Positions 1-64,000 of a DNA stretch of 64,000 nucleotides are shown here, piece after piece. The stretch lies in NCBI GenBank assembly GCA_018433015.1, contig JAHDSB010000017.1, positions 456 to 64,455 on the forward strand, in the 5' to 3' direction. The translations under genes were made by a program, and so were the position numbers. The stretch is from Clostridia bacterium. Its GTDB lineage: Bacteria; Bacillota; Peptococcia; DRI-13; SV3-B141. How positions within the stretch are numbered: position 1 is the stretch's first letter; every line of letters begins with the position of its first letter. The notes below the pieces were generated by a model. That model had not been told where the DNA came from. It made no database searches and saw only the letters and a program-made list of their open reading frames with translations.

Positions 1-683
1 TCTTTCACCCTACCCGTTAAGTAATAATCTATCATTGCTTTCATTTGCTTGCCGGCTACATGAGCGGCAACACTGACAACTCCATAGCCTCCTATGGCCA
101 AAACAGGAAGGGTTAGCAAATCTTCCCCTGTATACACCCTGAAGCCAGCCGGGGCCTCTTTTACAATTCTTGATATTTTATCAAATTCCCCTGTGGCTTC
201 TTTTAGACAAGAAATATTAGGGATTTCTGCTATTTGCAATAAAGTATCAGCATCCATATTCAAACCGGTTCTGCCTGGAACATTGTAAACCATCACGGGA
301 AGCTGGGCAGCCTCGGCTATAGCCTGATAATGGGCATAAAGCCCTTGTTTATTGGGTTTATTATAGTAAGGCACTACAGCCATTACACCATCTATTCCTG
401 TTTTTCTTACTTTCTCTGCTAAAACAGCAGATTTTTTTGTATTATTTGAACCCACATTAGCAATTACAGGTATTTGAACAGCTGATTTTACTGTGGCAAA
501 TAGCGCCAGTCTTTCTTCGTCTGTTAAAGTTGGACTCTCTCCGGTAGTTCCTGCCAAAACTAAAGCTGACGAACCTTCTTTTTCTAACTTTTTAGCCAAA
601 TTCGCTGCTTTTTCCAGATCAAGCCTGCCTTCATTGTCAAAAGGAGTCACCATAGCCGTAATTAAATGTCCCCAATCATTCAT
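1..683 (-). CDS. dapA: 4-hydroxy-tetrahydrodipicolinate synthase, first ~227 codons (3' end lies beyond window start)
   Basis: Absent from the ORF track because it runs off the edge. My minus-strand translation from the ATG at 683 reads MNDWGHLITAMVTPFDNEGRLDLEKAANLAKKLEKEGSSALVLAGTTGESPTL..., a DapA/NAL-family N-terminus including GTTGE. AGGAGGA lies at 690-696. Track ORFs 94..288 and 493..699 are antisense to it. Confidence 0.9.
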   Translation of the reverse strand, partial: MNDWGHLITAMVTPFDNEGRLDLEKAANLAKKLEKEGSSALVLAGTTGESPTLTDEERLALFATVKSAVQIPVIANVGSNNTKKSAVLAEKVRKTGIDGVMAVVPYYNKPNKQGLYAHYQAIAEAAQLPVMVYNVPGRTGLNMDADTLLQIAEIPNISCLKEATGEFDKISRIVKEAPAGFRVYTGEDLLTLPVLAIGGYGVVSVAAHVAGKQMKAMIDYYLTGRVK

Positions 684-1172
684 TAAGAATCCTCCTTAAA
701 ATCTATTTCCGCAATAACACAACTAAAACGGGGTGTACCGGTTGACGATAAATACTGGGTATGTTGGGCGTTACCTCTTTACACCAGCATACATAAATTT
801 TTCCTCTTTTCCCATACTAGTTTACTTCACCACCTGCAATTTAAACACAAATATTTTATTACTCATCACAAGGTGAGTAGCTTTATTTTAATTATATCTT
901 TTAGATTTTACAAGTCAATGAAAGCCGCTGCAATATTTGCAAAATTTTAATTTTTATAATTTTTCTCTATCAATATACCCTAACTTACTTAAAAAACAAG
1001 GGTTTTTAATATTACCTTAAGCCAACTGCGATAAGTATTGTCCCCTATTTACTGAGATAATATTTTTTTACTATAATTATTATATTATAACTATTATTAA
1101 ATTGCTAAAATAATAATTTTTATATAAATTGTAAATATTTTTATTCTAAATTCTGAAAATATATGTTATTTT

Positions 1173-1316
1173 ATCTATAGGCGGCTTCTCATTAGATGAT
1201 GAGCAGCTGCATATCTGCTGGAGGTGTAAGAAGGAAGCAAGAATACGATGTTGGATCAATCCTATAGATTCTCAAGTTAACCCCAAGGAGGTGATCTGGA
1301 GAGTTTCTTGGTTTTT
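1173..1316 (+). promoter_or_regulatory. Candidate cis-regulatory leader RNA (unclassified aptamer-like fold plus intrinsic terminator) upstream of the symporter
   Basis: A 9-bp closing helix, ATCTATAGG (1173-1181) with CCTATAGAT (1261-1269), encloses two local hairpins: CTCAT 1188-1192/ATGAG 1199-1203 and CAGC 1204-1207/GCTG 1217-1220. It is followed by the hairpin CCAAGGAG 1283-1290/TTTCTTGG 1304-1311 and TTTTT at 1312-1316. No + strand gene lies upstream that this terminator could serve. Confidence 0.35.
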
Positions 1317-1350
1317 CAGTTAATTTAAATAAATGGAAGGAGGTCCTTTA

Positions 1351-2799
1351 ATGTCCGTAGGTTCAGTTTTTTGGATCATCACCCTAATAATGTGTGGTAT
1401 CTTCCTCTGGATTTCTTGGAGAGTAAAAGACCAAGCTACTGCTTCTTTTTCTAACTATGCTATAGGCGGCGGTTCATTCCCTATTTATTTGATTTTATGT
1501 ACCCAGTTTGCTACCATTATGGGTGTTGGTAACTTTGTTGGCCACGCTGGCAAAGGTTATTCTTTAGGATTAGCTTGGATTCCCTTTATTTTAGGAGAAC
1601 AAGGCTCAAAAATACTATTTGCTCTGCTTTTTGCCGGAATAGCCGGAAAATTTACATATAATACTGTAGCTGAAATGGCAGATGACTTATTTGTACGTGA
1701 TAAAATAACACGGGCCTTGGCAGGAATTCTTGCCAGCTGTATCATGATTGCCTGGGTAGGTGGGCAAGGTAAAGCATTTGGTAATATCTTTAACGTTGCT
1801 ACAGGTGCTAGCCCAACTTTAGTTATTATCTTCTTCTCCTGCGTCTTTATCTTATATACAACCTTGGGCGGTATTTATTCTGTTGTTTGGACAGATCTAT
1901 TCCAAGGCGTTCTCGTCCTGATCTTCGGTACTACTTTTTATATTATGGCATTTCAACCCGTTAACTGGAGTATGGCAGAGTTGGGGGCAAAGTTAGCCGT
2001 TATCGGTCAGGCTGACCTTTTTAGTTGGGAAAAAGTTGATGCTTTAGGAGCACTAAATAAGTTTATCACCGGTACGGTAGGCGTGCTTTCTGCTCAAATA
2101 TACTGGCAACGCTGTTTTTCTGCTAAGAATGGAAAAACGGCCCGCAATGGTTTATTATTCAGCGGTATTCTTGCCGTCATCATGGTTGTTCTCACTGCTT
2201 TAGTAGGCTTAGTCATCTTAACTATGAAACAAGGTTTAAATCCCGACGACGCTATGCCCTGGATGATGTTAAATTACATGCCTATCTGGCTTTCTGCTAT
2301 GGTATTTTCTCTAATTCTTGCTGCCGGAATGTCTTCTGCTGATTCTAACTTAAACTCAGCAGCCATACTAATAACTAATGATTTAATCAGACCGTTTCGC
2401 CCCGATTTAACAGATAAGGATTTAGTTAAAGCAGCTACTTGGTTAACAGTAATTATTGGTATATTCTCCTGTGTTGCGGCCCTTAAAGCTGCTTCCATTC
2501 TAAGTTTATTTTCCAGAGCATATGCTATGGCCGGCGGTGGTCTCGTTCCCTTATTACTAGTTGGTTTCTTGTGGAAAGAGAATAAAAATGAGGCTTTTAA
2601 AATGGGAGTTAAAAATAGTAAGATAACTCCTTGGGGAGCTAGAGTTGGTTTAGTGGCCGGTGCAGTAATGACACAATTGTCTGTTTTAGGTCCTAATCGC
2701 GTAATAATTGCTCTTATCACCGCAGTTTTACTTATTATAATTATATCTTCTTTTACCCGTGGTGCTTCTTCCTCTACACCTCAGGTTATTAATAAGTAA
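1351..2799 (+). CDS. Sodium:solute symporter (SSF) family transporter
   Basis: Track ORF 1333..2799. The protein is polytopic and hydrophobic throughout, with an SSF-like layout. I prefer the ATG at 1351 (MSVGSVFW...) because GGAGG at 1338-1343 precedes it. Confidence 0.8.
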   Translation: MSVGSVFWIITLIMCGIFLWISWRVKDQATASFSNYAIGGGSFPIYLILCTQFATIMGVGNFVGHAGKGYSLGLAWIPFILGEQGSKILFALLFAGIAGKFTYNTVAEMADDLFVRDKITRALAGILASCIMIAWVGGQGKAFGNIFNVATGASPTLVIIFFSCVFILYTTLGGIYSVVWTDLFQGVLVLIFGTTFYIMAFQPVNWSMAELGAKLAVIGQADLFSWEKVDALGALNKFITGTVGVLSAQIYWQRCFSAKNGKTARNGLLFSGILAVIMVVLTALVGLVILTMKQGLNPDDAMPWMMLNYMPIWLSAMVFSLILAAGMSSADSNLNSAAILITNDLIRPFRPDLTDKDLVKAATWLTVIIGIFSCVAALKAASILSLFSRAYAMAGGGLVPLLLVGFLWKENKNEAFKMGVKNSKITPWGARVGLVAGAVMTQLSVLGPNRVIIALITAVLLIIIISSFTRGASSSTPQVINK

Positions 2800-2840
2800 T
2801 TATTAATGTTTCCCCTAAAAGCATTTGTTCGGAGGTCTAC

Positions 2841-3569
2841 ATGTTAAAAGAATTAGATAAAAAAGAATTACTCATTCTGGAAATGATTAATGAAGCGTCG
2901 CAACCCATAGGTTCCTGGAATATTGCTAATAGATTGGCTGAAGATCAAATTGAAACAAGTTCTGCTACAATTGGACGCATCCTTAATAAATTGGAAAATA
3001 TGGGTTATCTGAAAAAAGAAAAGTTTCGTGGCAGAGTTATAACTGATGAAGGACAACATGCCATTCTGTTAAACAAACAACTTAAAAATATGACTAATCA
3101 TCAAAATAAGCTTCTTAAATATATTGATCCCAGAATACTGGAAGATTTCCTAGTTGTCTTGGAAGCACGCCGAACAGTGGAAAGGGGTACAGCTCGTCTT
3201 GCGGCATTACGAGCTACTAAAGAAGAAATTACTCATATGGATAGAATATTAACAATCCAGGAGGTAAAGCATAAAGAACAACAATGGATAACAGACGATG
3301 ACCTGGATTTCCACAAAACTATTGCTAAAGCTTCGGGTAACGGTATCTTAGAAGTGATGTATAATCAATTATCAATCTTTGGGCAGCAATCAAGGGCCTT
3401 TGAACTTTTGCGTAAAACTATTAATGCTGAATACATGGTGTCTCATCGTCGCATCTATGACGCCATCTGCATGAAAGACCCTGAAGAAGCTGAAAAAGCT
3501 ATGCTAGCCCACATAGATAGTCTGATGGCTGATGTTGATAAATACTGGGAAAAATATTTTAAAAAATAA
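2841..3569 (+). CDS. Transcriptional regulator with an N-terminal winged helix and a C-terminal FCD (FadR C-terminal) domain
   Basis: Track ORF. The C-terminal half carries the FCD-like DLDFHKTIAKASGNGILEVMYNQL motif. The N-terminus (IGSWNIANRLAEDQIETSSATIGRILNKLENMGYL) is wHTH-like but not the classic GntR signature. RBS GGAGG is present. Confidence 0.7.
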   Translation: MLKELDKKELLILEMINEASQPIGSWNIANRLAEDQIETSSATIGRILNKLENMGYLKKEKFRGRVITDEGQHAILLNKQLKNMTNHQNKLLKYIDPRILEDFLVVLEARRTVERGTARLAALRATKEEITHMDRILTIQEVKHKEQQWITDDDLDFHKTIAKASGNGILEVMYNQLSIFGQQSRAFELLRKTINAEYMVSHRRIYDAICMKDPEEAEKAMLAHIDSLMADVDKYWEKYFKK

Positions 3570-3594
3570 AAGATAAAATCTTATATAATAAGAT

Positions 3595-3620
3595 AACCCG
3601 AGGCTTTTGTCTCGGGTTTG
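3595..3620 (+). terminator. Rho-independent terminator after the regulator gene
   Basis: AACCCGAG / CTCGGGTT stem followed by a T-rich tail. Confidence 0.7.
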
Positions 3621-3746
3621 CTAATTCTTCTAAATTTAATGAATAGATAATCTATGGACAGTTAGGTTTACCTTCTGTTTCTTTTTTTATACAATAGTTG
3701 TATTATAAGCTGTAATGACTAAAAACTGGCCAAGGAGGCCCGCTTA

Positions 3747-5777
3747 ATGAAGATAAAATTATTTAAAAATCTAGCAGTCCTTTGTCTCACTGTTTCACTG
3801 CTTTTACAAAATGTTGTACTCCTCACCCCCGCTTATGCTGCAAAAGATAGACCTCAGGAAAATCTCATTCCTCAACCCCAACCCACTAAAGCAACTAGCA
3901 TCCAGTTGATAAAAAAATCTATGAAAATAAATTGGTTGGAAGACAAAGCGGAGATAACGGTACTATATGAACTATTTAATCCCCATAAGTATAACAAACT
4001 TCTTCCCATGCAGATTTCCCTGCCTTTAGATGAAGAAAAAAAAGAAACAGACAAGGAAAACACGGAAAATAGTGATTTTGCAAAGCCTGATCCACCTTTA
4101 ACTATATTTGTCCAAGATGAAGAAATACCAACAAATTATAGTAGCAGACAAACAAAATATTCCTGGAATATAACCTTTAAACCGGAAGAAAAGAAAGAAG
4201 TTACCATTCATTATAGTATTAAGCTCAAAGGCAACAAGGAACTTCCTCTTACAATTAACGTCAATAATCAAGGACCTACTAAGTGGAATGAAGAACTAGG
4301 ACAATCCTCGCTAACCCTCTACTTTAAAGAAATTCATCCAGGTCTCATCGTGGATATAATGCCTAAAACTTATGAGCTCAAAAATAATTCCCTCATCTGG
4401 CATTGGAATAGTGTGAGCAGTATCGACAATATTTCTGTAAAAGCTAATCTGTACCAGGAACAAGAGATGTGGCAAAGTCTTTTACCCGAACAAGCAAAAC
4501 ATTCCTTGCTGGAATTAGATGAAACCAACAACTACTCAGCTTGTGCAGATTTATTAAAAAAATACGCTCAAGATGTTTCTAAAGAGGAAAAATATGTACT
4601 GATGCTGGGGCAAGCCTACTATTTTAAAAAAACCGGGGAGCTAGACGAAGCCAAAGATTTATGGGAGTATCTCTACAAAAAAGATGTATTATTTCCCCGT
4701 GTTTATTGGGAGTTAGGAAATTATTATTTCAATAAACCCAGTAAAATTGAATCCTATTATGAGCACGTAAAAGAATTACAAGTACATCCTCTGCTGCAAA
4801 AATGGTTGGCTCAGCAAATACCTAATGAAAACGCTGAAGAATCTCCACCGGAAATAAGGGAGACCTCTACCCTGGTAAATAAAACCCTAGATGGGTTAGT
4901 TTTAAAAAGTAATATAGCTGATAAAGATGGTAATATAAAAAAAATAACCTTTAAGTATTGCTGGGAAGACGAACCTGTAGAAGAATATACTACTTTTGTA
5001 CAACCCTTCTTCTATGTTTATAAACCTCTACATTTTATTCCTACTTTTAAACCATATCAGCGTCTCTTTTATGAAATAATTGTGGAAGATTTTAGTGGCA
5101 ACACCACCACAACAGGTCAAAAAGAAGTCTTTTATCTAAATAAAGATATTCCTAGTGAAACCTTTATCCTTAAAGGAGCCAATCTTGTTCTGGGAGACTT
5201 TACTTCTAAAGAGCAAGAAAAAGTTTATAAATGGTTTAAAAGTTATTTAAAAATGGCTAAAGACGCTAAATTTATCCCAGTAGAAGGGCGTAACCCTTAT
5301 TTTATCTGTCTGGGTCAAGACCATAAGTTTATCAAGGAATATAAAGGTCCCTATTTTATTAAATACACTCCTGCTCCTTTTTCTCCCCAAGCAATGAAAC
5401 TCCAGGTACATCGCTACTTCCTTTCCTATTGGTTTGGTGGGGGTTGGGAACAACTTAATGTTGAAGATCTGGAACCCCTAGGTGATGCTCTTCTTTTAGG
5501 CAAAGGATCTGTAGTTCTCACCCTGAAATATCTAAAGGATGAAAATCCCCATAAGTTCCTCGAGCTGCTATCTACTATAGGACAAGGCAATACGTGGGAA
5601 CAAGCCTTAAGCAAAACTTTTTTCCTTACCCCTAAAGAAGCTCGCTTAAAAGGTATTTGGCATGCCTATGGAAATAATGTTTTAGCTGTATTTATTATTG
5701 TCTTTTGTGCCTGGTTAGGAAAAACCGGATATTTGATAAAATTCTTGAATTTTGTGCGCTCCAAATCTACTGTTTAA
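3747..5777 (+). CDS. Secreted, C-terminally membrane-anchored protein of unknown function (676 aa)
   Basis: Track ORF with a strong RBS (AAGGAGG). N-terminal signal peptide ...LLTPAYA/AKD. TPR-like segment (GQAYYFKKTGELDEAKDLWEYLY). C-terminal TM helix (NVLAVFIIVFCAWLG). I recognise no family. Confidence 0.6.
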   Translation: MKIKLFKNLAVLCLTVSLLLQNVVLLTPAYAAKDRPQENLIPQPQPTKATSIQLIKKSMKINWLEDKAEITVLYELFNPHKYNKLLPMQISLPLDEEKKETDKENTENSDFAKPDPPLTIFVQDEEIPTNYSSRQTKYSWNITFKPEEKKEVTIHYSIKLKGNKELPLTINVNNQGPTKWNEELGQSSLTLYFKEIHPGLIVDIMPKTYELKNNSLIWHWNSVSSIDNISVKANLYQEQEMWQSLLPEQAKHSLLELDETNNYSACADLLKKYAQDVSKEEKYVLMLGQAYYFKKTGELDEAKDLWEYLYKKDVLFPRVYWELGNYYFNKPSKIESYYEHVKELQVHPLLQKWLAQQIPNENAEESPPEIRETSTLVNKTLDGLVLKSNIADKDGNIKKITFKYCWEDEPVEEYTTFVQPFFYVYKPLHFIPTFKPYQRLFYEIIVEDFSGNTTTTGQKEVFYLNKDIPSETFILKGANLVLGDFTSKEQEKVYKWFKSYLKMAKDAKFIPVEGRNPYFICLGQDHKFIKEYKGPYFIKYTPAPFSPQAMKLQVHRYFLSYWFGGGWEQLNVEDLEPLGDALLLGKGSVVLTLKYLKDENPHKFLELLSTIGQGNTWEQALSKTFFLTPKEARLKGIWHAYGNNVLAVFIIVFCAWLGKTGYLIKFLNFVRSKSTV

Positions 5778-6280
5778 TAGTTTTTGAAACGCTCTAAAGC
5801 TGCCTTTAATACTAAGATCCAAATGGTAGTATAAAGCAAAGAACACACAAAGACAGCAGGAATTATTAAGAACTGTTGAACTCCACTGAGCCAAGGTAAT
5901 ACAGGTATTCCTAAAATTTCTCCTGCCAATAATACTCCTAAGGCCATTACCAGAGTTGCACTACAAAGCACTCTACCAAAAGAATAGTTTTCTTTTAATA
6001 AAATACCTAAACACAATCCAAGAAACCCTGAACTACAAAGAAAAATAATAGCTTGGGGGACGTTCCAGCATAATATGATAATTCCGCTGCTGATATAAGT
6101 TAATAAACCTACGACCCTCTGCCTGTAGCTGGCCAATGCTACGGGCAGAGTACTTAATGCACTTAGGGAAGTTCCTATCACGGGTAGATATAAAGGCATA
6201 ATCTGTAATACTACAGCAATAGCAGCTAATAGTGCTCCTAAGGTAATATTCTGGGATTTTCTCCAATCATCGTCAGGCAT
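5774..6280 (-). CDS. Small polytopic membrane protein, unknown function
   Basis: Track ORF 5774..6289 starts at a GTG. I prefer the ATG at 6280 (MPDDDWRK...), which lies 5 nt after AGGTGA. About 5 predicted TM helices. The stop codon overlaps the stop of the convergent gene 3747..5777. Confidence 0.55.
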   Translation of the reverse strand: MPDDDWRKSQNITLGALLAAIAVVLQIMPLYLPVIGTSLSALSTLPVALASYRQRVVGLLTYISSGIIILCWNVPQAIIFLCSSGFLGLCLGILLKENYSFGRVLCSATLVMALGVLLAGEILGIPVLPWLSGVQQFLIIPAVFVCSLLYTTIWILVLKAALERFKNY

Positions 6281-6441
6281 GTTTTTCACCTTTCCTCTTT
6301 TTAATATTTATATGCACTAAAGGAAAAAATGTGATCTTTTGCTGTAAAAAATTACAGCTAAAAATCTTAGTATTTCGGCAGGATTCCCGCCATTCTTGTC
6401 GAACAAGAAATAAAAGAATAAGGAGGAAGAGAGGAAAGAAG

Positions 6442-7587
6442 ATGGTTAAATGGAACAAGTTATATAAAGGTATAGCTGTTACTATAACTTTAGGACTGAC
6501 TATGAGCTTATTTTCTGTAGCTAAAGCTTCTGAATATGATCTCGAGAAACAGTTAGAACTTTTAGATAAAGAAATTCAGCAAAAAGAGTCGATTTTGACG
6601 CAAAAGAAAAAACAAGAAAACAGCGCTCTGCTGGAATTGCGTAAAATAAATAAAACCCTTGATAATACATCCTCAAAACTTAAATATACGGAACAAAAAC
6701 TTTCAAATACTGAAAAAGATCTGAAAATCTTACAACAAGAAATAAAAGAATCTGAAGAAAATTTAGATGGTTCACGCGATGTTTTATCAGGACGCTTGAG
6801 ATCTATTTACGAACAAGGTGATGTTCATATTTTGGAAGTTTTACTTGACTCTTCTAGCATTACCGATTTTTTAACACGCTGGGATTTATTAAAGAAACTT
6901 GCTGAAAACGATATGTCTATAATCGACAGCTATAACAAAGAATTACAAACTTTTCAGGATAAACAAAATCTCGCCCTAACTAAGAAGAACACCTTGCTGA
7001 AACTTAAGCAAGACCAAGATAATGCCAAGCGTGAATTAGCAGTAGCTAGCTCACGACAAAAAGAACTATACAAAAATATTCAATCTGAAAGATCTGTGGT
7101 AGAACAAGCTCTGGATGATTTAGAAGAACAATCTCGCTTGGTAGCTCAAGAGATTCGTCGCCTAACAGGCGGTGACAATTCTGCATATCTAGGAAGCGGC
7201 AAGTTCGCCTGGCCCACACCGGGTAATACACGCATTACATCTTCGTACGGTTGGCGGATACATCCTATTTTAAAAACACGCCGTATCCATACAGGTGTGG
7301 ATATAGCAGCCCCCCACGGATCAAATATAGTAGCTGCGGAAACTGGAAAAGTAATTTTTACGGGCTGGAAAAGTGCTTACGGTAATGTGGTCATGGTAAG
7401 CCACGGTGGTGATATAGTAACTTTTTATGCCCATTCTTCTAAAATACTTGTTAAAACAGGACAAACTGTTACAAAGGGACAACCCATCGCTCTAATCGGT
7501 ACTACCGGATGGAGTACCGGTCCCCATCTCCATTTTGAGGTAAGAAAGAACGGAGAACATACTAATCCCATACCTTATCTTAAATAA
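6442..7587 (+). CDS. M23 family metallopeptidase with an N-terminal coiled coil (EnvC/LytM-like murein hydrolase)
   Basis: Track ORF 6331..7587. The ATG at 6442 (MVKWNKLYKG...) follows AGGAGGAAGAGAGGA and starts a signal/TM segment. The C-terminus carries HTGVDIAAP...GPHLHFEV, the M23 zinc motifs. Confidence 0.85.
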   Translation: MVKWNKLYKGIAVTITLGLTMSLFSVAKASEYDLEKQLELLDKEIQQKESILTQKKKQENSALLELRKINKTLDNTSSKLKYTEQKLSNTEKDLKILQQEIKESEENLDGSRDVLSGRLRSIYEQGDVHILEVLLDSSSITDFLTRWDLLKKLAENDMSIIDSYNKELQTFQDKQNLALTKKNTLLKLKQDQDNAKRELAVASSRQKELYKNIQSERSVVEQALDDLEEQSRLVAQEIRRLTGGDNSAYLGSGKFAWPTPGNTRITSSYGWRIHPILKTRRIHTGVDIAAPHGSNIVAAETGKVIFTGWKSAYGNVVMVSHGGDIVTFYAHSSKILVKTGQTVTKGQPIALIGTTGWSTGPHLHFEVRKNGEHTNPIPYLK

Positions 7588-7621
7588 TCCTAAAATAGCT
7601 TAAGAACTAAATAAGCATTAT

Positions 7622-7648
7622 AAAGACCTTGTCATAGACAAGGTCTTT
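7622..7648 (+). terminator. Rho-independent terminator after the M23 peptidase gene
   Basis: AAAGACCTTGTC-ATA-GACAAGGTCTTT perfect 12-bp stem, then T-rich sequence. Confidence 0.8.
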
Positions 7649-7714
7649 TACAATTTTATCCATATTTTACTTGTATCTCCTCAATAAAGAGAGTATAATT
7701 ATCATGTAATTGCA

Positions 7715-7733
7715 AATGCAAATCATTTGCATT
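7715..7733. promoter_or_regulatory. Putative Zur/Fur-family operator upstream of znuA
   Basis: Perfect 9-1-9 palindrome AATGCAAAT-C-ATTTGCATT. It lies just downstream of a TATAAT (7694-7699) and 37 nt before the znuA start. A Fur-family regulator is encoded at the end of the same operon. Confidence 0.6.
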
Positions 7734-7769
7734 ACTTGATAACCATCTTAAAGGAGGACTATCTGATAG

Positions 7770-8678
7770 ATGCTCAATAAATATCACGTACTTATAAAAA
7801 AAGTAGGTTATTTTCTTCTTCTCTTCTTTATCTCTCTTTCCCTTACAAGTTGTGGCAAAACAGCTAGTACTGCTGATACCCAAGATTCCGACAAACTGAC
7901 TATTGCCGTTTCCATCGTTCCCCAAGCAACCTTTGTTAAAGCAGTTGCCGGTGATTTAGTAGCTACAACAGTAATGATTCCTCCCGGAAACAGCCCCGCT
8001 AATTACGCCCCTTCCCCTCAAGAATTGATTAAACTCAGCCAAGCTTCTTTATATTTTTCTATCGGGGTACCTACGGAACAAGCTAACATACTGCCCAAAC
8101 TTCCGGATATCAATAATAACATCAAAGTAATCGATTTAGCAGAAAAAACAGCAGAAGTATATCCGGAACGAGAATTTTCTCCAGGCGAAAGAGACCCTCA
8201 CATCTGGCTCTCACCTAAACGAGCTAAAATTATGGTTGATACAATTGCCCAATCTCTAAGTGAAATCGACCCCTCTAATCAGAATACTTATGAAGCTAAT
8301 GCAACAAATTATAAGAAACGCTTGGATGAATTAGATAAAAAAATTAAACTTGCTCTAACAAACTTACCCCAAAAGAGCTTTCTGGTATATCATCCCTCTT
8401 TTGGATATTTTGCCGATGATTATGGCTTAACAATGGTGGCTCTTGAAGCTGAAGGTAAAGAAGCTACTATAGGGGAAATACAGAAGGTTATAGATTTTGC
8501 TAAAAAAGAAAACATCAAGGTAATCTTCTATCAAGCAGAGATTGATAATCGACAATCTCGTACCATAGCTGAAGAAATAGGAGGTAAAACGGAAATGATT
8601 GCTCCCCTTGCTCCCAACTATATAGAAAATCTAGAAAAAACAGCACAGGTTTTTTCTCAAGTATTAAACCAAGAATAA
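7770..8678 (+). CDS. znuA: Metal (zinc-type) ABC transporter substrate-binding lipoprotein
   Basis: Track ORF. Lipobox LSLTSCG. ZnuA/TroA-like periplasmic binding protein layout (DPHIWLSP motif). Operon context with an ATPase, a permease and a Fur-family regulator. Confidence 0.8.
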   Translation: MLNKYHVLIKKVGYFLLLFFISLSLTSCGKTASTADTQDSDKLTIAVSIVPQATFVKAVAGDLVATTVMIPPGNSPANYAPSPQELIKLSQASLYFSIGVPTEQANILPKLPDINNNIKVIDLAEKTAEVYPEREFSPGERDPHIWLSPKRAKIMVDTIAQSLSEIDPSNQNTYEANATNYKKRLDELDKKIKLALTNLPQKSFLVYHPSFGYFADDYGLTMVALEAEGKEATIGEIQKVIDFAKKENIKVIFYQAEIDNRQSRTIAEEIGGKTEMIAPLAPNYIENLEKTAQVFSQVLNQE

Positions 8679-8691
8679 TTGAGGTAATAAA

Positions 8692-9462
8692 ATGAATGAG
8701 TGTATTGAAATCAAAAATCTTAACGTATATTATGATAATATTTGTGCCCTGGAGGATATTAATTTAACTATCTTCCAAGGAGATTTTCTGGGTATAATTG
8801 GTCCCAACGGCGGAGGAAAAAGCACTCTGCTAAAAACTATCTTGGGCTTAGTCCCCTCTTATTCGGGCACTGTTAAAGTCTTAGGCAAGCCTCCCCATAA
8901 GGCAGATAGTTCAATGGGTTATGTTCCCCAATTTTCCAAAGCCTATAATAAATTTCCTATTAACGTGCAAGAAGTGGTGCTAATGGGACGCCTTTGTCAC
9001 AAAAATAAAATATTTACAAAGTTCTCCCAGGAAGATCGGAAAATTACCGAGAGCATCATGGAAGATCTACATATCTCCCATTTACAAAAGCGACAAATCA
9101 GTCAACTATCAGGGGGCCAATTGCAACGAGTTATGATAGCTAGGGCTCTAGCAATCCGTCCTAGACTTCTCCTCTTAGATGAACCTACAGCAAGCTTAGA
9201 TACGGAATCTAAGGATCGGATATATTCCCTCTTGCATGAACTAAATAAAAGTATGACTATTATTTTAGTAACCCATGACTTAACGGCTATATCTTCTTAT
9301 GTAAAAAACATTGCCTGTTTAAATAAAAAGCTACATTATCATGGGGAGCCGGAGCTAAACAATACAGTGATAAAAAAAGTTTTTGGCTGTCCTGTAGACC
9401 TTTTAGCCCATGGCGTACCACATCGAGTGTTAGAAGAACATAAGGAGGTCAAGCATGCTTAA
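8692..9462 (+). CDS. znuC: Metal ABC transporter ATP-binding protein
   Basis: Walker A GPNGGGKST, signature LSGGQLQR, Walker B LLLLDEPTASLD. Confidence 0.85.
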   Translation: MNECIEIKNLNVYYDNICALEDINLTIFQGDFLGIIGPNGGGKSTLLKTILGLVPSYSGTVKVLGKPPHKADSSMGYVPQFSKAYNKFPINVQEVVLMGRLCHKNKIFTKFSQEDRKITESIMEDLHISHLQKRQISQLSGGQLQRVMIARALAIRPRLLLLDEPTASLDTESKDRIYSLLHELNKSMTIILVTHDLTAISSYVKNIACLNKKLHYHGEPELNNTVIKKVFGCPVDLLAHGVPHRVLEEHKEVKHA

Positions 9463-10291
9463 AGACCTTTTTCACTATAGTTTTCTCCAGCATGCCGTAA
9501 TAAGCGCAATTTTAGCCAGTATCGCCTGCGGCATCATCGGTACCATTATCTTGGAAAAAAAGTTAATTATGATGAGCGGTGGCATAGCTCACACAGCTTT
9601 TGGAGGTATTGGACTAGGATATTTTTTAGGCATAGAACCAATGATAGGGGCTTTATTCTTCTCTATTCTCGCCGCCTTAGCAATACCGCAAATACAAGCT
9701 AAAACGGGTACAAGTTCCGAAGTTATAATGGGGATGTTTTGGTCCCTGGGCATGGCTTTAGGTATCCTCTTTATCGCCCTGATGCCAGGTTACCCCCCCG
9801 ACTTACCTTCCTATCTTTTTGGTGATATTTTGACAGTTACTTCCTTTGATATAAGAGTTATGGTTCTTTTAAATCTAATAATACTGGCCATTATAAGCTC
9901 CTTATATCAACAATATAAAACTTTGTTGTTTGATGAAGAATTTGCCACAGTAATCGGCTTACCTGTATCTCTTCTAAAAAATCTGCTTTTTGTTTTAATC
10001 GCTCTTACTGTAGTAATTCTGATAAGAGTTGTTGGTATAATTCTAATTATAGCTTTATTGACCGTCCCGCCTTCTATAGCTAAAATATTTACAAGTAATT
10101 TAAAAAAAATAATGTTGTTATCCTCTTGTTTAGGTATAGTCTTTTGCTTACTAGGGCTATGGTGCTCATATTCCTTACAGATACCTTCAGGTGCTGCCAT
10201 AATTATTCTCTCGGTAACCAGCTACTTAATGCTATCCCTGTTTTTAAAGATAAAGAAACCTGGAAAAATCAGCATATCAAAAGAAAGTTAG
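9455..10291 (+). CDS. znuB: Metal ABC transporter permease
   Basis: Overlaps znuC by 8 nt. Polytopic membrane protein of the ZnuB/TroC type. Confidence 0.8.
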   Translation: MLKDLFHYSFLQHAVISAILASIACGIIGTIILEKKLIMMSGGIAHTAFGGIGLGYFLGIEPMIGALFFSILAALAIPQIQAKTGTSSEVIMGMFWSLGMALGILFIALMPGYPPDLPSYLFGDILTVTSFDIRVMVLLNLIILAIISSLYQQYKTLLFDEEFATVIGLPVSLLKNLLFVLIALTVVILIRVVGIILIIALLTVPPSIAKIFTSNLKKIMLLSSCLGIVFCLLGLWCSYSLQIPSGAAIIILSVTSYLMLSLFLKIKKPGKISISKES

Positions 10292-10338
10292 CTTTGATTT
10301 CACTTCTTCCTTTGTTACAATAAGAAATGGTGATACTA

Positions 10339-10779
10339 ATGAAACAATTAGAAAAAATGTATAATCTCATCAAGACAAAAGGCCTGAAACTTACACCGGC
10401 TCGTAAAATAATGATGGAAGTATTCCTTAATTCAGGGAATAAGTTGCTTAATGCCTCGGAAATTTATGATCAAGTAAGAGAAAAAAATAGTAAAACCAAT
10501 TTTTCTACTATATACAGAAACTTAGAACTATTGGTAGATCACGGTATTATAGAAAAGCTTCATCTAGGCGTGGAAGCTCAATATATGCTGTTAGATGAAG
10601 ACAGCTGTCGTCATCACATGATTTGTACTGTCTGTCATAAGATTGAACCCCTTCCTTACTGTCCCCTTAAGGAACTGGAAAACTACATTCGTGATGAACA
10701 TAATTTTATCCCCACACAACACCGGGTTGAGATTTATGGGTACTGTAAAAAATGTAGTGAACACAAAAAAGATAAATAG
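10339..10779 (+). CDS. zur: Fur-family metalloregulator (probable Zur)
   Basis: Track ORF 10327..10779. The start is either 10327 or 10339 (MKQLEKMY...). Fur-like wHTH plus CTVC...CKKC metal-binding cysteine pairs. Last gene of the znu operon. Confidence 0.75.
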   Translation: MKQLEKMYNLIKTKGLKLTPARKIMMEVFLNSGNKLLNASEIYDQVREKNSKTNFSTIYRNLELLVDHGIIEKLHLGVEAQYMLLDEDSCRHHMICTVCHKIEPLPYCPLKELENYIRDEHNFIPTQHRVEIYGYCKKCSEHKKDK

Positions 10780-11011
10780 AAATTGATTATTTGGCAGGAT
10801 AATTATCAAGGATGACGAATATATTTATATTGTGAAAAGATCACAAAATAGAGACCATGAAGGTTTCTTATACCTCTAAATCTAGTACCTTTATACTTAT
10901 TTTAATTCCAATTATTTTAAAATCATATAATAACACTAGACATTAACCCATGAAGGTTTTGGCATGAGGCCATAATTTTCTGGGTTATTTTATTTTTAAG
11001 GAGGAAAATTT

Positions 11012-11551
11012 ATGAATTCACGCGCAAAACAAGTAGTAACATCTGGATTACTGGTTGCTATAGGTCTTACACTACCTATCATTTTCCACAGCTTTGCCAT
11101 GGGGGGTCCAGTTTTTTTACCTATGCATATCCCCGTTTTATTGGGCGGATTTCTCCTCTCCCCTATTTATGCTCTTTTAGTGGGAATGCTTACTCCTCTT
11201 TTAAGCAGTGTTCTAACAGGCATGCCTCCCTTTTTCCCCGGTGCTATACAGATGATGTTTGAGCTAGGAGTATACAGTCTTGTTATCTCCCTCATATACC
11301 ACCGTTACAAATTAGGGATTTATCCCAGTTTACTAACAAGTATGCTATTAGGAAGATTTACGGCAGGCATTGTGAATTATATTTTGCTTACCCACTTCTT
11401 AGCTAAAGCTTTCAGTCTTAAAATTTACATTACAGCAGCTTTTGCTACTGCCTTGCCTGGCATTATCATTCAATTAATAGCTATTCCCGCCTTAGTTAAA
11501 CTCTTAGAACACGCTAATATTTTACAACACAAGAAGGAAAATGCTTTATGA
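11012..11551 (+). CDS. ECF-transporter S-component-like membrane protein
   Basis: Track ORF with a strong RBS (AAGGAGG). About 6 TM helices. Resembles vitamin-type ECF substrate-capture proteins. Substrate unknown. Confidence 0.5.
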   Translation: MNSRAKQVVTSGLLVAIGLTLPIIFHSFAMGGPVFLPMHIPVLLGGFLLSPIYALLVGMLTPLLSSVLTGMPPFFPGAIQMMFELGVYSLVISLIYHRYKLGIYPSLLTSMLLGRFTAGIVNYILLTHFLAKAFSLKIYITAAFATALPGIIIQLIAIPALVKLLEHANILQHKKENAL

Positions 11552-12144
11552 ACCTTTCTGCTAACAAGAGTTTTTTCAATAGTAAAGCTCTAGAATGGGA
11601 TAGTATTACTAACCATAATCCGCAAAAAATAAATTATTTATTAGATAAACTGAATTTGAATAAGCATGATAGTGTTTTGGATGTAGGTACAGGTACGGGA
11701 ATTATCTTGTCCTTTTTGTTAGAAAGAATAAGCAATCAAGGTAGTATAACAGCTATAGATTTAGCAGAAAAAATGATTGAAAGAGCCCAAAAAAAATACG
11801 GGCAAAATCCTATTAATTTTATTACCGGAGATGTAACTTCCCTTAATAAACCCGAGACCTATAATGCAATTATTTGCTATTCGGTATTTCCCCATTTTGC
11901 TAATCAGAATCACACAATACATGCCTTACACAACCTTCTGCAGGATAAAGGCAAGTTATTAATCTGTCATTCTGAAGGTCGGGAAACTATCAACTCACGC
12001 CATGGTGATATAAAGGAAAATATCATCTCCCACCCCCTCCCCCCTGTTGAAGAGACTAGTAACCTTCTTGGAAAAAATGGTTTCCAAATCCTTGAGAAAG
12101 AAGACACTTCCCAAATTTATTACATTCTAGGTCAAAAAATATGA
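11548..12144 (+). CDS. Class I SAM-dependent methyltransferase
   Basis: Motif I VLDVGTGTG. ATGA start/stop overlap with the upstream membrane protein indicates translational coupling. Confidence 0.75.
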   Translation: MNLSANKSFFNSKALEWDSITNHNPQKINYLLDKLNLNKHDSVLDVGTGTGIILSFLLERISNQGSITAIDLAEKMIERAQKKYGQNPINFITGDVTSLNKPETYNAIICYSVFPHFANQNHTIHALHNLLQDKGKLLICHSEGRETINSRHGDIKENIISHPLPPVEETSNLLGKNGFQILEKEDTSQIYYILGQKI

Positions 12145-12176
12145 ACTCAAAATAAATATTCTTTTCTATTAACAGT

Positions 12177-12215
12177 AAAAGATGATTTTATATTTCTTCT
12201 ATAAAATCATCTTTT
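12177..12215 (+). terminator. Rho-independent terminator
   Basis: 16-bp perfect stem AAAAGATGATTTTATA / TATAAAATCATCTTTT followed by TATTTTTTT. Confidence 0.8.
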
Positions 12216-12312
12216 TATTTTTTTGACGTACTAGCTTTCAAAAATATTTGATTCACTGAGCATACGGTATCTAGAAGAATTTAATAGTAAAATATAAGAG
12301 CATGCACCTTTA

Positions 12313-12329
12313 TTTGACCATCATTGACC
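12313..12329 (-). promoter_or_regulatory. CtsR operator (inverted orientation) overlapping the clpB -35 region
   Basis: The minus strand reads GGTCAAT-GAT-GGTCAAA. This matches the established CtsR heptad direct repeat (A/G)GTCAAA-NAN-(A/G)GTCAAA. Confidence 0.7.
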
Positions 12330-12331
12330 TT

Positions 12332-12360
12332 TTGTCAAATGCAGGATTTTGCGGTAAAAT
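12332..12360 (+). promoter_or_regulatory. SigA-type promoter of clpB
   Basis: TTGTCA (12332-12337), a 17-nt spacer, then TAAAAT (12355-12360). Flanked by the two CtsR boxes. Confidence 0.6.
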
Positions 12361-12368
12361 AAATTAAA

Positions 12369-12385
12369 GGTCAAATTTAGTCAAG
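12369..12385 (+). promoter_or_regulatory. CtsR operator just downstream of the clpB -10 element
   Basis: GGTCAAA-TTT-AGTCAAG matches the CtsR heptad repeat consensus. Confidence 0.7.
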
Positions 12386-12493
12386 GCATTTTTCCTTTAA
12401 TTAAGATACTAAAATTTGTCTATAATATTACATATGATGGGAGGTGAAGTGTCCTACCCTATTAGATCTGCTATTATGGTAGGGACATTTACG

Positions 12494-15103
12494 ATGGATA
12501 TTAACAAATATACGCAAAAATCAAGACAGGCTATTATTGCTGCCCAAGATTTGGCTACTGAAAATCACCACCAAGAGATTACAAGTAAGCATTTACTATT
12601 AGCTTTACTTACTCAAGAAGGCGGATTGGCTCCCCGTTTTTTAGAGCATGCCGGAATTAATATTCCTAACCTAATAAATATGGTCCAAGAGCTAATAAGA
12701 AAAATCCCTTCAGTCCATGGTTACGAAAGCTCTTTACGTTTAGGGGCCGCTTTAGCTCGAGTATTTATTCGAGCAGAAAAAGAAGCACGGGATCTAAAAG
12801 ATCAATATGTTAGTGTAGAACATTTACTTTTGGCCCTGCTGGAAGAGGGAGAAAATGATGTTAAACAACTCTTCCGCAAGTTTAATTTGACCCGGGAAAA
12901 GCTGTTAAATTCCCTACGTACTATCCGAGGGAACCAACAAGTTAACAGTGAAAATCCTGAAGAAACATATGAAGCTTTAGAAAAATATGGACGTGATCTC
13001 ACCTTATTAGCTAAAGAAGGGAAACTTGATCCGGTAATCGGACGGGATGAAGAAATTCGCCGTGTTATTGAAATTCTGTCTCGTCGCACAAAAAATAACC
13101 CTGTACTTATTGGAGAACCTGGTGTAGGTAAAACCGCTATTGTGGAAGGTTTAGCCCGCCGTATAATTGCAGGAGATGTACCTGAAGGTCTTAAAAATAA
13201 GCAAGTCTTTGCCTTAGATATGGGGGCTCTAATCGCCGGAGCAAAATATCGTGGAGAATTTGAAGAAAGATTAAAAGCAGTGCTGAAAGAGATCCAACAA
13301 TCAGACGGTCACATTATCCTTTTCATCGACGAACTTCATACTGTGGTAGGAGCCGGTGCTGCAGAAGGTGCTATGGATGCGGGCAACATTTTAAAGCCTA
13401 TGTTGGCTAGAGGAGAACTTAAAGCCGTAGGTGCTACAACTTTAAATGAATACAGAAAGTATGTAGAGAAGGACGCTGCTTTGGAACGTCGCTTCCAACC
13501 TGTGATGGTCAATCCCCCTTCTGTAGAAGACACCATATCTATTCTGCGTGGTCTTAAAGAACGCTATGAAGTTCACCACGGTGTACGTATTCAGGACCGT
13601 GCTCTGATAGCTGCGGCTACCCTTTCCGATCGTTATATTTCTGATCGTTTTCTACCTGACAAAGCTATTGATTTAATCGATGAAGCTGCCGCTCGTTTAA
13701 GAACGGAAATAGACAGCATGCCCACGGCGCTGGATGAAATTACTCGTAAAATTATGCAGTTAGAAATTGAAGAAGCTGCTTTGAAAAAAGAAACGGATCC
13801 CGCTTCAGAAAAACGCTTAAAGAATATTCAGGAACAACTTGCTAACTTAAAGTCAGAAGCGGATGTAATGAAAGCCCAATGGCAGGTAGAAAAACAAGGT
13901 ATTTCTCGCATACGCCAGCTGAAAAAAGAAATAGAAGAAACTAAATTGGCAATAGAAAAAGCAGAACGTGAGTATGACCTGAATAAGATGGCGGAACTCA
14001 AATACGGAAAAATGAACGAACTACAGCAAAAATTGAAAAGTGAAGAGGAAAACATTACAGAAAAAGGGAAACATGAAATGCTACTGAAGGAGGAAGTTGA
14101 AGAAGAAGATATTGCTCAAGTAGTAAGCCGCTGGACCAGTATCCCTCTGAATAAACTCATGGAAGGGGAAAAACAAAAGCTGATAGCCCTTGATAAGATC
14201 TTACATCAGCGCGTAATTGGTCAAGATCAAGCCGTCCAGGCTGTAACAGATGCCGTTCTGCGAGCTAGAGCAGGGATCAAAGATCCTAACCGCCCCATAG
14301 GCAGCTTTATCTTCCTAGGCCCTACCGGCGTTGGAAAAACAGAATTAGCCAAGGCCCTAGCCTTCACTCTTTTTGATGATGAACGCAACATGATTCGTAT
14401 TGACATGTCGGAGTATATGGAAAAACATACTGTAGCCCGGCTAATTGGCGCACCTCCCGGCTATGTAGGATATGATGAAGGAGGTTACCTCACAGAAGCT
14501 GTACGCAGACATCCCTATTCCGTACTACTCTTCGATGAAATAGAAAAAGCCCATCAGGATATCTTCAACATTATGCTACAAATCCTAGACGATGGAAGAC
14601 TAACTGACGGTCAAGGAAGAACTGTTAATTTTAAAAATACAGTAATTATCATGACCTCCAATATAGGTAGTCAGGAAATTTTAGATTTTCAACACCGCCC
14701 AGATAAAGATTATGAGACCATGAAAAATACTGTTATGCAAATCATGCAACAATATTTCCGTCCTGAATTCTTAAACAGAGTTGATGAAACCGTTGTGTTC
14801 CATGCTTTAGAGCCTGAACACATGCAAGAAATCAGTAAGATCATGTTGGAACATTTAAATATACGACTTCAACAGACCAGCAACATTACTTTAAGTTATT
14901 CACAAGCTGCTTTAGATTATCTGGGCAATAAAGGATATGACCCCAGCTTTGGGGCCAGACCTTTAAAGCGACTAATACAACATGAAATAGAGACACCTCT
15001 AAGCCGTTTAATAATTAAGGGGGAAGTAGCGCCTCCCGCTACGGTAAATATTGATTTAAAAGACGGCAAACTCCACTTTTCCACACAAAAAGGCACAGTA
15101 TAA
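12494..15103 (+). CDS. clpB: ATP-dependent chaperone/disaggregase ClpB
   Basis: Track ORF 12416..15103 starts at a TTG. The conserved ClpB N-terminus begins at the ATG at 12494 ([14 protein letters not shown]...). Two AAA+ modules (GEPGVGKT and GPTGVGKT) flank a long middle coiled coil. Confidence 0.95.
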
Positions 15104-15116
15104 AAACTGTGCCTTT
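15089..15116. terminator. Bidirectional terminator between convergent clpB and the ABC permease gene
   Basis: AAAGGCACAG / CTGTGCCTTT stem. The loop contains the clpB stop codon. Confidence 0.7.
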
Positions 15117-15154
15117 CCTTTACTCTGTTATCATTTCCTTTAATATCTCATCTA

Positions 15155-15823
15155 TTAAAATTCTCGTTTATTATAGAACCTTACAGATAGAAAATATGAA
15201 ATAAGCATTATTATAAACACTGAGCCCATTAACATACTAATTATTTCCCAGGAAGACAATTTGAACAAGAATGAACATATTTGAGATAAAATTTCTTGAA
15301 GCTCTGTATCACTAGCCAGGCTAACTACAAGGTTAGGTATTAGCAAAGTACCAAACAATAATATAAAATTAAGGAGTTTTGATTTAAGATAACCATATTT
15401 AAAATATACAGGGAAGTAGATAGAAATAAAAAGTATTAAGCTAGTTACTATTCCTACAATTTCATATGTGCCTAAATAATTTGCTGAAATACTAAATCCA
15501 ATACTATTTAATATTACTCCAATTATTGCAACAACGACAAGAGCATAAAACATAAACACAAATGCAGTGAGATATCGAGCCTTAACAATCGTAGATCTTT
15601 TGAGGGGCAAGCTGTTAATAAAAATATCACTAGTATTCTTAAATTCTTGGGCACAAGTTCCCATAATTAAGGTATATGAAATAACCATTGCTAACAAAAT
15701 TTGTGACCCTGTGTCCAGGGTTCCAAAGTAATTAAAAATAATTATAGGTATAATACAAAATATTCCCATTAACATAAGACTTTTTTTCTGAAGTAGTATA
15801 TCTTTTAATACTAAGTTAAGCAT
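15155..15823 (-). CDS. ABC-2 type transporter permease
   Basis: Track ORF. About 6 TM helices. Overlaps the upstream ATPase gene by 8 nt. Confidence 0.7.
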   Translation of the reverse strand: MLNLVLKDILLQKKSLMLMGIFCIIPIIIFNYFGTLDTGSQILLAMVISYTLIMGTCAQEFKNTSDIFINSLPLKRSTIVKARYLTAFVFMFYALVVVAIIGVILNSIGFSISANYLGTYEIVGIVTSLILFISIYFPVYFKYGYLKSKLLNFILLFGTLLIPNLVVSLASDTELQEILSQICSFLFKLSSWEIISMLMGSVFIIMLISYFLSVRFYNKREF

Positions 15824-16682
15824 TCTTATACCTCCCGATCGTAAATAACATGATCTCCTCTAAGCTAGGTCGTTCCAATACTAATGTATCTTGCCATTTT
15901 TTTCTGATGTTTTCCCCATCATGAGCCAGACCTTCAAATCCATATTTAGTCTCTTTTATTCCCACCAAAGCTTGCTTAAGCTCCTCATTTAAGGAATCTT
16001 TAGTTCCTTTGACCAGGATATAATTCTCCTGAAGTTCTTCTTTAGATAAACTAAATACAATCTTTCCCTGATTAATACAGGTTATATAATCAGCTATCTT
16101 CTCTAGGTCAGAAGTTATATGGGTAGAAAAAAGAATACTTCCTTCTTCCGCAGATATATATTCTCGTAATATATCAAGAAGTTCACTGCGGAAAACCGGA
16201 TCGAGACCCGAGGTAGGCTCATCCATAATCAAGAGCTGAGGATGATGAGATAGAGCTAAGGCCAGAGAAAACTTTAATTTCATACCTTTCGATAACTCTT
16301 TAATTTTCTTTTTACCGGGCAGCTCAAATTGCTCCATATAATGATTAAATAATGAATCATCCCACTTAGAATAAAAAGGTGCCACGAATTTTTTAGTTTC
16401 CAGCAAGGTTAACTCTTCATAGAAATAATTTTCATCGTAAACAAAACCTATTTTTTCTTTTACATTTAAGTTATCTGTAATATTGTCCTTGCCTAAAATC
16501 TCAATTTTTCCCCTATCTTTTTTTAAAAGGTTCATAATTAATTTTATAGTTGTTGATTTTCCTGCACCATTAGGTCCCACAAAACCCATAACATAACCTT
16601 TTTCCAAACTAAACGTTATATCTTGTAAAGCAAAACCCTTATATTTTTTATTTAATCCCTGGATTTTTAAAATATCCGTCAT
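15816..16682 (-). CDS. ABC transporter ATP-binding protein
   Basis: Walker A GPNGAGKST, signature LSKGMKLK, Walker B LLIMDEPTSGLD. Confidence 0.9.
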   Translation of the reverse strand: MTDILKIQGLNKKYKGFALQDITFSLEKGYVMGFVGPNGAGKSTTIKLIMNLLKKDRGKIEILGKDNITDNLNVKEKIGFVYDENYFYEELTLLETKKFVAPFYSKWDDSLFNHYMEQFELPGKKKIKELSKGMKLKFSLALALSHHPQLLIMDEPTSGLDPVFRSELLDILREYISAEEGSILFSTHITSDLEKIADYITCINQGKIVFSLSKEELQENYILVKGTKDSLNEELKQALVGIKETKYGFEGLAHDGENIRKKWQDTLVLERPSLEEIMLFTIGRYKNA

Positions 16683-16684
16683 TT

Positions 16685-17059
16685 TTAGTCCTCCTCATAT
16701 AAAACTTGCAACATTTCTGCTAACTCTGCCCTGCTTACTTTAAGAAATTTCGCTTCTCTAACCACTTCGTTTAATTTTTCTTCTAACATACTCAACTTCT
16801 TTTCCCGCAAAAACTCGTAGTTCTGCCCAGCTACAAAAGACCCTTTTCCTCCCACGGTTTCGATGAACCCTTCCTTTTCTAGTTCTTCATATGCCCTCTT
16901 ACTGGTAATTACACTAATTTCCAGCTCTCTGGCTAAATTTCTAATGGAAGGTAACGGATCTCCTGCTTGCAGTTTTCCGGCAATAATAGATTTCTTAATC
17001 TGCCGCACAATTTGTTGATAAATGGGTTCCTGAGATGAATTAGAGATGATTATATCCAC
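16685..17059 (-). CDS. GntR-family (YtrA subfamily) transcriptional regulator
   Basis: 124 aa. Classic GntR wHTH LPSIRNLARELEISVITSKRAYEELEKEGFI followed by a short C-terminal helix. First gene of the ABC operon. Confidence 0.85.
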   Translation of the reverse strand: MDIIISNSSQEPIYQQIVRQIKKSIIAGKLQAGDPLPSIRNLARELEISVITSKRAYEELEKEGFIETVGGKGSFVAGQNYEFLREKKLSMLEEKLNEVVREAKFLKVSRAELAEMLQVLYEED

Positions 17060-17104
17060 GATATCATCCTCACATTTAGTATTTTCACTGAGAACGCGTA
17101 TATT

Positions 17105-17145
17105 GCGTATATACTGTATATAACGTTCATGTACAGTATATACGC
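17105..17145. promoter_or_regulatory. Putative autoregulatory operator of the YtrA-type operon
   Basis: Perfect 14-bp inverted repeat GCGTATATACTGTA (17105-17118) / TACAGTATATACGC (17132-17145). It lies 46 nt upstream of the regulator start codon. Confidence 0.55.
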
Positions 17146-17266
17146 ATGTTTCTTTATTGTCAATTCTTACTTTTAATTAATTTTTTGCCTAATACTGTAA
17201 ATCCCATTCACACCTTATAGGTTGTCTGAATAAGCTATAGCAAGCTACATTAAGGGGAGATAATTT

Positions 17267-17950
17267 ATGCCTAAAATAAATTTAAATTTTAACCCTCTGT
17301 CCAAAAAACAAGCTAATGTTTCAAATAATAATGAATGTGTATGTACTCCCTTTCAACCTGGACAAGAACTATGGCCTATTTACTGTGACTACTTTAATTT
17401 AGGAGATCCTGCACCCCTTTTTACTCTAGAAGGAGTATATAAATGCAAACGGGAATCCTTCAGTTTAAAAGATTATTTAAAAAAATGGGTGGTTCTTTTT
17501 TTCTATGGTTCAGATTTTACTTTTGTTTGACCTACAGAATTAGCAGCAGTTGCTGCAAAATATAAAGAATGGAGCTGTATTAATACTCAATTCTTAGCTA
17601 TTAGTACTGACAGTATCTATTCTCATAAAATTTTTATTCAGACTTCCCCCTCTGGTCGTACCATTAATTTTCCTCTTCTCTCCGACCGAACACAAAAAGT
17701 ATCTAAAATGTATGGAGTTCTTAACGAAAAAGAAGGTTTCGCGTACCGAGCCGCATTCATTATCGATCCTGAGGGAAGAATTCAGGGTTATCTGGTAAAT
17801 CCTCAGCCCGTAGGAAGAAACATTGATGAAATTATTCGCATCATCAAAGCTCTACAATACCATCGTAAAACAGGGTTAGGTGTGCCAGCAGGATGGAAAC
17901 CTGGAGATCCCGGAATCCCTACCGGTTGGGAATATGTTGGTAAATATTAA
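17267..17950 (+). CDS. prxU: Selenocysteine-containing peroxiredoxin (AhpC/Prx family; TGA at 17528-17530 read as Sec)
   Basis: Track ORFs 17267..17530 and 17708..17950 are in the same frame (441-nt offset), and the only stop between them is the TGA. The continuous translation reads ...WVVLFFYGSDFTFV-U-PTELAAVAAKY...ISTDS...AAFIIDPEGRIQ.... This is the FTFVCPTE Prx active site with UGA at the peroxidatic Cys position. Strong RBS AAGGGGAG precedes 17267. Confidence 0.8.
17540..17559 (+). promoter_or_regulatory. SECIS-like hairpin downstream of the in-frame UGA
   Basis: UUAGCAGC-AGUU-GCUGCAAA. The core is a 5-bp GC-rich stem, followed after an A/A mismatch by two further A-U pairs. It starts 9 nt after the UGA and has a G/U-containing tetraloop. 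Position and size are consistent with bacterial SECIS elements. Confidence 0.5.
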
Positions 17951-17972
17951 GGAACGCTCCCGTTCTAATAAA

Positions 17973-18008
17973 AAACAACCCTGATACCTTTAAATATCAG
18001 GGTTGTTT
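17973..18008. terminator. Bidirectional terminator between the peroxiredoxin gene and ttcA
   Basis: Perfect 14-bp stem AAACAACCCTGATA / TATCAGGGTTGTTT, flanked by an A-run on the left and a T-run on the right. It overlaps the last codons of the minus-strand gene. Confidence 0.75.
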
Positions 18009-18826
18009 CTTTGATCACTTTCCTTATTTTCATCAAAACGTGATTTGTCCCAAAATTTATTACTTTTTTCCCTTATTTCAATCTTTGTCAATTCACGGGG
18101 CCAAAGTTGAATATGCCTTCCTTGACGCATGGCCGCTGCTAGATGGGAGAACACATTGAGGTTGTCTTTTTTTAAATTTCTAATTAAATCTTTTACTTCA
18201 GCCCTTTTTGTCACCTCGTTTACGGGACAAGAACTAGCTATAGGAGTTATTCCTAACTTCTTCACGACTCGTTTTATATCACTTTCTCGTAGATATACTA
18301 AGGGCCGAATTACTGTTATTCCTGTCCTATCCAAATAAGTTTTTGGTAAAAACGTTGTTATTTGTCCCGAATATATTATGCTCATGAGAAAAGTTTCCAC
18401 TGCATCGTCATAATGATGGGCAAAAGCTACCTTATTAAAACCATGATCCTTAGCATAATTATGAATAATGGCTCTACGCATATAGGAGCAACGAGCACAT
18501 GGATTTTGGGTGGGATTATTAAGGATCTCATCTGCCAGTTCAGCTTGTACAATTTCATAAGGGACCTCAAGGTTATTACAAATATCCTTTAAGGGACCAA
18601 AGCTATTTTGATTTTCAGGGTCAAAACCCATATCTACCGTAAGAGCGGCAATCTTCACTGGGAAGGGCAAATGTTTTGTGAATACAGAAAAAGCATATAG
18701 CATCAAAAGACTATCTTTTCCTCCCGATAAACCTATTAAAATATTATCACCTGATTCTACTAAATCAAATTCTATTACTGCTCTTTGTATAGTTCTTATT
18801 ATACTTTTAGGTATCGATGTACGCAT
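17990..18826 (-). CDS. ttcA: tRNA 2-thiocytidine biosynthesis protein TtcA family (PP-loop ATPase)
   Basis: Track ORF 17990..18844. The ATG at 18826 (MRTSIPKS...) lies 8 nt after AGGAGA. PP-loop LSGGKDS. Cys motifs CARCSYMRR and SSCP. Confidence 0.8.
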   Translation of the reverse strand: MRTSIPKSIIRTIQRAVIEFDLVESGDNILIGLSGGKDSLLMLYAFSVFTKHLPFPVKIAALTVDMGFDPENQNSFGPLKDICNNLEVPYEIVQAELADEILNNPTQNPCARCSYMRRAIIHNYAKDHGFNKVAFAHHYDDAVETFLMSIIYSGQITTFLPKTYLDRTGITVIRPLVYLRESDIKRVVKKLGITPIASSCPVNEVTKRAEVKDLIRNLKKDNLNVFSHLAAAMRQGRHIQLWPRELTKIEIREKSNKFWDKSRFDENKESDQRNNPDI

Positions 18827-18976
18827 TTCAATATCTCCTAACACATATATTTAGGTAATCCATAATTACAAATACTCCACAAAAACTGTTAGTAAACATT
18901 AATATTTTCAACATATGAATAAAAATCATCCAAAATTTAAATAATATTTTAAGTAGCAATAAAAGGAGGTGTTTAT

Positions 18977-19132
18977 ATGCCTAATAACAGTATTGGATGC
19001 AATGTTTCAGAATGTAAATATCATGCTAAAAATATCAATCAATGTACTCTAGACCATATTGAAGTTATTAAACATAAGTCTCCTGCTGTAACTACAGAAA
19101 ATACAGATTGTGGTAGTTTTGAAAAAGAATAA
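18977..19132 (+). CDS. DUF1540-like small cysteine-rich protein (51 aa)
   Basis: Not in the ORF track (under 60 aa). AAAGGAGG lies 7 nt upstream. Translation: MPNNSIGCNVSECKYHAKNINQCTLDHIEVIKHKSPAVTTENTDCGSFEKE. It shares the C-x4-C...C...C pattern with ORF 28681..28881. Confidence 0.65.
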   Translation: MPNNSIGCNVSECKYHAKNINQCTLDHIEVIKHKSPAVTTENTDCGSFEKE

Positions 19133-19259
19133 TACCATACCTTATCAAACAAAAAGTATTATTACAGAGATTAAATTTTTCCCTATAATTTAAAAAAGTA
19201 GTATCAATAATATATTGCTTAATATTGATAAAACTGTCAAGAACTATTCATTAAAATTT

Positions 19260-19286
19260 GCGGAACCCCTTAAAAAGGAGTTCCGC
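19260..19286. terminator. Hairpin terminator between the DUF1540 gene and the Gly-Pro repeat gene
   Basis: GCGGAAC / GTTCCGC stem. T-rich on the + side. Confidence 0.5.
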
Positions 19287-19319
19287 TTCTATTTTCAGCC
19301 TTTATTTTTCTTCTTCTAA

Positions 19320-19898
19320 CTAATCCTTTGCGTTAGTGGGATTTTCTTCATAGCTCTCTTCAGCACCTGGTCGTGGACAAGGACCGTATCCTGGACCACC
19401 AGGGCATGGGCCACCTGGGCCGGGACCTGCTCCAAAGCCTGGACCGAATCCTGGCCCAGGGCCATATCCCGGACCTGGGCCGGGACCTGCTCCAAAACCT
19501 GGACCGAATCCTGGACCAGGGCCATATCCCGGACCTGGGCCGGGGCCTGCTCCAAAACCTGGACCGAATCCTGGGCCAGGGCCATATCCCGGACCTGGGC
19601 CGAATCCTGGACCAGGGCCATATCCCGGACCTGGGCCGGGGCCTGCTCCAAAGCCTGGACCGAATCCTGGACCAGGGCCATATCCCGGACCTGGGCCGGG
19701 GCCTGCTCCAAAACCTGGGCCGAATCCTGGGCCAGGACCATATCCCGGACCTTGACCGGGACATCCAGGTCCCTGTTCCGGTTGTGGTCTTATACCTGAA
19801 CTAGGTCCAGGGAAACATTCTGTAGTAGCTTCATACGAGAACGATTTTCCACAATAAGGACATTGTATTTCATTAGTTTTAATACTATCTTGGTCCAT
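19320..19898 (-). CDS. Zinc-ribbon-like protein with a long Gly/Pro/Tyr/Phe low-complexity repeat tail (192 aa)
   Basis: Track ORF 19320..19988. The ATG at 19898 (MDQDSIKTNEIQCPYCGKSFSYEATTEC...) is preceded by AGGAGGA (19908-19914). The body is an iteration of GPGYGPGPGFGPGFGAGPGP. Confidence 0.7.
   Translation of the reverse strand: MDQDSIKTNEIQCPYCGKSFSYEATTECFPGPSSGIRPQPEQGPGCPGQGPGYGPGPGFGPGFGAGPGPGPGYGPGPGFGPGFGAGPGPGPGYGPGPGFGPGPGYGPGPGFGPGFGAGPGPGPGYGPGPGFGPGFGAGPGPGPGYGPGPGFGPGFGAGPGPGGPCPGGPGYGPCPRPGAEESYEENPTNAKD
19381..19760. repeat. 60-bp tandem repeat, about 6.5 copies, inside the Gly-Pro gene
   Basis: The unit is ggaccgaatcctggaccagggccatatcccggacctgggccggggcctgctccaaaacct. 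It repeats in register at 19381, 19441, 19501 and 19561. The fourth copy lacks 24 bp, after which the register shifts. Copies differ by only a few substitutions. Confidence 0.9.
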
Positions 19899-20052
19899 AT
19901 ATAAAATCCTCCTTAGTTTATTGTAACCACTACATTCTATGTATAAATACAATAAATGGTTAAACATCTGGGTAAATGGCATAAGCATTTAAAAATATAA
20001 GAACCTACCAAAAAACTAAGGTAGGTCCCTTCTTTCTAAAAATATCTTTTTT

Positions 20053-20769
20053 TCACCTAGCACATAAAAGTTCAAGTTCTTTTTCTCTCAATTGTCGATA
20101 TTGACCTAGCTCTAAGCTTTCATCTAAAAACAACTCGCCCATTCCTAACCGTTTTAAATATAGTACTTCTTTTCCTACTGCTCGAAACATCCTTTTAACC
20201 TGGTGGTACTTGCCTTCATATATTACCAGTTTAATCTCCGAAGTTTCACCCTCTTTCACAATCGTTAGCTCTCCAGGTTTTGTTTTATAGCCATCTTCCA
20301 GAACTACTCCCAGGGCAAAAGCTTCTCTATCTTCCTCGGTTACTCTCCCTTTTACTACTGCATAGTAAGTTTTAGGTACCTTTTTTTTAGGTGTAGTTAG
20401 GATATGACCTAACTTCCCATCATTAGTTATAATCAACAAACCTTCCGTATCTTTATCAAGACGTCCTACAGGGAATGGATGAAAAGCTCGGTCTTGTGGG
20501 GACAATAAATCCAGCACAGTCATAGCTGTTTCATCCTCTGTAGCGGAAAGATAACCAGCAGGTTTATTTAGCATCACATAAATATATTTTTGATACACTA
20601 CCTTTTCTTCCCCTACCTGGATATTAGATTCATCCGGATTCACTTTATAAGCAGGATCTCGTATTATAATACTATTTACTGATACTAAGCCTTTTTTAAT
20701 CAACTTTCTTGTTTCTTTTCTAGTCCCCCACCCCATATCAGATAATATCTTATCTAAACGCAACACCAT
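20053..20769 (-). CDS. Pseudouridine synthase, RsuA/RluB family (S4 domain plus catalytic domain)
   Basis: Track ORF 20053..20802. The start is probably the ATG at 20769 (MVLRLDKILS...), downstream of the preceding gene's stop. Motifs GRLDKDTEGL and GKYHQVKRM. Confidence 0.85.
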   Translation of the reverse strand: MVLRLDKILSDMGWGTRKETRKLIKKGLVSVNSIIIRDPAYKVNPDESNIQVGEEKVVYQKYIYVMLNKPAGYLSATEDETAMTVLDLLSPQDRAFHPFPVGRLDKDTEGLLIITNDGKLGHILTTPKKKVPKTYYAVVKGRVTEEDREAFALGVVLEDGYKTKPGELTIVKEGETSEIKLVIYEGKYHQVKRMFRAVGKEVLYLKRLGMGELFLDESLELGQYRQLREKELELLCAR

Positions 20770-20783
20770 CAGTAACATCCTCT

Positions 20784-22187
20784 CTAATCTAATAGACGCC
20801 AACCTGGAGGATAATAATTTTTAAGATTATCAGTAGTTTGTTTAGCCCACCCCAAAGGATATTTTTCTAAACATACCAAAGTCCAACCTTTAGGGCCCTC
20901 CACAAGAAGAGTTTCCCCCTTCAAATAACGCTTTACATCTTTATCTTCCAGGGAAAATTGGATACTTCTCTTTACATCCTTGATTGTAAGACCCATAGCT
21001 AAAGCTTGGGAAGGCTCGAATCTTTTGTTCTTTAATATTCCTAAAAACCAACCAGGTCTCGCTACTTTTAGTCCCTGTAAAGAAGGCATTCCCTCTGGAA
21101 CTCTATAGACATAATTACCTTGTTGTATGAGGTTGCCTTCTATAGGTTTTGTTAAGTTTTCTGCCATAAAAGTAGCTAAGGTATCTATTTTTTTATTCTC
21201 AGTCCAAGTTAAATTATTCTGCTGTTCTATTATCACTTTATCATCTTTCTGAAAGAGAGCCAAATAATGTCCTTCCCCTTTAATTTTATGGGGCCATAAC
21301 CTTCTTGTTTTGACTAAATCTTGGGCTCTCTTATTTCTGTTATCAACCCATTCCGTTCTGCCTGTATCCCATCCAGGGTAAACAGGTAATTCACACAAAA
21401 AATAATCAGGATGATCTTCTAAAAATTTAATAATAACTTGTTCATCTTCTTCCGGAGAAAAGGTACAAGTAGAATAAAGCAACTTTCCACCTGGTTTTAA
21501 CATTTTTGCAGCTGTACTTAATATTTCTGTCTGTAACGTACTACACATCTCATTATTATAACCAGTCCAACTTTTAGCTGCTTTCATATCCTTACGAAAC
21601 ATTCCTTCTCCTGAACAAGGCGCATCTACTAAGATCTTATCAAAAAAATTACTAAACCTGTCTGCCAATTTAGCAGGCTCTTCATTGGTAACAACCGTGT
21701 TTACTGCCCCCCAATGTTCCAAGTTCCAAACAAGAGCTTTAACCCGCTCCTTACTAAGATCATTACTGACTAATAGTCCTTCTCCTTGCAGCATGGTAGC
21801 TAATTGTGTAGATTTTCCCCCGGGAGCCGCACATAAATCTAATACTTTTTCTCCCGGTTTTACATCTAAACAAGCCGCTGGCGCCATGGCACTTGGTTCC
21901 TGCAAATAATACAATCCCGCTTGATAATAAGGATGTTTAGCCGGTCTAGTACCATAATTATAATAAAAACCATTATCTGTCCATGGTATCTTCTGTAGTG
22001 CAAATATTCCCGCATTTAAGAAATCTTCCACCGATATCTTTAGATTATTAACCCGTAACCCTTGGTAAGGTAAATATTGCCATGTATCTAATAAATCATT
22101 CCATTCATGTAACAGTAAATTCTGCATTTTTTTTATGAATTCTTCCGGAAGCTTTATTTTAGATGGATTTTTATCTTTTGTTACCAC
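20784..22187 (-). CDS. RsmB/RsmF-family rRNA cytosine-C5 methyltransferase
   Basis: Motifs DLCAAPGGKS, DAPCSGEG and YSTCT. The C-terminal PUA-like extension is typical of RsmF. GTG start follows GGAG. Confidence 0.85.
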   Translation of the reverse strand: MVTKDKNPSKIKLPEEFIKKMQNLLLHEWNDLLDTWQYLPYQGLRVNNLKISVEDFLNAGIFALQKIPWTDNGFYYNYGTRPAKHPYYQAGLYYLQEPSAMAPAACLDVKPGEKVLDLCAAPGGKSTQLATMLQGEGLLVSNDLSKERVKALVWNLEHWGAVNTVVTNEEPAKLADRFSNFFDKILVDAPCSGEGMFRKDMKAAKSWTGYNNEMCSTLQTEILSTAAKMLKPGGKLLYSTCTFSPEEDEQVIIKFLEDHPDYFLCELPVYPGWDTGRTEWVDNRNKRAQDLVKTRRLWPHKIKGEGHYLALFQKDDKVIIEQQNNLTWTENKKIDTLATFMAENLTKPIEGNLIQQGNYVYRVPEGMPSLQGLKVARPGWFLGILKNKRFEPSQALAMGLTIKDVKRSIQFSLEDKDVKRYLKGETLLVEGPKGWTLVCLEKYPLGWAKQTTDNLKNYYPPGWRLLD

Positions 22188-22258
22188 TATTCCACTCCTA
22201 ATATTAGGTTTTTATTAGCTGCAAGTGGGGAACAAACCCCACTTATAAAAGCGATTTT

Positions 22259-22945
22259 TTATCTTTTTATTGCTTCAAGTCGATAAATAGGCTGTCCTAA
22301 ATTAGTAAACCTACGCTCATATTCTGTCATAATATATTCAGGATATTGCTTAAGCAAAAACTCTTGGGGATATAATATTTTATTTCTGTTATTTTTTATG
22401 GAATGCAAATCACGTGTAACCTTACGCAAAGAAAAGCCTTCATCAGCAAAGTTCTGCAAAGAGAATTCGAATAGATTTTCATTGTCTGTTTTCATATGTA
22501 TTTCACCCTTATTTTTTAGCAGATACTTGTAGATGTCCAAAAACTTAGGATGAGTAAGGCGTCTCTTCGCGTGTCGGTTTTTTGGCCAAGGATCACTAAA
22601 ATTAAGGTATATTCTTGCTATTTGACCTTGTTCAAATAGCAGGGGGAGCATCTCCACATCATATAAAAGATAACGTAAGTTCTTTAATTTCTTCCTTTTC
22701 CATTTTTTTATGGAAATATATAGTACCTCCGGAACTCTCTCCACTCCAATAAAATTTATGTGGGGATTTAATTCCCCTTGAGTGGAAATAAAACCACCCT
22801 TTCCACATCCTAATTCAAGATATAGCGAGTTATTATTGTTGAAAACCTTCTCCCAATTAACTTTTTGTTCCTTAGTATGTTTGACAACAATATCCGGCAT
22901 ATCATCTAATACAGCATTAACACCTGGTTTACGTCGTATGCGCAT
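22259..22945 (-). CDS. trmB: tRNA (guanine-N7)-methyltransferase
   Basis: LELGCGKGGF SAM motif and the FSDPWPK motif. Confidence 0.85.
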   Translation of the reverse strand: MRIRRKPGVNAVLDDMPDIVVKHTKEQKVNWEKVFNNNNSLYLELGCGKGGFISTQGELNPHINFIGVERVPEVLYISIKKWKRKKLKNLRYLLYDVEMLPLLFEQGQIARIYLNFSDPWPKNRHAKRRLTHPKFLDIYKYLLKNKGEIHMKTDNENLFEFSLQNFADEGFSLRKVTRDLHSIKNNRNKILYPQEFLLKQYPEYIMTEYERRFTNLGQPIYRLEAIKR

Positions 22946-23012
22946 GAAACTAACCTCCTAATAACAATCACCTTTCAGATAATATAATTTTTTTTTAATT
23001 CTTGCAAGATCT

Positions 23013-23417
23013 TTAAAGCCTAATTTTCTTGAGGGTTTCATGCAATCGTTCGAAAAATAAACCGACAATAAACCATGCCGGCGCATAATCAAGCCTAATT
23101 AAACCATTGACATGGTAGGGAGTAGAAGTAGTATAATCCCAGGGACACTGACCTAATAATAAACGCAGTAAACCTCCCATCGCATATTCTATTGCAAAAA
23201 TAATTAGTGTCCATATTAAGCCGCGCACGTACCAGGGTAAATGTTTGATTTCCTCATGGATGGGTTCCATAAATATAGCTAAACCATAAATAGGAAACAT
23301 CCATAAATAGGTAAAACCTCTTAAGTTTATGTTCCCTAGTAACAGGGAATGTAAACCTGTCCAAAATATCTCCATGGACCATCCAATAGTTCCATATATT
23401 ATAAATCGCTTCAACAT
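23013..23417 (-). CDS. Small membrane protein (putative 'ABC-transporter type IV'/CmpB-like family)
   Basis: Four TM helices and a CPWDY motif. The family name is from memory. Confidence 0.5.
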   Translation of the reverse strand: MLKRFIIYGTIGWSMEIFWTGLHSLLLGNINLRGFTYLWMFPIYGLAIFMEPIHEEIKHLPWYVRGLIWTLIIFAIEYAMGGLLRLLLGQCPWDYTTSTPYHVNGLIRLDYAPAWFIVGLFFERLHETLKKIRL

Positions 23418-23625
23418 GTATTTAGTTTGGCTAATATTCCCTTGAATTATTATTATTTTTTTCTACTTAATGATTGAAAAAAAATATAATCCAATGTATA
23501 CTTTAGATACCTGTAATATGCTTGAAGGGTACCTATTAGAATCTAGACCATTTTTCCTGGAGTTAGATTTTATAGATACTACAAGTACGCAGGAAATTAA
23601 ATCTAACCCAGGGGGGATTACGTTA

Positions 23626-23898
23626 ATGGAAGATAAGGTCCTGGTTTGTAAAGATTGTGGAAAAGAGTTTGTATTTTCTGTAGATGAGCAGCAATTTTTC
23701 GCAGAGAAAGGGTTCACTAACGAACCTACACGCTGCATAGATTGCAGAAGATCACGGAGACAGCAAAACACTCGGAATAAGAGGGAATATTATACCGTAA
23801 CTTGCTCCAAATGCGGTATTGAAACACAAGTTCCTTTTAAACCCAATGGAACTAAACCCGTATATTGCCGTGATTGCTTTAATGAAATGAAAATGTAA
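23626..23898 (+). CDS. CxxC-x17-CxxC zinc-ribbon domain protein (90 aa)
   Basis: Track ORF 23470..23898. The conserved part starts at the ATG at 23626 (MEDKVLVCKDCGKEFVFSVDEQQFFAEKGFTNEPTRCIDCRR...), which follows GGGGGGA. A second CSKC...CRDC pair is present. Confidence 0.7.
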   Translation: MEDKVLVCKDCGKEFVFSVDEQQFFAEKGFTNEPTRCIDCRRSRRQQNTRNKREYYTVTCSKCGIETQVPFKPNGTKPVYCRDCFNEMKM

Positions 23899-23926
23899 AA
23901 AAATGCCCTACAATGAGTAGGGCTTT

Positions 23927-24268
23927 TTATTTAGTCGCTTGGTTAGGCTTTATTTCATTATTATCTATCCATTTTAATAATAGTTTACGGGCAACGCTCT
24001 GAAATGCCGGTGTTTTAAGCATTTCCAGCATACTATCAATTTGGTCTTCTGTGAGCTCTTTCATGGCCGCTTCATCATGCATAGAAACAGCTATATTACT
24101 TTCCCTTATCTTTAAATTATTTATAACATTTAACATAGCATCTAATTTATAAGTTCCTTCGTCCATTAACTTACGTAAATTTTCACATTTTTCTTTCATC
24201 GTTTTTATTTCAGTAGTCATAGAAGATATATCTTCCATTACCTTAACTGATTTTTCCTGATTATTCAT
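23927..24268 (-). CDS. Hypothetical coiled-coil protein (113 aa) sharing a C-terminal module with 25646..26371
   Basis: Track ORF. RBS AAGGAGGTGGG. IDSMLEMLKTPAFQSVARKLLLKWI aligns with VDEFLELLQAPVFQNVLRQFLIGVL of the paralog. Confidence 0.6.
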   Translation of the reverse strand: MNNQEKSVKVMEDISSMTTEIKTMKEKCENLRKLMDEGTYKLDAMLNVINNLKIRESNIAVSMHDEAAMKELTEDQIDSMLEMLKTPAFQSVARKLLLKWIDNNEIKPNQATK

Positions 24269-24338
24269 GTACCCACCTCCTTAAATAATCGCATCATATT
24301 GTATGATGATATAAATATAATGTGAATAGAAATGAAAA

Positions 24339-24369
24339 GAAAAGGCGCCCTTATATATTGCGCCTTTTC
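24339..24369 (-). terminator. Terminator after the tiny TM protein gene
   Basis: GAAAAGGCGC / GCGCCTTTTC stem. T-rich on the minus strand. Confidence 0.7.
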
Positions 24370-24388
24370 TTTTATTATTTACCTGCTT

Positions 24389-24508
24389 TTAATAGCCATA
24401 ACCACCAAAGAAGCTAGGGAAGAGAAGAAGGATCAAGATTACTAAAAAGAAAATAGAAAACCCGCTGCGGCCAGGATAACCATAACCAGGGCTATTGGTT
24501 TCAGCCAT
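24389..24508 (-). CDS. Tiny transmembrane protein, YjcZ-like sporulation-protein pattern (39 aa)
   Basis: Not in the ORF track. AAGGAGGT lies 7 nt upstream. Translation: MAETNSPGYGYPGRSGFSIFFLVILILLLFPSFFGGYGY. Gly/Tyr ends flank one TM helix, and a terminator follows. Confidence 0.6.
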   Translation of the reverse strand: MAETNSPGYGYPGRSGFSIFFLVILILLLFPSFFGGYGY

Positions 24509-24624
24509 TCTAAGTACCTCCTTAAGATGCTATTTGGGGAAGAGTAAGGATTGCTTCTCCTACTCTGTTTCATAAAACATTTGTGCTAATTATTTTACCT
24601 ACATTTACCTATTTTACTTTTCTA

Positions 24625-24765
24625 CTAGCATCCATAATAGGGATATGGCCTAAATAGTAATGGACAAATACAACAGAACAATATAATCAGTAATATAATC
24701 CATATCCAACTACTGCATCCGCCGCCAAAAAAGAATTGATCAGTATTTACGTTTTCTTCCATCAT
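24625..24765 (-). CDS. Tiny Cys-rich transmembrane protein (46 aa)
   Basis: Not in the ORF track. AGGAGGT lies 6 nt upstream. Translation: MMEENVNTDQFFFGGGCSSWIWIILLIILFCCICPLLFRPYPYYGC. Confidence 0.5.
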   Translation of the reverse strand: MMEENVNTDQFFFGGGCSSWIWIILLIILFCCICPLLFRPYPYYGC

Positions 24766-24780
24766 AATTATACCTCCTAC

Positions 24781-25059
24781 CTAAATATGATTATTTTCAT
24801 TCATGCTCTTTAATCCTGAAGTACTCTCTTTGCTTGCCTTATTTTTATTTTTAACGCTGGAACTAGAGACACCTATTCCAGGAAAAAAGAGCAAAAGAAA
24901 CAAGATTAAAAAAACAATCCCAAAAGCCTTAGCGTAACTTATCTTCATCCCAAATACTGTTATTTCATTTTCATTTCTTCTGTTCTTTAACTCTTTTTTT
25001 TCATCTCTAACATGACCCATCTCCGGTCCAAAAGATTGAAAGTAATTAGGATACATCAT
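24781..25059 (-). CDS. Hypothetical single-pass membrane protein (92 aa)
   Basis: Track ORF. RBS GGGAGGAGG. Central TM helix FGIVFLILFLLLFFPGIGV. Confidence 0.5.
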   Translation of the reverse strand: MMYPNYFQSFGPEMGHVRDEKKELKNRRNENEITVFGMKISYAKAFGIVFLILFLLLFFPGIGVSSSSVKNKNKASKESTSGLKSMNENNHI

Positions 25060-25129
25060 AAATCCTTACCTCCTCCCTGCTATTTATCCTATGATTTTTA
25101 GAGAAAAAGGGTTCCAATGCATTACTTAA

Positions 25130-25555
25130 TTAATCACCGGATATAGCTATTTTTTGTTTTTGATTAAATTTATCTCTCTTGAGGGTAACTTCTAATATAT
25201 TGTCTTTAGCCACTGCTCTACCCCCATACTTCTGTACAGCCGTGGGTAAAGCAACTTTAGCCTCAATATCACCTTGCAGAATCAACTGATAACCGTCTAA
25301 ATATATTTTTATATTCTCTTTATTGACCCCCTGATTATGTTTAAATGTCACAATTACATGTTCATCATTGATACGTACCTCAGGATTATTAAAATTAGCC
25401 TCTGTATTAACCCATCCGTTGCTATCTTGTATTGAAGCCGGTCCCATATATTGAGTCATTTGGTTTAATAAACTTTGTGTATTATCAAAAGTTGATTTCA
25501 TAAATTGCCGATATTCCTCCCAAAATTCTGGCGATATCGGAGAATTTATTTGCAT
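25130..25555 (-). CDS. Hsp20/alpha-crystallin-domain protein (CotP/CotM-like)
   Basis: Track ORF. The C-terminal ~90 aa (VRINDEHVIVTFKH...IKIYLDGYQLILQG...DNILEVTLKRD) has the alpha-crystallin beta-sandwich pattern. Confidence 0.6.
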   Translation of the reverse strand: MQINSPISPEFWEEYRQFMKSTFDNTQSLLNQMTQYMGPASIQDSNGWVNTEANFNNPEVRINDEHVIVTFKHNQGVNKENIKIYLDGYQLILQGDIEAKVALPTAVQKYGGRAVAKDNILEVTLKRDKFNQKQKIAISGD

Positions 25556-25645
25556 AGATTCTCACCCCATCTTACTTTCTAATATAAGATATGTATAAAA
25601 CCCAAGAAATGATAAAAGCCGGTATTTAACCGGCCACCTATATTA

Positions 25646-26371
25646 TTACTTTTTAACTAATACTCCGATAAGAAATTGTCGTAAAACATTTTGGAATACT
25701 GGTGCTTGTAATAATTCTAAAAACTCATCAACTGTATCTTTATTAGTCTTTACTCCCTGTACTGAAGCCTGCGGTTTATTTATTCTTCTCTCTTCATTGG
25801 CCTTTATTATATCCATTATTTGCATAAAACTATCCAATTTGAAAATAACTTCATCAAACATATTTTTAGCATTATCTACCTGTCCTTTTGCATTTACAAG
25901 TTTATTCTCCATATTACTTAATTGACCTATAAGTTTTTCACTTACATTTACAGATATATCTTCTTCCTTGCTTCCCTTTGCTTCTTCACTGGCAGTACCT
26001 TCATGAGGAATTTCCTGTTCCGGTGTTTTACTATTATCATACTTTGCCTTTTTATCATCATTAGGTGTATCTTTGATCCCTTGCTCAATTTGAAAATTAT
26101 CTTGCTGGGAAACTTCGTGAGCTTTAGGTTCTGTTTGTTTTTTTTGTTCATTCAGATCATTATTGATGCTTTGTTTATTTTCATTTTCCGGCAATTTTTC
26201 TGCCACATCTCTATTTTCTTCCTTCCGGGAATTTTCATTAGGATAGTTAGGATAATTAGGATAATTAGGATATCTTCTAGGGACCATGTATCTACCAGGG
26301 AAGTAGGGCATAGGTGGTCTAACTTTTTCAGGTCTCCTTTCCCCATCGAAAAAAAAGCGTAAACTCGCCAT
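25646..26371 (-). CDS. Hypothetical protein with a PNY triple repeat, a long acidic/lysine-rich linker and a C-terminal module paralogous to 23927..24268
   Basis: Track ORF 25646..26392. The ATG at 26371 (MASLRFFFDGERRP...) follows AAGAGGTGA. Contains RRYPNYPNYPNYPN. Confidence 0.6.
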   Translation of the reverse strand: MASLRFFFDGERRPEKVRPPMPYFPGRYMVPRRYPNYPNYPNYPNENSRKEENRDVAEKLPENENKQSINNDLNEQKKQTEPKAHEVSQQDNFQIEQGIKDTPNDDKKAKYDNSKTPEQEIPHEGTASEEAKGSKEEDISVNVSEKLIGQLSNMENKLVNAKGQVDNAKNMFDEVIFKLDSFMQIMDIIKANEERRINKPQASVQGVKTNKDTVDEFLELLQAPVFQNVLRQFLIGVLVKK

Positions 26372-26464
26372 TTTGGTCACCTCTTTATACACTTCGCTTA
26401 TTCATCATATGAAAAATATTAAAAAAGCGTGTTTAAAATAATAAAAGAGGTCTCGCCTCTTTTA

Positions 26465-26776
26465 TTATTTTTCAGGATTAGTCTGGTTATTTAAAGTAAA
26501 TAATGAGGACATATCTAACTCATTAATCTCTAGGGCTTTTTCTAAAAGGACTTGAGCTGCTTCCTGCTCTTCAGCACTAAGATTTTTTCCTTCTTGGAAA
26601 CAAGTAATAACATTATAAGCTGTTTCTTTTTCTTTCCCTTCTAACCCCAGCTGTTCAATAAACTGCTCTTTTTCACTTTCATCCATGCTTTTTACTTTAT
26701 CAACAATTTGAGGCAGCATTGTTAAGGCCTGCATAAATTGACTTAAGCTCACGGCTAACACCACCTTCCCTATCAT
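26465..26776 (-). CDS. Hypothetical acidic protein (103 aa)
   Basis: Track ORF only. It is followed by the terminator AAAAGAGG/CCTCTTTT at about 26441-26463. Confidence 0.45.
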   Translation of the reverse strand: MIGKVVLAVSLSQFMQALTMLPQIVDKVKSMDESEKEQFIEQLGLEGKEKETAYNVITCFQEGKNLSAEEQEAAQVLLEKALEINELDMSSLFTLNNQTNPEK

Positions 26777-26891
26777 CTCTCAATAATACTATGTAATTTA
26801 TTCTAAACTGTGCATGACCCAAAAAATTTTAAATAAAAAAAGAGAAAGCCCACAACTTCCTGGCTTTCTCTCTAATTTAAATCTTTTCCAA

Positions 26892-28091
26892 TCAAGTATT
26901 GCTTACACTAGCAGCACATGCTGAAACCTTCTGCACTCTTTGTTTTCTAATTGTCCAAACTGCATAAGATGCTAATAAGAACAACACGGCACTGCCGTGA
27001 AAAGAGCTGGAGTTTCCAAAATGTTCTCCCATAAACCCTCCCATAAGAGGCCCTGTAACCGCCCCTATAGCAGTAAAACCATTTAAAGTTCCAAATACTC
27101 GACCCCTCATTTCCTCATCAACACACTGAACAATTAATACGTTACCACTAACGTTTATTGCTGCGTTACCAAAACCGTACAAAAATCGCTCTACTCCCAA
27201 CAATACAATGGATCTTGTAAAGCCCTGGACAATACTTAATCCACTACAGAATAACAAAGCACCGAACATTATATAAATATAACTTACCTTCTTTATCTTA
27301 CAAATCAAGGGGGAACCTATGGCCAATGAAACCCCTACCATGGAAAAAATTATTCCTGTAATTAATTCAGTATTGGTAGATGTTAACTCTCCAATCAGAA
27401 GAGGTAGAGTAGGCTGTATTGCAAAGTTAGACATGTACAGCATTACCATACAAAAGAAATACGTAACTAGCTGTCTATTTTTCAGAATAGCTCTCATATC
27501 ATTAAACAGCGTTATTTTTCCTTTCTGTTTAACAACCTTTTCTGTAGTTCTAAAAACTCCCAAGGATGAGGCTATACATAAGAAACCGGCAGCAACAAAC
27601 ATAACCTTTCTCATGCCTAAATATTGAACAAGACATCCTCCTACAAAAGGCCCCATAATAGCACCTATAGCTATGAAAGTATTGATTATCCCCAGAGCGT
27701 ATCCCATTTTCTCTTCCGGAGTATTAGATGCTATCAACATTATCGAAGCGGGAATAAAGCCCGAAAGTAATCCATTACATCCCCGTAAAATTAAAAGTTG
27801 CCAGTGATTAGTGGCAAATCCCATTAAAACATATGTAAAAGCAATACCAAATCCTGAACGGACCAGCATTACTCTTTTACCATACCTGTCCGCTAAAGCT
27901 CCCCACACAGGCGCCATCAAAGCATACGTTAAAAAGTTCAAAGAAATAATGTAACCTGACCAAATGGACAGGTTTTCATGTAATCCTAATTCCTGCAAAA
28001 AAACAGGTAAAAAGGGATTTGTCATTGTAAAAGCTATATTTCCAATAAACGTTGCAAGTGATAGAGCCCATAAATTCGTGCGCCACCGCAT
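26892..28091 (-). CDS. MFS transporter
   Basis: 12-TM layout and the motif-A-like GALADRYGKR. Confidence 0.85.
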   Translation of the reverse strand: MRWRTNLWALSLATFIGNIAFTMTNPFLPVFLQELGLHENLSIWSGYIISLNFLTYALMAPVWGALADRYGKRVMLVRSGFGIAFTYVLMGFATNHWQLLILRGCNGLLSGFIPASIMLIASNTPEEKMGYALGIINTFIAIGAIMGPFVGGCLVQYLGMRKVMFVAAGFLCIASSLGVFRTTEKVVKQKGKITLFNDMRAILKNRQLVTYFFCMVMLYMSNFAIQPTLPLLIGELTSTNTELITGIIFSMVGVSLAIGSPLICKIKKVSYIYIMFGALLFCSGLSIVQGFTRSIVLLGVERFLYGFGNAAINVSGNVLIVQCVDEEMRGRVFGTLNGFTAIGAVTGPLMGGFMGEHFGNSSSFHGSAVLFLLASYAVWTIRKQRVQKVSACAASVSNT

Positions 28092-28152
28092 ATTTCTTCA
28101 TCTCCTTTATGATACTCCTAAATTGTGATTATATCATATCTTACAGATTTAT

Positions 28153-28602
28153 TCAACATGAGATTATTTTTTCCAGGCAGGCTCGAAAACGCTCATCATC
28201 TTTTTTATTTCGGGCTTTTTGACCTTTAGTCCTGCCTCCTAAACGGCGTACTTTAGCTTTAAGATGTCTTTCTTCCAAAAGAAAATCTATTTTTTCTTTT
28301 TCATAAATAAAGCCCCGCGGAGATATTACTTTAGCACCTTTTCCTATAAGAACGGCAGCCAATCCCCAATCCTGGGTTATGATAATGTCACCTTTATTAC
28401 TTAAATTAACAATCTCTAAATCAGCAGCCTGAGATTCATCACCCACCACTATATGACGATATTCTCCTGATTGTTGATGTTTATAGGATGCAACAGCTAT
28501 CATTTCCCATCCGTACCTTTGGGCTAAAACATAAGATATTTCTTTGACCCTTCGCGGACAGCCATCTGCATCTATAATAATGCGCCCCAAATTTTTTTTC
28601 AC
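28153..28602 (-). CDS. YaiI/YqxD family protein (DUF188)
   Basis: N-terminal IIIDADGCPR motif. The size is typical of the family. Confidence 0.75.
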   Translation of the reverse strand: MKKNLGRIIIDADGCPRRVKEISYVLAQRYGWEMIAVASYKHQQSGEYRHIVVGDESQAADLEIVNLSNKGDIIITQDWGLAAVLIGKGAKVISPRGFIYEKEKIDFLLEERHLKAKVRRLGGRTKGQKARNKKDDERFRACLEKIISC

Positions 28603-28680
28603 AACAATGCCTCTCTCTATGTATTTTTTAAATTGTTTTGCAAAATATATTATTAAATATTAAATAAAGGAGGTATAAAT

Positions 28681-28881
28681 TTGCCTGAAGTTTATTGTAC
28701 TGTCAACACCTGTCAATATTATCAACCTGGTAACAAATGCACAGCTAATAAAATTGTTATCCAATCTGATAATGCCGGGGGTCATTCCTCCGGAGAACAA
28801 CTTAGTCAATTATCTGTTACTCCAGCTGAATCTAATGACGCCACATGTTGCCAAACTTTTATCAAGTATAATCAAGCATAA
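28681..28881 (+). CDS. DUF1540-like small cysteine-rich protein (66 aa)
   Basis: Track ORF (TTG start 8 nt after AGGAGG). Contains CTVNTCQYY...NKCTA...ATCCQTF. Terminator AAAAAGCCGA/TCGGCTTTTT lies at about 28896-28920. Confidence 0.65.
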   Translation: MPEVYCTVNTCQYYQPGNKCTANKIVIQSDNAGGHSSGEQLSQLSVTPAESNDATCCQTFIKYNQA

Positions 28882-28929
28882 TATTTCTTGAAAAAAAGCC
28901 GAATTTTAAATCGGCTTTTTAATTTATTG

Positions 28930-31900
28930 CTAACTAACCTGTTCATTATTTATCCTGGTACCATTAGCGCTATCTTTACTTAGCATAATAATATTATCTG
29001 TAATAGCATCGAAAGTATCATCATGACTTATCACCAGTATTTGTCTAAACTCCTTAGTTACAGCGGGAATAAGCTGGGCTAAATTGTTACGTCTTTTATC
29101 ATCAAGGTTTGCAGTAGGTTCATCAAATATGCCAATACTCAAGCCTGATAGATGCTTTAACAACGCTAAACGAATAGCTAAAGCTGCTGTCATTTTTTCT
29201 CCCCCAGATAACTGGGTGAAAGTTCTTTCCCTTTCCTGTCCCCTCACATTATCTATAATCTTCACTTCATAATCATCAGCCCATAATAAATGAACATTTT
29301 CTTTAGCAATCTGATGATAAAGTAAATCAGCCTCTCTTCCTAAATATTGTCGATATACTTCCGCCATCTTTTCTCCACTTTTATTTAAAGTGGATCTAAC
29401 AATATCCAACAGTTTCCGTGCTTTTTGGGTTTTAATTATCTCTTTTTTAATATCATTAATTTGCAGTTGAATTTTTTCTTTTTCTGCTACCAATGTTTTA
29501 TACCTTTCAGCTTCTTGGGTCGACCGTTTAAAATCCTCTTCACTTCTTCCTTTTTCTTGTACAACTTCATCCCGTTTTTTCTGAATTTTAAGCAGCAATT
29601 CTGCATCATAATTCTCCTGCAAATTAGTAAATAACTTTTCTAATTCCTGTATTTTCCCTAACCGCAAACCTTCTAAGTTTTCCAGTTCTTTTAGTTCTCC
29701 AGCTAAAGTTGCTTTTTTATCAGCACCATCTTTATTTTGCATATATTGCACATAACAGGCTTCATTTTTTGTCAGTAACTTTTTATTTTCTTCCCAATCT
29801 TGATCTAAATCTCGATATTCCTGTAATTTATCTGACAACCTCTTAAGCTCCTGTTCATTTTGAGCAAGTTCCTTTTCCTTTTTCTCTAATGTCTTATCAT
29901 CTTCAATTTTTTGCAAATTCATTTTAATCTTTTTATAATTTTCTCGCAATGATAAGAGCTTAGCATCAAGGGAAGCTATATGGGCTCCCCATATTTGCAA
30001 CAAAACATTAAAGCCTGCATCTCCTGCTTTTTCAAGATTATCTAGCGCATTTTTTACCTCTTCAAGTCTGTTAATAAGAATTTTATAGTTGTTGTCCTCA
30101 GGGGCTATCGTTTGTTTATTAGCCATAAATATAGCCTGATAAGAAGAACAATATTTTTCCGTTGCTTGCCCAAATACTGCAATCACAAGGGAAATATCTC
30201 GTTCTACGGCCATATCCTTATTTTCAGAGTTAATTTTTTTAAAGATAAGTTCTATTTTTTGGGCATTTTCTTGTAATATCTTTATAAAACTCGGTTCTAG
30301 AACTTCCTGAAACTTCTGCTTTTCTTGTTCTAATTTTATTTCTATTTCTTTTATTTTGACTTTTACTTCTTGTTGTTGTTCTTTTTGCTGCTTTAATCCC
30401 AAGTACTTTTCCTGAGCTTTTTTACTTGATTTAACCTGAATCTCCAGCTGTTCCTTTTCCTCTGTCACTTTTTTTAATTGGGGATACACTTTCTTTAATT
30501 CTTTATTAAAGTGTAGTTCTAGATTTCCTCCCTCTATATTTTGACAGGGGACCTGAAGAAAAGGGCACAAACCTCCCTGGGTAGCTTTACAATTCTCTTC
30601 CAGAGTAGCTGCTTTACTTCTATATTGATATAACTTCTCTTCTAATATATGTAATTTATTTTCTAAAACAGGAACATTTAGAGCCTCCTTTTCTATTTCC
30701 GCCCAGAGACTTAAAGCCTTATCCAATTTGTTCTCTTCATTTTTAAAGTATCGATGATTTTCTAGCAAAGCAAGGAATGTTCCATGCCCTTGCTGATACT
30801 TGTCAAGGATTTTATCTAGCAATGTACCCCGTTCCTTTATTTCCTCTAACTCGTTTTGCCATGATTCATATTTACTTTTTCGCTCCAAAGCCTGCTTTTT
30901 TTGTAGTGCTGTTTTTTCTCCCTCAGTTTTTATTTCTGTTAATTCTTTTTCCCCTTCTTCCAGCTGGTGCTTACGAGTATCTTTTTTACTAGCGATTTCT
31001 GTTTTCAAAGCAATGATCTGGTTTTGTATCACTTGCTCCTTTTTGCCCATATCTTCTTTGCTCTTACGTTTAACTTCCAACTGTTTCTGAAGATCTTGAT
31101 ACTGTAAATATCTTAAATAGCCTTCTTTAGCCTCTATCACTTTTTGTTCACAGCCTAAAGCTATTTCTAAATCTTTCATTATCCGTTGCTTTTGCTCCCT
31201 TAAGGATTTAAGGTATATCTTATTCTCCTGAATTGCTTTCTCCGTACTTAGGAGTGATTCTTTTAGTTTTTCTTGTTCTGTTATCTTCCTTTCTAAATCT
31301 TTCAAAGCTGCTGTTAAAATTTCCAACTTACCTTTTAATTCTTGTACGCGCGTTAAATTTCCCAGTAATTGTTCTCTACAATAGGGTAAATCTTCTACAC
31401 GGACTAATAAATTTTTCTCTTCACTTTCTTTAGTTAAGATACTTTTATCTAAAAGTGAAGTTAACCCTGCTGTCTTTTCAAAAGCTTGCCGATAGGTCTC
31501 TAATTGGAGAATTGTATTAAATATTCTTTTTCTTTCCTTGGCTCTTTCCAAAAAAGGCTGAGTAAATTTTCCTTGGGAAACACCAATAACATCTTCAAAA
31601 AGAAGGGAAGGATCCAGACCTTTGTTTAAACCTAAGTTTTCTGCTAACCAAACTTTGACATCCTGATTTCCATGCAAACTGTCTATTTCCGCTTCAGTTT
31701 CCAGATCATAAATAGTCCAAGAACCTCCTGAAGGTATGCGAATACGGCGAACAATGCGGTAAAATCTTTCATCATCTGCTTCTACTACAAGAGAAATAGT
31801 GCCCTTTTTTTCCCCTTCTCGTACAAATTGTCGGAGGTTTGAAAAGGGATTTGAATCAAAAAGAGCATAACCTACTGCCTCAATAATAGTTGATTTTCCG

Positions 31901-32001
31901 GCACCATTGACACCAGAAATAAAGTTTACCCCTTCATAAAAAGGAATAGTCTCCTGGACATAACTTTTTATATTTTCTAATGTAAGGCTGATAAGCTTCA
32001 T
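28930..32001 (-). CDS. SbcC/Rad50-family ATPase (SbcC or YhaN-like)
   Basis: N-terminal Walker A GVNGAGKST. About 700 aa of coiled coil. C-terminal signature LSGGEKMTAALA and Walker B IGIFDEPT. Overlaps the nuclease gene by 4 nt. Confidence 0.85.
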   Translation of the reverse strand: MKLISLTLENIKSYVQETIPFYEGVNFISGVNGAGKSTIIEAVGYALFDSNPFSNLRQFVREGEKKGTISLVVEADDERFYRIVRRIRIPSGGSWTIYDLETEAEIDSLHGNQDVKVWLAENLGLNKGLDPSLLFEDVIGVSQGKFTQPFLERAKERKRIFNTILQLETYRQAFEKTAGLTSLLDKSILTKESEEKNLLVRVEDLPYCREQLLGNLTRVQELKGKLEILTAALKDLERKITEQEKLKESLLSTEKAIQENKIYLKSLREQKQRIMKDLEIALGCEQKVIEAKEGYLRYLQYQDLQKQLEVKRKSKEDMGKKEQVIQNQIIALKTEIASKKDTRKHQLEEGEKELTEIKTEGEKTALQKKQALERKSKYESWQNELEEIKERGTLLDKILDKYQQGHGTFLALLENHRYFKNEENKLDKALSLWAEIEKEALNVPVLENKLHILEEKLYQYRSKAATLEENCKATQGGLCPFLQVPCQNIEGGNLELHFNKELKKVYPQLKKVTEEKEQLEIQVKSSKKAQEKYLGLKQQKEQQQEVKVKIKEIEIKLEQEKQKFQEVLEPSFIKILQENAQKIELIFKKINSENKDMAVERDISLVIAVFGQATEKYCSSYQAIFMANKQTIAPEDNNYKILINRLEEVKNALDNLEKAGDAGFNVLLQIWGAHIASLDAKLLSLRENYKKIKMNLQKIEDDKTLEKKEKELAQNEQELKRLSDKLQEYRDLDQDWEENKKLLTKNEACYVQYMQNKDGADKKATLAGELKELENLEGLRLGKIQELEKLFTNLQENYDAELLLKIQKKRDEVVQEKGRSEEDFKRSTQEAERYKTLVAEKEKIQLQINDIKKEIIKTQKARKLLDIVRSTLNKSGEKMAEVYRQYLGREADLLYHQIAKENVHLLWADDYEVKIIDNVRGQERERTFTQLSGGEKMTAALAIRLALLKHLSGLSIGIFDEPTANLDDKRRNNLAQLIPAVTKEFRQILVISHDDTFDAITDNIIMLSKDSANGTRINNEQVS

Positions 32002-33302
32002 TCCTTAACACCTTCTTTATGGCCTGCTTCTTGTCCCACATCACTATTTTCCGTTATTAAGTCTTCTCCATAATGAAGTAACATCTCTATAAGTTCTTTA
32101 GGTTCCTCCCCTATAAGGGCCATTTCTTTGATGTCTTGCACAACTTTAATAGCAGTATCCAAAGCTTCCTCTTGCAAAAAATGATCTGCGCCAAGGAGCT
32201 GAGCAAAAACCAGTTTTTCTATTTCCTCTCTTTTAGCCGATGCTCCCCCTTGCAAAGTCTGTTCTTCCGGCAAATTAGTATTATTTATGATTTCTACATA
32301 CAGAGAGGAAAAATCACTTTTAATTTTTTCACTTAGTACTTTTAAATCTAATTTTAAAGGACTGTATTGTATTTTCCCTTGCAATATTATCTGCACTTGG
32401 GCTCCTGGGGAAGGCCTATGTTCCATTAATTGTTTATAAATAAGATCATAAGCATCATCAGGAGAAATACTTTCATTCAAGCTTATTATTTGACGGTAAA
32501 CAGGTCGATAGCTGCTGGAAATATGTTGTACCTCTGTCTCTTTTTCCCTGACCTTTACATAGTAGAACCCTTTTTCTTTATTAGGCCCATATTCATCCAA
32601 ATGTACGCATTCCAAGGACCCGGGATTGAAAAGCCAGTTGTCCACTTCATAACGACTATGAATATGCCCTAATGCTACGTAATCTATATACTCACGGAAA
32701 GGTTCTATAACCTCTTGTTTAATGCCACCTAAATCTTGAGCCATTAACCTATTGATAGCTGCGTGAAGCATTAATATAGTATATTTTTTATCTTCCCCTT
32801 GATTTTCTAAATAAACTTGTATTTCCGGTAAACGGCTACCTGATGTAACCCCCAAGTAGCTGATGCCATATATCCTAACCCCTGGCGGTAAGTCTAACCA
32901 GGAACCTGTTCTAGTCTCTTCATCCCAGGGTTTTAAAACCAGATGCCCCTCTTCAAACTCAGGCATCAGTAAAAACAGATACCCCTGCTTATTAAGAAAT
33001 TGTAGCCAGGAATTCTTATCCTGATAAAAGGCTTTATCATGGTTACCTTCGATGGCAATCACAGGTATCTCTGCCTCTCGTAAAGGGGTTAGTAATTCTA
33101 CAGCTTGTCCTAAGGTTTCAGCATTGATACTCCTTTTATGAAAAAAATCACCGCTAACTAAAACAAAAGCGACTTTTTTATCTAAAGCAAAAGTAACAAC
33201 CTGCTTAAATGCCTGGGCAAAATCTTGAAAACGCTGGGGTTCATTAAACTGCTGGTGACCTAAATGTACATCTGCACAATGTATAAAAGAAAATTCTTGC
33301 AA
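31998..33302 (-). CDS. SbcD/Mre11-family nuclease (SbcD or YhaO-like metallophosphoesterase)
   Basis: Motifs HCADVHLG, SGDFFH, GNHD and LGHIH. TTG start follows GAGGTG. Confidence 0.85.
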   Translation of the reverse strand: MQEFSFIHCADVHLGHQQFNEPQRFQDFAQAFKQVVTFALDKKVAFVLVSGDFFHKRSINAETLGQAVELLTPLREAEIPVIAIEGNHDKAFYQDKNSWLQFLNKQGYLFLLMPEFEEGHLVLKPWDEETRTGSWLDLPPGVRIYGISYLGVTSGSRLPEIQVYLENQGEDKKYTILMLHAAINRLMAQDLGGIKQEVIEPFREYIDYVALGHIHSRYEVDNWLFNPGSLECVHLDEYGPNKEKGFYYVKVREKETEVQHISSSYRPVYRQIISLNESISPDDAYDLIYKQLMEHRPSPGAQVQIILQGKIQYSPLKLDLKVLSEKIKSDFSSLYVEIINNTNLPEEQTLQGGASAKREEIEKLVFAQLLGADHFLQEEALDTAIKVVQDIKEMALIGEEPKELIEMLLHYGEDLITENSDVGQEAGHKEGVKE

Positions 33303-33373
33303 TCAAGACACCTCATTTTTTAAGCTCTTCCCTTTATTATACCAGCAGGAAACACCCTCTACCAGAAACTAAA

Positions 33374-33895
33374 TTATATAACCTGCTTATCCTTCTGTAT
33401 CATTGGACCTTTTAAGATTCCACTTTTTTCAAATAGATTTAATACCATATACCCAATTAAACTGCCCCCTAATGTACTTACTAAAAATGGTATTACGAAG
33501 AAAAATACAGCTACCTCTTTTCCGATTAAATATTTAGCTATGGGATAAGCAGCTATACCACCTAATAATCCTGTACCTACCACTTCCCCTAGAGCAGCCC
33601 AGGATTTTCTCTGAGTCATTTTAAAAACTATTCCTGCTAAAAGGGCACCAAACATACTGCCGGGAAAGGCCAGTAAAGAACCTGTGCCCAACATATTTCT
33701 CAGCAATGAAATAAGGAAGGCATTAGCTAGCCCATACATAGGGCCAAGCATAACTGCTGTTATTACATTAATAGCATGCTGTATAGGAAAACATTTTGCC
33801 ACACCTACCGGAATATACACCAGATGAGCCGACATTGTTCCCACAGCAATTAATAGTGCTGAGAGTGTGAGTTTTTTTACATTCATAACTTCCAT
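33374..33895 (-). CDS. thiW: ECF transporter S component for a thiazole/thiamine precursor, ThiW
   Basis: Six-TM protein with ThiW-like FPGSMFGALLAG. A TPP riboswitch lies directly upstream. Confidence 0.75.
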   Translation of the reverse strand: MEVMNVKKLTLSALLIAVGTMSAHLVYIPVGVAKCFPIQHAINVITAVMLGPMYGLANAFLISLLRNMLGTGSLLAFPGSMFGALLAGIVFKMTQRKSWAALGEVVGTGLLGGIAAYPIAKYLIGKEVAVFFFVIPFLVSTLGGSLIGYMVLNLFEKSGILKGPMIQKDKQVI

Positions 33896-33961
33896 CTCCT
33901 TTTTTATACTTTATTGGACAACCTCCCTGATGGGTGATTACTTAGTTAGTAAAGAAAGTAT

Positions 33962-34106
33962 AAAAAAACACGTACCCTGTCAGGAATACGCGTATTCTCT
34001 AAAATAAAAATAACTTTCATTTCCTACGCTGGTATTACCCAGATCAGGTTCAAGGGTTAAAAAGCTAAAGCGCTTTTCTCTCAGCCGGCCTACCGGCACC
34101 CCGAGT
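33962..34106 (-). promoter_or_regulatory. TPP (THI-box) riboswitch with a terminator expression platform
   Basis: The minus strand reads CUCGGGGUGCCGGUAGGCCGGCUGAGAGAAAAGCGCUUUAGCUUUUUAACCCUUGAACCUGAUCUGGGUAAUACCAGCGUAGGAAAUG. It contains the conserved CUGAGA and ACCUGAUCUGGNUAAUACCAGCG elements. It is followed by the ACGCGUA/UACGUGU hairpin and UUUUUUU. Confidence 0.9.
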
Positions 34107-34187
34107 TATCCAATATTTGATTTTCTATCTATATTGTACAGTTATTAACTCTAAAAAAACAAGTTTTTTAGCTACTTTTTTCAACCT

Positions 34188-35498
34188 CTAAAATCTGTTT
34201 AATCTATAGCCAAACATTTTATTGAGCAAGGCTTCCTCAACCTCATATACATCATGCTCATCCTTTACATCAATATCACCTTGCATCAACTGACTAAAAC
34301 CAATCATTCCTAAGCCCTTTTCAAAGCGCCTTTCTTCCACATACGTGTTCATAAAGTACCCAGGAACATCTTCAACTAGATAACGTACAGTCATAACTAA
34401 TTGATGATTCTTCATTTGGGTATAAAATGTTTTACCTTCATACTCCATCTTCACGATTTGCGCTTTCATCGTCTTTTTACTTCCCTCGAAATCTATGGTT
34501 TGTTCCCAACTATTACCTACTTTCAAGGGTAATTTAATAATAATAGGCTCACGGAGCTTTGAATTTACTTCCTTCTTTTTCTCTCTGGTATTCTTTAATA
34601 CCTTTTCAGTCACAGTACCCTCAACATAATCAAATAAATATTCTATTTGGAAATTGCCAGGAATACCTGAACCATCAAGAAATAGTCCATCAAATTCATA
34701 TATTTGTTGCTCCTCATTTTCACTCTTTTTTTGCAACTGACCAGCATGGGCATATTCTGCTAAACCATAATAATTTAGGCGCGTACCAAGGGGTGGCAAG
34801 AAAGATAATAAATCCACCTTTTCTTTGGGACCAGAGGCGTCAGCATATAGTTTGTAACCAATCACCATGGATTTTTCCTCATCACCCATCCACAATTTTT
34901 CAAAAGAAATAACACCCTGCTTTTCTTTTATTTGACGTTTTTCATAAAAGTTGCTGTTCTTATCTTGATACTGTACTGTATATACTTTGCCATCTTCTGC
35001 CTCTTTAATTTCACTTATGGTGCAAGCTAGTTGATATTCTTTACCTGCCTTATCGCGTACAGTTTGTTCCCATTTAGCGTCTTTTTCTAAAGGTAAGCGC
35101 AAAAGCTCTATTTCAGTAAAAGTATCCATCATCATTTCTGCCTTCGCTAATTTTTGCACTAGGATCTGGTCTTTAATAATATACTGCCCATCTATACTAA
35201 AATCCGCTTTTGCTTCACCATCTGATAAATCTTCTACTCCTCCTGTAAAGTGATAAATCTGTTCTTTTTCTTGCTTATCTATGGAATCAATCCGCATATT
35301 GTGCCCATAATCAGCAAAGCCGCTATAAACCCAGAAATACCCTATTTCTTTAGGCAGCACTGCCTCTAGGCCTTCTGTTTCCGTTACCTCTGTCTGACCT
35401 TGGGGCGCAGGCTTCTGACCTGTATTGCATCCTACCAAGACAATAATTCCTAAAAGCAAAATTCCTAGATAAACAGTAATTTGCTTTAATTTCATCAT
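34188..35498 (-). CDS. Lipoprotein of unknown function
   Basis: Track ORF 34188..35507. The ATG at 35498 follows GAGGTG. Lipobox LVGCNTG. Confidence 0.6.
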   Translation of the reverse strand: MMKLKQITVYLGILLLGIIVLVGCNTGQKPAPQGQTEVTETEGLEAVLPKEIGYFWVYSGFADYGHNMRIDSIDKQEKEQIYHFTGGVEDLSDGEAKADFSIDGQYIIKDQILVQKLAKAEMMMDTFTEIELLRLPLEKDAKWEQTVRDKAGKEYQLACTISEIKEAEDGKVYTVQYQDKNSNFYEKRQIKEKQGVISFEKLWMGDEEKSMVIGYKLYADASGPKEKVDLLSFLPPLGTRLNYYGLAEYAHAGQLQKKSENEEQQIYEFDGLFLDGSGIPGNFQIEYLFDYVEGTVTEKVLKNTREKKKEVNSKLREPIIIKLPLKVGNSWEQTIDFEGSKKTMKAQIVKMEYEGKTFYTQMKNHQLVMTVRYLVEDVPGYFMNTYVEERRFEKGLGMIGFSQLMQGDIDVKDEHDVYEVEEALLNKMFGYRLNRF

Positions 35499-35580
35499 TA
35501 TAAACACCTCATGAATTTATAGTTTGGCTATTGTTATTTATTCCCAACAAAGCCCTTGTTTTATCCCTTTTATCTCCTTC

Positions 35581-36405
35581 TTATTCCTGTAAAAACATCT
35601 TTTTTAATTCTTTTTGTATAGCTTCATCTTTGTGATAGGTAGCGGCAAAGACATGGGCTATTGTCATGGGCATTACTTCTGTTAATACTTTTATGCCTTC
35701 GGCTGTACATCCACCGGGAGTTGCTACTCGTTTAATCAAATCTTGGAAAGCAAGCTGCTGCTCTTCCAATAATAAGGCTGTGCCGTGCATAGTTTCAATG
35801 GCCATTTCATTTGCTAGCTGGGAAGGTATACCTTGGTTCTCGGCTTCTTTAGCTAAAGAGCCAATCATATAGGCCATAAAGGCGGGCCCACAACTTGTCA
35901 CATCTCCGGCAGCACGATATAAGTTTTCCGGCAACTCGTAGTATTTTCCTAAAACTTTTAAATATGGCATTAGTTTTTCCTTTTCTTCCTGTTCTACTCC
36001 CTTTCCCCAGGTCAATAAGGTTACACCTCTCCCTGTGATTTGGGTCACACTGGGATAGATGCGTACAATTCTCCCCTCAATAATTTTTTCTAATTCACTT
36101 AAAGCAGGTGCCAATAAGGTAGATACAAGTAACTTATCAGGGGAAAATACTGTTCCGGTTTTACTCAAGACACTCTGCAAATCATTAGGTTTAACACAAA
36201 TAAAGATAAGATCAGAAGCGGCAACTAATTTCTGATAGTCCGTATATATCTGAATTTTAGGATATCTCTTTTTTAAAATTAAGGCCTTTTCCTGTGTCCT
36301 ATTTAAAATATTGATATCCTCAGCCCTAACACTGTCACTTTGTAAAAACCGAGTAATTAGCATACTGCCCATACTTCCCGTTCCAATAAACCCTACTTTA
36401 TGCAA
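35581..36405 (-). CDS. Pyrroline-5-carboxylate reductase family protein (ProC/ComER-like)
   Basis: N-terminal Rossmann motif GFIGTGSMG. C-terminal P5CR dimerisation region (TPGGCTAEG). Confidence 0.75.
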   Translation of the reverse strand: MHKVGFIGTGSMGSMLITRFLQSDSVRAEDINILNRTQEKALILKKRYPKIQIYTDYQKLVAASDLIFICVKPNDLQSVLSKTGTVFSPDKLLVSTLLAPALSELEKIIEGRIVRIYPSVTQITGRGVTLLTWGKGVEQEEKEKLMPYLKVLGKYYELPENLYRAAGDVTSCGPAFMAYMIGSLAKEAENQGIPSQLANEMAIETMHGTALLLEEQQLAFQDLIKRVATPGGCTAEGIKVLTEVMPMTIAHVFAATYHKDEAIQKELKKMFLQE

Positions 36406-36472
36406 ATTATCTCCTCCTTAGTGGAATTCTCCCCTTGGCCTAATTATATACAAATATAACATAAATTTTAAA

Positions 36473-36517
36473 GACACAATTCATCTTTCGAAAAATGAGC
36501 GGAAGATGAATTGTGTC
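36473..36517. terminator. Long hairpin terminator between lepB and the proC-like gene
   Basis: Perfect 15-bp stem GACACAATTCATCTT / AAGATGAATTGTGTC. T-rich on both sides. Confidence 0.75.
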
Positions 36518-36567
36518 TTTTCTCTGCTAAGAAATATTTGTCTGTGGACCAACAGCTACCGAATTTA

Positions 36568-37098
36568 TTACCAGATTTTCATTCGGTTTAAGGGCCAGTA
36601 AGTGATAAATGCTTTTCCTTTTACATTTTGTATATCTACAAAACCCCATTCGTGAGAATCATAAGAACGGTTACGGTTATCACCTAACATAAAAAGTTTA
36701 TTTTCCGGAACTGTAATTTTTGGCATATTATACTTAAGGGGTTCTGCCAGATAGCCCTCTGTTTGTACCTCTCCGTTCAAGAACAACTTGCCATCCTTAA
36801 TTTCTACAGTATCTCCGGGCAGTGCTATTAGCCGTTTGATTAGATCATCTTTTAAGCCTGATTGGGCAGGTGGTTTGAAAACGATAACTTCCCCTCTTTC
36901 TAAACCACTAAAACGATGAGTAATCTTTTCCACAAACAACCTGTCACCCGGTTTAATTGTCGGTACCATAGAAGTAGTAGGTACGATGCGACTATCTAAA
37001 ATAAACATCCTGATGATAACTACTAGAACTAAGGCAATAAGTATAGTAATTATCCACTCTTTTATCTCTTGTGTAATACTTTTTATACCTAACACCAC
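36568..37098 (-). CDS. lepB: Signal peptidase I
   Basis: Catalytic Ser region TTSMVPT, the lysine box region and GDNRNRSYDS. Confidence 0.9.
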   Translation of the reverse strand: MVLGIKSITQEIKEWIITILIALVLVVIIRMFILDSRIVPTTSMVPTIKPGDRLFVEKITHRFSGLERGEVIVFKPPAQSGLKDDLIKRLIALPGDTVEIKDGKLFLNGEVQTEGYLAEPLKYNMPKITVPENKLFMLGDNRNRSYDSHEWGFVDIQNVKGKAFITYWPLNRMKIW

Positions 37099-37146
37099 TT
37101 TTCTTATTTCATAACTCCCTAATATAGTAGTATACCGAAAATTATC

Positions 37147-38148
37147 TTATCTCGCCAGCAGTATTTTTTTAATATTTTTATTAAAAGACACAATACGGCT
37201 GCTTGTGTAAGATAAAAACATTACAAATATAAAACCTAATAAGAGGGTAATGTCTTGATTAAATATTCTATCCTCACCACATATAAAATTCCACACCGCT
37301 AGATAAAAAGGATGCAGTAAATAAATAGCAAAAGAATTCTCTCCCAAATAAGTAAGGATACCACTTTCTTTTTTTACACATATAAGCCACAGGTTAATTG
37401 ATGTTAAGACAACAAAAGCATGATAACACCCATAATAAAAATATATTCCTACAGGTTCTCCTAACCTGAGTTTAATATTTACTGAAACATAAAGTACAGT
37501 TGCCAGAATATTTAATATCAATAAAAATTTTCCTTTTGACTGCCAGCGGGAAAGTATTTTTTCATAATTCATACCTATCCAACATCCAATAATGCTAACT
37601 GTTAAATAGCTACCCAACAGGCTCCCTGTAGAGGGATATAGCTTATATATAAACATTTTATTAAGATAATAAAATAAACCTTGCAAAGCAAAAGCTACAA
37701 TAAATACATTAACTACACTGAACTTTTTAAAGATCCGGCAAAGTAAAGGTAGAAATAAGTACAGTTGAAATATAATGACAAAAAAGTACAAGTGATAAAA
37801 GGCAGAACCGTGTAAAAACCAATTTAACCAATTATTTAGCACTAATAAATCCTGCCAAGAGGAATTGAGTACCGTTCTCAACCCAATATAAAACGAGGAC
37901 CAAATAACATATGGTATTATCAGACCCTTGCATCTTTTAATATAGAATTCCCGCAAATTAACCTTACTATTACTAAGTTTTTTACTAATAATTAAAGCAC
38001 TAATAAAAAGAAAAAGGGGTACAGCAAACATTACCATACTATTAACTGTGTTATAAAAATAATATTTTAGACATCCCGGCGGATAATAAATAGTAGCACT
38101 TGCCGTAAGATGTATTATCACAACGGCTAAAATTGCTATCCCCCGCAT
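37147..38148 (-). CDS. Acyltransferase family 3 membrane protein
   Basis: MRGIAILAVVIIH... N-terminus and about 10 TM helices. Confidence 0.75.
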   Translation of the reverse strand: MRGIAILAVVIIHLTASATIYYPPGCLKYYFYNTVNSMVMFAVPLFLFISALIISKKLSNSKVNLREFYIKRCKGLIIPYVIWSSFYIGLRTVLNSSWQDLLVLNNWLNWFLHGSAFYHLYFFVIIFQLYLFLPLLCRIFKKFSVVNVFIVAFALQGLFYYLNKMFIYKLYPSTGSLLGSYLTVSIIGCWIGMNYEKILSRWQSKGKFLLILNILATVLYVSVNIKLRLGEPVGIYFYYGCYHAFVVLTSINLWLICVKKESGILTYLGENSFAIYLLHPFYLAVWNFICGEDRIFNQDITLLLGFIFVMFLSYTSSRIVSFNKNIKKILLAR

Positions 38149-38328
38149 TCTTTCGATTTCCAGTAACTTACTAATTTAAATCACCTATCCCTTAGCACAT
38201 TATTTTATTCATGCAAAGAAGTTGCTCTTTATAAGTTTACCACGTTCCTATCCTTTAAACTAGCTATTCTTCTTCCCCATACATATGGTTAGTACGCAAG
38301 CACCAAGCAGAGCAGCAAAATGCCTGGA

Positions 38329-39273
38329 TCATAAATAATCCAGACATTCCAGACGCCCGATATACTTTTCCAATTCAGGAGTTAAAGGTATCTTAAACTC
38401 CTTATATTCCCCTGTGAGAGGATGATAGAAATCTAACTCATCGGCATGAAGGAATTGCCGATTAAGTCCCGACTTTACAGATAAACAATTATTGGCTGAG
38501 GAGTCTGTACCGTATAAAGGATCTCCTACTATGGGAAATCCTAGGGCCTGCAAATGAACTCGTATTTGGTGGGTTCTACCCGTCTCCAGCTGCAATTTCA
38601 ATAAGGTATAATCTTGCAAAGTATTAGTATCTTGATAATATTTTTGTATTTGATAATGTGTCACCGCTCGTTGCCCTTCCGAACTAATCTTGCGTTTGAT
38701 AGTCCATCCTTCTTCCCTCTCAATAGGTAAATTAATTGTCCCCTTCTTGCTGGGAGGAAATCCTTTTACCAAGGCACTATATGAACGTTTGATCAAATCT
38801 TCCTTCTGCTGCCGGAAGAGCTCTTGGGCGGCAAAATAATGCTTGGCAAATAAAACTAAACCGGAGGTATCCTTATCAAGGCGATTTACAATATGAATTG
38901 ACCTATTCTCGCCCTTATTTTGCCAGTGATTCAAAACTCCATTAGCCAGTGTCCCTCCCGGATGACTTTTGGTAGGATGTACGCATAAGCCTGCCTGCTT
39001 ATTAACCAGGAGAATATCCTGATCTTCGTAGATAATGTGCAAAGCTATATTCTCTGCTTTTAGATAAGGGCTCATTTTTTCAGGAGGGTAATATAACGTG
39101 ATAATATCACCATCCTGGACCATGTCTTTTAGCAATGCTTCTTTCTCATTAACTAAGACAGTCCCGTGATGCTTTAATCTTCGTATTCCTTTAGTAGACA
39201 ACTTTTTAACCTGATATAAATAATATTCTAAAGACCGGGCGCCTTCACCTGGTGCAACAATAAACTTGATCAT
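38329..39273 (-). CDS. RluA-family pseudouridine synthase (RluD-like)
   Basis: Motifs NRLDKDTSGL and GRTHQIRVH. Confidence 0.85.
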   Translation of the reverse strand: MIKFIVAPGEGARSLEYYLYQVKKLSTKGIRRLKHHGTVLVNEKEALLKDMVQDGDIITLYYPPEKMSPYLKAENIALHIIYEDQDILLVNKQAGLCVHPTKSHPGGTLANGVLNHWQNKGENRSIHIVNRLDKDTSGLVLFAKHYFAAQELFRQQKEDLIKRSYSALVKGFPPSKKGTINLPIEREEGWTIKRKISSEGQRAVTHYQIQKYYQDTNTLQDYTLLKLQLETGRTHQIRVHLQALGFPIVGDPLYGTDSSANNCLSVKSGLNRQFLHADELDFYHPLTGEYKEFKIPLTPELEKYIGRLECLDYL

Positions 39274-39354
39274 GTTAAAATAACCTTCCCTATCCTACAC
39301 TGATTTTTGCCCACTTATAATATAGACTTCATCATTTTAACATGATTATTCCCG

Positions 39355-40632
39355 TTATTTAAGCAATTCCGGTAAAAACAATGAAAGTTTGGGGAAATTT
39401 GTTATTAAAATTACTGTTATTAATTCTACTATCAAGAAGGGAATTATTCTACGACTAATTTGTTCCACTTTTAAATTAGAGATACCACAGGCCACAAAGA
39501 GATTTACCGCCATAGGAGGTGTAATCATTCCTACAGAAGTATTTACAACCATAATGATACCTAAAAGAATGGGATCTATGCCTAGCTGTACAGCTAAAGG
39601 TAAAAGAATAGGTGCTACCAGCAAAATAATAGCTTGTGTTTCCAGGAATGTGCCCAAGAATAACAGGATTAAGTTTATCAACAAGGTTATTACAAACATA
39701 TTGGATGAAATATTCATGATAGTATTTGTAATCTTAGCGGGAATTTGGGCACTTGTAATAAGCCAGGAAAAAGACTGGGAAGTTGCTATAACAAAAAGAA
39801 CTACGGAAGTACTTACTGCCGCTTTAACAATAATAGGACCTAAATCACTAATCTTAATTTCTCTATAAATAAACACACTAACAATAAAAGAATATACTAC
39901 GGCTACGGCTGCTGCCTCGGTAGGTGTAAAAACACCGCCATAAATTCCACCCAGAATTATAATGGGCATAATTAATGCTAAAATAGCCTCTTTAAAAGAG
40001 GAAAAAAACTTTTTCGCCGTTGTCGGTTCGCCTTTGGGTAACTTTAATTTCTTAGCATAGTAATAAATTACACCAATTAAGCCTATAGCCATCATAATTC
40101 CTGGTACGAAACCGGCTATAAACAAGGTCCCAATAGATACACTGGCAACAACACCATAAGTTACCATAGGAATGCTGGGAGGAATAATAACACCTAAGGT
40201 ACCACCTGCAGCAGCTACTGCTGCAGAAAAGTCTTTGGGATACCCTGCTTTAATCATGGCAGGAATCATAATCCCTCCGATAGCTGCTACCGTTGCCGGG
40301 TTGGAACCTGATATGGCTCCAAAAAAAGCTGAAGCTACAACGGTTATAATAGCTAATCCTCCAGGTACTGTCCCCACACAAGCCTTAGCAAAAGAAATCA
40401 AGCGCCGTGATATTCCCCCGCTCTCCATTAATCCCCCTGCTAACATGAAAAAGGGAATAGCCATAAAGGGGAAGGAATCTACTGCTGTAAACATGCGCTG
40501 AGCTACAACCAGGGGAGGAGTAGGAATATCGCCGAATACCAAAGCTGTGATAGAAGCCAGCCCTAAAGCTACGCCGATGGGTATGTTAACCACAAGTAAA
40601 ACCACGAGAGTTCCAAATAACAATGCTGCCAT
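39355..40632 (-). CDS. dctM: TRAP transporter large permease
   Basis: 425-aa polytopic protein. Operon with the small permease and the DctP-type binding protein. Confidence 0.85.
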   Translation of the reverse strand: MAALLFGTLVVLLVVNIPIGVALGLASITALVFGDIPTPPLVVAQRMFTAVDSFPFMAIPFFMLAGGLMESGGISRRLISFAKACVGTVPGGLAIITVVASAFFGAISGSNPATVAAIGGIMIPAMIKAGYPKDFSAAVAAAGGTLGVIIPPSIPMVTYGVVASVSIGTLFIAGFVPGIMMAIGLIGVIYYYAKKLKLPKGEPTTAKKFFSSFKEAILALIMPIIILGGIYGGVFTPTEAAAVAVVYSFIVSVFIYREIKISDLGPIIVKAAVSTSVVLFVIATSQSFSWLITSAQIPAKITNTIMNISSNMFVITLLINLILLFLGTFLETQAIILLVAPILLPLAVQLGIDPILLGIIMVVNTSVGMITPPMAVNLFVACGISNLKVEQISRRIIPFLIVELITVILITNFPKLSLFLPELLK

Positions 40633-40647
40633 TTAAGTCATCACCCC

Positions 40648-41115
40648 TTATTCAGGCTGTTTCTTCTTAGATAAAAGTACACTCTGTATAACGCGAATAC
40701 TCATTAAAAAGGCTCCAAAAGGTACTGCCAGATAAGCAAGCCAAATAGGAATAAACAGGGCAGGAGATGTTTGTTTTATTGCTATTTGGTGCATAATGAT
40801 CTTGTAGGAAAAATATATAATTAGTACATTAAAGAGAATTATTACAGCCGCTCTAAACAAATTCATAAACTTTGCAAATTGTTTGGGCAACATATTTACT
40901 ACGACTTCCACTCCTAGATGGGCATTCCTTTTAATACCTAAGCTGGCCCCAATATAAGCTAACCACACCATAATATAGCGGGCAAGCTCTTCAGACCAAG
41001 GTATGGAACCAAGTTGAAAATAACGTACCATAGTCGCTACAAATACAATTATGGTCATGAGAGGGAAAAGAATAATTAACATATATTCTTCCAGATGGTC
41101 AAAAAATTTAGCCAC
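40648..41115 (-). CDS. dctQ: TRAP transporter small permease
   Basis: 155 aa with 4 TM helices, located between dctP and dctM. Confidence 0.8.
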   Translation of the reverse strand: MAKFFDHLEEYMLIILFPLMTIIVFVATMVRYFQLGSIPWSEELARYIMVWLAYIGASLGIKRNAHLGVEVVVNMLPKQFAKFMNLFRAAVIILFNVLIIYFSYKIIMHQIAIKQTSPALFIPIWLAYLAVPFGAFLMSIRVIQSVLLSKKKQPE

Positions 41116-41213
41116 ACTACATCACTCCTAGGGAGAAAGGAGACTTGCAGAAACACAAGTCTCCTTTTTTGTTTTTTATGCTATTTAACTTAAGAAAATT
41201 ATCTTGTGACACT

Positions 41214-42212
41214 TTATTGTAATAAAGCATTAATAACATCTTCACCAATTTCGCCTTTGAACTTATCGTAGACAGGTTTAGTAGCTTCCTGTAAGGCCTT
41301 CTTGTCAGGAGTAGTTATTTCCATGCCTTTTTCTTTTAGATTTTCCGATAATTCCTTCTCCAAGCTAATACAATATTCTCTTTCCCACTGACGCGCTTCT
41401 TGTTCCGCTTCATTCAAAACTTTTTGATCTTCTGGAGATAAACCTTCATAGAAAGACTTGCTGACTAAAAATGCTGCCGGGGAATAAAAATGACCTGTTA
41501 AAGCTAGATAAGGCTGAACTTCATAAAATTTACTAGTATCAATAATTACTAAAGGATTTTCCTGACCGTCAACTGTTTTTTGCTGTAAAGCAGTAAATAA
41601 TTCTCCAAAAGGCATTGGTACAGGTTGGGCACCTAATACTTTAAAGGTTTCTACGTGAACGGGATTTTCCATCAAACGAATTTTTAAACCTGATATATCC
41701 TCTGGTTTATTGATAGCACGTTTACTGTTTGTTAACATTCTAAAGCCATTCTCCCAAAAACCTAAACCAATAATCCCCTTATCATTCAGAGAATCCATCA
41801 TGGCTTTACCAACTTCACCATCCATAACTTCAAAGGCTTTCTCTCTATCTTGGATAATGAAAGGCAAATCAAAGACCATAAACTTTTTCGAGAAGTTGGC
41901 TAAAGGAGCTGTAGAAACTAGCGTTGCTTCTAAGGTTCCCATGGAGATACCTTCTATGGCATCACGCTCGCTACCTAACTGGGCACTATGAAATAACTCA
42001 ACTTTAATTCTTCCTTCTGTCTTTTCTTCCATTATTTCCTTAAATTTTTGTAATCCTTTGTTGTAATGGGAATCAGGAGCTAAAGTATGGGCTATTCTTA
42101 TAGTTACAGCTTTCTCTCCATCCTTTTCTGTGTCCTCGGCTGCTTGTTGTCCACAACCGACCAAAGATACGACTAACACTAAAATTAACAACAAACTAAA
42201 AAACTTTTTCAT
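41214..42212 (-). CDS. dctP: TRAP transporter substrate-binding lipoprotein (DctP family)
   Basis: Track ORF 41214..42227. The ATG at 42212 (MKKFFSLL...) follows GGGAGG. Lipobox LVGCGQ. DctP-like body. Confidence 0.85.
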   Translation of the reverse strand: MKKFFSLLLILVLVVSLVGCGQQAAEDTEKDGEKAVTIRIAHTLAPDSHYNKGLQKFKEIMEEKTEGRIKVELFHSAQLGSERDAIEGISMGTLEATLVSTAPLANFSKKFMVFDLPFIIQDREKAFEVMDGEVGKAMMDSLNDKGIIGLGFWENGFRMLTNSKRAINKPEDISGLKIRLMENPVHVETFKVLGAQPVPMPFGELFTALQQKTVDGQENPLVIIDTSKFYEVQPYLALTGHFYSPAAFLVSKSFYEGLSPEDQKVLNEAEQEARQWEREYCISLEKELSENLKEKGMEITTPDKKALQEATKPVYDKFKGEIGEDVINALLQ

Positions 42213-42298
42213 AAATCTACCTCCCACAATTTTCTCTAATATAAAGATAATTTAAAAGGCCTCCTATTAACCTACCTCCTTTCCAAACCACTAATCTT

Positions 42299-43570
42299 CT
42301 AAGCTATAACTGGTAATGTGTCAGGAGCATGGGTCAAAACTGCTATTTTAGCCTGTTTCCCCATGACAGTTAAAGCACTTTCTACAGCTTGTTCAACAGT
42401 ATCAAAGGGTGTAAAACCTAATTTTTCTGCATCTTCAGGGGATATTCCTTCCGAAACTATATACACTTGTTCCCGCTGTCGCACCTGAGCCCACGCTAAG
42501 GCTAGAGCTGCTGCTACAGAATCTTTGATCATCCCTTTTTCATACATATCTTTAATCTCTGCAAAGTGTAACCCTGCGTAATCAACCATTTCCTGATGGG
42601 TCATGGCTACACCCTCGGGACAAGGGGTAACAACAATGATAATACCATTTTCCTTTACAATTCTATCGGCAGCATACAGAGTTTTGTGAGCCTGCCAGAA
42701 CTCTAAATCACAAGGATGAGAACCAGCCAATACTATTTCCACTTCCTGGGGAACTTTCGCCGTATAAACAGCTTTACTTACTTCCACTCCCTTTTTGAAA
42801 GCTACTTCTAAGTCCCCAAAAAAGGCTTGTATTACCTTGCCATTTCTATCCAAAACAGTATTAAAGATTACATCCATCCCGATTTTCCTGGCAATATGAT
42901 TTAATTCCCTGCGCACAGGATTATCTTCTCTTCCTAAATATGATCTCTTTTCCCTTACACTTAATAAATGTGTACTTCCCGTAGTTATCTCACCTGAAAT
43001 GCCGGGCTGGACTATCTTAGCTCCTCCAGAAAATCCCGGGATATGATGAGGTACAATGCTGCCAATTCCCAGCTTAAAATCAGCTTCATAAACTAACTTA
43101 TTTAAAGATATAGGGGTACCATTTTCCGTCTTCCCTAAGTCTACCAATTCTTCCGTATTCCAACAGTCATGATTGATAATCTCTAGCCGGTCAACTATTT
43201 CCTTGCCAAACTTTTCTATTATCTCTTCTTCTGTCATAAAACGATGGGTTCCCAAGGCTATGACAATCTTTATTTGTTCATCTTTTATACCTGCAGTATT
43301 TAACTCCCGTAAAATAACAGGAATAATTTTATCAGTGGGGGTGGGACGAGTGTTATCATCGGCTACTAATACCACATTTTTCTTTCCCTCTACTAATTTT
43401 CCCAAAGGCAGCGACTCCATGGGATTTGCCAAAGCTCGTTCTACTTCCATACTAATATCTGCTACAGGCGCTAGATCAGCCGGGGAATATACCCCCAATA
43501 AATTCTCCTCCGGAAGGTTAATATTTAAAACAGAATTCCCAAAGGGAAGACTAATAGTTTTAAGAACCAT
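42299..43570 (-). CDS. LarA-like nickel-pincer-dependent 2-hydroxyacid racemase/epimerase homolog (DUF2088)
   Basis: Motifs DDNTRPTP, ALGTHR, VPHHIPGFSGGAK and GSTH. By eye these match the LarA catalytic His, tethering Lys and Ni-ligand His positions. Confidence 0.75.
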   Translation of the reverse strand: MVLKTISLPFGNSVLNINLPEENLLGVYSPADLAPVADISMEVERALANPMESLPLGKLVEGKKNVVLVADDNTRPTPTDKIIPVILRELNTAGIKDEQIKIVIALGTHRFMTEEEIIEKFGKEIVDRLEIINHDCWNTEELVDLGKTENGTPISLNKLVYEADFKLGIGSIVPHHIPGFSGGAKIVQPGISGEITTGSTHLLSVREKRSYLGREDNPVRRELNHIARKIGMDVIFNTVLDRNGKVIQAFFGDLEVAFKKGVEVSKAVYTAKVPQEVEIVLAGSHPCDLEFWQAHKTLYAADRIVKENGIIIVVTPCPEGVAMTHQEMVDYAGLHFAEIKDMYEKGMIKDSVAAALALAWAQVRQREQVYIVSEGISPEDAEKLGFTPFDTVEQAVESALTVMGKQAKIAVLTHAPDTLPVIA

Positions 43571-43593
43571 TTGAATTCCTCCTCACTAATCAT

Positions 43594-44601
43594 TTAACAA
43601 TAATATTTCTTGTAGGCCATGTCAGCGGCCATTCTAAATGCTGCTTCCATACTAGCTGCTGAAGCTCTTCCTTCTCCTGCTCTACCAAAAGCCGTTCCAT
43701 GATCCACTGAAGTTCTGATTATTGGTAAACCTAAGGTAACATTCACACCTTCATCAAAATTGACTATTTTGATGGGAATATGTCCTTGATCATGGTACAT
43801 TACAACCATTACTTGGTATTGTCCTTTAATGGCCCGCACAAAAAGACTATCGGGAGGCACGGGTCCCATAACTTCTTTACCTTCTGCTCGTGCTTCCTCT
43901 ATAGCAGGTATAATTTCTTCAATTTCTTCCATGCCAAAGGCTCCACCTTCCCCACAGTGGGGATTTAAACCAGCCACTGCTATGGTTTTATTAGGTACTT
44001 GATAAGTCTTAATCATATCATGAGCTAAATTAATTACTGTCTTAACACGCTCTTTAGTAGCACGCTCACAGGCCTCTCTCAAAGAACAGTGGGTACTGAC
44101 GTGAATAACATGATAACCATCGGCAGCCAGCATCATAGCATAATCCTGGGTATTGGTCTTTTCCGCAAATATCTCTGTATGCCCTGCATATTGAGTATAT
44201 CCTGCCCGGTGCATAGCTTCCTTATGAATAGGTCCCGTTACCACTGCATCAATTTCACGTTTGTTGGCTAATTCAATAGCTTTAAAAATATAGGAGATAG
44301 CTGCTTTCCCTGCTACAGCATTTACTTTTCCGTAGGGCACCTCAGAAGCTCCTGGAATATCTACATGCAATACATCAATAATCCCTGGAGTAAACTTAGC
44401 TTCTTGTACATTTTTTATAACATTTAGCGCTAAGGGGATTGAAACAAACTTAAAACTCTCTTCTATCCGCTGGCTGTCACCTACTACCAGGGGCCTGGCC
44501 ATCTCATAATATTTCTGTTGACTTAAAGTTTTAACAGTAATCTCCGCGCCACAGCCCGCAGGATCACCCATAGTAATTGCTAAGATCGGTTTCTTGTTCA
44601 T
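43594..44601 (-). CDS. PdxA-family 4-hydroxy(phospho)acid dehydrogenase (PdxA2-type)
   Basis: N-terminal ITMGDPAGCG, HDQGHIP and VDHGTAF motifs. Adjacent to the DUF1537 kinase gene. Confidence 0.85.
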   Translation of the reverse strand: MNKKPILAITMGDPAGCGAEITVKTLSQQKYYEMARPLVVGDSQRIEESFKFVSIPLALNVIKNVQEAKFTPGIIDVLHVDIPGASEVPYGKVNAVAGKAAISYIFKAIELANKREIDAVVTGPIHKEAMHRAGYTQYAGHTEIFAEKTNTQDYAMMLAADGYHVIHVSTHCSLREACERATKERVKTVINLAHDMIKTYQVPNKTIAVAGLNPHCGEGGAFGMEEIEEIIPAIEEARAEGKEVMGPVPPDSLFVRAIKGQYQVMVVMYHDQGHIPIKIVNFDEGVNVTLGLPIIRTSVDHGTAFGRAGEGRASAASMEAAFRMAADMAYKKYYC

Positions 44602-44603
44602 TT

Positions 44604-45884
44604 TTAATCCCTTCCCTTATAATTTTTTTTAATATGCTGTATGGCTCTGGCAAAAACTTGTTCTGTACCAAAACCCCCTGCTTTTGTAATAATATTCATA
44701 TTATCATAAGGGCCTCCTACGATTTTGCCGTAAGGAACCCCGGTTTCCACTTCTTCTATTATTTCAATACCAACGCTTTCCAGACCCCTTAAGACATGAA
44801 GAGCCGTAGTTCCACCTGTGACTATTAACCCCGATAAAGTACACTCTTTTACAATATTTCTAACCAGTTTTTGCAGTTTTTGTGCAATGATGTAGGCTCC
44901 TTCTCCTCCTTTTATCCCTTTAACTTGGCAAAATTTGTTTACTTCTTTTCTGTCTTTCCCTGTACGGCAGGTAGTTATTATTAAATTATGTCCTTCATCT
45001 AAGACCTTAACAATCTTCCGTATTGACTCTTTGTCTACATCTTTTTCTAAAAGAGACACGGGATTTAAAAATACTTCCTTGGCTATATTGTTTGCCACAA
45101 GATAATCTACTATAGCCCTATTTTGGGGATTAACACTGCCTACGATTAGTAAAACAGGTGGTATATTAGCCTGGTCCTGCTGACCCGTCATTTTGATCAA
45201 GGCCTGAGACAGGCCAGCTGAACCACAAAAGAAGAGGGGAGGTAAAATCTTTTTATTTATGGAAACAATTGTTTCCAAATCTTCTTCCACAACTGCATCC
45301 ACCAAAATAATGGACTTACCCTTGAGAGCTAACTTTTTTAGATAATCTGTCAAAATTTTAGCTCCTTGAGCTACAATATCATGGGTAACTAGTTCAATAG
45401 GGAGATTGGTCTGCTCTCTTAATATATGAGGTAAATATGAATTCTTTATGGGAAAGCAAGGATCTTTTGCTATAGCCGTTTCATTTAGAGGAATATTGTC
45501 TATATATAAATGACCCTCTTTTATAATTCGTCCCATTTCAGGATAAGCGGAACAAACAATCATATTCTGTAAAGAATATTCCTCCATTATAGTCTCAATC
45601 TCTACCCCTATATTACCTCGCCAAGTAGAATCAATTTTTTTATATATTTCTGTATTACCTAGTATTTTTAAATAACTACACACTTTTCTGATTATATTTC
45701 GTGCATCTTGTTGTGGTATTTCTCGGGAATTAGTAGAAATAGATACAGCATCAAATCGGTTTAAATCATATTTCATCCCTTCCGGATAGTTTAAAACAAT
45801 ACTCTTATATCCAAAATTGCTTAAAGTCACAGCAGTATCACTTGATCCGCTTAAATCATCAGCAATTATTGCATAACGTATCAA
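44604..45884 (-). CDS. Four-carbon acid-sugar kinase family protein (DUF1537; DtnK/DenK/OtnK family)
   Basis: N-terminal IIADDLSGS motif and a two-domain size of 426 aa. TTG start follows GGGAGGG. First gene after the sigma-54 promoter. Confidence 0.8.
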   Translation of the reverse strand: MIRYAIIADDLSGSSDTAVTLSNFGYKSIVLNYPEGMKYDLNRFDAVSISTNSREIPQQDARNIIRKVCSYLKILGNTEIYKKIDSTWRGNIGVEIETIMEEYSLQNMIVCSAYPEMGRIIKEGHLYIDNIPLNETAIAKDPCFPIKNSYLPHILREQTNLPIELVTHDIVAQGAKILTDYLKKLALKGKSIILVDAVVEEDLETIVSINKKILPPLFFCGSAGLSQALIKMTGQQDQANIPPVLLIVGSVNPQNRAIVDYLVANNIAKEVFLNPVSLLEKDVDKESIRKIVKVLDEGHNLIITTCRTGKDRKEVNKFCQVKGIKGGEGAYIIAQKLQKLVRNIVKECTLSGLIVTGGTTALHVLRGLESVGIEIIEEVETGVPYGKIVGGPYDNMNIITKAGGFGTEQVFARAIQHIKKNYKGRD

Positions 45885-45951
45885 ATTGTACCCTCCCTTA
45901 AAAACAATGAACTATTACTTAATATTTCACTTATCACTTTAACTATATATG

Positions 45952-45967
45952 TGCAAATATCATGCCA
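45952..45967 (-). promoter_or_regulatory. Sigma-54 (-24/-12) promoter of the kinase-pdxA2-larA-TRAP operon
   Basis: The minus strand reads TGGCAT-GATAT-TTGCA, matching TGGCAC-N5-TTGCW. It lies 68 nt upstream of the start codon, and a sigma-54 activator is encoded immediately upstream. Confidence 0.8.
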
Positions 45968-45970
45968 ACA

Positions 45971-45996
45971 GAAAAAACCCCAGGAAAGGGGGTTTT
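45971..45996 (-). terminator. Terminator of the activator gene, located between the UAS and the sigma-54 promoter
   Basis: The minus strand reads AAAACCCC-CTTTCCT-GGGGTTTT extended by TT (a run of six T in all). Confidence 0.65.
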
Positions 45997-46005
45997 AATA
46001 AGGCA

Positions 46006-46050
46006 TAGTGTTGCATACGCAACACTATGCAACGTTGCATATGCAACACT
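46006..46050. promoter_or_regulatory. Upstream activator sequence: three overlapping dyads built from TGCAAC/GTTGCA half-sites
   Basis: The + strand reads TAGTGTTGCATACGCAACACTATGCAACGTTGCATATGCAACACT. It contains TGCAACGTTGCA (perfect 12-bp palindrome), GTTGCATATGCAAC (perfect 14-bp palindrome) and TAGTGTTGCAT/ACGCAACACTA (one mismatch). Confidence 0.65.
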
Positions 46051-46077
46051 CTTATAACATGTTATTAAATATATTGG

Positions 46078-47931
46078 TTATTGTTTATATTTTTTTAACC
46101 TTCTCCACAGGGTAGAGCGATTAATCCCTAAGATTTCCGATAGTTTAGTTTGATTTCCCTCATATTCATCTAAAAGCTTTATTAGATCTTCATCACTTAG
46201 TTCCCTATAATTATATTTTTCAATAGTACTACTGCCTTGCGGCTGAACCTTCTTAAAAGAAGCAAGTATAGTTTTGACATTTTCAGCCTTAATAATAGAA
46301 CCTTCGTGCAACACAACTAATTGTTCCATGAAGTTATATAGCTCTCTGACGTTACCGGGCCAATGATAATCCCCCAAGGGCTCTAAGGTATCGGCTTCAA
46401 GTTTTAGCAAGGGATTTAAGCGGTGTAAGAACTTCTCTGCCAAAACAATTACATCATGCCCTCTTTCCCACAAGGTGGGGAGATATAGGGACAGTACATT
46501 TACGCGATAATATAAATCTTCACGAAATTTGCCAGCTTTAACTGCCTCCCATAAATCGTTATTTGCAGCAGCTATGATACGTATATCAACTGGAATTACA
46601 CAGTCATCGCCCAAACGTATTACTTCCTTTTCCTGCAGAACCCTCAATACCTTAGCTTGTACCGCTAAGCTCATATCTCCTATTTCATCTAGGAAAATAG
46701 TTCCCCGGTGAGCTAACTCAAAGAGGCCCGCTTTTCCACCTTTACGTGCATCAGTAAAGCTCCCTTCGCGATAACCAAAGAGTTCACTTTCCAGCAGTGA
46801 TTCAGGTAAAGAGGCACAGTTAACTGCCACAAAAGGACCATCGGCTCGTAGGCTGGCATTGTGTATACTTTGGGCAAACATTTCCTTTCCGGTACCAGTG
46901 GCCCCTGTAATAAGTACTGTGGCATTAGATTTACTTATTTTATGGGCTTTATAAATTACCGACTTAATTTTGTTACTGTTGCCCACGATATCAGTAAAAG
47001 TATGCTTGGCCACATGCCCTTTAGCATATAATCTTTTTCTCATTCTCGTTTCAAGATCTTGAATCTGTTTTAGCGGTTTAAGAGTAACTATAATCCCCGC
47101 TTCCTCCTGCTCACTATCGATGATTTTTTGCGTATCAATTAAGAATTGTTGCCCTTTCCATTTAATAAGTTCTTCCTTTTCTTGAAAATCCGGTAAAAGG
47201 TCCTCTAGTTTTTTTCCCACTAAAAGGTGATGATCGGAATAACCTAAATATTCACGAACTTTAGGATTGGAATGGGTTATATAATAATTATCATCTGTGG
47301 CTAAGATTCCTTCATCAGTAACTGCATCCAAAATAGCTTCCAACCTATTTTTAGCCAGGAGCTCTTTTCTTCTTACATAAACTAGTTCTTCCGCTTTTAC
47401 TAGAGCTTCATAAATAGTACGCTTCCCAGAAGAGATTAATATCCCTTGTATTCCTAATTTGAGAGCCTTTTCTACAGAAATTGTATCGCCTACAATGATA
47501 CGTAAACCTTTTTTGATTCTACCCGAAAGATCTTTTTCTAATTTAACAGGATTTTCTACCGGTACTTCTACCACTTGTAAATTCATGTATTTACCTACTG
47601 AAGTAGCATCATATATGGTATTGGGATAACCAACTACCCCCACAGTATTAGCTATAAAAGAAGCTTTGTACAAGGCTTCCAATAAGTCGTAAGCAGAAAC
47701 ATCAATAGGTATCAGCGGGATATTTTCCACTTCTTTTTGAATGGCTAAAAAAGTTCCCCCACGACTAATTATAGCTTCTATATCTGCCTTTTCTGCAATC
47801 CTGGCCTGCTTCACACCTTGTTGTAAATTACCTACAACAACTCGACAGTTAAAACCATTTTCTTTAACGACAATATTCGCAACATTAGCAATATTTATGT
47901 TGGGAGCTATTAACAATAGATTGGGTCTCAT
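46078..47931 (-). CDS. Sigma-54-dependent transcriptional activator (PrpR-N sensory domain, PAS, AAA+, Fis-type HTH)
   Basis: Walker A GATGTGKE, GAFTGA-like GSFTDA and ESELFGY. C-terminal HTH LSEILGINRSTLWRRLKK. The N-terminal ~190 aa are PrpR-N-like. Confidence 0.9.
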   Translation of the reverse strand: MRPNLLLIAPNINIANVANIVVKENGFNCRVVVGNLQQGVKQARIAEKADIEAIISRGGTFLAIQKEVENIPLIPIDVSAYDLLEALYKASFIANTVGVVGYPNTIYDATSVGKYMNLQVVEVPVENPVKLEKDLSGRIKKGLRIIVGDTISVEKALKLGIQGILISSGKRTIYEALVKAEELVYVRRKELLAKNRLEAILDAVTDEGILATDDNYYITHSNPKVREYLGYSDHHLLVGKKLEDLLPDFQEKEELIKWKGQQFLIDTQKIIDSEQEEAGIIVTLKPLKQIQDLETRMRKRLYAKGHVAKHTFTDIVGNSNKIKSVIYKAHKISKSNATVLITGATGTGKEMFAQSIHNASLRADGPFVAVNCASLPESLLESELFGYREGSFTDARKGGKAGLFELAHRGTIFLDEIGDMSLAVQAKVLRVLQEKEVIRLGDDCVIPVDIRIIAAANNDLWEAVKAGKFREDLYYRVNVLSLYLPTLWERGHDVIVLAEKFLHRLNPLLKLEADTLEPLGDYHWPGNVRELYNFMEQLVVLHEGSIIKAENVKTILASFKKVQPQGSSTIEKYNYRELSDEDLIKLLDEYEGNQTKLSEILGINRSTLWRRLKKYKQ

Positions 47932-48021
47932 TTGTTTACCCTCCCTTATAACATCCTCATCCCTTCTCTCATTTCAACAAAATTTCTTTTATTTCCTCTA
48001 TTATAAAAAAAAACATCAAAT

Positions 48022-48049
48022 AAAGGGTTGGAAAAATTTCCAACCCTTT
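48022..48049 (-). terminator. Terminator after glnN
   Basis: AAAGGGTTGG / CCAACCCTTT stem, with a T-run downstream on the minus strand. Confidence 0.7.
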
Positions 48050-48054
48050 TAATA

Positions 48055-50148
48055 CTACACTATATATAACAGTTCTGAATAAGTGGGAAAAGGCCATAAT
48101 TTCGCCTCTACCAAAGATTCCAGCCGATCAGCTACTGACCGCAGACAATCCATGGCCGGGAATATTTTATCACGATAATACACGGCATGTTCATAAGTAT
48201 CCCCTTGCAAGTCATGACCATTTCCTACTAACTCATCTAACTCCTCTATCTTTTCTTGCAAAGCTTGAATATTAGCAGCAAGCTCCAGTACTACTCTTTC
48301 CTGACCACTTGTCATGGCTTGAGGAACTGCAGCCTTAATGTTGTTAATAGCTTCAGACATAATACTTACATATTTACAGGCAGCAGGTAAAATCTGACGT
48401 TTAGCCATATCCAACATGGTCATGGCCTCTATATTTAACTGCTTACAGTAACGTTCCAACATTATTTCATAGCGGGAGTAAAGTTCCTCCTGGCTTAATA
48501 CTTTGTGTTTATTAAAAATCTCCCTGGACTTTCCTGTAATCAAGGCTGGAATAGCTTCTACTGTTGAAGATATATTAGGTAAGCCCCTCCGCTGGGCTTC
48601 TTCTACCCAATCCTGGGAATAATTATTACCATTAAAGATAATTCTCTTATGATTTATTACTATTTCTTTAAGAAGTTGCGGTAAGGCCGTATTGAAATCT
48701 TCTGCCTCTTCCAATCTATCAGCAATCTGAGCTAAGGCTTCTGCCACAATGGTATTTAAGACGGTATTAGGCCCGGCTACAGAAATGGAGGAAGGAACCA
48801 TTCTAAATTCAAATTTATTACCTGTAAAGGCAAAGGGTGATGTCCTATTCCTGTCGGTCGAATCTTTAGCTAAGGTAGGTAATGTACTAACCCCTATCGT
48901 CATCTTCCCCCCCTGTTTGGAACGTTTTAAGCCTCCATTTTGCATTTGCTCCAGAATATCAGTTAATTGATCTCCTAAAAATACAGAAATAATAGCAGGG
49001 GGAGCTTCATTAGCACCTAAACGATGGTCATTTCCAGGATTAGCACAGGCTAATCTAAGCAAATCAGCATGTTCATCAACAGCTTTAATTACAGCACATA
49101 AAAAGGTTAAGAACTGGGCGTTTTCATGGGGTGTTTTTCCGGGTTCTAAGAGATTCTGCCCATCATTAGTTGACATAGACCAGTTATTATGTTTTCCTGA
49201 ACCATTTACTCCGGCAAAAGGTTTCTCATGAAGGAGACAAACAAGATCATGTCTTAAAGCAACTTTTTTTAGAGTATCCATTACCAGCTGATTTTGATCA
49301 ACGGCTATATTAGTAGTAGTGAAGACGGGAGCAAGTTCAAACTGCCCAGGGGCCACTTCATTATGTTGAGTTTTGGCGGGAATCCCCATCTTCCATAGTT
49401 CCTCATTAACTTCCCTCATGAAAGCAGCTATTCTTTCTTTAATGCTGCCAAAATAGTGATCCTCCAATTCCTGTCCTTTAGGTGGCATGGCTCCAAACAG
49501 CGTTCTTCCGGCTAATATTAAATCCTTACGTTTCTCATAATGATCCTTATCTACCAAGAAATATTCCTGTTCCGCTCCCACAGTAGTTATAACCCGGGTA
49601 GTTGTTGTATCGCCAAACAGCCGTAATATTCTTAATGCTTCCTTAGATATGGCATCCATGGAGCGCAGTAGGGGTGTTTTTTTATCTAGGGCTTCTCCTG
49701 TATAAGCGCAAAAAGCAGTAGGAATGCAGAGAGTTATTCCTCCCGCATCTTCTCTGAGAAATGCAGGGGAGGTACAATCCCAAGCCGTATATCCTCTAGC
49801 CTCAAAGGTAGCACGTAAACCACCGTTAGGGAAAGAAGAAGCATCAGGTTCCCCTTTAATTAATTCTTTTCCGGAAAACTCCATCATTACTTTCCCATCG
49901 CTACAAGGAGCTATAAAGGAGTCATGCTTTTCGGCAGTAAAACCAGTCATAGGTTGGAACCAATGGGTAAAATGAGTGGCACCTCTCTCTACCGCCCATT
50001 CCTTCATAGCATTAGCCACCACATCAGCACACTTAGGATCTAAAGGATAACCTTCCTTAATTGTTTTTATAAGCATCTGATAAACACTTTTAGGAAGTCT
50101 CTCTTTCATAACCGTTTCACTAAATACATTAGCAGCAAATCTTTCCAT
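48055..50148 (-). CDS. glnN: Glutamine synthetase type III
   Basis: 697 aa. The GSIII-type N-terminus ([21 protein letters not shown]) and the size are typical of GlnN rather than GlnA. Confidence 0.85.
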
Positions 50149-50374
50149 TATTGTCTACCCCTTTCTGAATATAGATTTGGAAGCTGTAAAATTTGCAAAA
50201 AAATAAAGCGTTCCCAAAAGACTAGACCTAAATTTCTATCTAATCTTTTCGAGAACGCCTTTGCTCTCTAATATTATTAAATTTTGATGATATAAGGATA
50301 GCATATTATGCATTATTCTACAAGTAGTATTCTCAAGTATACAAGATTATCTTTGTTGGTAAATTATTCTAAAA

Positions 50375-51253
50375 TCAAAAATCTGGAATAAATGTTTCTT
50401 CCGCAGAATCCAGTCCCTGCATAAAGCCATTATGCAAACCAACATTAAAAAAATATTCAATAATATCTTCATATTCTTCCCTTGCAACTCTTCTATTCAG
50501 TTCTGGATATTCCTTGGCCCTAAATACAGGAGTATACTGTCCCATTACACTAACATATACATCAGGAGACATTTCCCGGGCAATCCACTCCAGAATTTTT
50601 CGGGAATCTTGCTCTTGCCCCGGTAGGAGTAAATGTCTAATTAGTAAGCCTTTTTTCATAATCCCCTCTTCATCAAATCTGGGGTTACCAACCTGTCTGA
50701 ACATTTCCTGCACTGCTTGGGAAGCATAGAAGAAATAATTATCTGCTTGCGAGTACTTCTTAGCCACTTGATCAGTATAATATTTTAAATCAGGCAGATA
50801 AATATCTACCAGCCCTGCTAAAGCTTGAAGAGTCTCTACTTTTTCATACCCATTAGAATTGTAGATTATCGGTAGAACTAGCCCCCTTTGTTTCGCCATT
50901 TTCAACCCCTCTTTTATAAGGGGAGCATAATGGGTAGGTGAAACTAAGTTGATATTATGGGCTCCTTGGTGTTGTAAATCCAAGCAAATCTCTACAAATT
51001 GCTCCAGAGATATTTCTTTACCTTTAGCCAGCTGACTTATTTCAAAGTTCTGGCAAAAAATACATCTCAAATTGCAATTAGAAAAAAATATTGCTCCTGA
51101 ACCTCGGGTTCCACTTAGACACGGTTCTTCCCAATAATGAAGGGCAGCCTTAGCTACCCTTATTTTTTCCCCTGCCCTGCAGAACCCTTTTATCCCTCCA
51201 GTTCTGCTTATTCCACATTCCCAAGGACAAATTTTACAATTATCTAAGTTCAT
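50375..51253 (-). CDS. Radical SAM protein (PflX-like putative activase)
   Basis: CNLRCIFCQN, a CxxxCxxC cluster motif. An N-terminal Cys-rich segment is also present. Confidence 0.75.
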   Translation of the reverse strand: MNLDNCKICPWECGISRTGGIKGFCRAGEKIRVAKAALHYWEEPCLSGTRGSGAIFFSNCNLRCIFCQNFEISQLAKGKEISLEQFVEICLDLQHQGAHNINLVSPTHYAPLIKEGLKMAKQRGLVLPIIYNSNGYEKVETLQALAGLVDIYLPDLKYYTDQVAKKYSQADNYFFYASQAVQEMFRQVGNPRFDEEGIMKKGLLIRHLLLPGQEQDSRKILEWIAREMSPDVYVSVMGQYTPVFRAKEYPELNRRVAREEYEDIIEYFFNVGLHNGFMQGLDSAEETFIPDF

Positions 51254-51260
51254 TTGTCTT

Positions 51261-53969
51261 TCAGCTCTCCTGTTTTTTGTTTTCTAAAGCATCAATAATT
51301 TTATCCATTTCCGCCTGCACTTTGCCATATCCGGTCCAATCTCCTGCTCTCAACTTTTCTTGGCCCTGTCTGTGTAAAGTTACAAGTCTATCTATCAAGT
51401 TTTGTTGGGATTGCTCACCTTCCAATTGGGGATATTCCTCCTCAGGCGCCTCAGCACCGAACAGTGCAGTTAAACCTGCTTCCAAAGAATCTTCCATGAC
51501 AATTTTATTGTTATAAGATACGAATATTTTCTTAAGCTGGGGATATTTATTTTGTTCCGCTTCAATATAGAGAGGTTCAAGATAAAGCAGTGATCCTCCT
51601 ATAGGATAGACTAATAAATTGCCCCGCAAGATCTTACTTCCCCCTGATCCCCATAAGGTTAACTGGCCGGAGATATTGGGATCTTGATCAATCAGAGAAT
51701 CAACTTGAATAGTTCCGGGGACCTGAACTCCTTTGGGAAACTTAAAGAGAATCAAATTTCCATAGTTATCACCGTCAGAACGCCCTGCTAGCCAAGCCAC
51801 AGAATTTTGTTTACGGGCAGGAGTAAAGACCCTCATCAAAACATATTCTTTCTCTTCTTCTCCCGGCAAACGGACAATACTGTAGTAAGGATCTTGAACT
51901 ACTTTTTCTCCCAGATAAGTTTCCTGAGAAAATTCCCATCTATCTTCCCGCGTAAAGAATACGGTAGGATTCATCATATGATAATCCCTTAGCATTAAGG
52001 ACTGTACCGTAAATAAATCTTCCGGATAACGCACATGTTGTCGTAAATCCTGGGGCATTTCTTCTGCCTTTTTAAACAAACCAGGATAAATCTTATTATA
52101 AACCTTAATGATCGGATCTTGTTTATCAAAAATATAGAAGTTTATCTCACCCGAATAAGCATCAATAATTACTTTCACACTGTTACGCAGATAATTATAT
52201 GTCCCTGCTTTATCAATGGCTTGGGAATAAGGATATTTATCTGTATACGTATAGGCATCAATAAAATAATAGAGCTTTCCTGCTTCATCTACTACTAAAT
52301 AAGGATCCTGATCATAAAACAAGAAGGGAGCAATTCGCATAGCCCGTGCTTTTATATTGCGGGTTTCCAGATATAGGCTGTCTGAAGTAATGTAATCCGA
52401 TAATAAATATTTGAACTGTACATCACGAAAAGCTAAAAGTACTTTGTTAAGAAAAGTCATTGGAATACCATTTTTCCCTTGATAGATATATTCCTGATTA
52501 TCATCGCCCATGGGATAGTCAAATTCTTTTAAACCTGTGTTAACTATCACGTTTTCATTAGTAGCCTCACCAAAATATATGCGGGGCTCACTAATGGAAA
52601 AATGTTCTGCTTGAGGAGGTATATCTTTAATTAGATATTCAGGTAACCCTCCCTCTGTAATTATATTAGTAGGACTCATGTCCAAACCAAAACCGTGGGT
52701 ATATTTAAACAATAGGTTATTGAAAGTGCGAGCTTGCTCCGGTAGGGCATTTTGACTCAATTCCCGCCCCGATAACAAGACCTGAGTCAATTTACCATCT
52801 ATCATATATCGATCTACATCAACGTCAACAAAATCGTAGTAAGGACGAATCTCCTGTTGCTGGCTGTATGTGCTCATTGTAGCCCGTTGATCTAAAAGCC
52901 TCATATTATTTATAATATCTTGATTTTCTTTTAAATCTTGTAGACTTAAATCACCTACGGGGTATTCAACTTCTGTTAATTTATCTAAGCCGTAGGCCAG
53001 ATGGGTATATTTAATGTTGCGTTCTAAATAGGGCATTTCCTGTCCCAGTTCATCGGGTTCTACCACAAATTTTTGGTAAAATCCGGGATATACACCATTC
53101 ACAACAATAATTAATAGAAAGAATACCACTATAGAGAAAAGAGCTCGTTTAATCTGTTTACGAAAAGTTAACATGATGAACAAACCAATCAATAGTGAGG
53201 CAATCATCATGATAGTATAAGCCGGTAATCTGGCCCCAACATCGGCAGCACCTGCTCCAATAACTGCTCCTACTTGAGAATAGAGGAGCTCATAGCTGGA
53301 AAGCTTATACTGCAAGGCCTGCCAGGCCATCAACGAACCAAGAAGTATACCTATATGGGTCAATCCTTTTTTTTCTACTCCTGTCAAAATACGCATGGTC
53401 ATATTGCGAGCCGATATTTCCATGCCTCGTGGCATAAAAATCAAGTAAAGAATTACTGATGTAACAAGATTGACTAAAAACCAAGTATTAAAGACCCTGT
53501 ATATTAGCCATAAAAATGGCAGTTTAAATACATAGAATCCAATATCCAGATTAAACTGGGGATCAGTAATCCCAAAAGTTTCAGCATTTAAGGAACGTAG
53601 AATCGAGAGCCACAGGTCACCTGAATTACCAGCCACAATAGTAGCAGTAAAGATGGCTATAGCTAAGGGAATAAGAGGTTTAAAAGGTTTTTTTACTATG
53701 CGGTAAACAAGAAAAATATTAATAAAATTCAATAGAACAGCGGCCGCAAAAATAATAGCCCCAATTGCAAATTTAGCTATAAAAGAACGCCAAAAAACTG
53801 CATCATATCCTAAAGAGCTGAACCAGGCCAGATCTAATTTAACAGATATCAAAACACGAAATAAAACAAAGAGAAATACAACGGCAAATATCAGCCCTAA
53901 TCTGCGCCAAGGCAGCGATGGAAGTTTGTGTTTCTTTTCTTGTGAAGCATCATTATATTGATCAAACAT
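51261..53969 (-). CDS. UPF0182 family large membrane protein
   Basis: 902 aa. About 7 N-terminal TM helices followed by a large extracytoplasmic domain. The family assignment is from memory of this architecture. Confidence 0.65.
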   Translation of the reverse strand: MFDQYNDASQEKKHKLPSLPWRRLGLIFAVVFLFVLFRVLISVKLDLAWFSSLGYDAVFWRSFIAKFAIGAIIFAAAVLLNFINIFLVYRIVKKPFKPLIPLAIAIFTATIVAGNSGDLWLSILRSLNAETFGITDPQFNLDIGFYVFKLPFLWLIYRVFNTWFLVNLVTSVILYLIFMPRGMEISARNMTMRILTGVEKKGLTHIGILLGSLMAWQALQYKLSSYELLYSQVGAVIGAGAADVGARLPAYTIMMIASLLIGLFIMLTFRKQIKRALFSIVVFFLLIIVVNGVYPGFYQKFVVEPDELGQEMPYLERNIKYTHLAYGLDKLTEVEYPVGDLSLQDLKENQDIINNMRLLDQRATMSTYSQQQEIRPYYDFVDVDVDRYMIDGKLTQVLLSGRELSQNALPEQARTFNNLLFKYTHGFGLDMSPTNIITEGGLPEYLIKDIPPQAEHFSISEPRIYFGEATNENVIVNTGLKEFDYPMGDDNQEYIYQGKNGIPMTFLNKVLLAFRDVQFKYLLSDYITSDSLYLETRNIKARAMRIAPFLFYDQDPYLVVDEAGKLYYFIDAYTYTDKYPYSQAIDKAGTYNYLRNSVKVIIDAYSGEINFYIFDKQDPIIKVYNKIYPGLFKKAEEMPQDLRQHVRYPEDLFTVQSLMLRDYHMMNPTVFFTREDRWEFSQETYLGEKVVQDPYYSIVRLPGEEEKEYVLMRVFTPARKQNSVAWLAGRSDGDNYGNLILFKFPKGVQVPGTIQVDSLIDQDPNISGQLTLWGSGGSKILRGNLLVYPIGGSLLYLEPLYIEAEQNKYPQLKKIFVSYNNKIVMEDSLEAGLTALFGAEAPEEEYPQLEGEQSQQNLIDRLVTLHRQGQEKLRAGDWTGYGKVQAEMDKIIDALENKKQES

Positions 53970-54261
53970 TAAACAGCCCCCTTGTCATAACTCTTGTTCT
54001 TTTAGTTTGAGCATAAATTCTATATTAATTTCAATACTTATGAACATAATTTTCCTCTAGTATAGCATAAAAACCTATTATAAAGGAAATGACAAAATGA
54101 TCGTTTCTGCTAAATTCATCTTCCAGGACTTTACTCCTAAATTGCTTTACAATATAATATGTTTATATCATTTATTTATTGATATATATATATAATATAT
54201 AAATATAAATAAAACTATAATAGTAATTGTTTATGGTACACAAGAGAGGAGAAACTAAACG

Positions 54262-56367
54262 ATGCTAAAGAATTTCAAGATTAAAACAAAAATAATGGTT
54301 ATGATAGGGCTTGTGGTTTTGCTGGCCTTTATAATTACTAATACCATTGTAGCAACTAAGTCAACAAATATGGCCCAGGAATCTGCTTTCAGCATAGCCC
54401 AAGCCACAGCTGATGAATACGGCAATAAAGTAAAAGCAGAGATGGAAATTGCTATGGACAGTGCCAGAACCGTAGCTCAAACATTTAAAGGTTTAAAAAA
54501 AGTAAATATAACGGATAGAGAAGCTCTAAACGAGATTTTAAAGACTGTCTTACAAGAAAATCCCGCTTTTCTTTCTGTTTGGACCTGCTGGGAACCTAAT
54601 GCCTTAGATGGTAAAGATCTCGAGTTTATTAATAAACCGGGTCATGATGAAACAGGACGCTTTGTATCTCTGTGGAACAATGATGGGGGAAGTATCCATG
54701 TGGAACCTCTGGTGGATTATGATACTCCCGGTACCGGTGATTATTATTTAAATGCTAAAAATACAACACGCGAAGTGATTGCCAACCCCTACTTATATCC
54801 TGTCAATGGGAAAGATCAGCTAATTACAAGCTTAGTTACTCCCATTATTTATGATGGAAAATTTGTGGGAGCAGTAGGAATAGATATTTCTTTAGATACT
54901 TTTCAGGAAATGATTACACAGATAAAACCTTTTGACACCGGATACGCTGCCCTTATTGACAATACCGGGAGCTATGTGGCCCATATTGATACTGGTCATA
55001 TCGGTCAAAACATAGGCAATACCGAGGAAAGAACCACTGCCAAAAAAGCTATAGTTCAGGGTAAAGGCTATGAAACTATACTCACCTCTAATTTGACAAA
55101 TGAAGAAGTTTTAAGAATCTTTACACCTATCGTTGTAGGAAATTCTACAACACCCTGGTCCCTTGCTATTAGTGCACCTATGGATAAAGTGTTAGCAGAT
55201 GCCCATGCTATGAGAAATTATTCTTTAGGAGTAGCAGGCATTTCTATTATTATTATCTTATTAGTAATCTTTTTAGCAGCAAGCAGTATTACTAAACCCA
55301 TTCTTCAAACTACTGCAGTATTAAAAGATATTGCGGAAGGAGAGGGTGATTTAACTAAAAGACTAGAGGTTAAAACAAAAGATGAGCTGGGAGAATTGGC
55401 CCAGTATTTTAATAGATTTATCGGGGATATTCAAAGTATTGTAGGGGAAGTATTAGATAATACTCAGGAACTTAGTGCTTCTAGTGAGGAACTTTCCGCT
55501 ACAGTAGAAGAGATCTCCGCCCAATCTCAAAATGTTAGCTCCAACACTCAAGAGATCGCTGCCGGTATGGAAGAAACCAGCGCTACTACTGAAGAAGTTA
55601 CAGCTTCTGCAGAAAATGTACATAACGCTGCAGTAAGATTAGCCCAGAAGGCTGAAGAAGGAAATCGTTTAATACAAGAAATCAGGCTTAAAGCCGAAAA
55701 GATTAAAACAGATGCCACAGAATCCAGTAAGGTTGTTCACGAATTATATAATGAAAAACAGGCGGGTGTAATAAAAGCTATAGAAGAAGGACAAGTTGTG
55801 GCAGAAATACAAAATATGGCTCAGGTAATCTCCGATATTGCGGAACAAACTAATCTTTTAGCTTTAAATGCTGCTATAGAAGCCGCCAGAGCCGGAGAAC
55901 AAGGAAGAGGTTTTGCCGTTGTAGCGGAAGAAGTTCGTAAGTTAGCAGAGCAATCAGCAGAGACAGTGACCAGTATTCAAGGTGTAATAAAACAAGTCCA
56001 AGCTGCCTTCCATAACTTATCTGAAAATGCTAATGGTGTGTTAGATTTTATTGATAATAAAGTTATTGGAGACTACGAAGCCTTAGTTGAAATAGGAGTA
56101 CAATATCAAAAAGATGCAGATTATGTAGGTAAAATGGTAGAAGAATTTGCTTCTAACGCCCAACAAATTAATCAATCTACTGAAGAGGCCGACAAAGCTA
56201 TGGAAGAAATCGCTCAGGCTATAGAACAAGCCAATACAGGTACTCAAGAGATCTCTAATACCATAACGGAAACTACAAACGCCATTGAAGAAGTAGCAAA
56301 TGTAACTCAGAAACAGGCTACCTTAGCAGAAAAATTAAACATGTTAGTTCATAAATTTAAAATTTAA
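54262..56367 (+). CDS. Methyl-accepting chemotaxis protein (Cache-type sensor, HAMP, MA domain)
   Basis: Two TM helices flank a ~280-aa extracellular domain. Highly conserved signalling hairpin [34 protein letters not shown]. Confidence 0.9.
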
Positions 56368-56505
56368 ATAAAAAACTTTAACCTAACTTCCCTCAAATAA
56401 GAAAGAGCCCCGTTGTTAGGCGGGGTATCATAGGGACAAAAAGTGAACCGGGTATAAATCCCTGTGATGGGGCGGACAGTTTCGGCTGTCCGCCCTTTTC
56501 TGTGT

Positions 56506-57611
56506 TTACGCGGCGGGGCCCGTACTGGCTGATGTGGCGTCGCTGGCGGCGGCAGGGGTATCGTCCATTAAGATGGCATCCCCCTCGTCCAACTCGTCCT
56601 CCTGCGCTTTTTCTGGCTCCACCGGTGTGTCCATCAGGCCGATGTCCCGGTTGTCCTGCTAGGCGGTGCGGGAATACTTCTGCGACTTTTCGCCCACCAC
56701 AATTTTCTCAATGAACAGCCGCAGGATTTCCGGCGTGAGCTCCATAATGTCGCTGCAGCGCTTGGCCTTGTCAATAAACTGCGCGCCACGTTACTCAGTG
56801 AGTTTCGGAGCTGTTCCAGCCGTTGCTCCTACTTTGGAAGCTTTTCCCGTAATTCCGCCTGTTCTGTAGTATACTCCGAGGAGAGCAATCGGAAGTGTTC
56901 GTTGGGAATTCGTCCCAGCACATTGTCCTCATAGAGCCGCTTGAACAGGGTTGTAGGCTCGCCGTCTCGTCGCTTCAGGGTGTGTCAATCTCACGCTGGA
57001 TGCGGGCGATCTCCTGCCGGGTTTCGGCGGTGTTCTTGCGAGTGATATGCTCGACAAACAGCTTTTCCTTCTGCCGGGCATAATGGGTAATCCGCTTTAA
57101 GTCATCCAGCACAATGGTTTTGAGCTGGATTTCCCGGATGTAGTGGACGGTGCACTCCTCTTTCCCGCGCTTTTTGTAGGTAGAGCACATGAAGTTGTTC
57201 TACGTTTCTTTCATGGTATGCGCCCTGTGGAGCACCAGCGTGCCGCCGCAGTCGGCGAAATACACTATTCCAGAAAAAAATTGGGCGTATAAATTTGCTT
57301 GGGTGGGCGCTTTTTGTGCTTACGGATGTCCTGCACGATGTCCCACAGCAAGTCGTTGTCGCCGTACAGGCTATCCACGTTGTTGTTGATGGCGATAAAG
57401 CGGACACCGTAGCTGGGGAAAATCATCTCCGTATACTGCCCCACCAGTAGATAATCCCTGCCGAGCCATGACATATCCTTGACGACGAGAGTTGCGACCT
57501 GATCGCTTTCCACCAGCTATCGGACAGCGTTTCCACAACCTCTCTCATGGTCATGCCCGCCCGGACAATGTAGGATTTGATTTCGTTCCTGTAAGTATCG
57601 CTTTTTCTCAT
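56506..57611 (-). pseudogene. Large serine recombinase, disrupted by frameshifts, internal stops and deletions
   Basis: Minus-strand fragments in three frames:
- ESDQVATLVVKDMSWLGRDYLLVGQYTEMIFPSYGVRFIAINNNVDS (resolvase-domain end);
- FMCSTYKKRGKEECTVHYIREIQLKTIVLDDLKRI (zinc-ribbon region);
- LFKRLYEDNVLGRIPNEHFRLLSSEYT and ELTPEILRLFIEKIVVGEKS (C-terminal coiled-coil region).
At least three in-frame stop codons are present. No catalytic-Ser N-terminal motif is recognisable. Confidence 0.8.
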
Positions 57612-57792
57612 GTTGCCTCCATATTTTTTGTTTGCTCCGCCCAAATAGCGAACAAGATGAAAATAGGCAAAAAATACGCTGTATCCGGTTTTTCGCGCCG
57701 AGTACAGCGTATTTCGTTTGTGGCACAATCCCACCTAGCAAATGCCTGCTTTTTGGGATTACTGTCTTACGGACATCCGCTCATCTTTAGCC

Positions 57793-58248
57793 TCATCGCA
57801 CTCTCGCCAGCATCTCCTCGCCGGAGATTTTACCCTCCACATAATCCCGACGGGCCTGACTGGCGGTGGCGGACCAGGATTTAAACTGTTCCTCGGTCAA
57901 GTCCCTACCGCTGTGTTCCTCGGCATATTTCCCCACAGCCCGGTACCTGCGGGAATAGACCTTGTTGTACTCGGTGAGATATTGCAATAAAAACGTGTCG
58001 GCTTCAATACCTTTTTCAAAGAACAGCTTTGCCCCCACCTGCTTGCAGGTCCGCTTGCCCCTGTATGGTCTGTTGCAGAAATCCCGCTTACGTTTATCGG
58101 TCAGCACGAAATACCGTCCGCAGAGCTTACAATGCTTTACGTACTGTCCGTTTTTCAGCATCTCGGTAAATTCAAAGAACAGCATCTCATCCAGATACTC
58201 AATCAGGTAATAGGGCATCAGGCTCACGCCCTCGCCGTCCTGATGCAT
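57793..58248 (-). pseudogene. C-terminal portion of a Cys-rich accessory protein typical of serine-recombinase elements (probably N-terminally truncated)
   Basis: Track ORF with CKLCGRYFVLTDKRKRDFCNRPYRGKRTCKQVG. I believe this matches DUF6076, but the name is from memory. An in-frame TAG lies 24 codons upstream of the first Met and no RBS is present. The terminator AATACGCTGTA/TACAGCGTATT (57673-57713) follows. Confidence 0.45.
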
Positions 58249-58443
58249 GATCTCCAGTACGGCTGGAGCAGCAGCGTCCCCAACCTGTCCGGCAAGCTGA
58301 AACGCGTCTCCCTACGCTACGGGCGAGGCGGTGGAGCTGGCCAAGGTGCTCGGATACGAAATTATTTGGCAGAAACGAAATAGGTATAATAATTAAAAAT
58401 GTACGATGCAGTGTATTGCTTCAATACTTCTATTCTATTATTA

Positions 58444-58472
58444 TTGACATCTAAAAACAAAAACACTATAAT
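58444..58472 (+). promoter_or_regulatory. Consensus SigA/sigma-70 promoter of the PadR operon
   Basis: TTGACA (58444-58449), a 17-nt spacer, then TATAAT (58467-58472). Confidence 0.7.
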
Positions 58473-58523
58473 ATCAATACACGATATCGATACTCGATAT
58501 TTAAGGCGCGGACGGAGGTTACA

Positions 58524-58835
58524 ATGAAAAATAAAATGCGAGGGCCACTGACAGAACCCATGCTTTATGTGCTGATGGCCTTTTTAAAACAAGATATGTG
58601 TGGCATTGATATTACAGAATATGTGAACCAGCGTACAGGGGGCCGCGTACACCTTGGCCCGGGTACGTTGTATACGATATTGGCAAAATTTCAGGAGGAC
58701 GGCCTGATTGAGGAGGTCGCCGTAGATGGCCGCAAGCGAACGTATCATCTGACGGATAAAGGCAGAGAGACCTATATGGGGGAACTGGAACGTCTACAGA
58801 AATGCTTACAAGATGGGGAGAATGCGTTGCGATGA
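58524..58835 (+). CDS. PadR family transcriptional regulator
   Basis: 103 aa. wHTH with GPGTLYTILAKFQEDGLIEE. RBS GGAGG. Confidence 0.9.
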   Translation: MKNKMRGPLTEPMLYVLMAFLKQDMCGIDITEYVNQRTGGRVHLGPGTLYTILAKFQEDGLIEEVAVDGRKRTYHLTDKGRETYMGELERLQKCLQDGENALR

Positions 58836-59983
58836 GTAAAAAAAGCTGTTGGAAGTTGATACCGGTCAACGGATATGATATTTCTGCCATTGAATGCTAC
58901 TTAGAGCGCATGGCGGCGCAAGGGTTCCTTTTTTCCATGACCGCCGGACCGCTCACTTTATTCTGCCGCGAGGAGCCCAAAGCACTGCAGTTCCATCTCG
59001 AGCCGATACTCAGCAGGGCCGAAGAAGATGCCGAACTGAATGCGCTGTATGAAGATGCCGGCTGGAAGTATCTGGGTATTTTTCGGAACAATTACTTTGT
59101 CTTTGCAACGGAGAACCTGGAGGCGGAAGCCCACACCGACCCCGAAGCACTGGACTATGTGCTAAAGCGCTTTTCCAGACAAAAGCTCCTCAGCGGACTT
59201 GGACTGCTGGCGTTTAACGTTTTCCTGATCGCACTTTATCGCGACGGATGGCCGGGCAGTTTCGGCTGGACCGAGCTGCAATATTTTCCGGTAGAAAGCA
59301 TCAGCAAATATCCGGTGCTGCCCTTATTGCTGTCTGTAGCGGGCCTTCTTCTGCTGGATCTTTCCTATTTGCTGGGATTGCTGTGCCTGCGCCGTTGCCG
59401 CGTAGTAAAAAGCGCAGGCAGGGTATCCCGTTCCGGTTGTCTCCTGGTGGTGGGCATCTTCGTTCTGATTCCTGTGGCGCTGAACACCATTCAACTGTTC
59501 TCCGGACTGGGGTATCGGCCGATTGATTTGGCTGACTCCAATTTTGTTACGCTAAGCGAAATTGAAGGGCCGGAATTTCGTCTCACCGGCGACAGCATGT
59601 ATGCCATGGACTACATTTCCCATGGCGGGACCCTGCTGGACCCGGAATCCTGGTATCTCCGGCAATATGGAGCCTACTCCCATTTCGATGGTGGGATTGA
59701 TATCAACAATGTTCCGCACTTGATTTTGTCTATTTCCCGCTATCCCCTGGATTCCCTGGCTGAGAAACGCACACAGGAGTGGTGTGCCTATAGAGCCGGG
59801 GAGGAGAATTATCAAAATTTGTTGCCTGTCGATGGTCTGGATGAGGCTTATCTGCTGCAAGGCAATCAAAAATGCTATCTTGTTTTGCGTCAGGGCAGAA
59901 CTGTTTTGCGTGCAGACTATCAGGGAGAACAAGACCTGAGCGGATTTCTCAAACGCTTTGCACAGATGATGCAAGCTTTGTAA
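58832..59983 (+). CDS. DUF2812 domain membrane protein
   Basis: Track ORF 58802..59983. The ATG at 58832 overlaps the padR stop (ATGA). The N-terminus (CWKLIPVNGYDISAIECYLERMAAQGFLF) is DUF2812-like. Internal TM helices are present. Confidence 0.75.
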   Translation: MSKKSCWKLIPVNGYDISAIECYLERMAAQGFLFSMTAGPLTLFCREEPKALQFHLEPILSRAEEDAELNALYEDAGWKYLGIFRNNYFVFATENLEAEAHTDPEALDYVLKRFSRQKLLSGLGLLAFNVFLIALYRDGWPGSFGWTELQYFPVESISKYPVLPLLLSVAGLLLLDLSYLLGLLCLRRCRVVKSAGRVSRSGCLLVVGIFVLIPVALNTIQLFSGLGYRPIDLADSNFVTLSEIEGPEFRLTGDSMYAMDYISHGGTLLDPESWYLRQYGAYSHFDGGIDINNVPHLILSISRYPLDSLAEKRTQEWCAYRAGEENYQNLLPVDGLDEAYLLQGNQKCYLVLRQGRTVLRADYQGEQDLSGFLKRFAQMMQAL

Positions 59984-60026
59984 ACAGAAATGACTGCGCT
60001 CAAAACGAGCAGGAAAGGAGACATCT

Positions 60027-61271
60027 ATGAAAACAGTTTATAAGATCCTTCCCGTATCCATCTTCGATATCCCGGGTTTGGAACAGTGGCTAGAGGAACA
60101 AGCCAATCAAGGCCTTTCTCCTGTACATCTCGGTTCCTATGCCAGCTTTACAAAAGACGGCGTACCCGGCACGCGGTACCGTCTGGAGCCTTTGGGGAAA
60201 ATGGGCACGGAGCCCACGCCGGAGCAGCTGGAATTGTACCACAGCGCCGGATGGGAATATGCCTTTCCCATTGCCCGAGCCTATTTCCTTTTTTATACCA
60301 CAGATCCCGATGCCCCAGAGCTGTACTCAGATCTGGCCACACGGGGACAGTCTCTGGACCGCTTAGCAAAGCAAATTAAAAGCACCAGGGTTAAACGCTT
60401 GCTCATTCCGGTTCTTGTGGTTGTAGTGCTGTTGGCTGCGATGCTCTGGCCAGTAAGTCGTTTTGATGTGCAGCCTGACCGGTGGGCCAACTTTCCGATC
60501 CTGCTGCTCTATTTAACCAACCCTATGCTTCTCATTTTCGTCATAACAGTCGCTTTTCAGCTACCACGTGAGTTTCGAGAGTATCGCACACTACTAAATA
60601 CCCATGAAGCACTAAAAAGCGGGCTGATTCCACCGCCGTCACAAATCTCAGGAAAGAGGATTGCTTTTGAAAATATCTCGCAATTGATACTCCTTCCTGT
60701 ACTGGTGCTTTGCTTAATTCTAAACTATATCATCCCGCAGAACAAACCGTTATCACAGTTCGAATTGCCCTATGTGTCCCTGTCGGACATGGAAAATAAA
60801 GATCTTTTTACTTATGATGAGTTGTTTGGTGAAAGCTCCTACTATTCCGAAGATAAAAATCAGACGAATCGGCAATTCTCACTGCTGTCTCCCGGGTGGT
60901 ATGAGGTATCGCAGTATCTCCACAGCGCTCAGGCAGGCACACAGACCAACGCTTTTTCGCCCAACCCAGAGGGCGGCAAATACCGCTATTCTCCCAGCTT
61001 GGATATGGTCCGCTTTTCGCTTCTGGTGTCCGCTTTAAGCCGGTCTGTGGCAGAAGCGCAGTTGGATGCTTACCGGCTTATCAATGTTTATTGGACCTAT
61101 GAGGAAGTGGACTATCCCGGCACCGACTTTGTAATTTTGGCGAAGGAAGAGGATGGGATCTGGCAAATGGCCGCTTTGGGAAGCGGAAAGCATGTGGCCG
61201 TATTCCGCTACGCCGGGCAGGAGAAATTGGCCGACCGCCTAGATTTGCTTTCCAGCATGGTCAATCCGTAG
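60027..61271 (+). CDS. DUF2812 domain membrane protein (second copy)
   Basis: The N-terminus (YKILPVSIFDIPGLEQWLEEQANQGLSP...YHSAGWEY) is DUF2812-like. TM helices are present. RBS GGAAAGGAG. Confidence 0.75.
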   Translation: MKTVYKILPVSIFDIPGLEQWLEEQANQGLSPVHLGSYASFTKDGVPGTRYRLEPLGKMGTEPTPEQLELYHSAGWEYAFPIARAYFLFYTTDPDAPELYSDLATRGQSLDRLAKQIKSTRVKRLLIPVLVVVVLLAAMLWPVSRFDVQPDRWANFPILLLYLTNPMLLIFVITVAFQLPREFREYRTLLNTHEALKSGLIPPPSQISGKRIAFENISQLILLPVLVLCLILNYIIPQNKPLSQFELPYVSLSDMENKDLFTYDELFGESSYYSEDKNQTNRQFSLLSPGWYEVSQYLHSAQAGTQTNAFSPNPEGGKYRYSPSLDMVRFSLLVSALSRSVAEAQLDAYRLINVYWTYEEVDYPGTDFVILAKEEDGIWQMAALGSGKHVAVFRYAGQEKLADRLDLLSSMVNP

Positions 61272-61506
61272 AAAGCGAAAAGGCTGACCGGTATGATGAA
61301 AAGAAAGCTCTTGCCAAGGATTTTCATTTCAGAATAAACATCATAAGCGATGCCTCTAAAAAAGCAAACCAGAATCTCTTCCCACAGGAAAAGTTCGGAT
61401 TTGCTTTTTTATTTCCGTATCCAGTTTGCCTTATGGGGTGGGTTCACAACTTATCCTTGTGACTTCCCGTTATTATGCTGGGCTCTTCCTTATTTCACCC
61501 ATTCTT

Positions 61507-61535
61507 TTGACACGTTTTCTTAATTGGTTTATTAT
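61507..61535 (+). promoter_or_regulatory. SigA-type promoter of pepT
   Basis: TTGACA (61507-61512), a 17-nt spacer, then TATTAT (61530-61535). It lies just right of the right inverted arm. Confidence 0.55.
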
Positions 61536-61570
61536 GTAAAGAAAAATAGAAAAAGAGGTATCCAATAAAA

Positions 61571-62797
61571 ATGCAAGAAGTAGTGAATCGCTTTCTTCGT
61601 TATGTACAATTTGAAACTACCAGTGATGAAAATTCCTTAACCTGCCCCAGCACTGAAGGACAACTGGTTTTTGCTCGCCAGCTGGTTAAAGAACTGCAAG
61701 ATCTAGGGCTAACTGATGCTCAAGTAGATAAAAACGGATACGTTATGGCTACTTTGCCTAGCAATACAAAGAAAAAGGCTCCTGTCATCGGTTTTATAGC
61801 TCACCTGGACACTGCCCCTGATTTTTCCGGTAAAAATGTTAAACCCCAAATAGTCAAGAATTATCAAGGGGGCAATATTCTTCTTAACAAAGATAAAAAT
61901 ATTTATTTGCGAGAGGATTATTTTCCTGAACTGAAACTATATTACAATCAGGATCTGATAACTACCGATGGAACTACATTGCTTGGAGCTGATGATAAAG
62001 CAGGAATCGCTGAAATAATAAGTGCCGTGGCCTATCTTATAGAACACCCGGAGATGGAACACGGCACTATTCGGATAGCCTTCACCCCCGATGAAGAAAT
62101 CGGCACAGGTACTCAGAACTTTGATATACAAAAATTCGCAGCCAATTTTGCTTACACAGTCGACGGCAGTCAGATCGGTGAATTGGAAACAGAGAATTTT
62201 AATGCTGCTTCTGCTACCATCGCCATCAAAGGTATCAACGTTCATACAGGCTCCGCCAAAAATAAAATGGTTAATTCACTTCTTTTAGCCCAGGAATTGC
62301 TCAGTCATTTTCCTGCTCGGGAAATACCTGCAAAAACCGCAGGTTATGAAGGGTTTTATCATCTTCATGATATGACGGGTTCCGTAGAAGAAACTGTACT
62401 GAGAATCCTTATCAGAGATCACAATAAAAGGAAGTTCCAGTACCGCAAAGACTTTATAGAGTCCTGTTGTAAAGCTCTTAACAAAAAATACAGTCATGAT
62501 TACATAACTTTAGAAATAAAGGACAGCTACTATAATATGAAGGAAATAATTGACCAGCATCCCCATGTCTTTGAACTAGCCCTAAAAGCACTTCAAGAAT
62601 TGAATATTAAACCTAAGCTCACACCTATCCGAGGGGGTACAGACGGGGCCCATCTCTCCCACATGGGACTTCCTACCCCCAATCTTTTTGCTGGTGGTCA
62701 TAACTTTCACGGTAAATATGAGTTTATCCCCATACCCTCTATGGAAAAAGCTGTGCAAACTATCATCAAAATCTGTGAACTAGCAGTAGAAATCTAA
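61571..62797 (+). CDS. pepT: Peptidase T (tripeptide aminopeptidase, M20B)
   Basis: N-terminus RFLRYVQFETTSDE, GFIAHLDT and GADDKAGIAEI metal-binding motifs. Size 408 aa. Confidence 0.9.
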   Translation: MQEVVNRFLRYVQFETTSDENSLTCPSTEGQLVFARQLVKELQDLGLTDAQVDKNGYVMATLPSNTKKKAPVIGFIAHLDTAPDFSGKNVKPQIVKNYQGGNILLNKDKNIYLREDYFPELKLYYNQDLITTDGTTLLGADDKAGIAEIISAVAYLIEHPEMEHGTIRIAFTPDEEIGTGTQNFDIQKFAANFAYTVDGSQIGELETENFNAASATIAIKGINVHTGSAKNKMVNSLLLAQELLSHFPAREIPAKTAGYEGFYHLHDMTGSVEETVLRILIRDHNKRKFQYRKDFIESCCKALNKKYSHDYITLEIKDSYYNMKEIIDQHPHVFELALKALQELNIKPKLTPIRGGTDGAHLSHMGLPTPNLFAGGHNFHGKYEFIPIPSMEKAVQTIIKICELAVEI

Positions 62798-62817
62798 CTT
62801 CATATTATAAAGTAAAT

Positions 62818-62859
62818 AAGTAAAGCAGGGAAAACATCTTGATTTTCTCTGCTTTACTT
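62818..62859 (+). terminator. Rho-independent terminator after pepT
   Basis: AAGTAAAGCAG...CTGCTTTACTT stem followed by ATTTTTTT. Confidence 0.8.
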
Positions 62860-62896
62860 ATTTTTTTAAATTATATTATTCCTGTAAATCTTAACC

Positions 62897-63238
62897 TTAG
62901 TTTTCCGCAAATTGCTCTTCAATATAACTATCTATTTCCTGCTGAGTCACGCCGGAAGTAGTTAATTTAAAGTTAACAGCTTCGCTCCAAAAGTTGCTTT
63001 TTTGGGCCATTTTTTTGTATTTCTTAGCCTCAGGACCTTTTCTTTGAGCTCTCATGGAGCTATTGCTGGCAAGCACAGTCATTATTAGTTTGGTCTGTAA
63101 TAACTGTTCTTTTTCCAACCCCTCATAGTTCTTTTGCAGATAGCCCATTACACCATCGTAATACTCTACAAATTCGCCAAAGGGTATCTCTGTATCCATT
63201 TGCAAATATTCCTTCATTTTGGAAAAATAATTTTCCAT
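62897..63238 (-). CDS. Hypothetical protein (113 aa)
   Basis: Track ORF. RBS AAGGAGTTGG. No family recognised. Confidence 0.45.
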   Translation of the reverse strand: MENYFSKMKEYLQMDTEIPFGEFVEYYDGVMGYLQKNYEGLEKEQLLQTKLIMTVLASNSSMRAQRKGPEAKKYKKMAQKSNFWSEAVNFKLTTSGVTQQEIDSYIEEQFAEN

Positions 63239-63318
63239 GGGATAACCAACTCCTTATAAAATGATGTCTTTAAAATTTTACTATACCTGCGTTAGCTTAG
63301 CAATTACTATTACCAGCA

Positions 63319-63582
63319 TTATTTTTTCTGGAGACGAAATACTTTAAGATAATCTTTTGCCTTTTTTTGTGCTTCGTGCTGAATTTTGGCTAACTTAGGA
63401 AAGCGGTATTTGAGCTTAATTAGTATTTTTTTAGCCCAGGGAGACTTTTTTGATAAAAGATAGAGACCTATTAATAGAAACAGAATTCCCTGTAATACAG
63501 GTAAGAATAACCCAGCTATCCCTAGTAGCAAGAATGTCCAGCCTAATATTATTATTAAAAAATCTTTTATTTTATTTTTCAT
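63319..63582 (-). CDS. Small two-TM membrane protein (YbaN/PGPGW-like)
   Basis: Track ORF. RBS GGAGT. Two adjacent TM helices are followed by a basic tail. Confidence 0.45.
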   Translation of the reverse strand: MKNKIKDFLIIILGWTFLLLGIAGLFLPVLQGILFLLIGLYLLSKKSPWAKKILIKLKYRFPKLAKIQHEAQKKAKDYLKVFRLQKK

Positions 63583-63693
63583 ATTACTCCTTCTCTTCCG
63601 TTATAACACTTATAAACCCATAATCTTACAGATATCTCTGTACTTATTCTCAAACACCATAAAGGGGGGAAAGCCGGGTCAAGGAAGCTCCCT

Positions 63694-64000
63694 TTAAATC
63701 GATAAAATACCTGCTAGACGATAATCAGCAAAATTAATGGATTTTTTTTGCTCTAAAGCACACACAATATCGGCACTTTTAATAGTATCTCCCTCAATCC
63801 CTATCATTTTCCCTCTTTCTCCTTGCATTAATAGCCTTACAGCCTCGGAACCCATGCGGCTGGCGAGAATCCGATCCTGGGCACTGGGGGTCCCTCCCCT
63901 TTGAATATATCCTAGGATGGAAAGCCTAGTATCCATACCTGATTCCTGTTTAATCCGCCTTGTCACTTCAACGGAATCAGCCACACCTTCCGCTAGCATA
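63694..64000 (-). CDS. pfkA: ATP-dependent 6-phosphofructokinase, C-terminal ~100 codons (5' end beyond window end)
   Basis: LGYIQRGGTPSAQDRILASRMG is the PfkA hallmark motif. The reading frame stays open to the window edge. Confidence 0.9.
   Translation of the reverse strand, partial: MLAEGVADSVEVTRRIKQESGMDTRLSILGYIQRGGTPSAQDRILASRMGSEAVRLLMQGERGKMIGIEGDTIKSADIVCALEQKKSINFADYRLAGILSI

Follow-up and report, generated by a model that had tools for sequence, protein, structure and literature searches.

An in-frame UGA and a conserved SECIS-type hairpin mark a probable selenocysteine-containing peroxiredoxin gene in a Clostridia bacterium

Positions 17267-17950 of the plus strand of the window, as we call the whole 64-kb stretch of DNA analysed here, very probably encode one 227-residue peroxiredoxin (Prx) of the Prx1/AhpC type, in which the peroxidatic residue is a selenocysteine (Sec, U88) specified by an in-frame UGA that is recoded by means of a downstream hairpin. 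The evidence read directly from the DNA and its relatives consists of a single frame, a Prx domain, a conserved TGA, purifying selection downstream of it, a covarying hairpin and the use of TGA as a standard stop elsewhere in the window.

Translation of 17267-17950 in a single frame gave 227 codons with one internal stop, the TGA at 17528-17530 (codon 88), and a terminal TAA. In the ORF list this frame had been split into 17267..17530 (87 aa) and 17708..17950 (80 aa), both on the plus strand and with starts 441 nt apart. The initial annotation had proposed that the two ORFs share a frame and that the TGA is the only stop between them, and the translation confirmed both points. The read-through protein contains the motif ...FFYGSDFTFV-[TGA]-PTELAAV.... 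When Cys was substituted at the TGA for a Pfam search, AhpC-TSA (PF00578) was matched over residues 46-173 with an E value of 4.7e-37 and 127.1 bits, against a gathering cut-off of 26, in agreement with the earlier claim of a complete AhpC/Prx fold. Further matches were obtained to Redoxin and to 1-cysPrx_C (residues 195-218).

The start of the gene is fixed by a Shine-Dalgarno sequence read from the DNA (AAGGGGAG, 17252..17259, plus strand, 7 nt before the ATG) and by an in-frame TAA at 17261-17263, upstream of the ATG, which rules out a longer N-terminus. As the Pfam domain starts at residue 46, residues 1-44 (17267..17398) constitute an N-terminal extension, which is Asn-rich and includes C24, C26 and C40, the last in a YCDYF motif. 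In the orthologues the extension is rich in Tyr, Asn and Pro and runs to roughly 35-65 aa, with a good AGGAGG-type ribosome-binding site ahead of it in each case. Conservation is only partial for the Cys just upstream of the first strand, which stands in YCDYF in the window and in PFCAQ in a more distant group. On the other side, the gene is followed by a bidirectional terminator-type hairpin at 17970..18011 (inverted repeat I2, with 17-nt arms of 94% complementarity set between an A-run and a T-run), which it has in common with a convergent PP-loop ATPase gene (17990-18844, minus strand). No conserved neighbour or redox partner was common to the window and 12 orthologue loci; prx is a stand-alone unit in variable gene contexts.

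Upstream of prx, a near-perfect inverted repeat with 18-nt arms (TGCGTATATACTGTATAT / ATGTACAGTATATACGCA) at 17104-17146 (plus 17192-17202) overlaps a strong leftward sigma-70-like promoter (TTGACA-17-TATACT, 11/12 matches). The divergent operon behind this promoter encodes a GntR regulator (124 aa, YtrA-like), an ABC ATPase and an ABC-2 permease, and the repeat is probably the operator of this regulator. As a third, half-site-like copy of the repeat is found about 65 nt upstream of the prx start, prx might be co-regulated with the GntR operon. Downstream, a small Cys-rich ORF of 51 aa (18977-19132, plus strand) lies between the PP-loop ATPase gene and a gene of Gly/Pro repeats, and is annotated as DUF1540 in a near-identical GenBank record (contig JALHGZ010000002.1, GCA_022838045.1). 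The repeat gene is a 222-aa ORF (19320-19988, minus strand) consisting largely of Gly/Pro/Tyr/Phe repeats (GPGPGYGPGPGFGPGFGAGPGP...) with a Cys-containing N-terminal segment; it had no Pfam match, and the ORFs overlapping it in other frames are repeat artefacts.

Farther from prx, a TPP riboswitch (Rfam RF00059, 67.5 bits) at 34004-34113 on the minus strand, directly upstream of the gene for the thiamine-precursor transporter ThiW (33374-33895, minus strand), was the only Rfam match in the window at gathering score. Long ORFs of 676, 439, 248 and 141 aa had no Pfam match at E <= 1e-5, in regions that include 3747-5777 (plus), 34188-35507 (minus) and 25130-26392 (minus). A GC-rich island at about 56400-61200 (GC 0.46-0.58 vs about 0.36 elsewhere) carries a DUF6076 ORF, two DUF2812 ORFs and about 1.1 kb (56367-57492) lacking a long ORF, and may be acquired DNA. 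A permissive Rfam scan of 56000-59000 gave nothing credible. The near-identical GenBank contig does not reach the island, breaking off a few kb short of it at about window position 53100.

Alignments to ordinary 2-Cys peroxiredoxins placed the TGA on their peroxidatic Cys, as the initial annotation had claimed, so that the segment G81-S-D-F-T85-F-V-U88 (17507..17530, plus strand) is the counterpart of their PxxxTxxC motif. A scan of a genome collection for orthologues returned 15 loci, 12 of which have TGA at exactly the same codon, with 71-76% protein identity across it. The carriers include Thermohalobacter berrensis, Anaeromonas frigoriresistens, Brassicibacter mesophilus, Sporosalibacterium faouarense, Maledivibacter halophilus, Tepidibacter mesophilus, Clostridiaceae bacterium 35-E11 and several metagenome-assembled genomes. 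The other three loci, from Alteribacter aurantiacus (L013) and two archaeal outgroups, have TGC or TGT instead. All seven more distant homologues that were found on metagenome contigs (48-66% identity) also have TGA, giving, with the window and the 12 genome loci, a Sec clade in which the codon is TGA in 20/20 members. Besides L013 and the archaeal outgroups, a Cys codon (TGT/TGC) occupies the site in two further relatives, L027 and L028.

Comparison of the window with 11 orthologues over the 139 codons that follow the TGA gave pN values of 0.16-0.18 and saturated pS values of 0.65-0.87, with dN/dS of 0.04-0.13 where dS was computable. Such strong purifying selection argues that the region after the TGA is translated. 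The gene therefore presents the pattern by which selenoproteins are recognised, that is, an in-frame UGA opposite Cys in homologues with the protein conserved on both sides.

Within the active site, Thr85, U88 and Arg161 (codon 17747..17749, in an invariant column of the 37-sequence alignment A2) are present, and at the Pro of the PxxxTxxC/U motif the window has Gly81, most of the Sec clade having G, A, S or T. Where typical 2-Cys Prx have their resolving Cys, the window protein has Val206 (17882..17884, aligned to PDB 4fh8), the segment reading GV-PAGW in the window vs EVC-PAGW in typical 2-Cys Prx. The xxCPxGW motif was found in 0/26 Sec-clade proteins and in most of the neighbouring Cys-type Prx. 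The Cys-codon relatives L027 (P0011) and L028 (P0017, from Lacrimispora sp. 38-1) are nested inside the Sec clade and read FGFVCSTE and FGIICSTE, respectively, vs FTFVUPTE. As both the catalytic Thr and the Pro that follows the site are also changed, the conversion from Sec to Cys may, judging from these residues, have been joined with a loss or change of peroxidase function.

A SECIS-type hairpin was found at 17543..17556 (plus strand), beginning 12 nt after the TGA. Positions 17543-17547 pair with 17552-17556 to form a stem GCAGC/GCUGC, closed by the loop AGUU (17548-17551), with a folding energy of -8.4 kcal/mol, all within the codons for Ala-Ala-Val-Ala. The initial annotation had located a hairpin at 17540-17559, 9 nt after the TGA. 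Its hairpin with an AGUU loop stands, and its limits have to be drawn in, since the core starts at 12 nt and the outer A-U pairs (17540-41/17558-59, beyond an A.A mismatch) are absent from the predicted fold and lack conservation, the outer column pair forming in only 8/20 homologues. By themselves, the local 76 nt of the window do not fold with significant energy (z = -0.93), and it is thus other genomes that provide the support for the hairpin. A single instance of TGA-N12-GCNGCNGTNGCNG is present in the window vs 0.00 in 100 shuffles. The hairpin motif by itself is found twice more, in dctM, lacking both an upstream TGA and complementary loop ends, and hence it is the combination with TGA that is diagnostic and not an AAVA-type motif alone.

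Among the TGA genes, the sequence GC(A/G)GC-NGUN-GC(U/C)G is present at a fixed 12 nt from the TGA in 20/20, with the four-pair core intact in every one and a spacer (CCUACAGAAUUA in the window, 17531..17542, plus strand) of constant length. In 18 sequences one of the core pairs is A-U, and in the other two (L004 and L021) it is G-C through compensatory changes, both at third positions of Ala codons and both synonymous. Covariation is also seen between the two ends of the loop (A..U in 17, C..G in 2, G..C in 1, with 0 non-complementary cases). The loop of L021 is GGUC, which we take to be that of E. coli fdhF as well. The covariation score of the hairpin was 0.156, compared with 0.072 +/- 0.020 in shuffles, and was reached by 0/500 of them; moreover, RNAalifold independently returned the same four-pair core. 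At the level of codons, synonymous entropy is 0-0.41 bits across Ala-Ala-Val-Ala, against 1.0-2.3 bits in most other four- and six-fold degenerate invariant codons of the gene, and synonymous variation is also low at codons +1 to +3 after the TGA, in the spacer. Mere codon bias was rejected as the cause of this conservation, as 3-4 different codons appear in each of the other invariant Ala, Val and Gly columns and both members of the pair are altered in the two deviating sequences.

The Cys-codon relatives act as a natural control, the hairpin being damaged or lost with the Cys codon. In L027, a close relative of the Sec-form L019, the codon is TGT, an otherwise invariant C-G pair is broken and the folding energy is -1.5 kcal/mol, and in L028 (Lacrimispora) and L013 (Alteribacter) the hairpin motif is wholly absent. 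There is no Rfam family for the hairpin, a permissive scan of 17200-18050 having given only chance-level matches. In the bacterial SECIS model of Zhang and Gladyshev, as summarised in PMC13188914, the apical loop has 3-9 nt, the upper stem 4-16 bp and a G within the first two loop positions, the distance from the UGA to the loop is 16-37 nt and the minimum free energy is -7.5 kcal/mol or lower. The window hairpin agrees with this published consensus on every count, with a 4-nt loop (AGUU), a stem of 5 bp, a G at loop position 2 with a U after it, a UGA-to-loop distance of 17 nt and -8.4 kcal/mol. A hairpin where a bacterial SECIS is expected, as had been noted before, is thus upheld, and it is conserved and covarying. 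In 12/20 TGA genes the minimal hairpin, taken alone, does not reach the -7.5 kcal/mol that the model requires (-4.8 to -7.1).

Searches were also made for the Sec machinery. ARAGORN found no tRNA, including tRNA-Sec, in the 64-kb window or in the 12 orthologue loci, and Pfam scans found no SelA, SelB or SelD among the 50 window ORFs. Neither the 10 kb of extra upstream flank on JALHGZ010000002.1 nor the orthologue flanks contained selA, selB, selD or tRNA-Sec. A scan of the window for frames with a single in-frame TGA gave no credible second selenoprotein gene.

Public databases consistently mis-annotate this branch of Sec-peroxiredoxins, either as fragments or with Trp at the TGA. In the near-identical GenBank contig the gene is called as an 87-aa and an 80-aa product, just as the initial annotation had expected gene callers to report fragments, and the NCBI entries for the orthologues are 'redoxin domain-containing' fragments of 127-136 aa. 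Among the best 120 database matches, 26 have Trp at the Sec site, evidently through the use of a TGA-as-Trp code in translation, and 23 are C-terminal fragments whose first residue lies beyond the site. With its members entered as Trp calls, fragments and stubs, the branch is invisible to the one curated model (NF040737) and absent from annotation-based selenoproteome counts.

These same entries lend some colour to explanations other than Sec insertion. The 26 homologues with Trp, together with the lack of Sec machinery in the window and its 10-kb flank, would agree with a UGA that is read through without Sec, whether the code is reassigned (Trp or Gly), the stop is suppressed by a near-cognate tRNA or Cys is inserted. 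We consider this highly improbable. TGA is the terminator of 10/44 other Pfam-supported ORFs in the window, which are intact under table 11, so the standard genetic code is in use and a reassigned one is ruled out by stop-codon usage. Moreover, a Trp at the peroxidatic position would abolish catalysis, and a conserved NGUN hairpin at SECIS distance would have no part to play in plain read-through. The Trp calls themselves lie mostly on very short metagenome contigs, none of which matched its query under table 11, as would be expected if the gene caller had been reading TGA as Trp.

The chance that the TGA is a real stop, and that the locus is either a pseudogene or codes for a truncated protein of 87 aa, the 80-aa ORF behind it being unrelated or a remnant, is slighter still, even though gene callers annotate exactly these two products, NCBI holds the orthologues as short fragments and no Sec machinery was found in the window. 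Against it, the TGA has been kept at one codon in 20 genes despite saturation of their synonymous sites, and the 139 selected codons downstream contain no other stop or frameshift; the 87-aa product would, in turn, end one residue before the catalytic residue, devoid of the active-site Arg and of most of the fold. Finally, although TGA is a single base away from TGT and TGC, a sequencing or assembly error hiding a Cys codon is effectively refuted, since the exact 87-aa and 80-aa fragment sequences recur on 10-11 independent contigs of the NCBI and Logan assemblies, and the same TGA appears in 19 other homologues from different projects.

Decoding of the UGA as Sec thus remains the preferred reading, supported, as an inference already drawn in the initial annotation, by the TGA in the 19 other homologues, by selection downstream and by the conserved, covarying hairpin. 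What we infer beyond these data is the actual insertion of Sec, the binding of SelB, and the reductant and recycling route. The UGA at 17528-30 would be recoded by the usual bacterial route, in which SelB with Sec-tRNA(Sec) binds the hairpin at 17543-17556, with its NGUN tetraloop, and delivers Sec instead of allowing termination; from its fit to the known system, this is the best-supported mechanism. In the protein, by analogy with what is known of peroxiredoxins, U88, placed by Thr85 and Arg161, would attack the hydroperoxide as a selenolate and become a selenenic acid. As the C-terminal resolving Cys is missing, recycling of U88 would most likely be of the 1-Cys type, in which an external thiol protein, thioredoxin for example, reduces the residue directly, with a selenenyl-sulfide to the semi-conserved Cys40 of the N-terminal extension as a possible intermediate.

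A bolder proposal, which we regard as rather unlikely, is that of a distinct '1-Sec' Prx subfamily, unrecognised by annotation models, in which the N-terminal Cys (YCDYF/PFCAQ) would serve as the resolving residue through a selenenyl-sulfide. Its features would be the absence of a C-terminal resolving Cys, the change of the motif Pro to Gly, Ala, Ser or Thr in most members, a SECIS within the Ala-Ala-Val-Ala codons and, in the closest relatives, a Tyr/Asn-rich N-terminal extension. To our knowledge, recycling through a selenenyl-sulfide with an N-terminal Cys is undescribed for PrxU or for typical Prx.

For the host, the gene would indicate that its uncultured Bacillota lineage decodes Sec. 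For a UPF0182 protein encoded in the window, the nearest named relatives were Peptococcaceae or Clostridia metagenome-assembled genomes, with 64-67% identity. The 20 aligned sequences provide a clean natural example of a minimal NGUN-loop SECIS contained within four codons, which could be a compact test case for SECIS prediction and engineering. What is known of Sec decoding and of Prx chemistry is left unchanged by the window gene.

We compared the window protein and its hairpin with the known systems that they resemble. The best matches among solved structures were typical 2-Cys Prx (among them 4fh8 AcePrx-1, 4kb3 and human PRDX2 1qmv; E about 1e-44, 2.4e-44 at best, residues 45-217). The active-site motif DFTFV-C/U-PTE, the conserved Arg and, near the C-terminus, the segment PAGWKPG are common to these enzymes and the window protein. 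The window protein differs from them in having Sec for the peroxidatic Cys, Val206 for the resolving Cys, Gly81 for the motif Pro and an extra N-terminal extension of 44 residues, and with Val206 in the place of the Cys of xxCPxGW it is not a typical 2-Cys Prx. A C-terminal arm devoid of resolving Cys, matched by 1-cysPrx_C at residues 195-218, recalls the 1-Cys Prx (Prx6 type), whereas the sequence as a whole is closer to Prx1/AhpC than to Prx6-type models. The NCBIfam models PRK13189/13190/13191 scored below the PrxU and AhpC models on the window protein. With the bacterial SECIS consensus, whose prototype is E. coli fdhF, the hairpin shares a small stem-loop just after the UGA and inside the coding sequence, G then U at loop positions 2-3 and flanking loop bases that can pair; the window element differs in being very short, with a core of 4-5 bp.

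The closest known system is PrxU, reportedly described by Sohling et al. in 2001 as a selenocysteine-containing peroxiredoxin of Eubacterium (Peptoclostridium) acidaminophilum. Sec-peroxiredoxins are an experimentally supported family of prokaryotic selenoproteins with a TxxU motif (PMC13188914), first described from E. acidaminophilum in 2001. By 2006, 12 of them had been predicted, two in Alkaliphilus metalliredigenes (in the spelling of that paper), and an Alkaliphilus fragment (P0028) is among the close matches of the window protein. The window protein resembles PrxU in its AhpC/TSA fold, in Sec at the peroxidatic position (TxxU) and in its anaerobic Bacillota host, and is set apart from it by model score. 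NF040737 (peroxi_PrxU) was its best-scoring NCBIfam model, at 179.8 bits vs an equivalog cut-off of 270, so the earlier comparison with PrxU holds as to kind and not as to equivalog status, for which at least 270 bits are required. Eighteen members of the clade or close relatives likewise gave 150-193 bits with NF040737 or fell under the 1e-45 reporting threshold. On these scores, the window Prx clade appears to be a separate branch that NCBI's PrxU model would not call PrxU. Sec-peroxiredoxins as a kind have been known since 2001 and the window gene would not surprise a specialist; as far as its sequence allows us to judge, it appears to work like PrxU and yet, by the NF040737 test, to be no PrxU equivalog.

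Follow-up and report, generated by a model that had tools for sequence, protein, structure and literature searches.

What does a LarA-family enzyme do in an operon that seems to encode the consumption of an acid sugar, and which acid sugar might this be? The operon lies in a 64-kb stretch of DNA from a Clostridia bacterium (64,000 nucleotides in all; hereafter, the window). An earlier note had described six genes on the minus strand, from 45884 to 39355, and our ORF calls agree with both the gene order and the coordinates. Our favoured reading, which we hold with moderate confidence, is that the operon serves the inducible catabolism of a four-carbon acid sugar, with D-erythronate and/or D-threonate as the likeliest substrate. 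The LarA homologue probably inverts one stereocentre, which would let two mirror-related sugar acids share one pathway.

The operon and its control

The operon runs kinase-PdxA-LarA homologue-dctP-dctQ-dctM, with an activator gene and a promoter ahead of it. The features are:

46078..47931, minus strand: sigma-54 enhancer-binding activator with PrpR_N sensor, PAS, Sigma54_activat, AAA_lid_14 and HTH_8 (Fis-type HTH) domains (Pfam, NCBIfam)
46008..46049, minus strand: two adjacent palindromes, GTGTTGCATATGCAAC and GTGTTGCGTATGCAACAC (read off the sequence)
45974..45996, minus strand: terminator-like hairpin of the activator gene, AAAACCCC...GGGGTTTT and then a T run (terminator scan, sequence)
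45952..45967, minus strand: sigma-54 -24/-12 promoter, TGGCATGATATTTGCA (exact pattern match)
44604..45884, minus strand: DUF1537 four-carbon acid-sugar kinase (PF07005 and PF17042)
43594..44601, minus strand: PdxA2-type NAD-dependent oxidative decarboxylase (PF04166)
42299..43570, minus strand: LarA-family enzyme (nickel-pincer nucleotide; PF09861 and PF21113)
41214..42227, minus strand: DctP, TRAP solute-binding lipoprotein (PF03480); these are the ORF's coordinates, with a probable ATG start at 42212
41133..41170, strand not given: strong 15-bp hairpin in the gap between dctP and dctQ (terminator scan)
40648..41115, minus strand: DctQ, TRAP small membrane subunit (PF04290)
39355..40632, minus strand: DctM, TRAP large membrane subunit (PF06808; TIGR00786 over cut-off)

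Successive genes of the six are separated by 2, 23, 86, 98, and 15 nt, and the Pfam matches behind every family call are well over the cut-offs. These profiles confirm the three enzyme families that the earlier note had proposed (LarA, DUF1537, and PdxA). The hairpin in the dctP-dctQ gap may stabilise the mRNA or act as an attenuator, to the benefit of the transcript for the binding protein.

As expected for a sigma-54 operon, an AAA+ enhancer-binding protein is encoded beside a promoter with the -24 GG and -12 GC elements. The promoter, TGGCATGATATTTGCA, reads TGGCA-N6-TTGCA. No other site in the window matches TGGCA-N6-TTGCW exactly, and about 0.17 exact matches are expected from base composition (our own estimate, for 64 kb). 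The promoter lies about 70 nt 5' of the kinase's TTG start, which is preceded by a ribosome-binding site (AAGGGAGGG). The Sigma54_activat domain of the activator is a strong match (Pfam, 5.6e-68), and its sigma-54 contact loop is a variant, GSFTDA instead of GAFTGA. Thus, the Pfam results and the unique promoter match back the prior claim of a sigma-54 promoter and a PrpR-N/PAS/AAA+ activator ahead of the operon. Both palindromes are upstream of the promoter, with the hairpin at 45974-45996 in between, and they are probable binding sites for the activator (candidate UAS). In some related loci, palindromes similar to TGTTG(C)...(G)CAACA are found 90-220 nt 5' of the promoter, and in all 17 of the 17 related loci with the activator, a sigma-54 promoter precedes the first catabolic gene. 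We found no rpoN in the 64-kb window. The same contig encodes another sigma-54 activator, some 9 kb upstream of the window.

The kinase, the dehydrogenase, and the transporter

The kinase has both domains of DUF1537 (SBD_N, PF07005, 2.5e-59; NBD_C, PF17042, 2.9e-25) and an N-terminal ADDLSG motif. In NCBIfam, which was searched with a library that lacks a DenK model, its best match is DtnK, at 286 bits, or 114 bits higher than OtnK (172 bits). This is below the DtnK equivalog cut-off of 450 bits (NF047819). Among solved structures, the kinase is best matched by 4XFM and 4XFR, and its relatives are named "D-threonate/D-erythronate kinase" in public sources. When we tested 11 kinases that are linked to LarA, D-threonate kinase was the best match for all 11, by 91 to 162 bits over 3-oxo-tetronate kinase.

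The dehydrogenase has a PdxA domain (PF04166, 1e-102) with the motifs GHTE, NPHCGE, and MYHDQGH. It is PdxA2-like: it is nearer to PdxA2 (2HI1, 293 bits) and to D-threonate-4-phosphate dehydrogenase (6E85, 276 bits) than to PdxA1 (193 bits). It passes the broad model TIGR00557 and falls below the equivalog cut-off of NF002891 (322 vs. 583 bits). We predict that it converts a 4-phospho-tetronate to DHAP and CO2.

DctP, DctQ, and DctM are encoded together, and TIGR00786 and TIGR00787 are over their cut-offs, which identifies a TRAP transporter. The translation of dctP has a signal peptide with an LVGC lipobox. Its best solved relatives are 7BBR, 4P47, 4NQ8, 4PDD, 4P9K/4PAK, and 4PDH. The nearest are a sugar-acid binder (7BBR) and a TRAP cluster that is reported to bind pantoate/D-erythronate, where several erythronate and pantoate ligands were co-purified; the DSHY, ER, and NF motifs are common to DctP and these proteins.

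The LarA homologue

The LarA homologue is a member of the superfamily by its domains (PF09861, 5.9e-64; PF21113, 1.2e-11) and by its fold: its AF2 model (pLDDT 89.4) has TM scores of 0.89-0.90 to 9EIA/9EID and 0.89 to 5HUQ. The motifs IALGTHRF, VPHHIPGFSGGAK, GSTHLL, and EFWQAHK are invariant in 23 orthologues. The two catalytic histidines of LarA (H108 and H174) align with H109 in LGTHR and H175 in VPHH, the lysine that tethers the cofactor (Lys184) with K185 in GGAK, the nickel ligand His200 with H201 in STH, and the residues that bind the substrate's carboxylate (Q295/K298) with Q293/K296 in EFWQAHK. D72 and R75 (in DDNTRP) are present as well, and all of these residues are invariant. The earlier note had read ALGTHR, PHH, GGAK, and STH by eye, and had stated that a lack of the Lys/His residues would refute its idea; the alignment of the 23 orthologues confirms the reading, and K185, H109, H175, and H201 are all there.

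The homologue scores below every NCBIfam equivalog cut-off for the defined specificity groups (LAR, MAR, LarAH10, LarAH14-16, and hexonate); its best scores are MAR-LarAH6, 352 vs. 500 bits, LAR, 304 vs. 460, and LarAH10, 302 vs. 540. At the specificity positions F175/F176/W358/T359 of LarA1, it has H, I, V, and A, and V297 is replaced by H. These small and polar pocket residues match none of the signatures for lactate, malate, 2-hydroxyglutarate, or gluconate. By sequence, the homologue belongs to the Moth_0729-like part of Group 23 of the LarAH set, and Group 23 was labelled "unknown function" by Desguin 2020 (PMC7583248). Given its sequence and its modelled fold, we predict that it is a 2-hydroxy-acid C2 epimerase.

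Linkage in other genomes

The linkage of kinase, PdxA, and LarA to which the earlier note drew attention is kept across phyla. Among 54 fully flanked loci from species representatives, the kinase or PdxA is within 8 kb of the LarA orthologue in 38 cases, and both are in 29 cases. The linked loci are from five phyla (Bacillota, Syntrophales/Deltaproteobacteria, Acidobacteriota, Spirochaetes, and Chloroflexota), and the complete order kin-pdxA-larA-dctPQM is found in about 20 loci. Sporomusa, Pelosinus, and Anaerospora are carriers that are in culture.

Other LarA orthologues adjoin IlvD/Edd or UxaA dehydratases, without the kinase. The association with 2,3-dihydroxy-acid dehydratases in the absence of a kinase argues that the free acid is the substrate. 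Some orthologues adjoin LarAH10-family paralogues, DmpG-type aldolases, and UxaA dehydratases, and such neighbours would be consistent with a longer or a deoxy sugar acid. Beside the nearest orthologues of the kinase, the activator, PdxA, and TRAP genes are kept, and NAD-dependent dehydrogenases take LarA's place, which fits the idea that LarA is an exchangeable entry step. Sister loci encode PanB paralogues, FTHFS, and FolT, which point to a C1 unit that is released from a C4 skeleton.

Proposed function

The best-supported reading, which we hold with about as much confidence as doubt, is that the LarA homologue is a C2 epimerase that joins D-erythronate and D-threonate. The evidence for this predicted reaction is indirect: the DtnK-like kinases, the PdxA2-like dehydrogenase, the relatives of DctP, and the LarA orthologues that are linked to dehydratases instead of a kinase. 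The PrpR_N/PAS activator would sense the substrate or a pathway intermediate, bind the paired palindromes, and open the sigma-54 promoter. DctPQM, which is a TRAP transporter by family, would presumably import the acid. Using the NPN cofactor, the LarA homologue would remove a hydride from C2 of its putative substrate and return it to the opposite face, and so interconvert two C2 epimers of the free acid. The DUF1537 kinase would phosphorylate the 4-hydroxyl of whichever epimer it accepts, and, as in the established DtnK/PdxA2 pathway, the PdxA2-type enzyme would oxidise C3 and decarboxylate, to give dihydroxyacetone phosphate, CO2, and NADH. If LarA does interconvert the epimers, then the front end would be redox-neutral and would let one kinase/PdxA2 pair consume both.

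A bolder proposal, which we advance only tentatively, is that the Moth_0729-like clade is the first nickel-pincer C4 sugar-acid epimerase and that it also feeds a second route in the sister loci. In this second route, dehydration of the tetronate by an IlvD paralogue would give 4-hydroxy-2-oxobutanoate, and a PanB paralogue, running in reverse, would form pyruvate and methylene-tetrahydrofolate. The adjacent genes for formate-THF ligase and FolT would fit this second route. This route is undescribed. If the proposal is true, anaerobes have, as an alternative to the dehydrogenase/isomerase route, a redox-neutral one that needs a single enzyme. As for the combination of kinase, PdxA2, and LarA, the earlier note was not aware of any characterisation, and our literature search likewise found no paper that describes it. 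We view the operon as a good lead for enzymology: a known pathway with LarA added.

Alternative explanations

The same architecture might instead act on a pentonate, a hexonate, or a deoxy-aldonate, although we consider this unlikely. LarA would epimerise C2 of that acid, and the kinase/PdxA-like pair would produce a ketose phosphate by phosphorylation of the terminal hydroxyl and oxidative decarboxylation. The best solved match to DctP (7BBR) does bind C5/C6 sugar acids and KDG, and 3-oxo-tetronate kinases reportedly accept C5/C6 acids. Also, LarA orthologues are found together with enzymes of the LarAH10 family, for which D-gluconate/D-mannonate appears to be the native substrate, with dehydratases of the UxaA and IlvD/Edd types, with aldolases that resemble DmpG/DmpF or DapA, and with GntP permeases. 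However, the linked kinases are all nearest to D-threonate kinase, the dehydrogenase is nearest to PdxA2, the DctP motifs are shared with erythronate/pantoate binders, and the PanB paralogues, FTHFS, and FolT of the sister loci suggest C1 from a C4 compound.

It is less probable still that LarA acts after the kinase, by interconverting 4-phospho-D-erythronate and 4-phospho-D-threonate, which would feed PdxA2 or clear inhibitory 4-phosphoerythronate. 4-Phosphoerythronate occurs naturally, as a metabolite of PLP biosynthesis. Orthologues from the same clade (52-63% identity) are found with dehydratases, PanB, and TRAP genes in loci that lack the kinase, and all of the characterised LarA enzymes use non-phosphorylated 2-hydroxy acids. 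In favour of this reading, the LarA gene follows kin and pdxA in a tightly packed operon, and the clade has extra basic and polar residues near the pocket positions (H176, H295, and K349, and an Arg at the T353 position in Moth_0729).

We strongly doubt that the LarA homologue is non-functional or lacks the nickel-pincer cofactor because its genome lacks larB, larC, and larE. We found no larB or larE homologue in the window or its 10-kb extensions, nor in the 10 kb around the LarA orthologue in 80 further genomes; tblastn of 85 loci, with a verified LarE and with PurE as queries, returned none. But LarA homologues are often unlinked to larBCE, and all of the residues for catalysis and cofactor binding are unchanged among 23 orthologues of around 60% identity, which implies purifying selection. 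Furthermore, Moorella thermoacetica has an orthologue at 55% identity and a characterised LarC (PMC13510736).

Least probable of all is a role for the kinase and PdxA in vitamin B6 metabolism (salvage or detoxification of 4-hydroxy-L-threonine, with LarA unrelated or replacing a missing step): DUF1537 kinases phosphorylate 4-hydroxy-L-threonine, PdxA2 is capable of the PdxA reaction, the dehydrogenase passes the broad PdxA model, and an L-threonine-3-dehydrogenase-like gene follows the nearest kinase orthologues, but the TRAP importer, the dedicated sigma-54 activator, and the linkage to LarA, dehydratases, and acid-sugar permeases indicate catabolism, there is no pdxJ within the 64-kb window, and LarA chemistry requires a 2-hydroxy acid, not a 2-amino acid.

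Comparison with known systems

D-threonate (and D-erythronate) is reportedly catabolised via a DUF1537 kinase (DtnK/DenK) and PdxA2. As in that system, a DUF1537 kinase, a PdxA2-type decarboxylase, and a TRAP transporter, which here is predicted to carry a C4 acid sugar, are encoded together, and the predicted products are DHAP and CO2. In contrast to that system, the operon includes a LarA-family gene and is under sigma-54/PrpR_N control, the proteins fall below the equivalog cut-offs, and the hosts are from strictly anaerobic lineages.

Among characterised enzymes, the LarA homologue's best match by sequence is the malate racemase Mar2/LarAH6, which has the same fold (352 bits to the NCBIfam model, with a cut-off of 500; 213 bits to 6D6Z, the best solved structure by sequence). 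Unlike Mar2, the homologue lacks the H/Q-K pair that binds malate's second carboxylate; V/A or A/L stand at these positions, according to which alignment is used. A closer relative is Moth_0729 of Moorella thermoacetica (Group 23), with 55% identity (without gaps) and identical IVPHHIPG and EFWQAHK motifs. Group 23 is heterogeneous, and its tested member, LarAH23 from Isosphaera, is from another subclade than the Moth_0729-like one. LarAH23 was inactive on seven other substrates, which is uninformative for tetronates, and a linked gene family was not reported for Group 23 (Desguin 2020, PMC7583248).

GntE1 and GntE2 are 2-epimerases from the LarA superfamily that interconvert D-gluconate and D-mannonate (Desguin 2020, PMC7583248). 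The proposed logic is the same: NPN-dependent inversion of C2 of an aldonic acid feeds a downstream pathway with a kinase or a dehydratase. The differences are that the likely substrate here is C4 instead of C6, that the homologue is just ~22% identical to the T. maritima structure 4NAR, and that the specificity positions are H, I, V, and A instead of E, V, A, and H.

Finally, the 2-oxo-tetronate route (DenD/LtnD, OtnI, OtnK, and OtnC), which consumes D-erythronate/L-threonate, also relies on a DUF1537 kinase and also converts a second tetronate stereoisomer to DHAP and CO2. That route requires an NAD-dependent oxidation, an isomerase, and a class II aldolase-type decarboxylase, whereas here, we predict that the change of stereochemistry would take just one redox-neutral epimerase.

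Gene content and control of the operon

Between 39355 and 47931 (ORF positions), the minus strand carries seven genes in a head-to-tail arrangement. Their identities are from Pfam and NCBIfam profiles.

Features of the operon and of its promoter region (coordinates, strand, feature, and evidence)
46078-47931, minus: enhancer-binding activator (PrpR_N, PAS, Sigma54_activat at 5.6e-68, AAA_lid_14, HTH_8)
46049-46008, minus: palindromes GTGTTGCATATGCAAC and GTGTTGCGTATGCAACAC (sequence inspection)
45996-45974, minus: terminator hairpin of the activator gene (terminator scan, sequence)
45967-45952, minus: sigma-54 promoter TGGCATGATATTTGCA (exact TGGCA-N6-TTGCW match)
After the promoter in the activator-kinase intergenic region, minus: ribosome-binding site of the kinase, AAGGGAGGG, then a TTG start (sequence)
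44604-45884, minus: DUF1537 kinase (PF07005, 2.5e-59; PF17042, 2.9e-25)
43594-44601, minus: PdxA-family dehydrogenase (PF04166, 1e-102)
42299-43570, minus: LarA homolog (PF09861, 5.9e-64; PF21113, 1.2e-11)
41214-42227, minus: DctP (PF03480)
40648-41115, minus: DctQ (PF04290)
39355-40632, minus: DctM (PF06808)

The six catabolic and transport genes are separated by 2, 23, 86, 98, and 15 nt. The most likely start of DctP is the ATG at 42212, and the protein has a lipoprotein signal (LVGC), which fits a monoderm host. The 98-nt gap between dctP and dctQ contains a 15-bp GC-containing hairpin (41133-41170), which may set the ratio of the binding protein to the membrane subunits. The operon's neighbors are unrelated to it: a type III glutamine synthetase with its own terminator lies upstream, and an RluA-family pseudouridine synthase lies downstream. 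The glutamine synthetase is directly beside the operon both in the window (48055-50148, minus strand) and in the closest relative (L059; L-numbers are the related loci in our survey), and it is convergent to dctM in four spirochaete genomes (L046, L058, L063, and L067); the adjacency is thus found in more than one phylum.

The 193 nt that separate the activator from the kinase include the only exact match to TGGCA-N6-TTGCW in the 64-kb window. If one mismatch is permitted, then there are 7 promoter-like matches in the window, vs. 8.7 expected by chance. Because this is not an excess, the case for the promoter rests on its exactness, its position, and its conservation. In each of the 17 related loci whose cluster follows an orthologous activator, a GGCA-N7/8-TGCA element is found upstream of the first catabolic gene. 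Upstream of the promoter, palindromes resembling TGTTG(C)...(G)CAACA are found again in several of these activator-bearing loci.

The activator's sigma-54 contact loop (residues ~386-400) reads GSFTDA instead of the canonical GAFTGA. GSFTDA is shared with the three closest orthologs (in L059, L011, and L012), and 16 more distant orthologs have GAFTGA; sigma-54 promoters accompany all of them, with either loop. Overall, the operon, the gene families, the sigma-54 promoter, and the PrpR-N/PAS/AAA+ activator that the earlier note had described on the minus strand are confirmed. We also observed that the terminator hairpin (45974-45996) sits between the putative binding sites of the activator and the promoter that the activator controls.

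The LarA homolog belongs to a clade of unassigned function

The AlphaFold model of the LarA homolog (pLDDT 89.4) has TM scores of 0.89-0.90 against the LarA structures from Isosphaera and Lactiplantibacillus. We mapped LarA residue numbers through Dataset S2 of Desguin et al. (PMC7583248). The full set of defining residues of racemases and epimerases that use nickel-pincer nucleotide (NPN) as their cofactor is present (D72, R75, H109, H175, K185, H201, Q293, and K296), and all eight are invariant across 23 orthologs that are only ~60% identical overall. The catalytic and cofactor motifs that the earlier note had recognized by eye are borne out.

None of the curated specificity models is reached by this protein. 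The best of them, the malate racemase LarAH6 from NCBIfam, scores 352 bits, and its cut-off is 500. At the specificity positions (F175, F176, W358, and T359 of LarA1), the LarA homolog has H, I, V, and A, in contrast to the signatures for lactate (F, F, W, E/Q), gluconate (E, V, A, H), 2-hydroxyglutarate (Y, F, H/Q, T), or malate (H/Q, K). It also has W in place of Y294 and H in place of V297. Malate racemase is the top match both in NCBIfam and among solved structures, but we rejected this function because the score is under the cut-off and the H/Q-K signature is missing.

The motifs IVPHHIPG and EFWQAHK place the LarA homolog with Moth_0729 from Moorella thermoacetica (55% identity, no gaps). 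Moth_0729 is in "Group 23, unknown function," with no linked COG given for the group (Desguin et al. 2020, PMC7583248). The one Group 23 enzyme that was tested, from Isosphaera, was inactive on seven substrates (same study); it belongs to a different subclade from ours. In a 2024 JBC study, LarAH66 (Sporomusa termitida) showed poor kinetics, and no true substrate was found for it. LarAH66 is not the same protein as the one studied here, as its cloning primers encode MAETVFEF...TVPVLK, while the Sporomusa orthologs read MSAIKVKLPYG...APDMLPIV. In the same study, C2 epimerization of 4-deoxy-threonate/erythronate was seen solely as a side activity of other LarA homologs. A literature search on Moth_0727-0730 found nothing.

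We looked for the genes that make the NPN cofactor. None of larB, larC, or larE is in the 64-kb window, and the 10 kb past each end of the window contains nothing relevant to them. Queries with LarE from L. plantarum (a full-length match to PDB 5UDQ, 601 bits) and with PurE from E. coli had no tblastn match in the window or in any of 85 loci. Three ORFs were considered and rejected: a PP-loop protein at 17990-18844, a candidate for LarE, resembles TtcA (163 bits) and was not matched by LarE in tblastn, and of two LarB/LarC candidates by size, 25646-26392 has no family match and 26892-28091 is an MFS transporter. Use of the cofactor is indirectly supported by the strict conservation of the cofactor-binding residues and by M. 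thermoacetica, which has an ortholog as well as a characterized LarC (PMC13510736).

The kinase, PdxA, and LarA genes travel together

Using an alignment of orthologs as the query and one genome per species, we found 312 relatives of the LarA homolog and examined 80 loci. Synteny was counted in the 54 loci in which at least 4 kb flanks the LarA ortholog on each side. A DUF1537 kinase or PdxA lies within 8 kb in 38 of the 54, and both do in 29; the TRAP system is present in 22 and the activator in 17. The full order, (activator)-kinase-pdxA-larA-dctPQM, occurs in about 20 species of Bacillota (Peptococcaceae-like MAGs and Negativicutes), in Spirochaetes, and in one MAG labeled Solibacteraceae. 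Sporomusa and Pelosinus retain kinase-pdxA-larA, with an RpiR regulator and a GntP permease. Cultured strains that carry this cluster include Sporomusa silvacetica DSM 10669, S. rhizae DSM 16652, S. aerivorans DSM 13326, Pelosinus fermentans, and Anaerospora hongkongensis DSM 15969.

Some of these loci have a second LarA-like protein. Paralogs from the LarAH10 family (605-677 bits, cut-off 540) adjoin the clade's LarA or lie a few kb away in four loci (L027:6538-7827, L036:9862-11151, L039:16060-17364 on the minus strand, and L078:3103-4629), so these sugar-acid clusters each encode two distinct nickel-pincer enzymes. Five further loci have a second LarA-like ORF of similar identity.

We also performed the reciprocal test, starting from the nearest orthologs of the kinase (51-52% identity). 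Two of their loci (L089:5650-15986 and L090:4896-15098) retain the PrpR_N activator and the TRAP system, and L089 also has PdxA. Neither has LarA; instead, they have a Zn-dependent alcohol dehydrogenase resembling L-threonine 3-dehydrogenase and a beta-hydroxyacid dehydrogenase resembling tartronate semialdehyde reductase or L-threonate dehydrogenase. These two enzymes may substitute for the epimerase step. At a third locus there is a LarA-superfamily protein that is only very distantly related, along with an IlvD/Edd dehydratase, and a fourth has kinase-pdxA alone. From these loci, LarA looks like a swappable entry module attached to a conserved kinase/PdxA2 core.

Is the substrate a tetronate?

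The only difference between D-erythronate (2R,3R) and D-threonate (2S,3R) is at C2; both have the C3 configuration on which PdxA-type enzymes act. Merging these two substrates is therefore just what a C2 epimerase would do. All 11 of the LarA-linked kinases that we tested have D-threonate kinase as their best model (189-350 bits, cut-off 450) and always score lower against 3-oxo-tetronate kinase. Public pipelines label the family "D-threonate/D-erythronate kinase," and DtnK and DenK are its characterized activities. PdxA matches PdxA2 from Salmonella (2HI1, 293 bits) and D-threonate-4-phosphate dehydrogenase (6E85, 276 bits) more closely than it matches biosynthetic PdxA (193 bits).

The best solved relative of DctP is 7BBR (264 bits), a sugar-acid binder that was crystallized with KDG, and a TSKFYEVQ segment of DctP agrees with it. 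The next relatives are 4P47, 4NQ8, 4PDD, 4P9K/4PAK, and 4PDH (229-246 bits). We take 4PDD, 4PDH, and 4P9K to be complexes with D-erythronate and 4PAK and 4NQ8 to be complexes with pantoate. DctP shares the motifs DSHY, ER, and NF with the erythronate and pantoate binders, and these are absent from 7BBR and 4P47. This neighborhood has been described as "bound to pantoate or erythronate," and "pantoate/D-erythronate" is a published class of TRAP ligand.

Other loci bear on the form of the substrate. Of the 80 loci, ~15-22 have the LarA ortholog together with IlvD-family (16 loci) and PanB-family (15 loci) genes, frequently lacking a nearby kinase, and three have it with a split UxaA-type dehydratase. 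These neighbors argue for free 2,3-dihydroxy acids, and against phosphate esters, as the substrates of the clade. Besides the TRAP relatives, the ilvD/panB neighbors also hint at pantoate. We rejected pantoate as the substrate of the window's operon because PdxA chemistry requires a 3-hydroxyl, which pantoate lacks. Pantoate is a possible ligand of DctP.

Longer or deoxy sugar acids are an alternative to a tetronate. They would also fit the LarAH10-family paralogs and the DmpG/DmpF-like and DapA-like aldolases, and 7BBR, the top match of DctP, handles C5/C6 acids. Furthermore, several ligands in the DctP-related cluster were co-purified, and no protein of the operon reaches a tetronate equivalog cut-off. 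For these reasons, our confidence in a tetronate is middling. The best explanation is a tetronate operon that is induced through sigma-54 and includes a C2 epimerase dependent on NPN, and it has about an even chance of being correct; the broader statement, that this is a catabolic operon for an acid sugar and has a C2 epimerase of the LarA type, is very probably right. As a whole, then, the earlier note's interpretation, in which the LarA step joins D-erythronate and D-threonate, is partly supported.

The loci with ilvD and panB paralogs beside the clade's LarA are L007, L009, L013, L014, L018, L020, L027, L036, L039, L040, L044, L045, L054, L055, L057, and L059. These paralogs exceed the NCBIfam cut-offs for ilvD and panB, and L027 and L036 have a tandem duplication of panB. 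L007 and L009 have formate-THF ligase, the folate transporter FolT, and an aminotransferase in one string with ilvD, panB, and kinase-pdxA-larA. We infer that such loci could encode a non-phosphorylative route from a tetronate via 4-hydroxy-2-oxobutanoate to pyruvate and methylene-THF. In the three Negativicutes loci with the UxaA/altronate-dehydratase-type enzyme, the activator and a sigma-54 promoter drive the LarA ortholog (L072 9947-11272, L081 5890-7296, and L083 9983-11230), and the dehydratase (388 aa + ~105 aa) follows LarA and replaces kinase-pdxA.

Other observations in the window

GCA_022838045.1 JALHGZ010000002.1 (L001) encodes an identical LarA protein, and by coordinate arithmetic this contig ends near window position 53122. 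Compared to 46078-50148 of the window, its glutamine synthetase is split (54 + 623 aa) and its activator has 581 instead of 617 amino acids; both are likely to be assembly errors, and the window would then be from another, better assembly. An island at ~56000-61300 has a GC content of 0.45-0.49, vs. ~0.37 elsewhere in the window, and encodes DUF6076, a PadR regulator, and two DUF2812 membrane proteins. This block is also in GCA_018434615.1 and in a Logan assembly, and the island was probably acquired horizontally. A TPP riboswitch (34004-34113, minus strand) exceeds the gathering score at 67.5 bits. It is upstream of thiW (33374-33895), whose product transports a thiamine precursor. Four long ORFs have no match in Pfam: 3747-5777 (plus strand, 676 aa), 34188-35507 (minus, 439 aa), 19320-19988 (minus, 222 aa), and 25646-26392 (minus, 248 aa). 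The first three have no match in NCBIfam either.

Implications and comparison with known systems

Roughly half of the LarA superfamily lacks a functional assignment. This operon and its ~40 syntenic relatives give a clade of Group 23 a concrete and cheaply testable hypothesis, that it is a tetronate 2-epimerase. D-Erythronate and D-threonate arise from the oxidation of sugars and ascorbate. If the hypothesis is true, it would explain how strict anaerobes use both compounds without an NAD-dependent 2-oxo route, and the DUF1537/PdxA2 pathway would gain a step that uses a nickel cofactor. For making chiral C4 building blocks, such an epimerase would be useful as a biocatalyst.

The core of the operon (TRAP transporter, DUF1537 kinase, and PdxA2) is of the known D-threonate/D-erythronate pathway type, and GntE is a precedent for C2 epimerization of an aldonic acid by the LarA family (Desguin et al. 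2020, PMC7583248). Our search found no literature linking LarA/DUF2088 with DUF1537 or PdxA2. What is new is the conserved insertion of an uncharacterized LarA clade into this pathway, the pathway's control by sigma-54, and a specific function predicted for part of Group 23. Against this background, the LarA-linked operon is not a surprise, but it is a solid and testable lead for enzymology.

Follow-up and report, generated by a model that had tools for sequence, protein, structure and literature searches.

Named transposons associated with TndX/TnpX-like large serine recombinases (LSRs) that carry a DUF4368 domain are Tn5397 and Tn4451. The serine integrases phiC31 and Bxb1 use one fixed attB, often within a gene, and have no DUF4368. 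Class C group II introns insert after terminator stems, Tn7 inserts after the glmS terminator, and IS1397/ISKpn1 and IS110/IS621-type elements insert in REP-like palindromes. LSRs with DUF4368 form a multi-targeting clade (Durrant et al. 2022, PMC10083194). One integrase of this clade has a TT core with T/A-rich flanking ends, whereas the core of Cp36 is AA, preceded by an A-rich 5' region and followed by a T-rich 3' region (PMC10083194). The element IME_Rho_tet has its genes in a single orientation and boundaries 81-90 bp after the recombinase stop codon, and of the 256 elements with a recreated integration site that matches a GenBank sequence, 116 (45%) lie in MAFF2 ORFs (PMC12904643).

The stretch of 64,000 nt analysed here is referred to as the window, and coordinates are positions within it. 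The island at 56416-61474 is very probably an eroded integrative mobilizable element that entered a host hairpin by TT exchange catalysed by a TndX/TnpX-like LSR with DUF4368; its mobility would have decayed while its cargo was kept. The features of the two junctions and their surroundings are:

54262-56367, + strand: host methyl-accepting chemotaxis protein (MCP) gene (Pfam dCache_1, HAMP, MCPsignal), given for context
56395-56410, + strand: left arm B of the split host hairpin, AAATAAGAAAGAGCCC, complementary to 61480-61495 at 15/16 positions
56411-56415, + strand: left half of the loop, CGTTG, host-derived; homology to related elements sets in only after it, at 56416
56416-56417, + strand: putative TT crossover dinucleotide in attL, where homology to L087, L091, L092, and L094/L095 begins
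56418-56500, + strand: element end P' (AGG CGGGGTATCATAGGGACAAAAAGTGAACC...), conserved at 78-86% identity in the ends of related elements
61412-61472, + strand: conserved element end P (...GGTTCACAACTTATCCTTGTGACTTCCCG TTA), 95% identical to the end of L087 and 86% to that of L095
61473-61474, + strand: putative TT crossover dinucleotide in attR, the dyad centre of attB and attP
61475-61495, + strand: right half of the loop, ATGCT, with right arm B' GGGCTCTTCCTTATTT, both missing in the sister species
61507-61535, + strand: pepT promoter, TTGACA-17-TATTAT, intact and conserved in the sister species L086

The island is 5.06 kb long and has a GC content of 0.502, compared with 0.367 for the remaining window. 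The GC content of 5-kb host windows has a standard deviation of 0.013 and a maximum of 0.393, which places the island more than 10 standard deviations above the host. At about 56.4 kb the GC profile climbs from 0.33-0.40 to 0.50-0.57, and it drops again at about 61.3 kb, in agreement with the GC-rich block that the preliminary description had placed between the MCP stop codon and the pepT promoter. GC3 is 0.50-0.67 in the island genes and 0.27-0.36 in the MCP, UPF0182, and pepT genes; the MCP gene is host-like, with a GC content of 0.378 and GC3 of 0.271. The tetranucleotide distance of the island is 0.043, whereas the host maximum is 0.029. GC content, codon usage, and k-mer composition, which had been proposed as a check, thus all set the island apart. 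Because of these contrasts and its absence from the sister species L086, the island is foreign, GC-rich DNA.

The island separates the two arms of a hairpin. The arms AAATAAGAAAGAGCCC (56395-56410) and GGGCTCTTCCTTATTT (61480-61495) are complementary at 15 of 16 positions in the window, the figure reported previously, and at all 16 in the same-species sample L001, the left arm of which is AAATAAGGAAGAGCCC. The arms, the direct repeat, and the compositional block were all found where the preliminary description had located them. A 15/16 arm pair is expected about 0.4 times anywhere in 5.5 kb and hence is not rare; however, at two fixed junctions not one of 20,000 junction pairs drawn at random from the host had such a match, for which the analytic expectation is about 6e-6. 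The arms have the AT-rich composition of the host. In-silico deletion of the island produces a hairpin with the loop CGTTGTTATGCT, which folds with -21.1 kcal/mol in the window allele and -28.0 kcal/mol in the L001 allele. The deletion had been described before as giving a single hairpin, which is correct, but with the loop spelled cgttattatgct; the one-letter difference depends on which copy of the repeat is retained.

The reconstructed host site, AAATAAG(G)AAGAGCCC-CGTTG-TT-ATGCT-GGGCTCTTCCTTATTT, is a 44-bp hairpin with a 16-bp stem (perfect in the L001 allele), A-rich and T-rich outer halves, and a GC-rich inner stem. Its 12-nt loop is longer than typical terminator loops, and the T-run lies partly within the 3' arm. 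Counted from the MCP stop codon, the hairpin starts at 28 nt and the putative crossover dinucleotide lies at 48 nt. The pepT promoter begins 12 nt past the right arm, which bears out the earlier placement of the reconstructed hairpin just upstream of the pepT -35 box. With outer arms rich in A and T, an inner stem rich in GC, and its place just behind the MCP gene, the hairpin fits a predicted intrinsic, probably bidirectional, terminator.

Nine related copies in unrelated sequence contexts indicate the left end of the element at 56416. Homology to the island begins at window positions 56416-56421 in these copies, and at 56416 in six of them according to BLAST (L087, L091, L092, L094/L095). 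It ends at the TT dinucleotide in eight of the nine. The junctions read directly in L103, L104, L107, and L108 contain TT followed by AGG/AAG-CGGGGT[A/G]TC, and the flanks past the homology break differ among all related copies. With homology starting only inside the arms and a different flank in each copy, the arms are evidently host DNA, not element ends. The right boundary is based on fewer comparisons than the left one: homology spans 61412-61469, and the contig of L087 ends 4 nt short. L104 has the same end P, with a CTCG-to-TT spacing of 3 nt as in the window. L095 has TA in place of the expected TT at its right end, and the element type L093/L096 has AA where others have TT. Inside P', a terminator-like hairpin with a T-run (56469-56496; 12 pairs, TTTTCTGTGTT tail) now stands where the MCP gene needs a terminator.

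The best dyad centre is positioned between the core T's in both reconstructed sites (19/36 for attB, 20/36 for attP). The attP site has two imperfect 30-nt arms around the central TT, ...GTGACTTCCCG-TTA-TT-AGG-CGGGGTATC..., which match in register at 20 of 33 positions (P ~1.6e-5). From the shared dyad centre and the homology breaks at TT, we infer that the crossover is the 2-bp TT, precisely midway along the loop of the hairpin. The 10-bp direct repeat noted earlier is present as given, CCCGTTGTTA (56409-56418) and CCCGTTATTA (61466-61475); however, it is not the shared core, which would be the 2-bp TT, the remainder being microhomology between attB and attP. The G/A mismatch in the repeat is explained by one copy being derived from attB and the other from attP. 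The collections searched contained neither an excised circle nor an attP joint.

The interior of the island contains remnants of mobility genes followed by a cargo operon:

56510-57513, - strand: LSR pseudogene (three-frame translation, tblastn against the 565-aa L091 LSR, Pfam)
57514-57612, - strand: small HTH-like gene, N-terminal half (MRKSDTYRNEIKSYIVRAGMTMREVVETLSD), joined to the recombinase fragment (frame translation)
57796-58260, - strand: DUF6076 protein fragment, aa 206-360 of 362 (Pfam DUF6076 4.7e-16)
58252-58383, + strand: C-terminal half of the small HTH-like gene (...SVPNLSGKLKR...AVELAKVLGYEIIWQKRNR*), frameshifted (frame translations)
58444-58501, + strand: cargo promoter TTGACA-17-TATAAT (12/12), then overlapping 17-nt repeats/palindrome at 58470-58501 (D1, I24)
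58524-58835, + strand: PadR-family regulator, cargo (Pfam PadR 1.6e-13), intact in all strains
58832-59983, + strand: DUF2812 membrane protein 1, cargo (Pfam DUF2812 3e-12)
60027-61271, + strand: DUF2812 membrane protein 2, cargo (Pfam DUF2812 6.8e-12)
61357-61411, + strand: hairpin with a T-run that closes the cargo operon (inverted repeat I8, 18 nt, 89%)

The recombinase pseudogene is made up of a Resolvase fragment, Zn ribbon, coiled coil, and DUF4368 (Pfam on the stitched fragments: DUF4368 9e-13, Zn_ribbon_recom 2e-9, Resolvase 5e-3). L091 has an undamaged LSR of 565 aa with the domains Resolvase, Recombinase, Zn ribbon, and DUF4368, to which the island fragments are 58-85% identical in tblastn. 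The island copy lacks at least the first 56 aa, among them the catalytic region; residues 57-76 can no longer be recognised, an internal deletion at 57349/57350 has removed about 500 bp, and the gene contains three frameshifts and at least three in-frame stops. Because of the loss of the catalytic N-terminus, the deletion, the frameshifts, and the stops, the recombinase is evidently dead. The distance between the recombinase stop codon and the TT core is 88 nt. The best tblastn match in the plasmid collection is only 45% identical, indicating that the element is not one of the named transposons. In L091 and L104, a relaxase of the MobA/VirD2 type and NikA/MobC adjoin the LSR, and the cargo is variable; the window island has lost the relaxase and MobC genes of these intact relatives. 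The stitched HTH-like protein has sub-threshold Pfam matches only (DUF6471, Clr5), and its two halves on opposite strands probably represent one gene split with an inversion. The DUF6076 fragment is 88-89% identical to the L087 and L091 proteins over aa 206-360 (tblastn) and reversed in orientation relative to both (blastn).

The PadR-DUF2812-DUF2812 operon is intact and appears to be under purifying selection. The start of DUF2812 protein 1 overlaps the PadR stop codon (ATGA), and the gene call of this protein is an identical 383 aa across all strains. The whole cargo differs between the window and L083 by eight synonymous and five non-synonymous changes. It is possible that the repeats/palindrome at 58470-58501 are the PadR operator. 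The predicted hairpin at 61357-61411 is likely to shield pepT from read-through.

All seven same-species copies of the locus are occupied, so that no empty site with an intact hairpin was found among them. The seven copies carry identical lesions, and L100 has an additional 406-bp deletion. In the sister species L086, UPF0182 is positioned directly beside pepT, and the MCP gene, hairpin, and island are all absent; homology stops at about 54076 and resumes at about 61500-61505. L086 is thus neutral on the terminator role, but it shows the hairpin to go with the MCP gene and not with pepT.

Two other members of the element family have complete insertion sites: L104, with inverted flanks matching at 22 of 23 positions around TGTTA-TT-G, and L095, with AAAAGTCCTGT...ACAGGCTTTT. 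All three complete sites, including that of the window, are loops of terminator-like hairpins. The two other complete sites and six further half-sites run, as in the window, from an A-tract through a GC stem, a loop with TT, and a second GC stem to a T-tract. The window insertion lies 48 nt past a stop codon, that of L092 27 nt, and that of L094 24 nt. This suggests that the family uses terminator-like hairpins as landing pads, and the hairpin-loop preference is the most interesting lead from this element.

Inverted arms next to a direct repeat are the classic signature of a transposon, in which the 16-nt arms (AAATAAGRAAGAGCCC ends) would be terminal inverted repeats, CCCGTT(G/A)TTA a 10-bp target-site duplication, and the enzyme a DDE-type transposase. 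However, none of the nine related copies shares the arms, inside which the homology begins at 56416, and the arms are AT-rich like the host. The island has no transposase, and the gene adjoining its end is a serine recombinase remnant. The repeat is imperfect, and other copies have different microhomologies, for example ACTT[T/A]AAG in L095. The transposon reading is contradicted by the unshared arms and the type of recombinase and is extremely improbable. It is also improbable, although somewhat less so, that the MCP gene and island were gained, or lost in the sister lineage, as one 7.4-kb unit, with the hairpin internal to a variable segment rather than a host attB. The joint absence of MCP gene, hairpin, and island from L086, with breaks at about 54076 and 61500, agrees with such a unit, as does the unusual variability of the MCP sensor domain, the identity of which is about 70% from strain to strain. 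Against it, the MCP gene is host-like in GC content and GC3, compared with a GC content of 0.50 for the island, and the exact element ends 56416/61474 are common to elements that lie elsewhere without an MCP gene. Both hairpin arms are outside these ends, indicating that the island entered a pre-existing MCP-hairpin unit.

The integration at TT may be true and the palindrome nevertheless a pseudo-attB that was never a functional MCP terminator. The attB sites of serine integrases are generally imperfect palindromes, the half-sites resemble the inner motif of attP (CCCCG-TTG-TT compared with CCCG-TTA-TT), and the loop has 12 nt, with no clean T-run right after the stem. A fortuitous dyad is nonetheless unlikely, given a site 28 nt past the MCP stop codon with a perfect 16-bp stem of -28 kcal/mol in the L001 allele, its absence along with the MCP gene in the sister species, and the two other complete sites and six half-sites that are alike and, in the cases with a clear upstream gene, lie 24-48 nt past its stop codon.

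In the favoured history, the donor would be a circular integrative mobilizable element of Clostridia with a GC content of about 50%. Its TndX/TnpX-like LSR with DUF4368 may have paired attP with a host hairpin mimicking the attP layout, the attB AAATAAGGAAGAGCCC-CGTTG-TT-ATGCT-GGGCTCTTCCTTATTT, a 44-bp hairpin beyond the MCP stop codon. Exchange at the loop-centre TT would generate attL (56395-56417 and P') and attR (P and 61473-61495). The host could have tolerated the insertion because the element supplied a terminator at either end (56469-56496, 61357-61411) and the pepT promoter stayed intact. Later, the LSR would have eroded, the relaxase and MobC been lost, and the DUF6076 gene been truncated and inverted, so that the decay of mobility functions fixed the element in place. 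The boundary in related copies, the decayed LSR, and the coincident dyad centres speak for the original proposal of integration into a dyad-symmetric site after the MCP gene. The term site-specific used for it holds for recombinase-driven integration but not for specificity to a single site, as the clade is multi-targeting and close relatives occupy many sites.

The island resembles elements with TndX/TnpX-like LSRs in the domains of its relative L091 (Resolvase, Recombinase, Zn ribbon, DUF4368) and in the Zn ribbon and DUF4368 of its own remnant. As in the DUF4368 clade, close relatives are present at many different sites, and the targets resemble the element joint; the putative core in the window is TT, with an A-rich left and a T-rich right flank. 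In contrast, the window copy of the recombinase is a pseudogene, and the sites are GC-stemmed hairpins right after genes rather than merely AT-rich sequence, a feature that the papers cited here do not describe. The pairing of the LSR with a MobA/VirD2-type relaxase and NikA/MobC in L091 and L104 is similar to IME_Rho_tet, and so is the window boundary 88 nt after the recombinase stop codon, compared with 81-90 bp. The small derivative L095 has a class I SAM methyltransferase, which is also listed for IME_Rho_tet (PMC12904643). IME_Rho_tet has a 21-bp terminal repeat (PMC12904643); its comparison with the window island covers gene content and boundary position. The window island differs in having no tet gene, relaxase, or MobC. 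It shares with phiC31 and Bxb1 imperfect dyads of about 40-50 bp with a non-palindromic central dinucleotide, and hybrid attL and attR with 2 bp truly shared, whereas its family uses many sites and carries DUF4368. Like group II introns, IS1397/ISKpn1, IS110/IS621, and Tn7, the element has a dyad-symmetric, non-coding target at a gene end, by which damage to the host is minimised; these elements employ reverse splicing, DDE/DEDD transposases, or TnsD, in contrast to the serine recombinase and putative 2-bp core in the loop found here.

The GC-rich island between the MCP gene and pepT is what remains of a mobilizable element, a domesticated fossil that rewired the 3' end of MCP and left MCP and the pepT promoter unharmed. 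In line with the preliminary description of a GC-rich block, the GC content rises from 0.33-0.40 to 0.50-0.57 just past the MCP stop codon and falls back to about 0.40 before pepT. The island (56416-61474) has a GC content of 0.502, compared to 0.367 in the rest of the window and a range of 0.338-0.393 in 5-kb windows of the host (n = 103). The GC3 values of the island genes are 0.50-0.67, whereas those of MCP, UPF0182, and pepT are 0.27-0.36, and the island is the tetranucleotide outlier of the window. The 5-kb compositional anomaly of this genome is explained by a fossil mobilizable element. Megablast searches of plasmid and phage collections with the whole island gave no match. The island and its neighbours are organized as follows:

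54262-56367, MCP gene
conserved 80-bp left end of the island, including a strong hairpin and T-run at 56469-56496
56510-57513, minus strand, ruined gene for a large serine recombinase (LSR)
57612-57514, minus strand, N-terminal half of a small HTH-like gene
58260-57796, minus strand, C-terminal 155 codons of the gene for a DUF6076 protein (362 aa)
about 58252-58383, plus strand, C-terminal half of the small HTH-like gene
58444-58501, perfect sigma-70 promoter with overlapping repeat and palindrome
58524-61271, intact PadR-DUF2812-DUF2812 operon
61357-61411, hairpin and T-run
conserved 60-bp right end of the island
61507-61535, pepT promoter TTGACA-17-TATTAT, present as previously described
61571-62797, pepT

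The LSR remnant adjoins the left end of the element, with its stop codon 88 nt from that end. The reference used for its interpretation is the intact 565-aa LSR of the related element L091, which contains Resolvase, Recombinase, Zn-ribbon, and DUF4368 domains. Relative to this protein, at least 56 N-terminal residues, and with them the catalytic region, are missing from the remnant, and the following approximately 20 residues are unrecognisable. About 500 bp covering the recombinase domain are deleted (junction 57349/57350), and the remaining sequence is interrupted by three frameshifts and no fewer than three in-frame stop codons. After stitching, the remnant matches DUF4368 (PF14287) with an E-value of 9.3e-13 and Zn_ribbon_recom (PF13408) with 2e-9; the LSR of L091 matches PF14287 with 3.2e-19. 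The best plasmid-borne relatives of the LSR are just 38-45% identical. Judged from these lesions, the recombinase is catalytically incompetent, and the island is a fossil and not an active member of its family.

When the C-terminal half of the recombinase alone was used as a query, the nine closest database homologues (71-84% identity) were N-terminally truncated open reading frames of 233-289 aa (such as L087 2990-3826, L088 8001-8870, and L104 5633-6469), all annotated as DUF4368 and most also as Zn ribbon. The truncation points cluster within about 70 nt of the internal deletion junction of the window (LSR residues about 290-306). An exact common breakpoint around residues 290-306 in the window, L087, and L088 was rejected, since the three junctions, while no more than about 70 nt apart, are not identical. 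Either decay is very common in this LSR family, or the C-terminal half is kept for a reason.

The intact elements L091 and L104 encode an LSR, a MobA/VirD2 relaxase, NikA/MobC, the 362-aa DUF6076 protein, and variable cargo. This combination makes the intact element an integrative mobilizable element (IME). The cargo differs among relatives, with sigma/anti-sigma genes in L087, BlaI/BlaR-like genes in L104, and a two-component system in L103. No relaxase or Mob open reading frame was found in the window island, which descends from an IME and works like one, yet is an IME no longer. The halves of the small HTH-like gene are located on opposite strands and flank the DUF6076 fragment, which is inverted relative to L087 and L091. 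The split gene and the inverted fragment together indicate an inversion of about 57514-58260 within the island. An 81-aa open reading frame of L087 was considered as the counterpart of the split HTH-like gene and rejected, as it encodes the N-terminal portion of the DUF6076 protein of 362 aa.

The cargo operon of the window differs between strains by eight synonymous and five non-synonymous substitutions, which argues for its retention. At 11 of the 13 differing cargo positions (58401-61271, window versus same-species copy L083), the window has G/C and L083 has A/T, with the direction unpolarised; the foreign DNA could be ameliorating to the AT-rich composition of its host. Immediately before the PadR gene, a consensus promoter (TTGACA-17-TATAAT) is followed by overlapping 17-nt repeats that form the palindrome TATCAATACACGATATCGATACTCGATATT. 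The palindrome, within 58444-58501, may be an autoregulatory operator.

Related elements were gathered through the closest recombinase homologues and by scanning for the conserved end sequence; they come from unrelated contexts in metagenomes. Eight independent sites were identified elsewhere (L087, L091, L092, L094/95, L103, L104-106, L107, and L108), at which the conserved end is common up to a TT dinucleotide and the flanks are unrelated. BLAST homology of the window to L087, L091, L092, and L094/95 begins exactly at 56416, and in all eight loci TT, with unrelated sequence beyond it, precedes the end ...CGGGGT[A/G]TCATAGGGAC. The right end of the island is homologous to L087 and L095 over 61412-61469, and L104 has the same right end followed by a 3-nt spacer and TT. 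The family end patterns are CGGGGTATCATAGGGAC and CCTTGTGACTTCCCG. At the DNA level, the element ends or the 3' halves of the LSR genes share 78-86% identity, and nine different flanks border them.

The preliminary description had noted inverted arms bracketing the island, and AAATAAGAAAGAGCCC (56395-56410) is indeed complementary to GGGCTCTTCCTTATTT (61480-61495) at 15 of 16 positions. In a second sample of the same species (L001), the left arm has G instead of A, which makes the match 16/16. A 15/16 pair anywhere within 5.5 kb is unremarkable, with about 0.4 expected by chance; at two defined junctions it was encountered in none of 20,000 random host junction pairs. The arms are never part of the sequence common to the related elements and are therefore host DNA. 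The alternative that the arms are the terminal inverted repeats of a DDE transposon, accompanied by a target site duplication, is thereby excluded: none of the related copies has the arms, and no transposase is present.

A 10-bp direct repeat located just inside the arms is present as first described, though it is not the shared core it was taken for. Joining of the host halves gives attB, AAATAAG(G)AAGAGCCC-CGTTG-TT-ATGCT-GGGCTCTTCCTTATTT (16+5+2+5+16), with the empty-site junction reconstructed as GAGCCCCGTTGTTATGCTGGGCTC. Joining of the element halves gives attP, ...GGTTCACAACTTATCCTTGTGACTTCCCG-TTA-TT-AGG-CGGGGTATCATAGGGACAAAAAGTGAACC..., and the joint expected in an excised circle of L091-like elements is ...CTTCCCG-N3-TT-N3-CGGGGTATC.... 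TT is present at both junctions (56416-17 and 61473-74). A blind scan for dyad centres placed the best centre between the two T's of TT, with 19/36 matching positions in attB and 20/36 in attP; with the attP arms in register the match is 20/33 (P about 1.6e-5). The break in homology, the symmetry of attB, and the symmetry of attP together identify TT as a 2-bp core, and from these sequences we infer that strand exchange occurred at TT. The direct repeat, CCCGTT(G/A)TTA, is microhomology of attB and attP around the core, in which G is derived from the host and A from the element. An analogous yet different microhomology, ACTT(T/A)AAG, is found in L095. In serine integrases, only the central dinucleotide is truly common to attL and attR. 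The att sites of the island have this architecture, with TT being the common dinucleotide. The earlier interpretation as site-specific integration into a dyad is supported in substance, with three corrections: the core measures 2 bp, the recombinase is of a multi-targeting kind, and the searches gave no empty site.

A blastn search with the conserved end gave no match in plasmids, a looser pattern of the left element end recovered only L096 again, and the excised attP joint had zero matches in viral contigs. A 17-nt pattern of the right element end matched three viral contigs (L097-L099), which were rejected as chance matches in unrelated coding sequence. The 3,047-nt contig L095 contains a 2.75-kb element (about 130-2890) with both family ends; it lacks a recombinase, encodes a class I SAM methyltransferase, and occupies a terminator-like hairpin site 24 nt past a stop codon. 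L095/L094 is possibly a non-autonomous derivative mobilised in trans. L096 (1-5700), from a viral collection, and L093 contain a related element end with AA in place of TT. L096 encodes three tandem large serine recombinases (501, 536, and 569 aa), and an open reading frame apparently runs into the junction. These two contigs represent a different, larger element type with a similar end.

All seven same-species copies of the locus (window, L001, L002, L083, L084, L085, and L100) are occupied and share the same lesions. The species is present in samples ERR14940444/45/50/51, SRR13787007, and SRR32481344. L100 has an additional 406-bp deletion in the recombinase remnant (junction 10227/10228, corresponding to window 56489-56894), indicating that the dead mobility module is still eroding and is polymorphic. 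In the sister species L086, the pepT of which is 85% identical, UPF0182 directly abuts pepT, and the MCP gene, hairpin, and island are all absent. Homology between L086 and the window resumes at about 61505, just past the right arm. Their joint absence indicates that the hairpin is tied to the MCP gene and not to the pepT leader. The comparison of L086 9808-10001 with window 54076-61500 also identifies MCP, its promoter, and its 3' hairpin as an indel between the lineages that is independent of the island. No unoccupied site was found among the seven same-species copies or in L086. A metagenome scan with the left host flank gave zero matches, and a scan of genome contigs with pepT gave a closest match of just 62% identity and no empty site.

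Between the window and L083, identity is 99.64% in the island and 98.58% on the pepT side. In the dCache sensor region (54300-55200), the MCP alleles of these two copies share only about 70% identity; the MCP signalling domain, 3' UTR, and island are 95-100% identical. Judged from this pattern, the ligand-binding domain may have undergone allelic replacement or diversifying selection. In the UPF0182-MCP spacer, the two copies fail to align only at 54150-54240, an extremely AT-rich, (TA)n-like tract in front of the MCP start. An exact-protein look-up of the window MCP returned no record. A homologue with 59% identity (L101/L102) is located in another context and has unrelated 3' hairpins.

The rebuilt hairpin starts 28 nt past the MCP stop codon, and the core is 48 nt past it. 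The predicted folding energy is -21.1 kcal/mol for the window allele and -28.0 kcal/mol for that of L001. The 16-bp stem has A-rich and T-rich outer arms and a GC-rich inner part, and the 3' arm ends with CTTATTT. These features make the hairpin a putative terminator of MCP; its loop of 12 nt is on the large side. Today, the MCP transcript would meet the hairpin and T-run of the element at 56469-56496 and is expected to end at about 56497. With this hairpin after MCP and that of the cargo operon before pepT, the insertion would have been transcriptionally insulated on both sides. Both flanks are known at three sites, the window and the two listed below, and all of them form hairpins with TT in the loop:

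L104 site, TAAAGATAAAAACAACCGGGCT-TGTTA-TT-G-AGCACCGGTTGTTTTTATCTTTA, 22/23
L095 site, AAAAGTCCTGT...ACAGGCTTTT

The contigs of L087, L091, L092, L103, and L107 end inside the element, and no inverted complement of the left flank was found in them. The left flanks of all nine sites consist of an A-rich stretch, a G/C-containing block, 0-8 nt, and TT. A strict definition of the A-run and GC-block, formulated post hoc, applies to five of the nine flanks and to 5.8% of control TT sites (P about 7e-5). Wherever the upstream gene is clear, the core is located 24-48 nt past its stop codon.

The window and the eight other sites suggest a rule of insertion into the loops of terminator hairpins with a central TT. 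In our judgement, the chances are even that this LSR family selects attB by architecture and not by fixed sequence, the target being the hairpin loop of intrinsic terminators, often bidirectional ones. A preferred site would run from an A-tract through a GC stem, a T-rich loop with TT, and a second GC stem to a T-tract. A T-rich loop closed by a terminator stem plausibly mimics the CCCG-N3-TT-N3-CGGG centre of attP. Terminator loops could represent a generic "safe harbour", enabling entry into many genomes without disruption of genes. No description of serine recombinases targeting terminator loops was found in the literature searched. If the rule holds, it would become easier to predict where DUF4368 recombinases land, enzymes that attract interest as tools for genome integration, and serine recombinases would join the few mobile-element enzymes for which terminators serve as safe harbours.

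For the copy in the window, integration into the hairpin was likely followed by the loss of mobility and retention of the cargo. Mobility would have been lost when the recombinase N-terminus, the relaxase region, and codons 1-205 of the DUF6076 gene were deleted and when about 57514-58260 was inverted, an event that split the small HTH-like gene. The 500 bp inside the recombinase gene were probably deleted afterwards, and the point lesions also came later. We infer this order, and the inversion itself, from the gene arrangement in L087 and L091.

This copy adds a new but dead member to a known kind of element, and the part worth following is the apparent preference of the family for the loops of terminator hairpins. 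Its unusually clean junctions provide a base-pair-resolution case of a multi-targeting serine recombinase choosing its site. IME_Rho_tet is a similar LSR-type IME with a 3' boundary 81-90 bp past the recombinase stop codon; it integrates mostly in MAFF2 open reading frames, and its family has conserved 21-bp terminal inverted repeats (PMC12904643). In the window island the corresponding distance is 88 nt, in agreement with IME_Rho_tet. DUF4368 LSRs constitute a TndX-like "multi-targeting" clade, one integrase of which uses a TT core with T/A-rich ends; for Cp36, an AA core lies between an A-rich 5' and a T-rich 3' region (PMC10083194). The remnant resembles this clade in having DUF4368 C-terminal to a zinc ribbon and coiled coil, and its family does so in the nine different flanks used by closely related recombinases. 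The sites described here are also more structured than "AT-rich".
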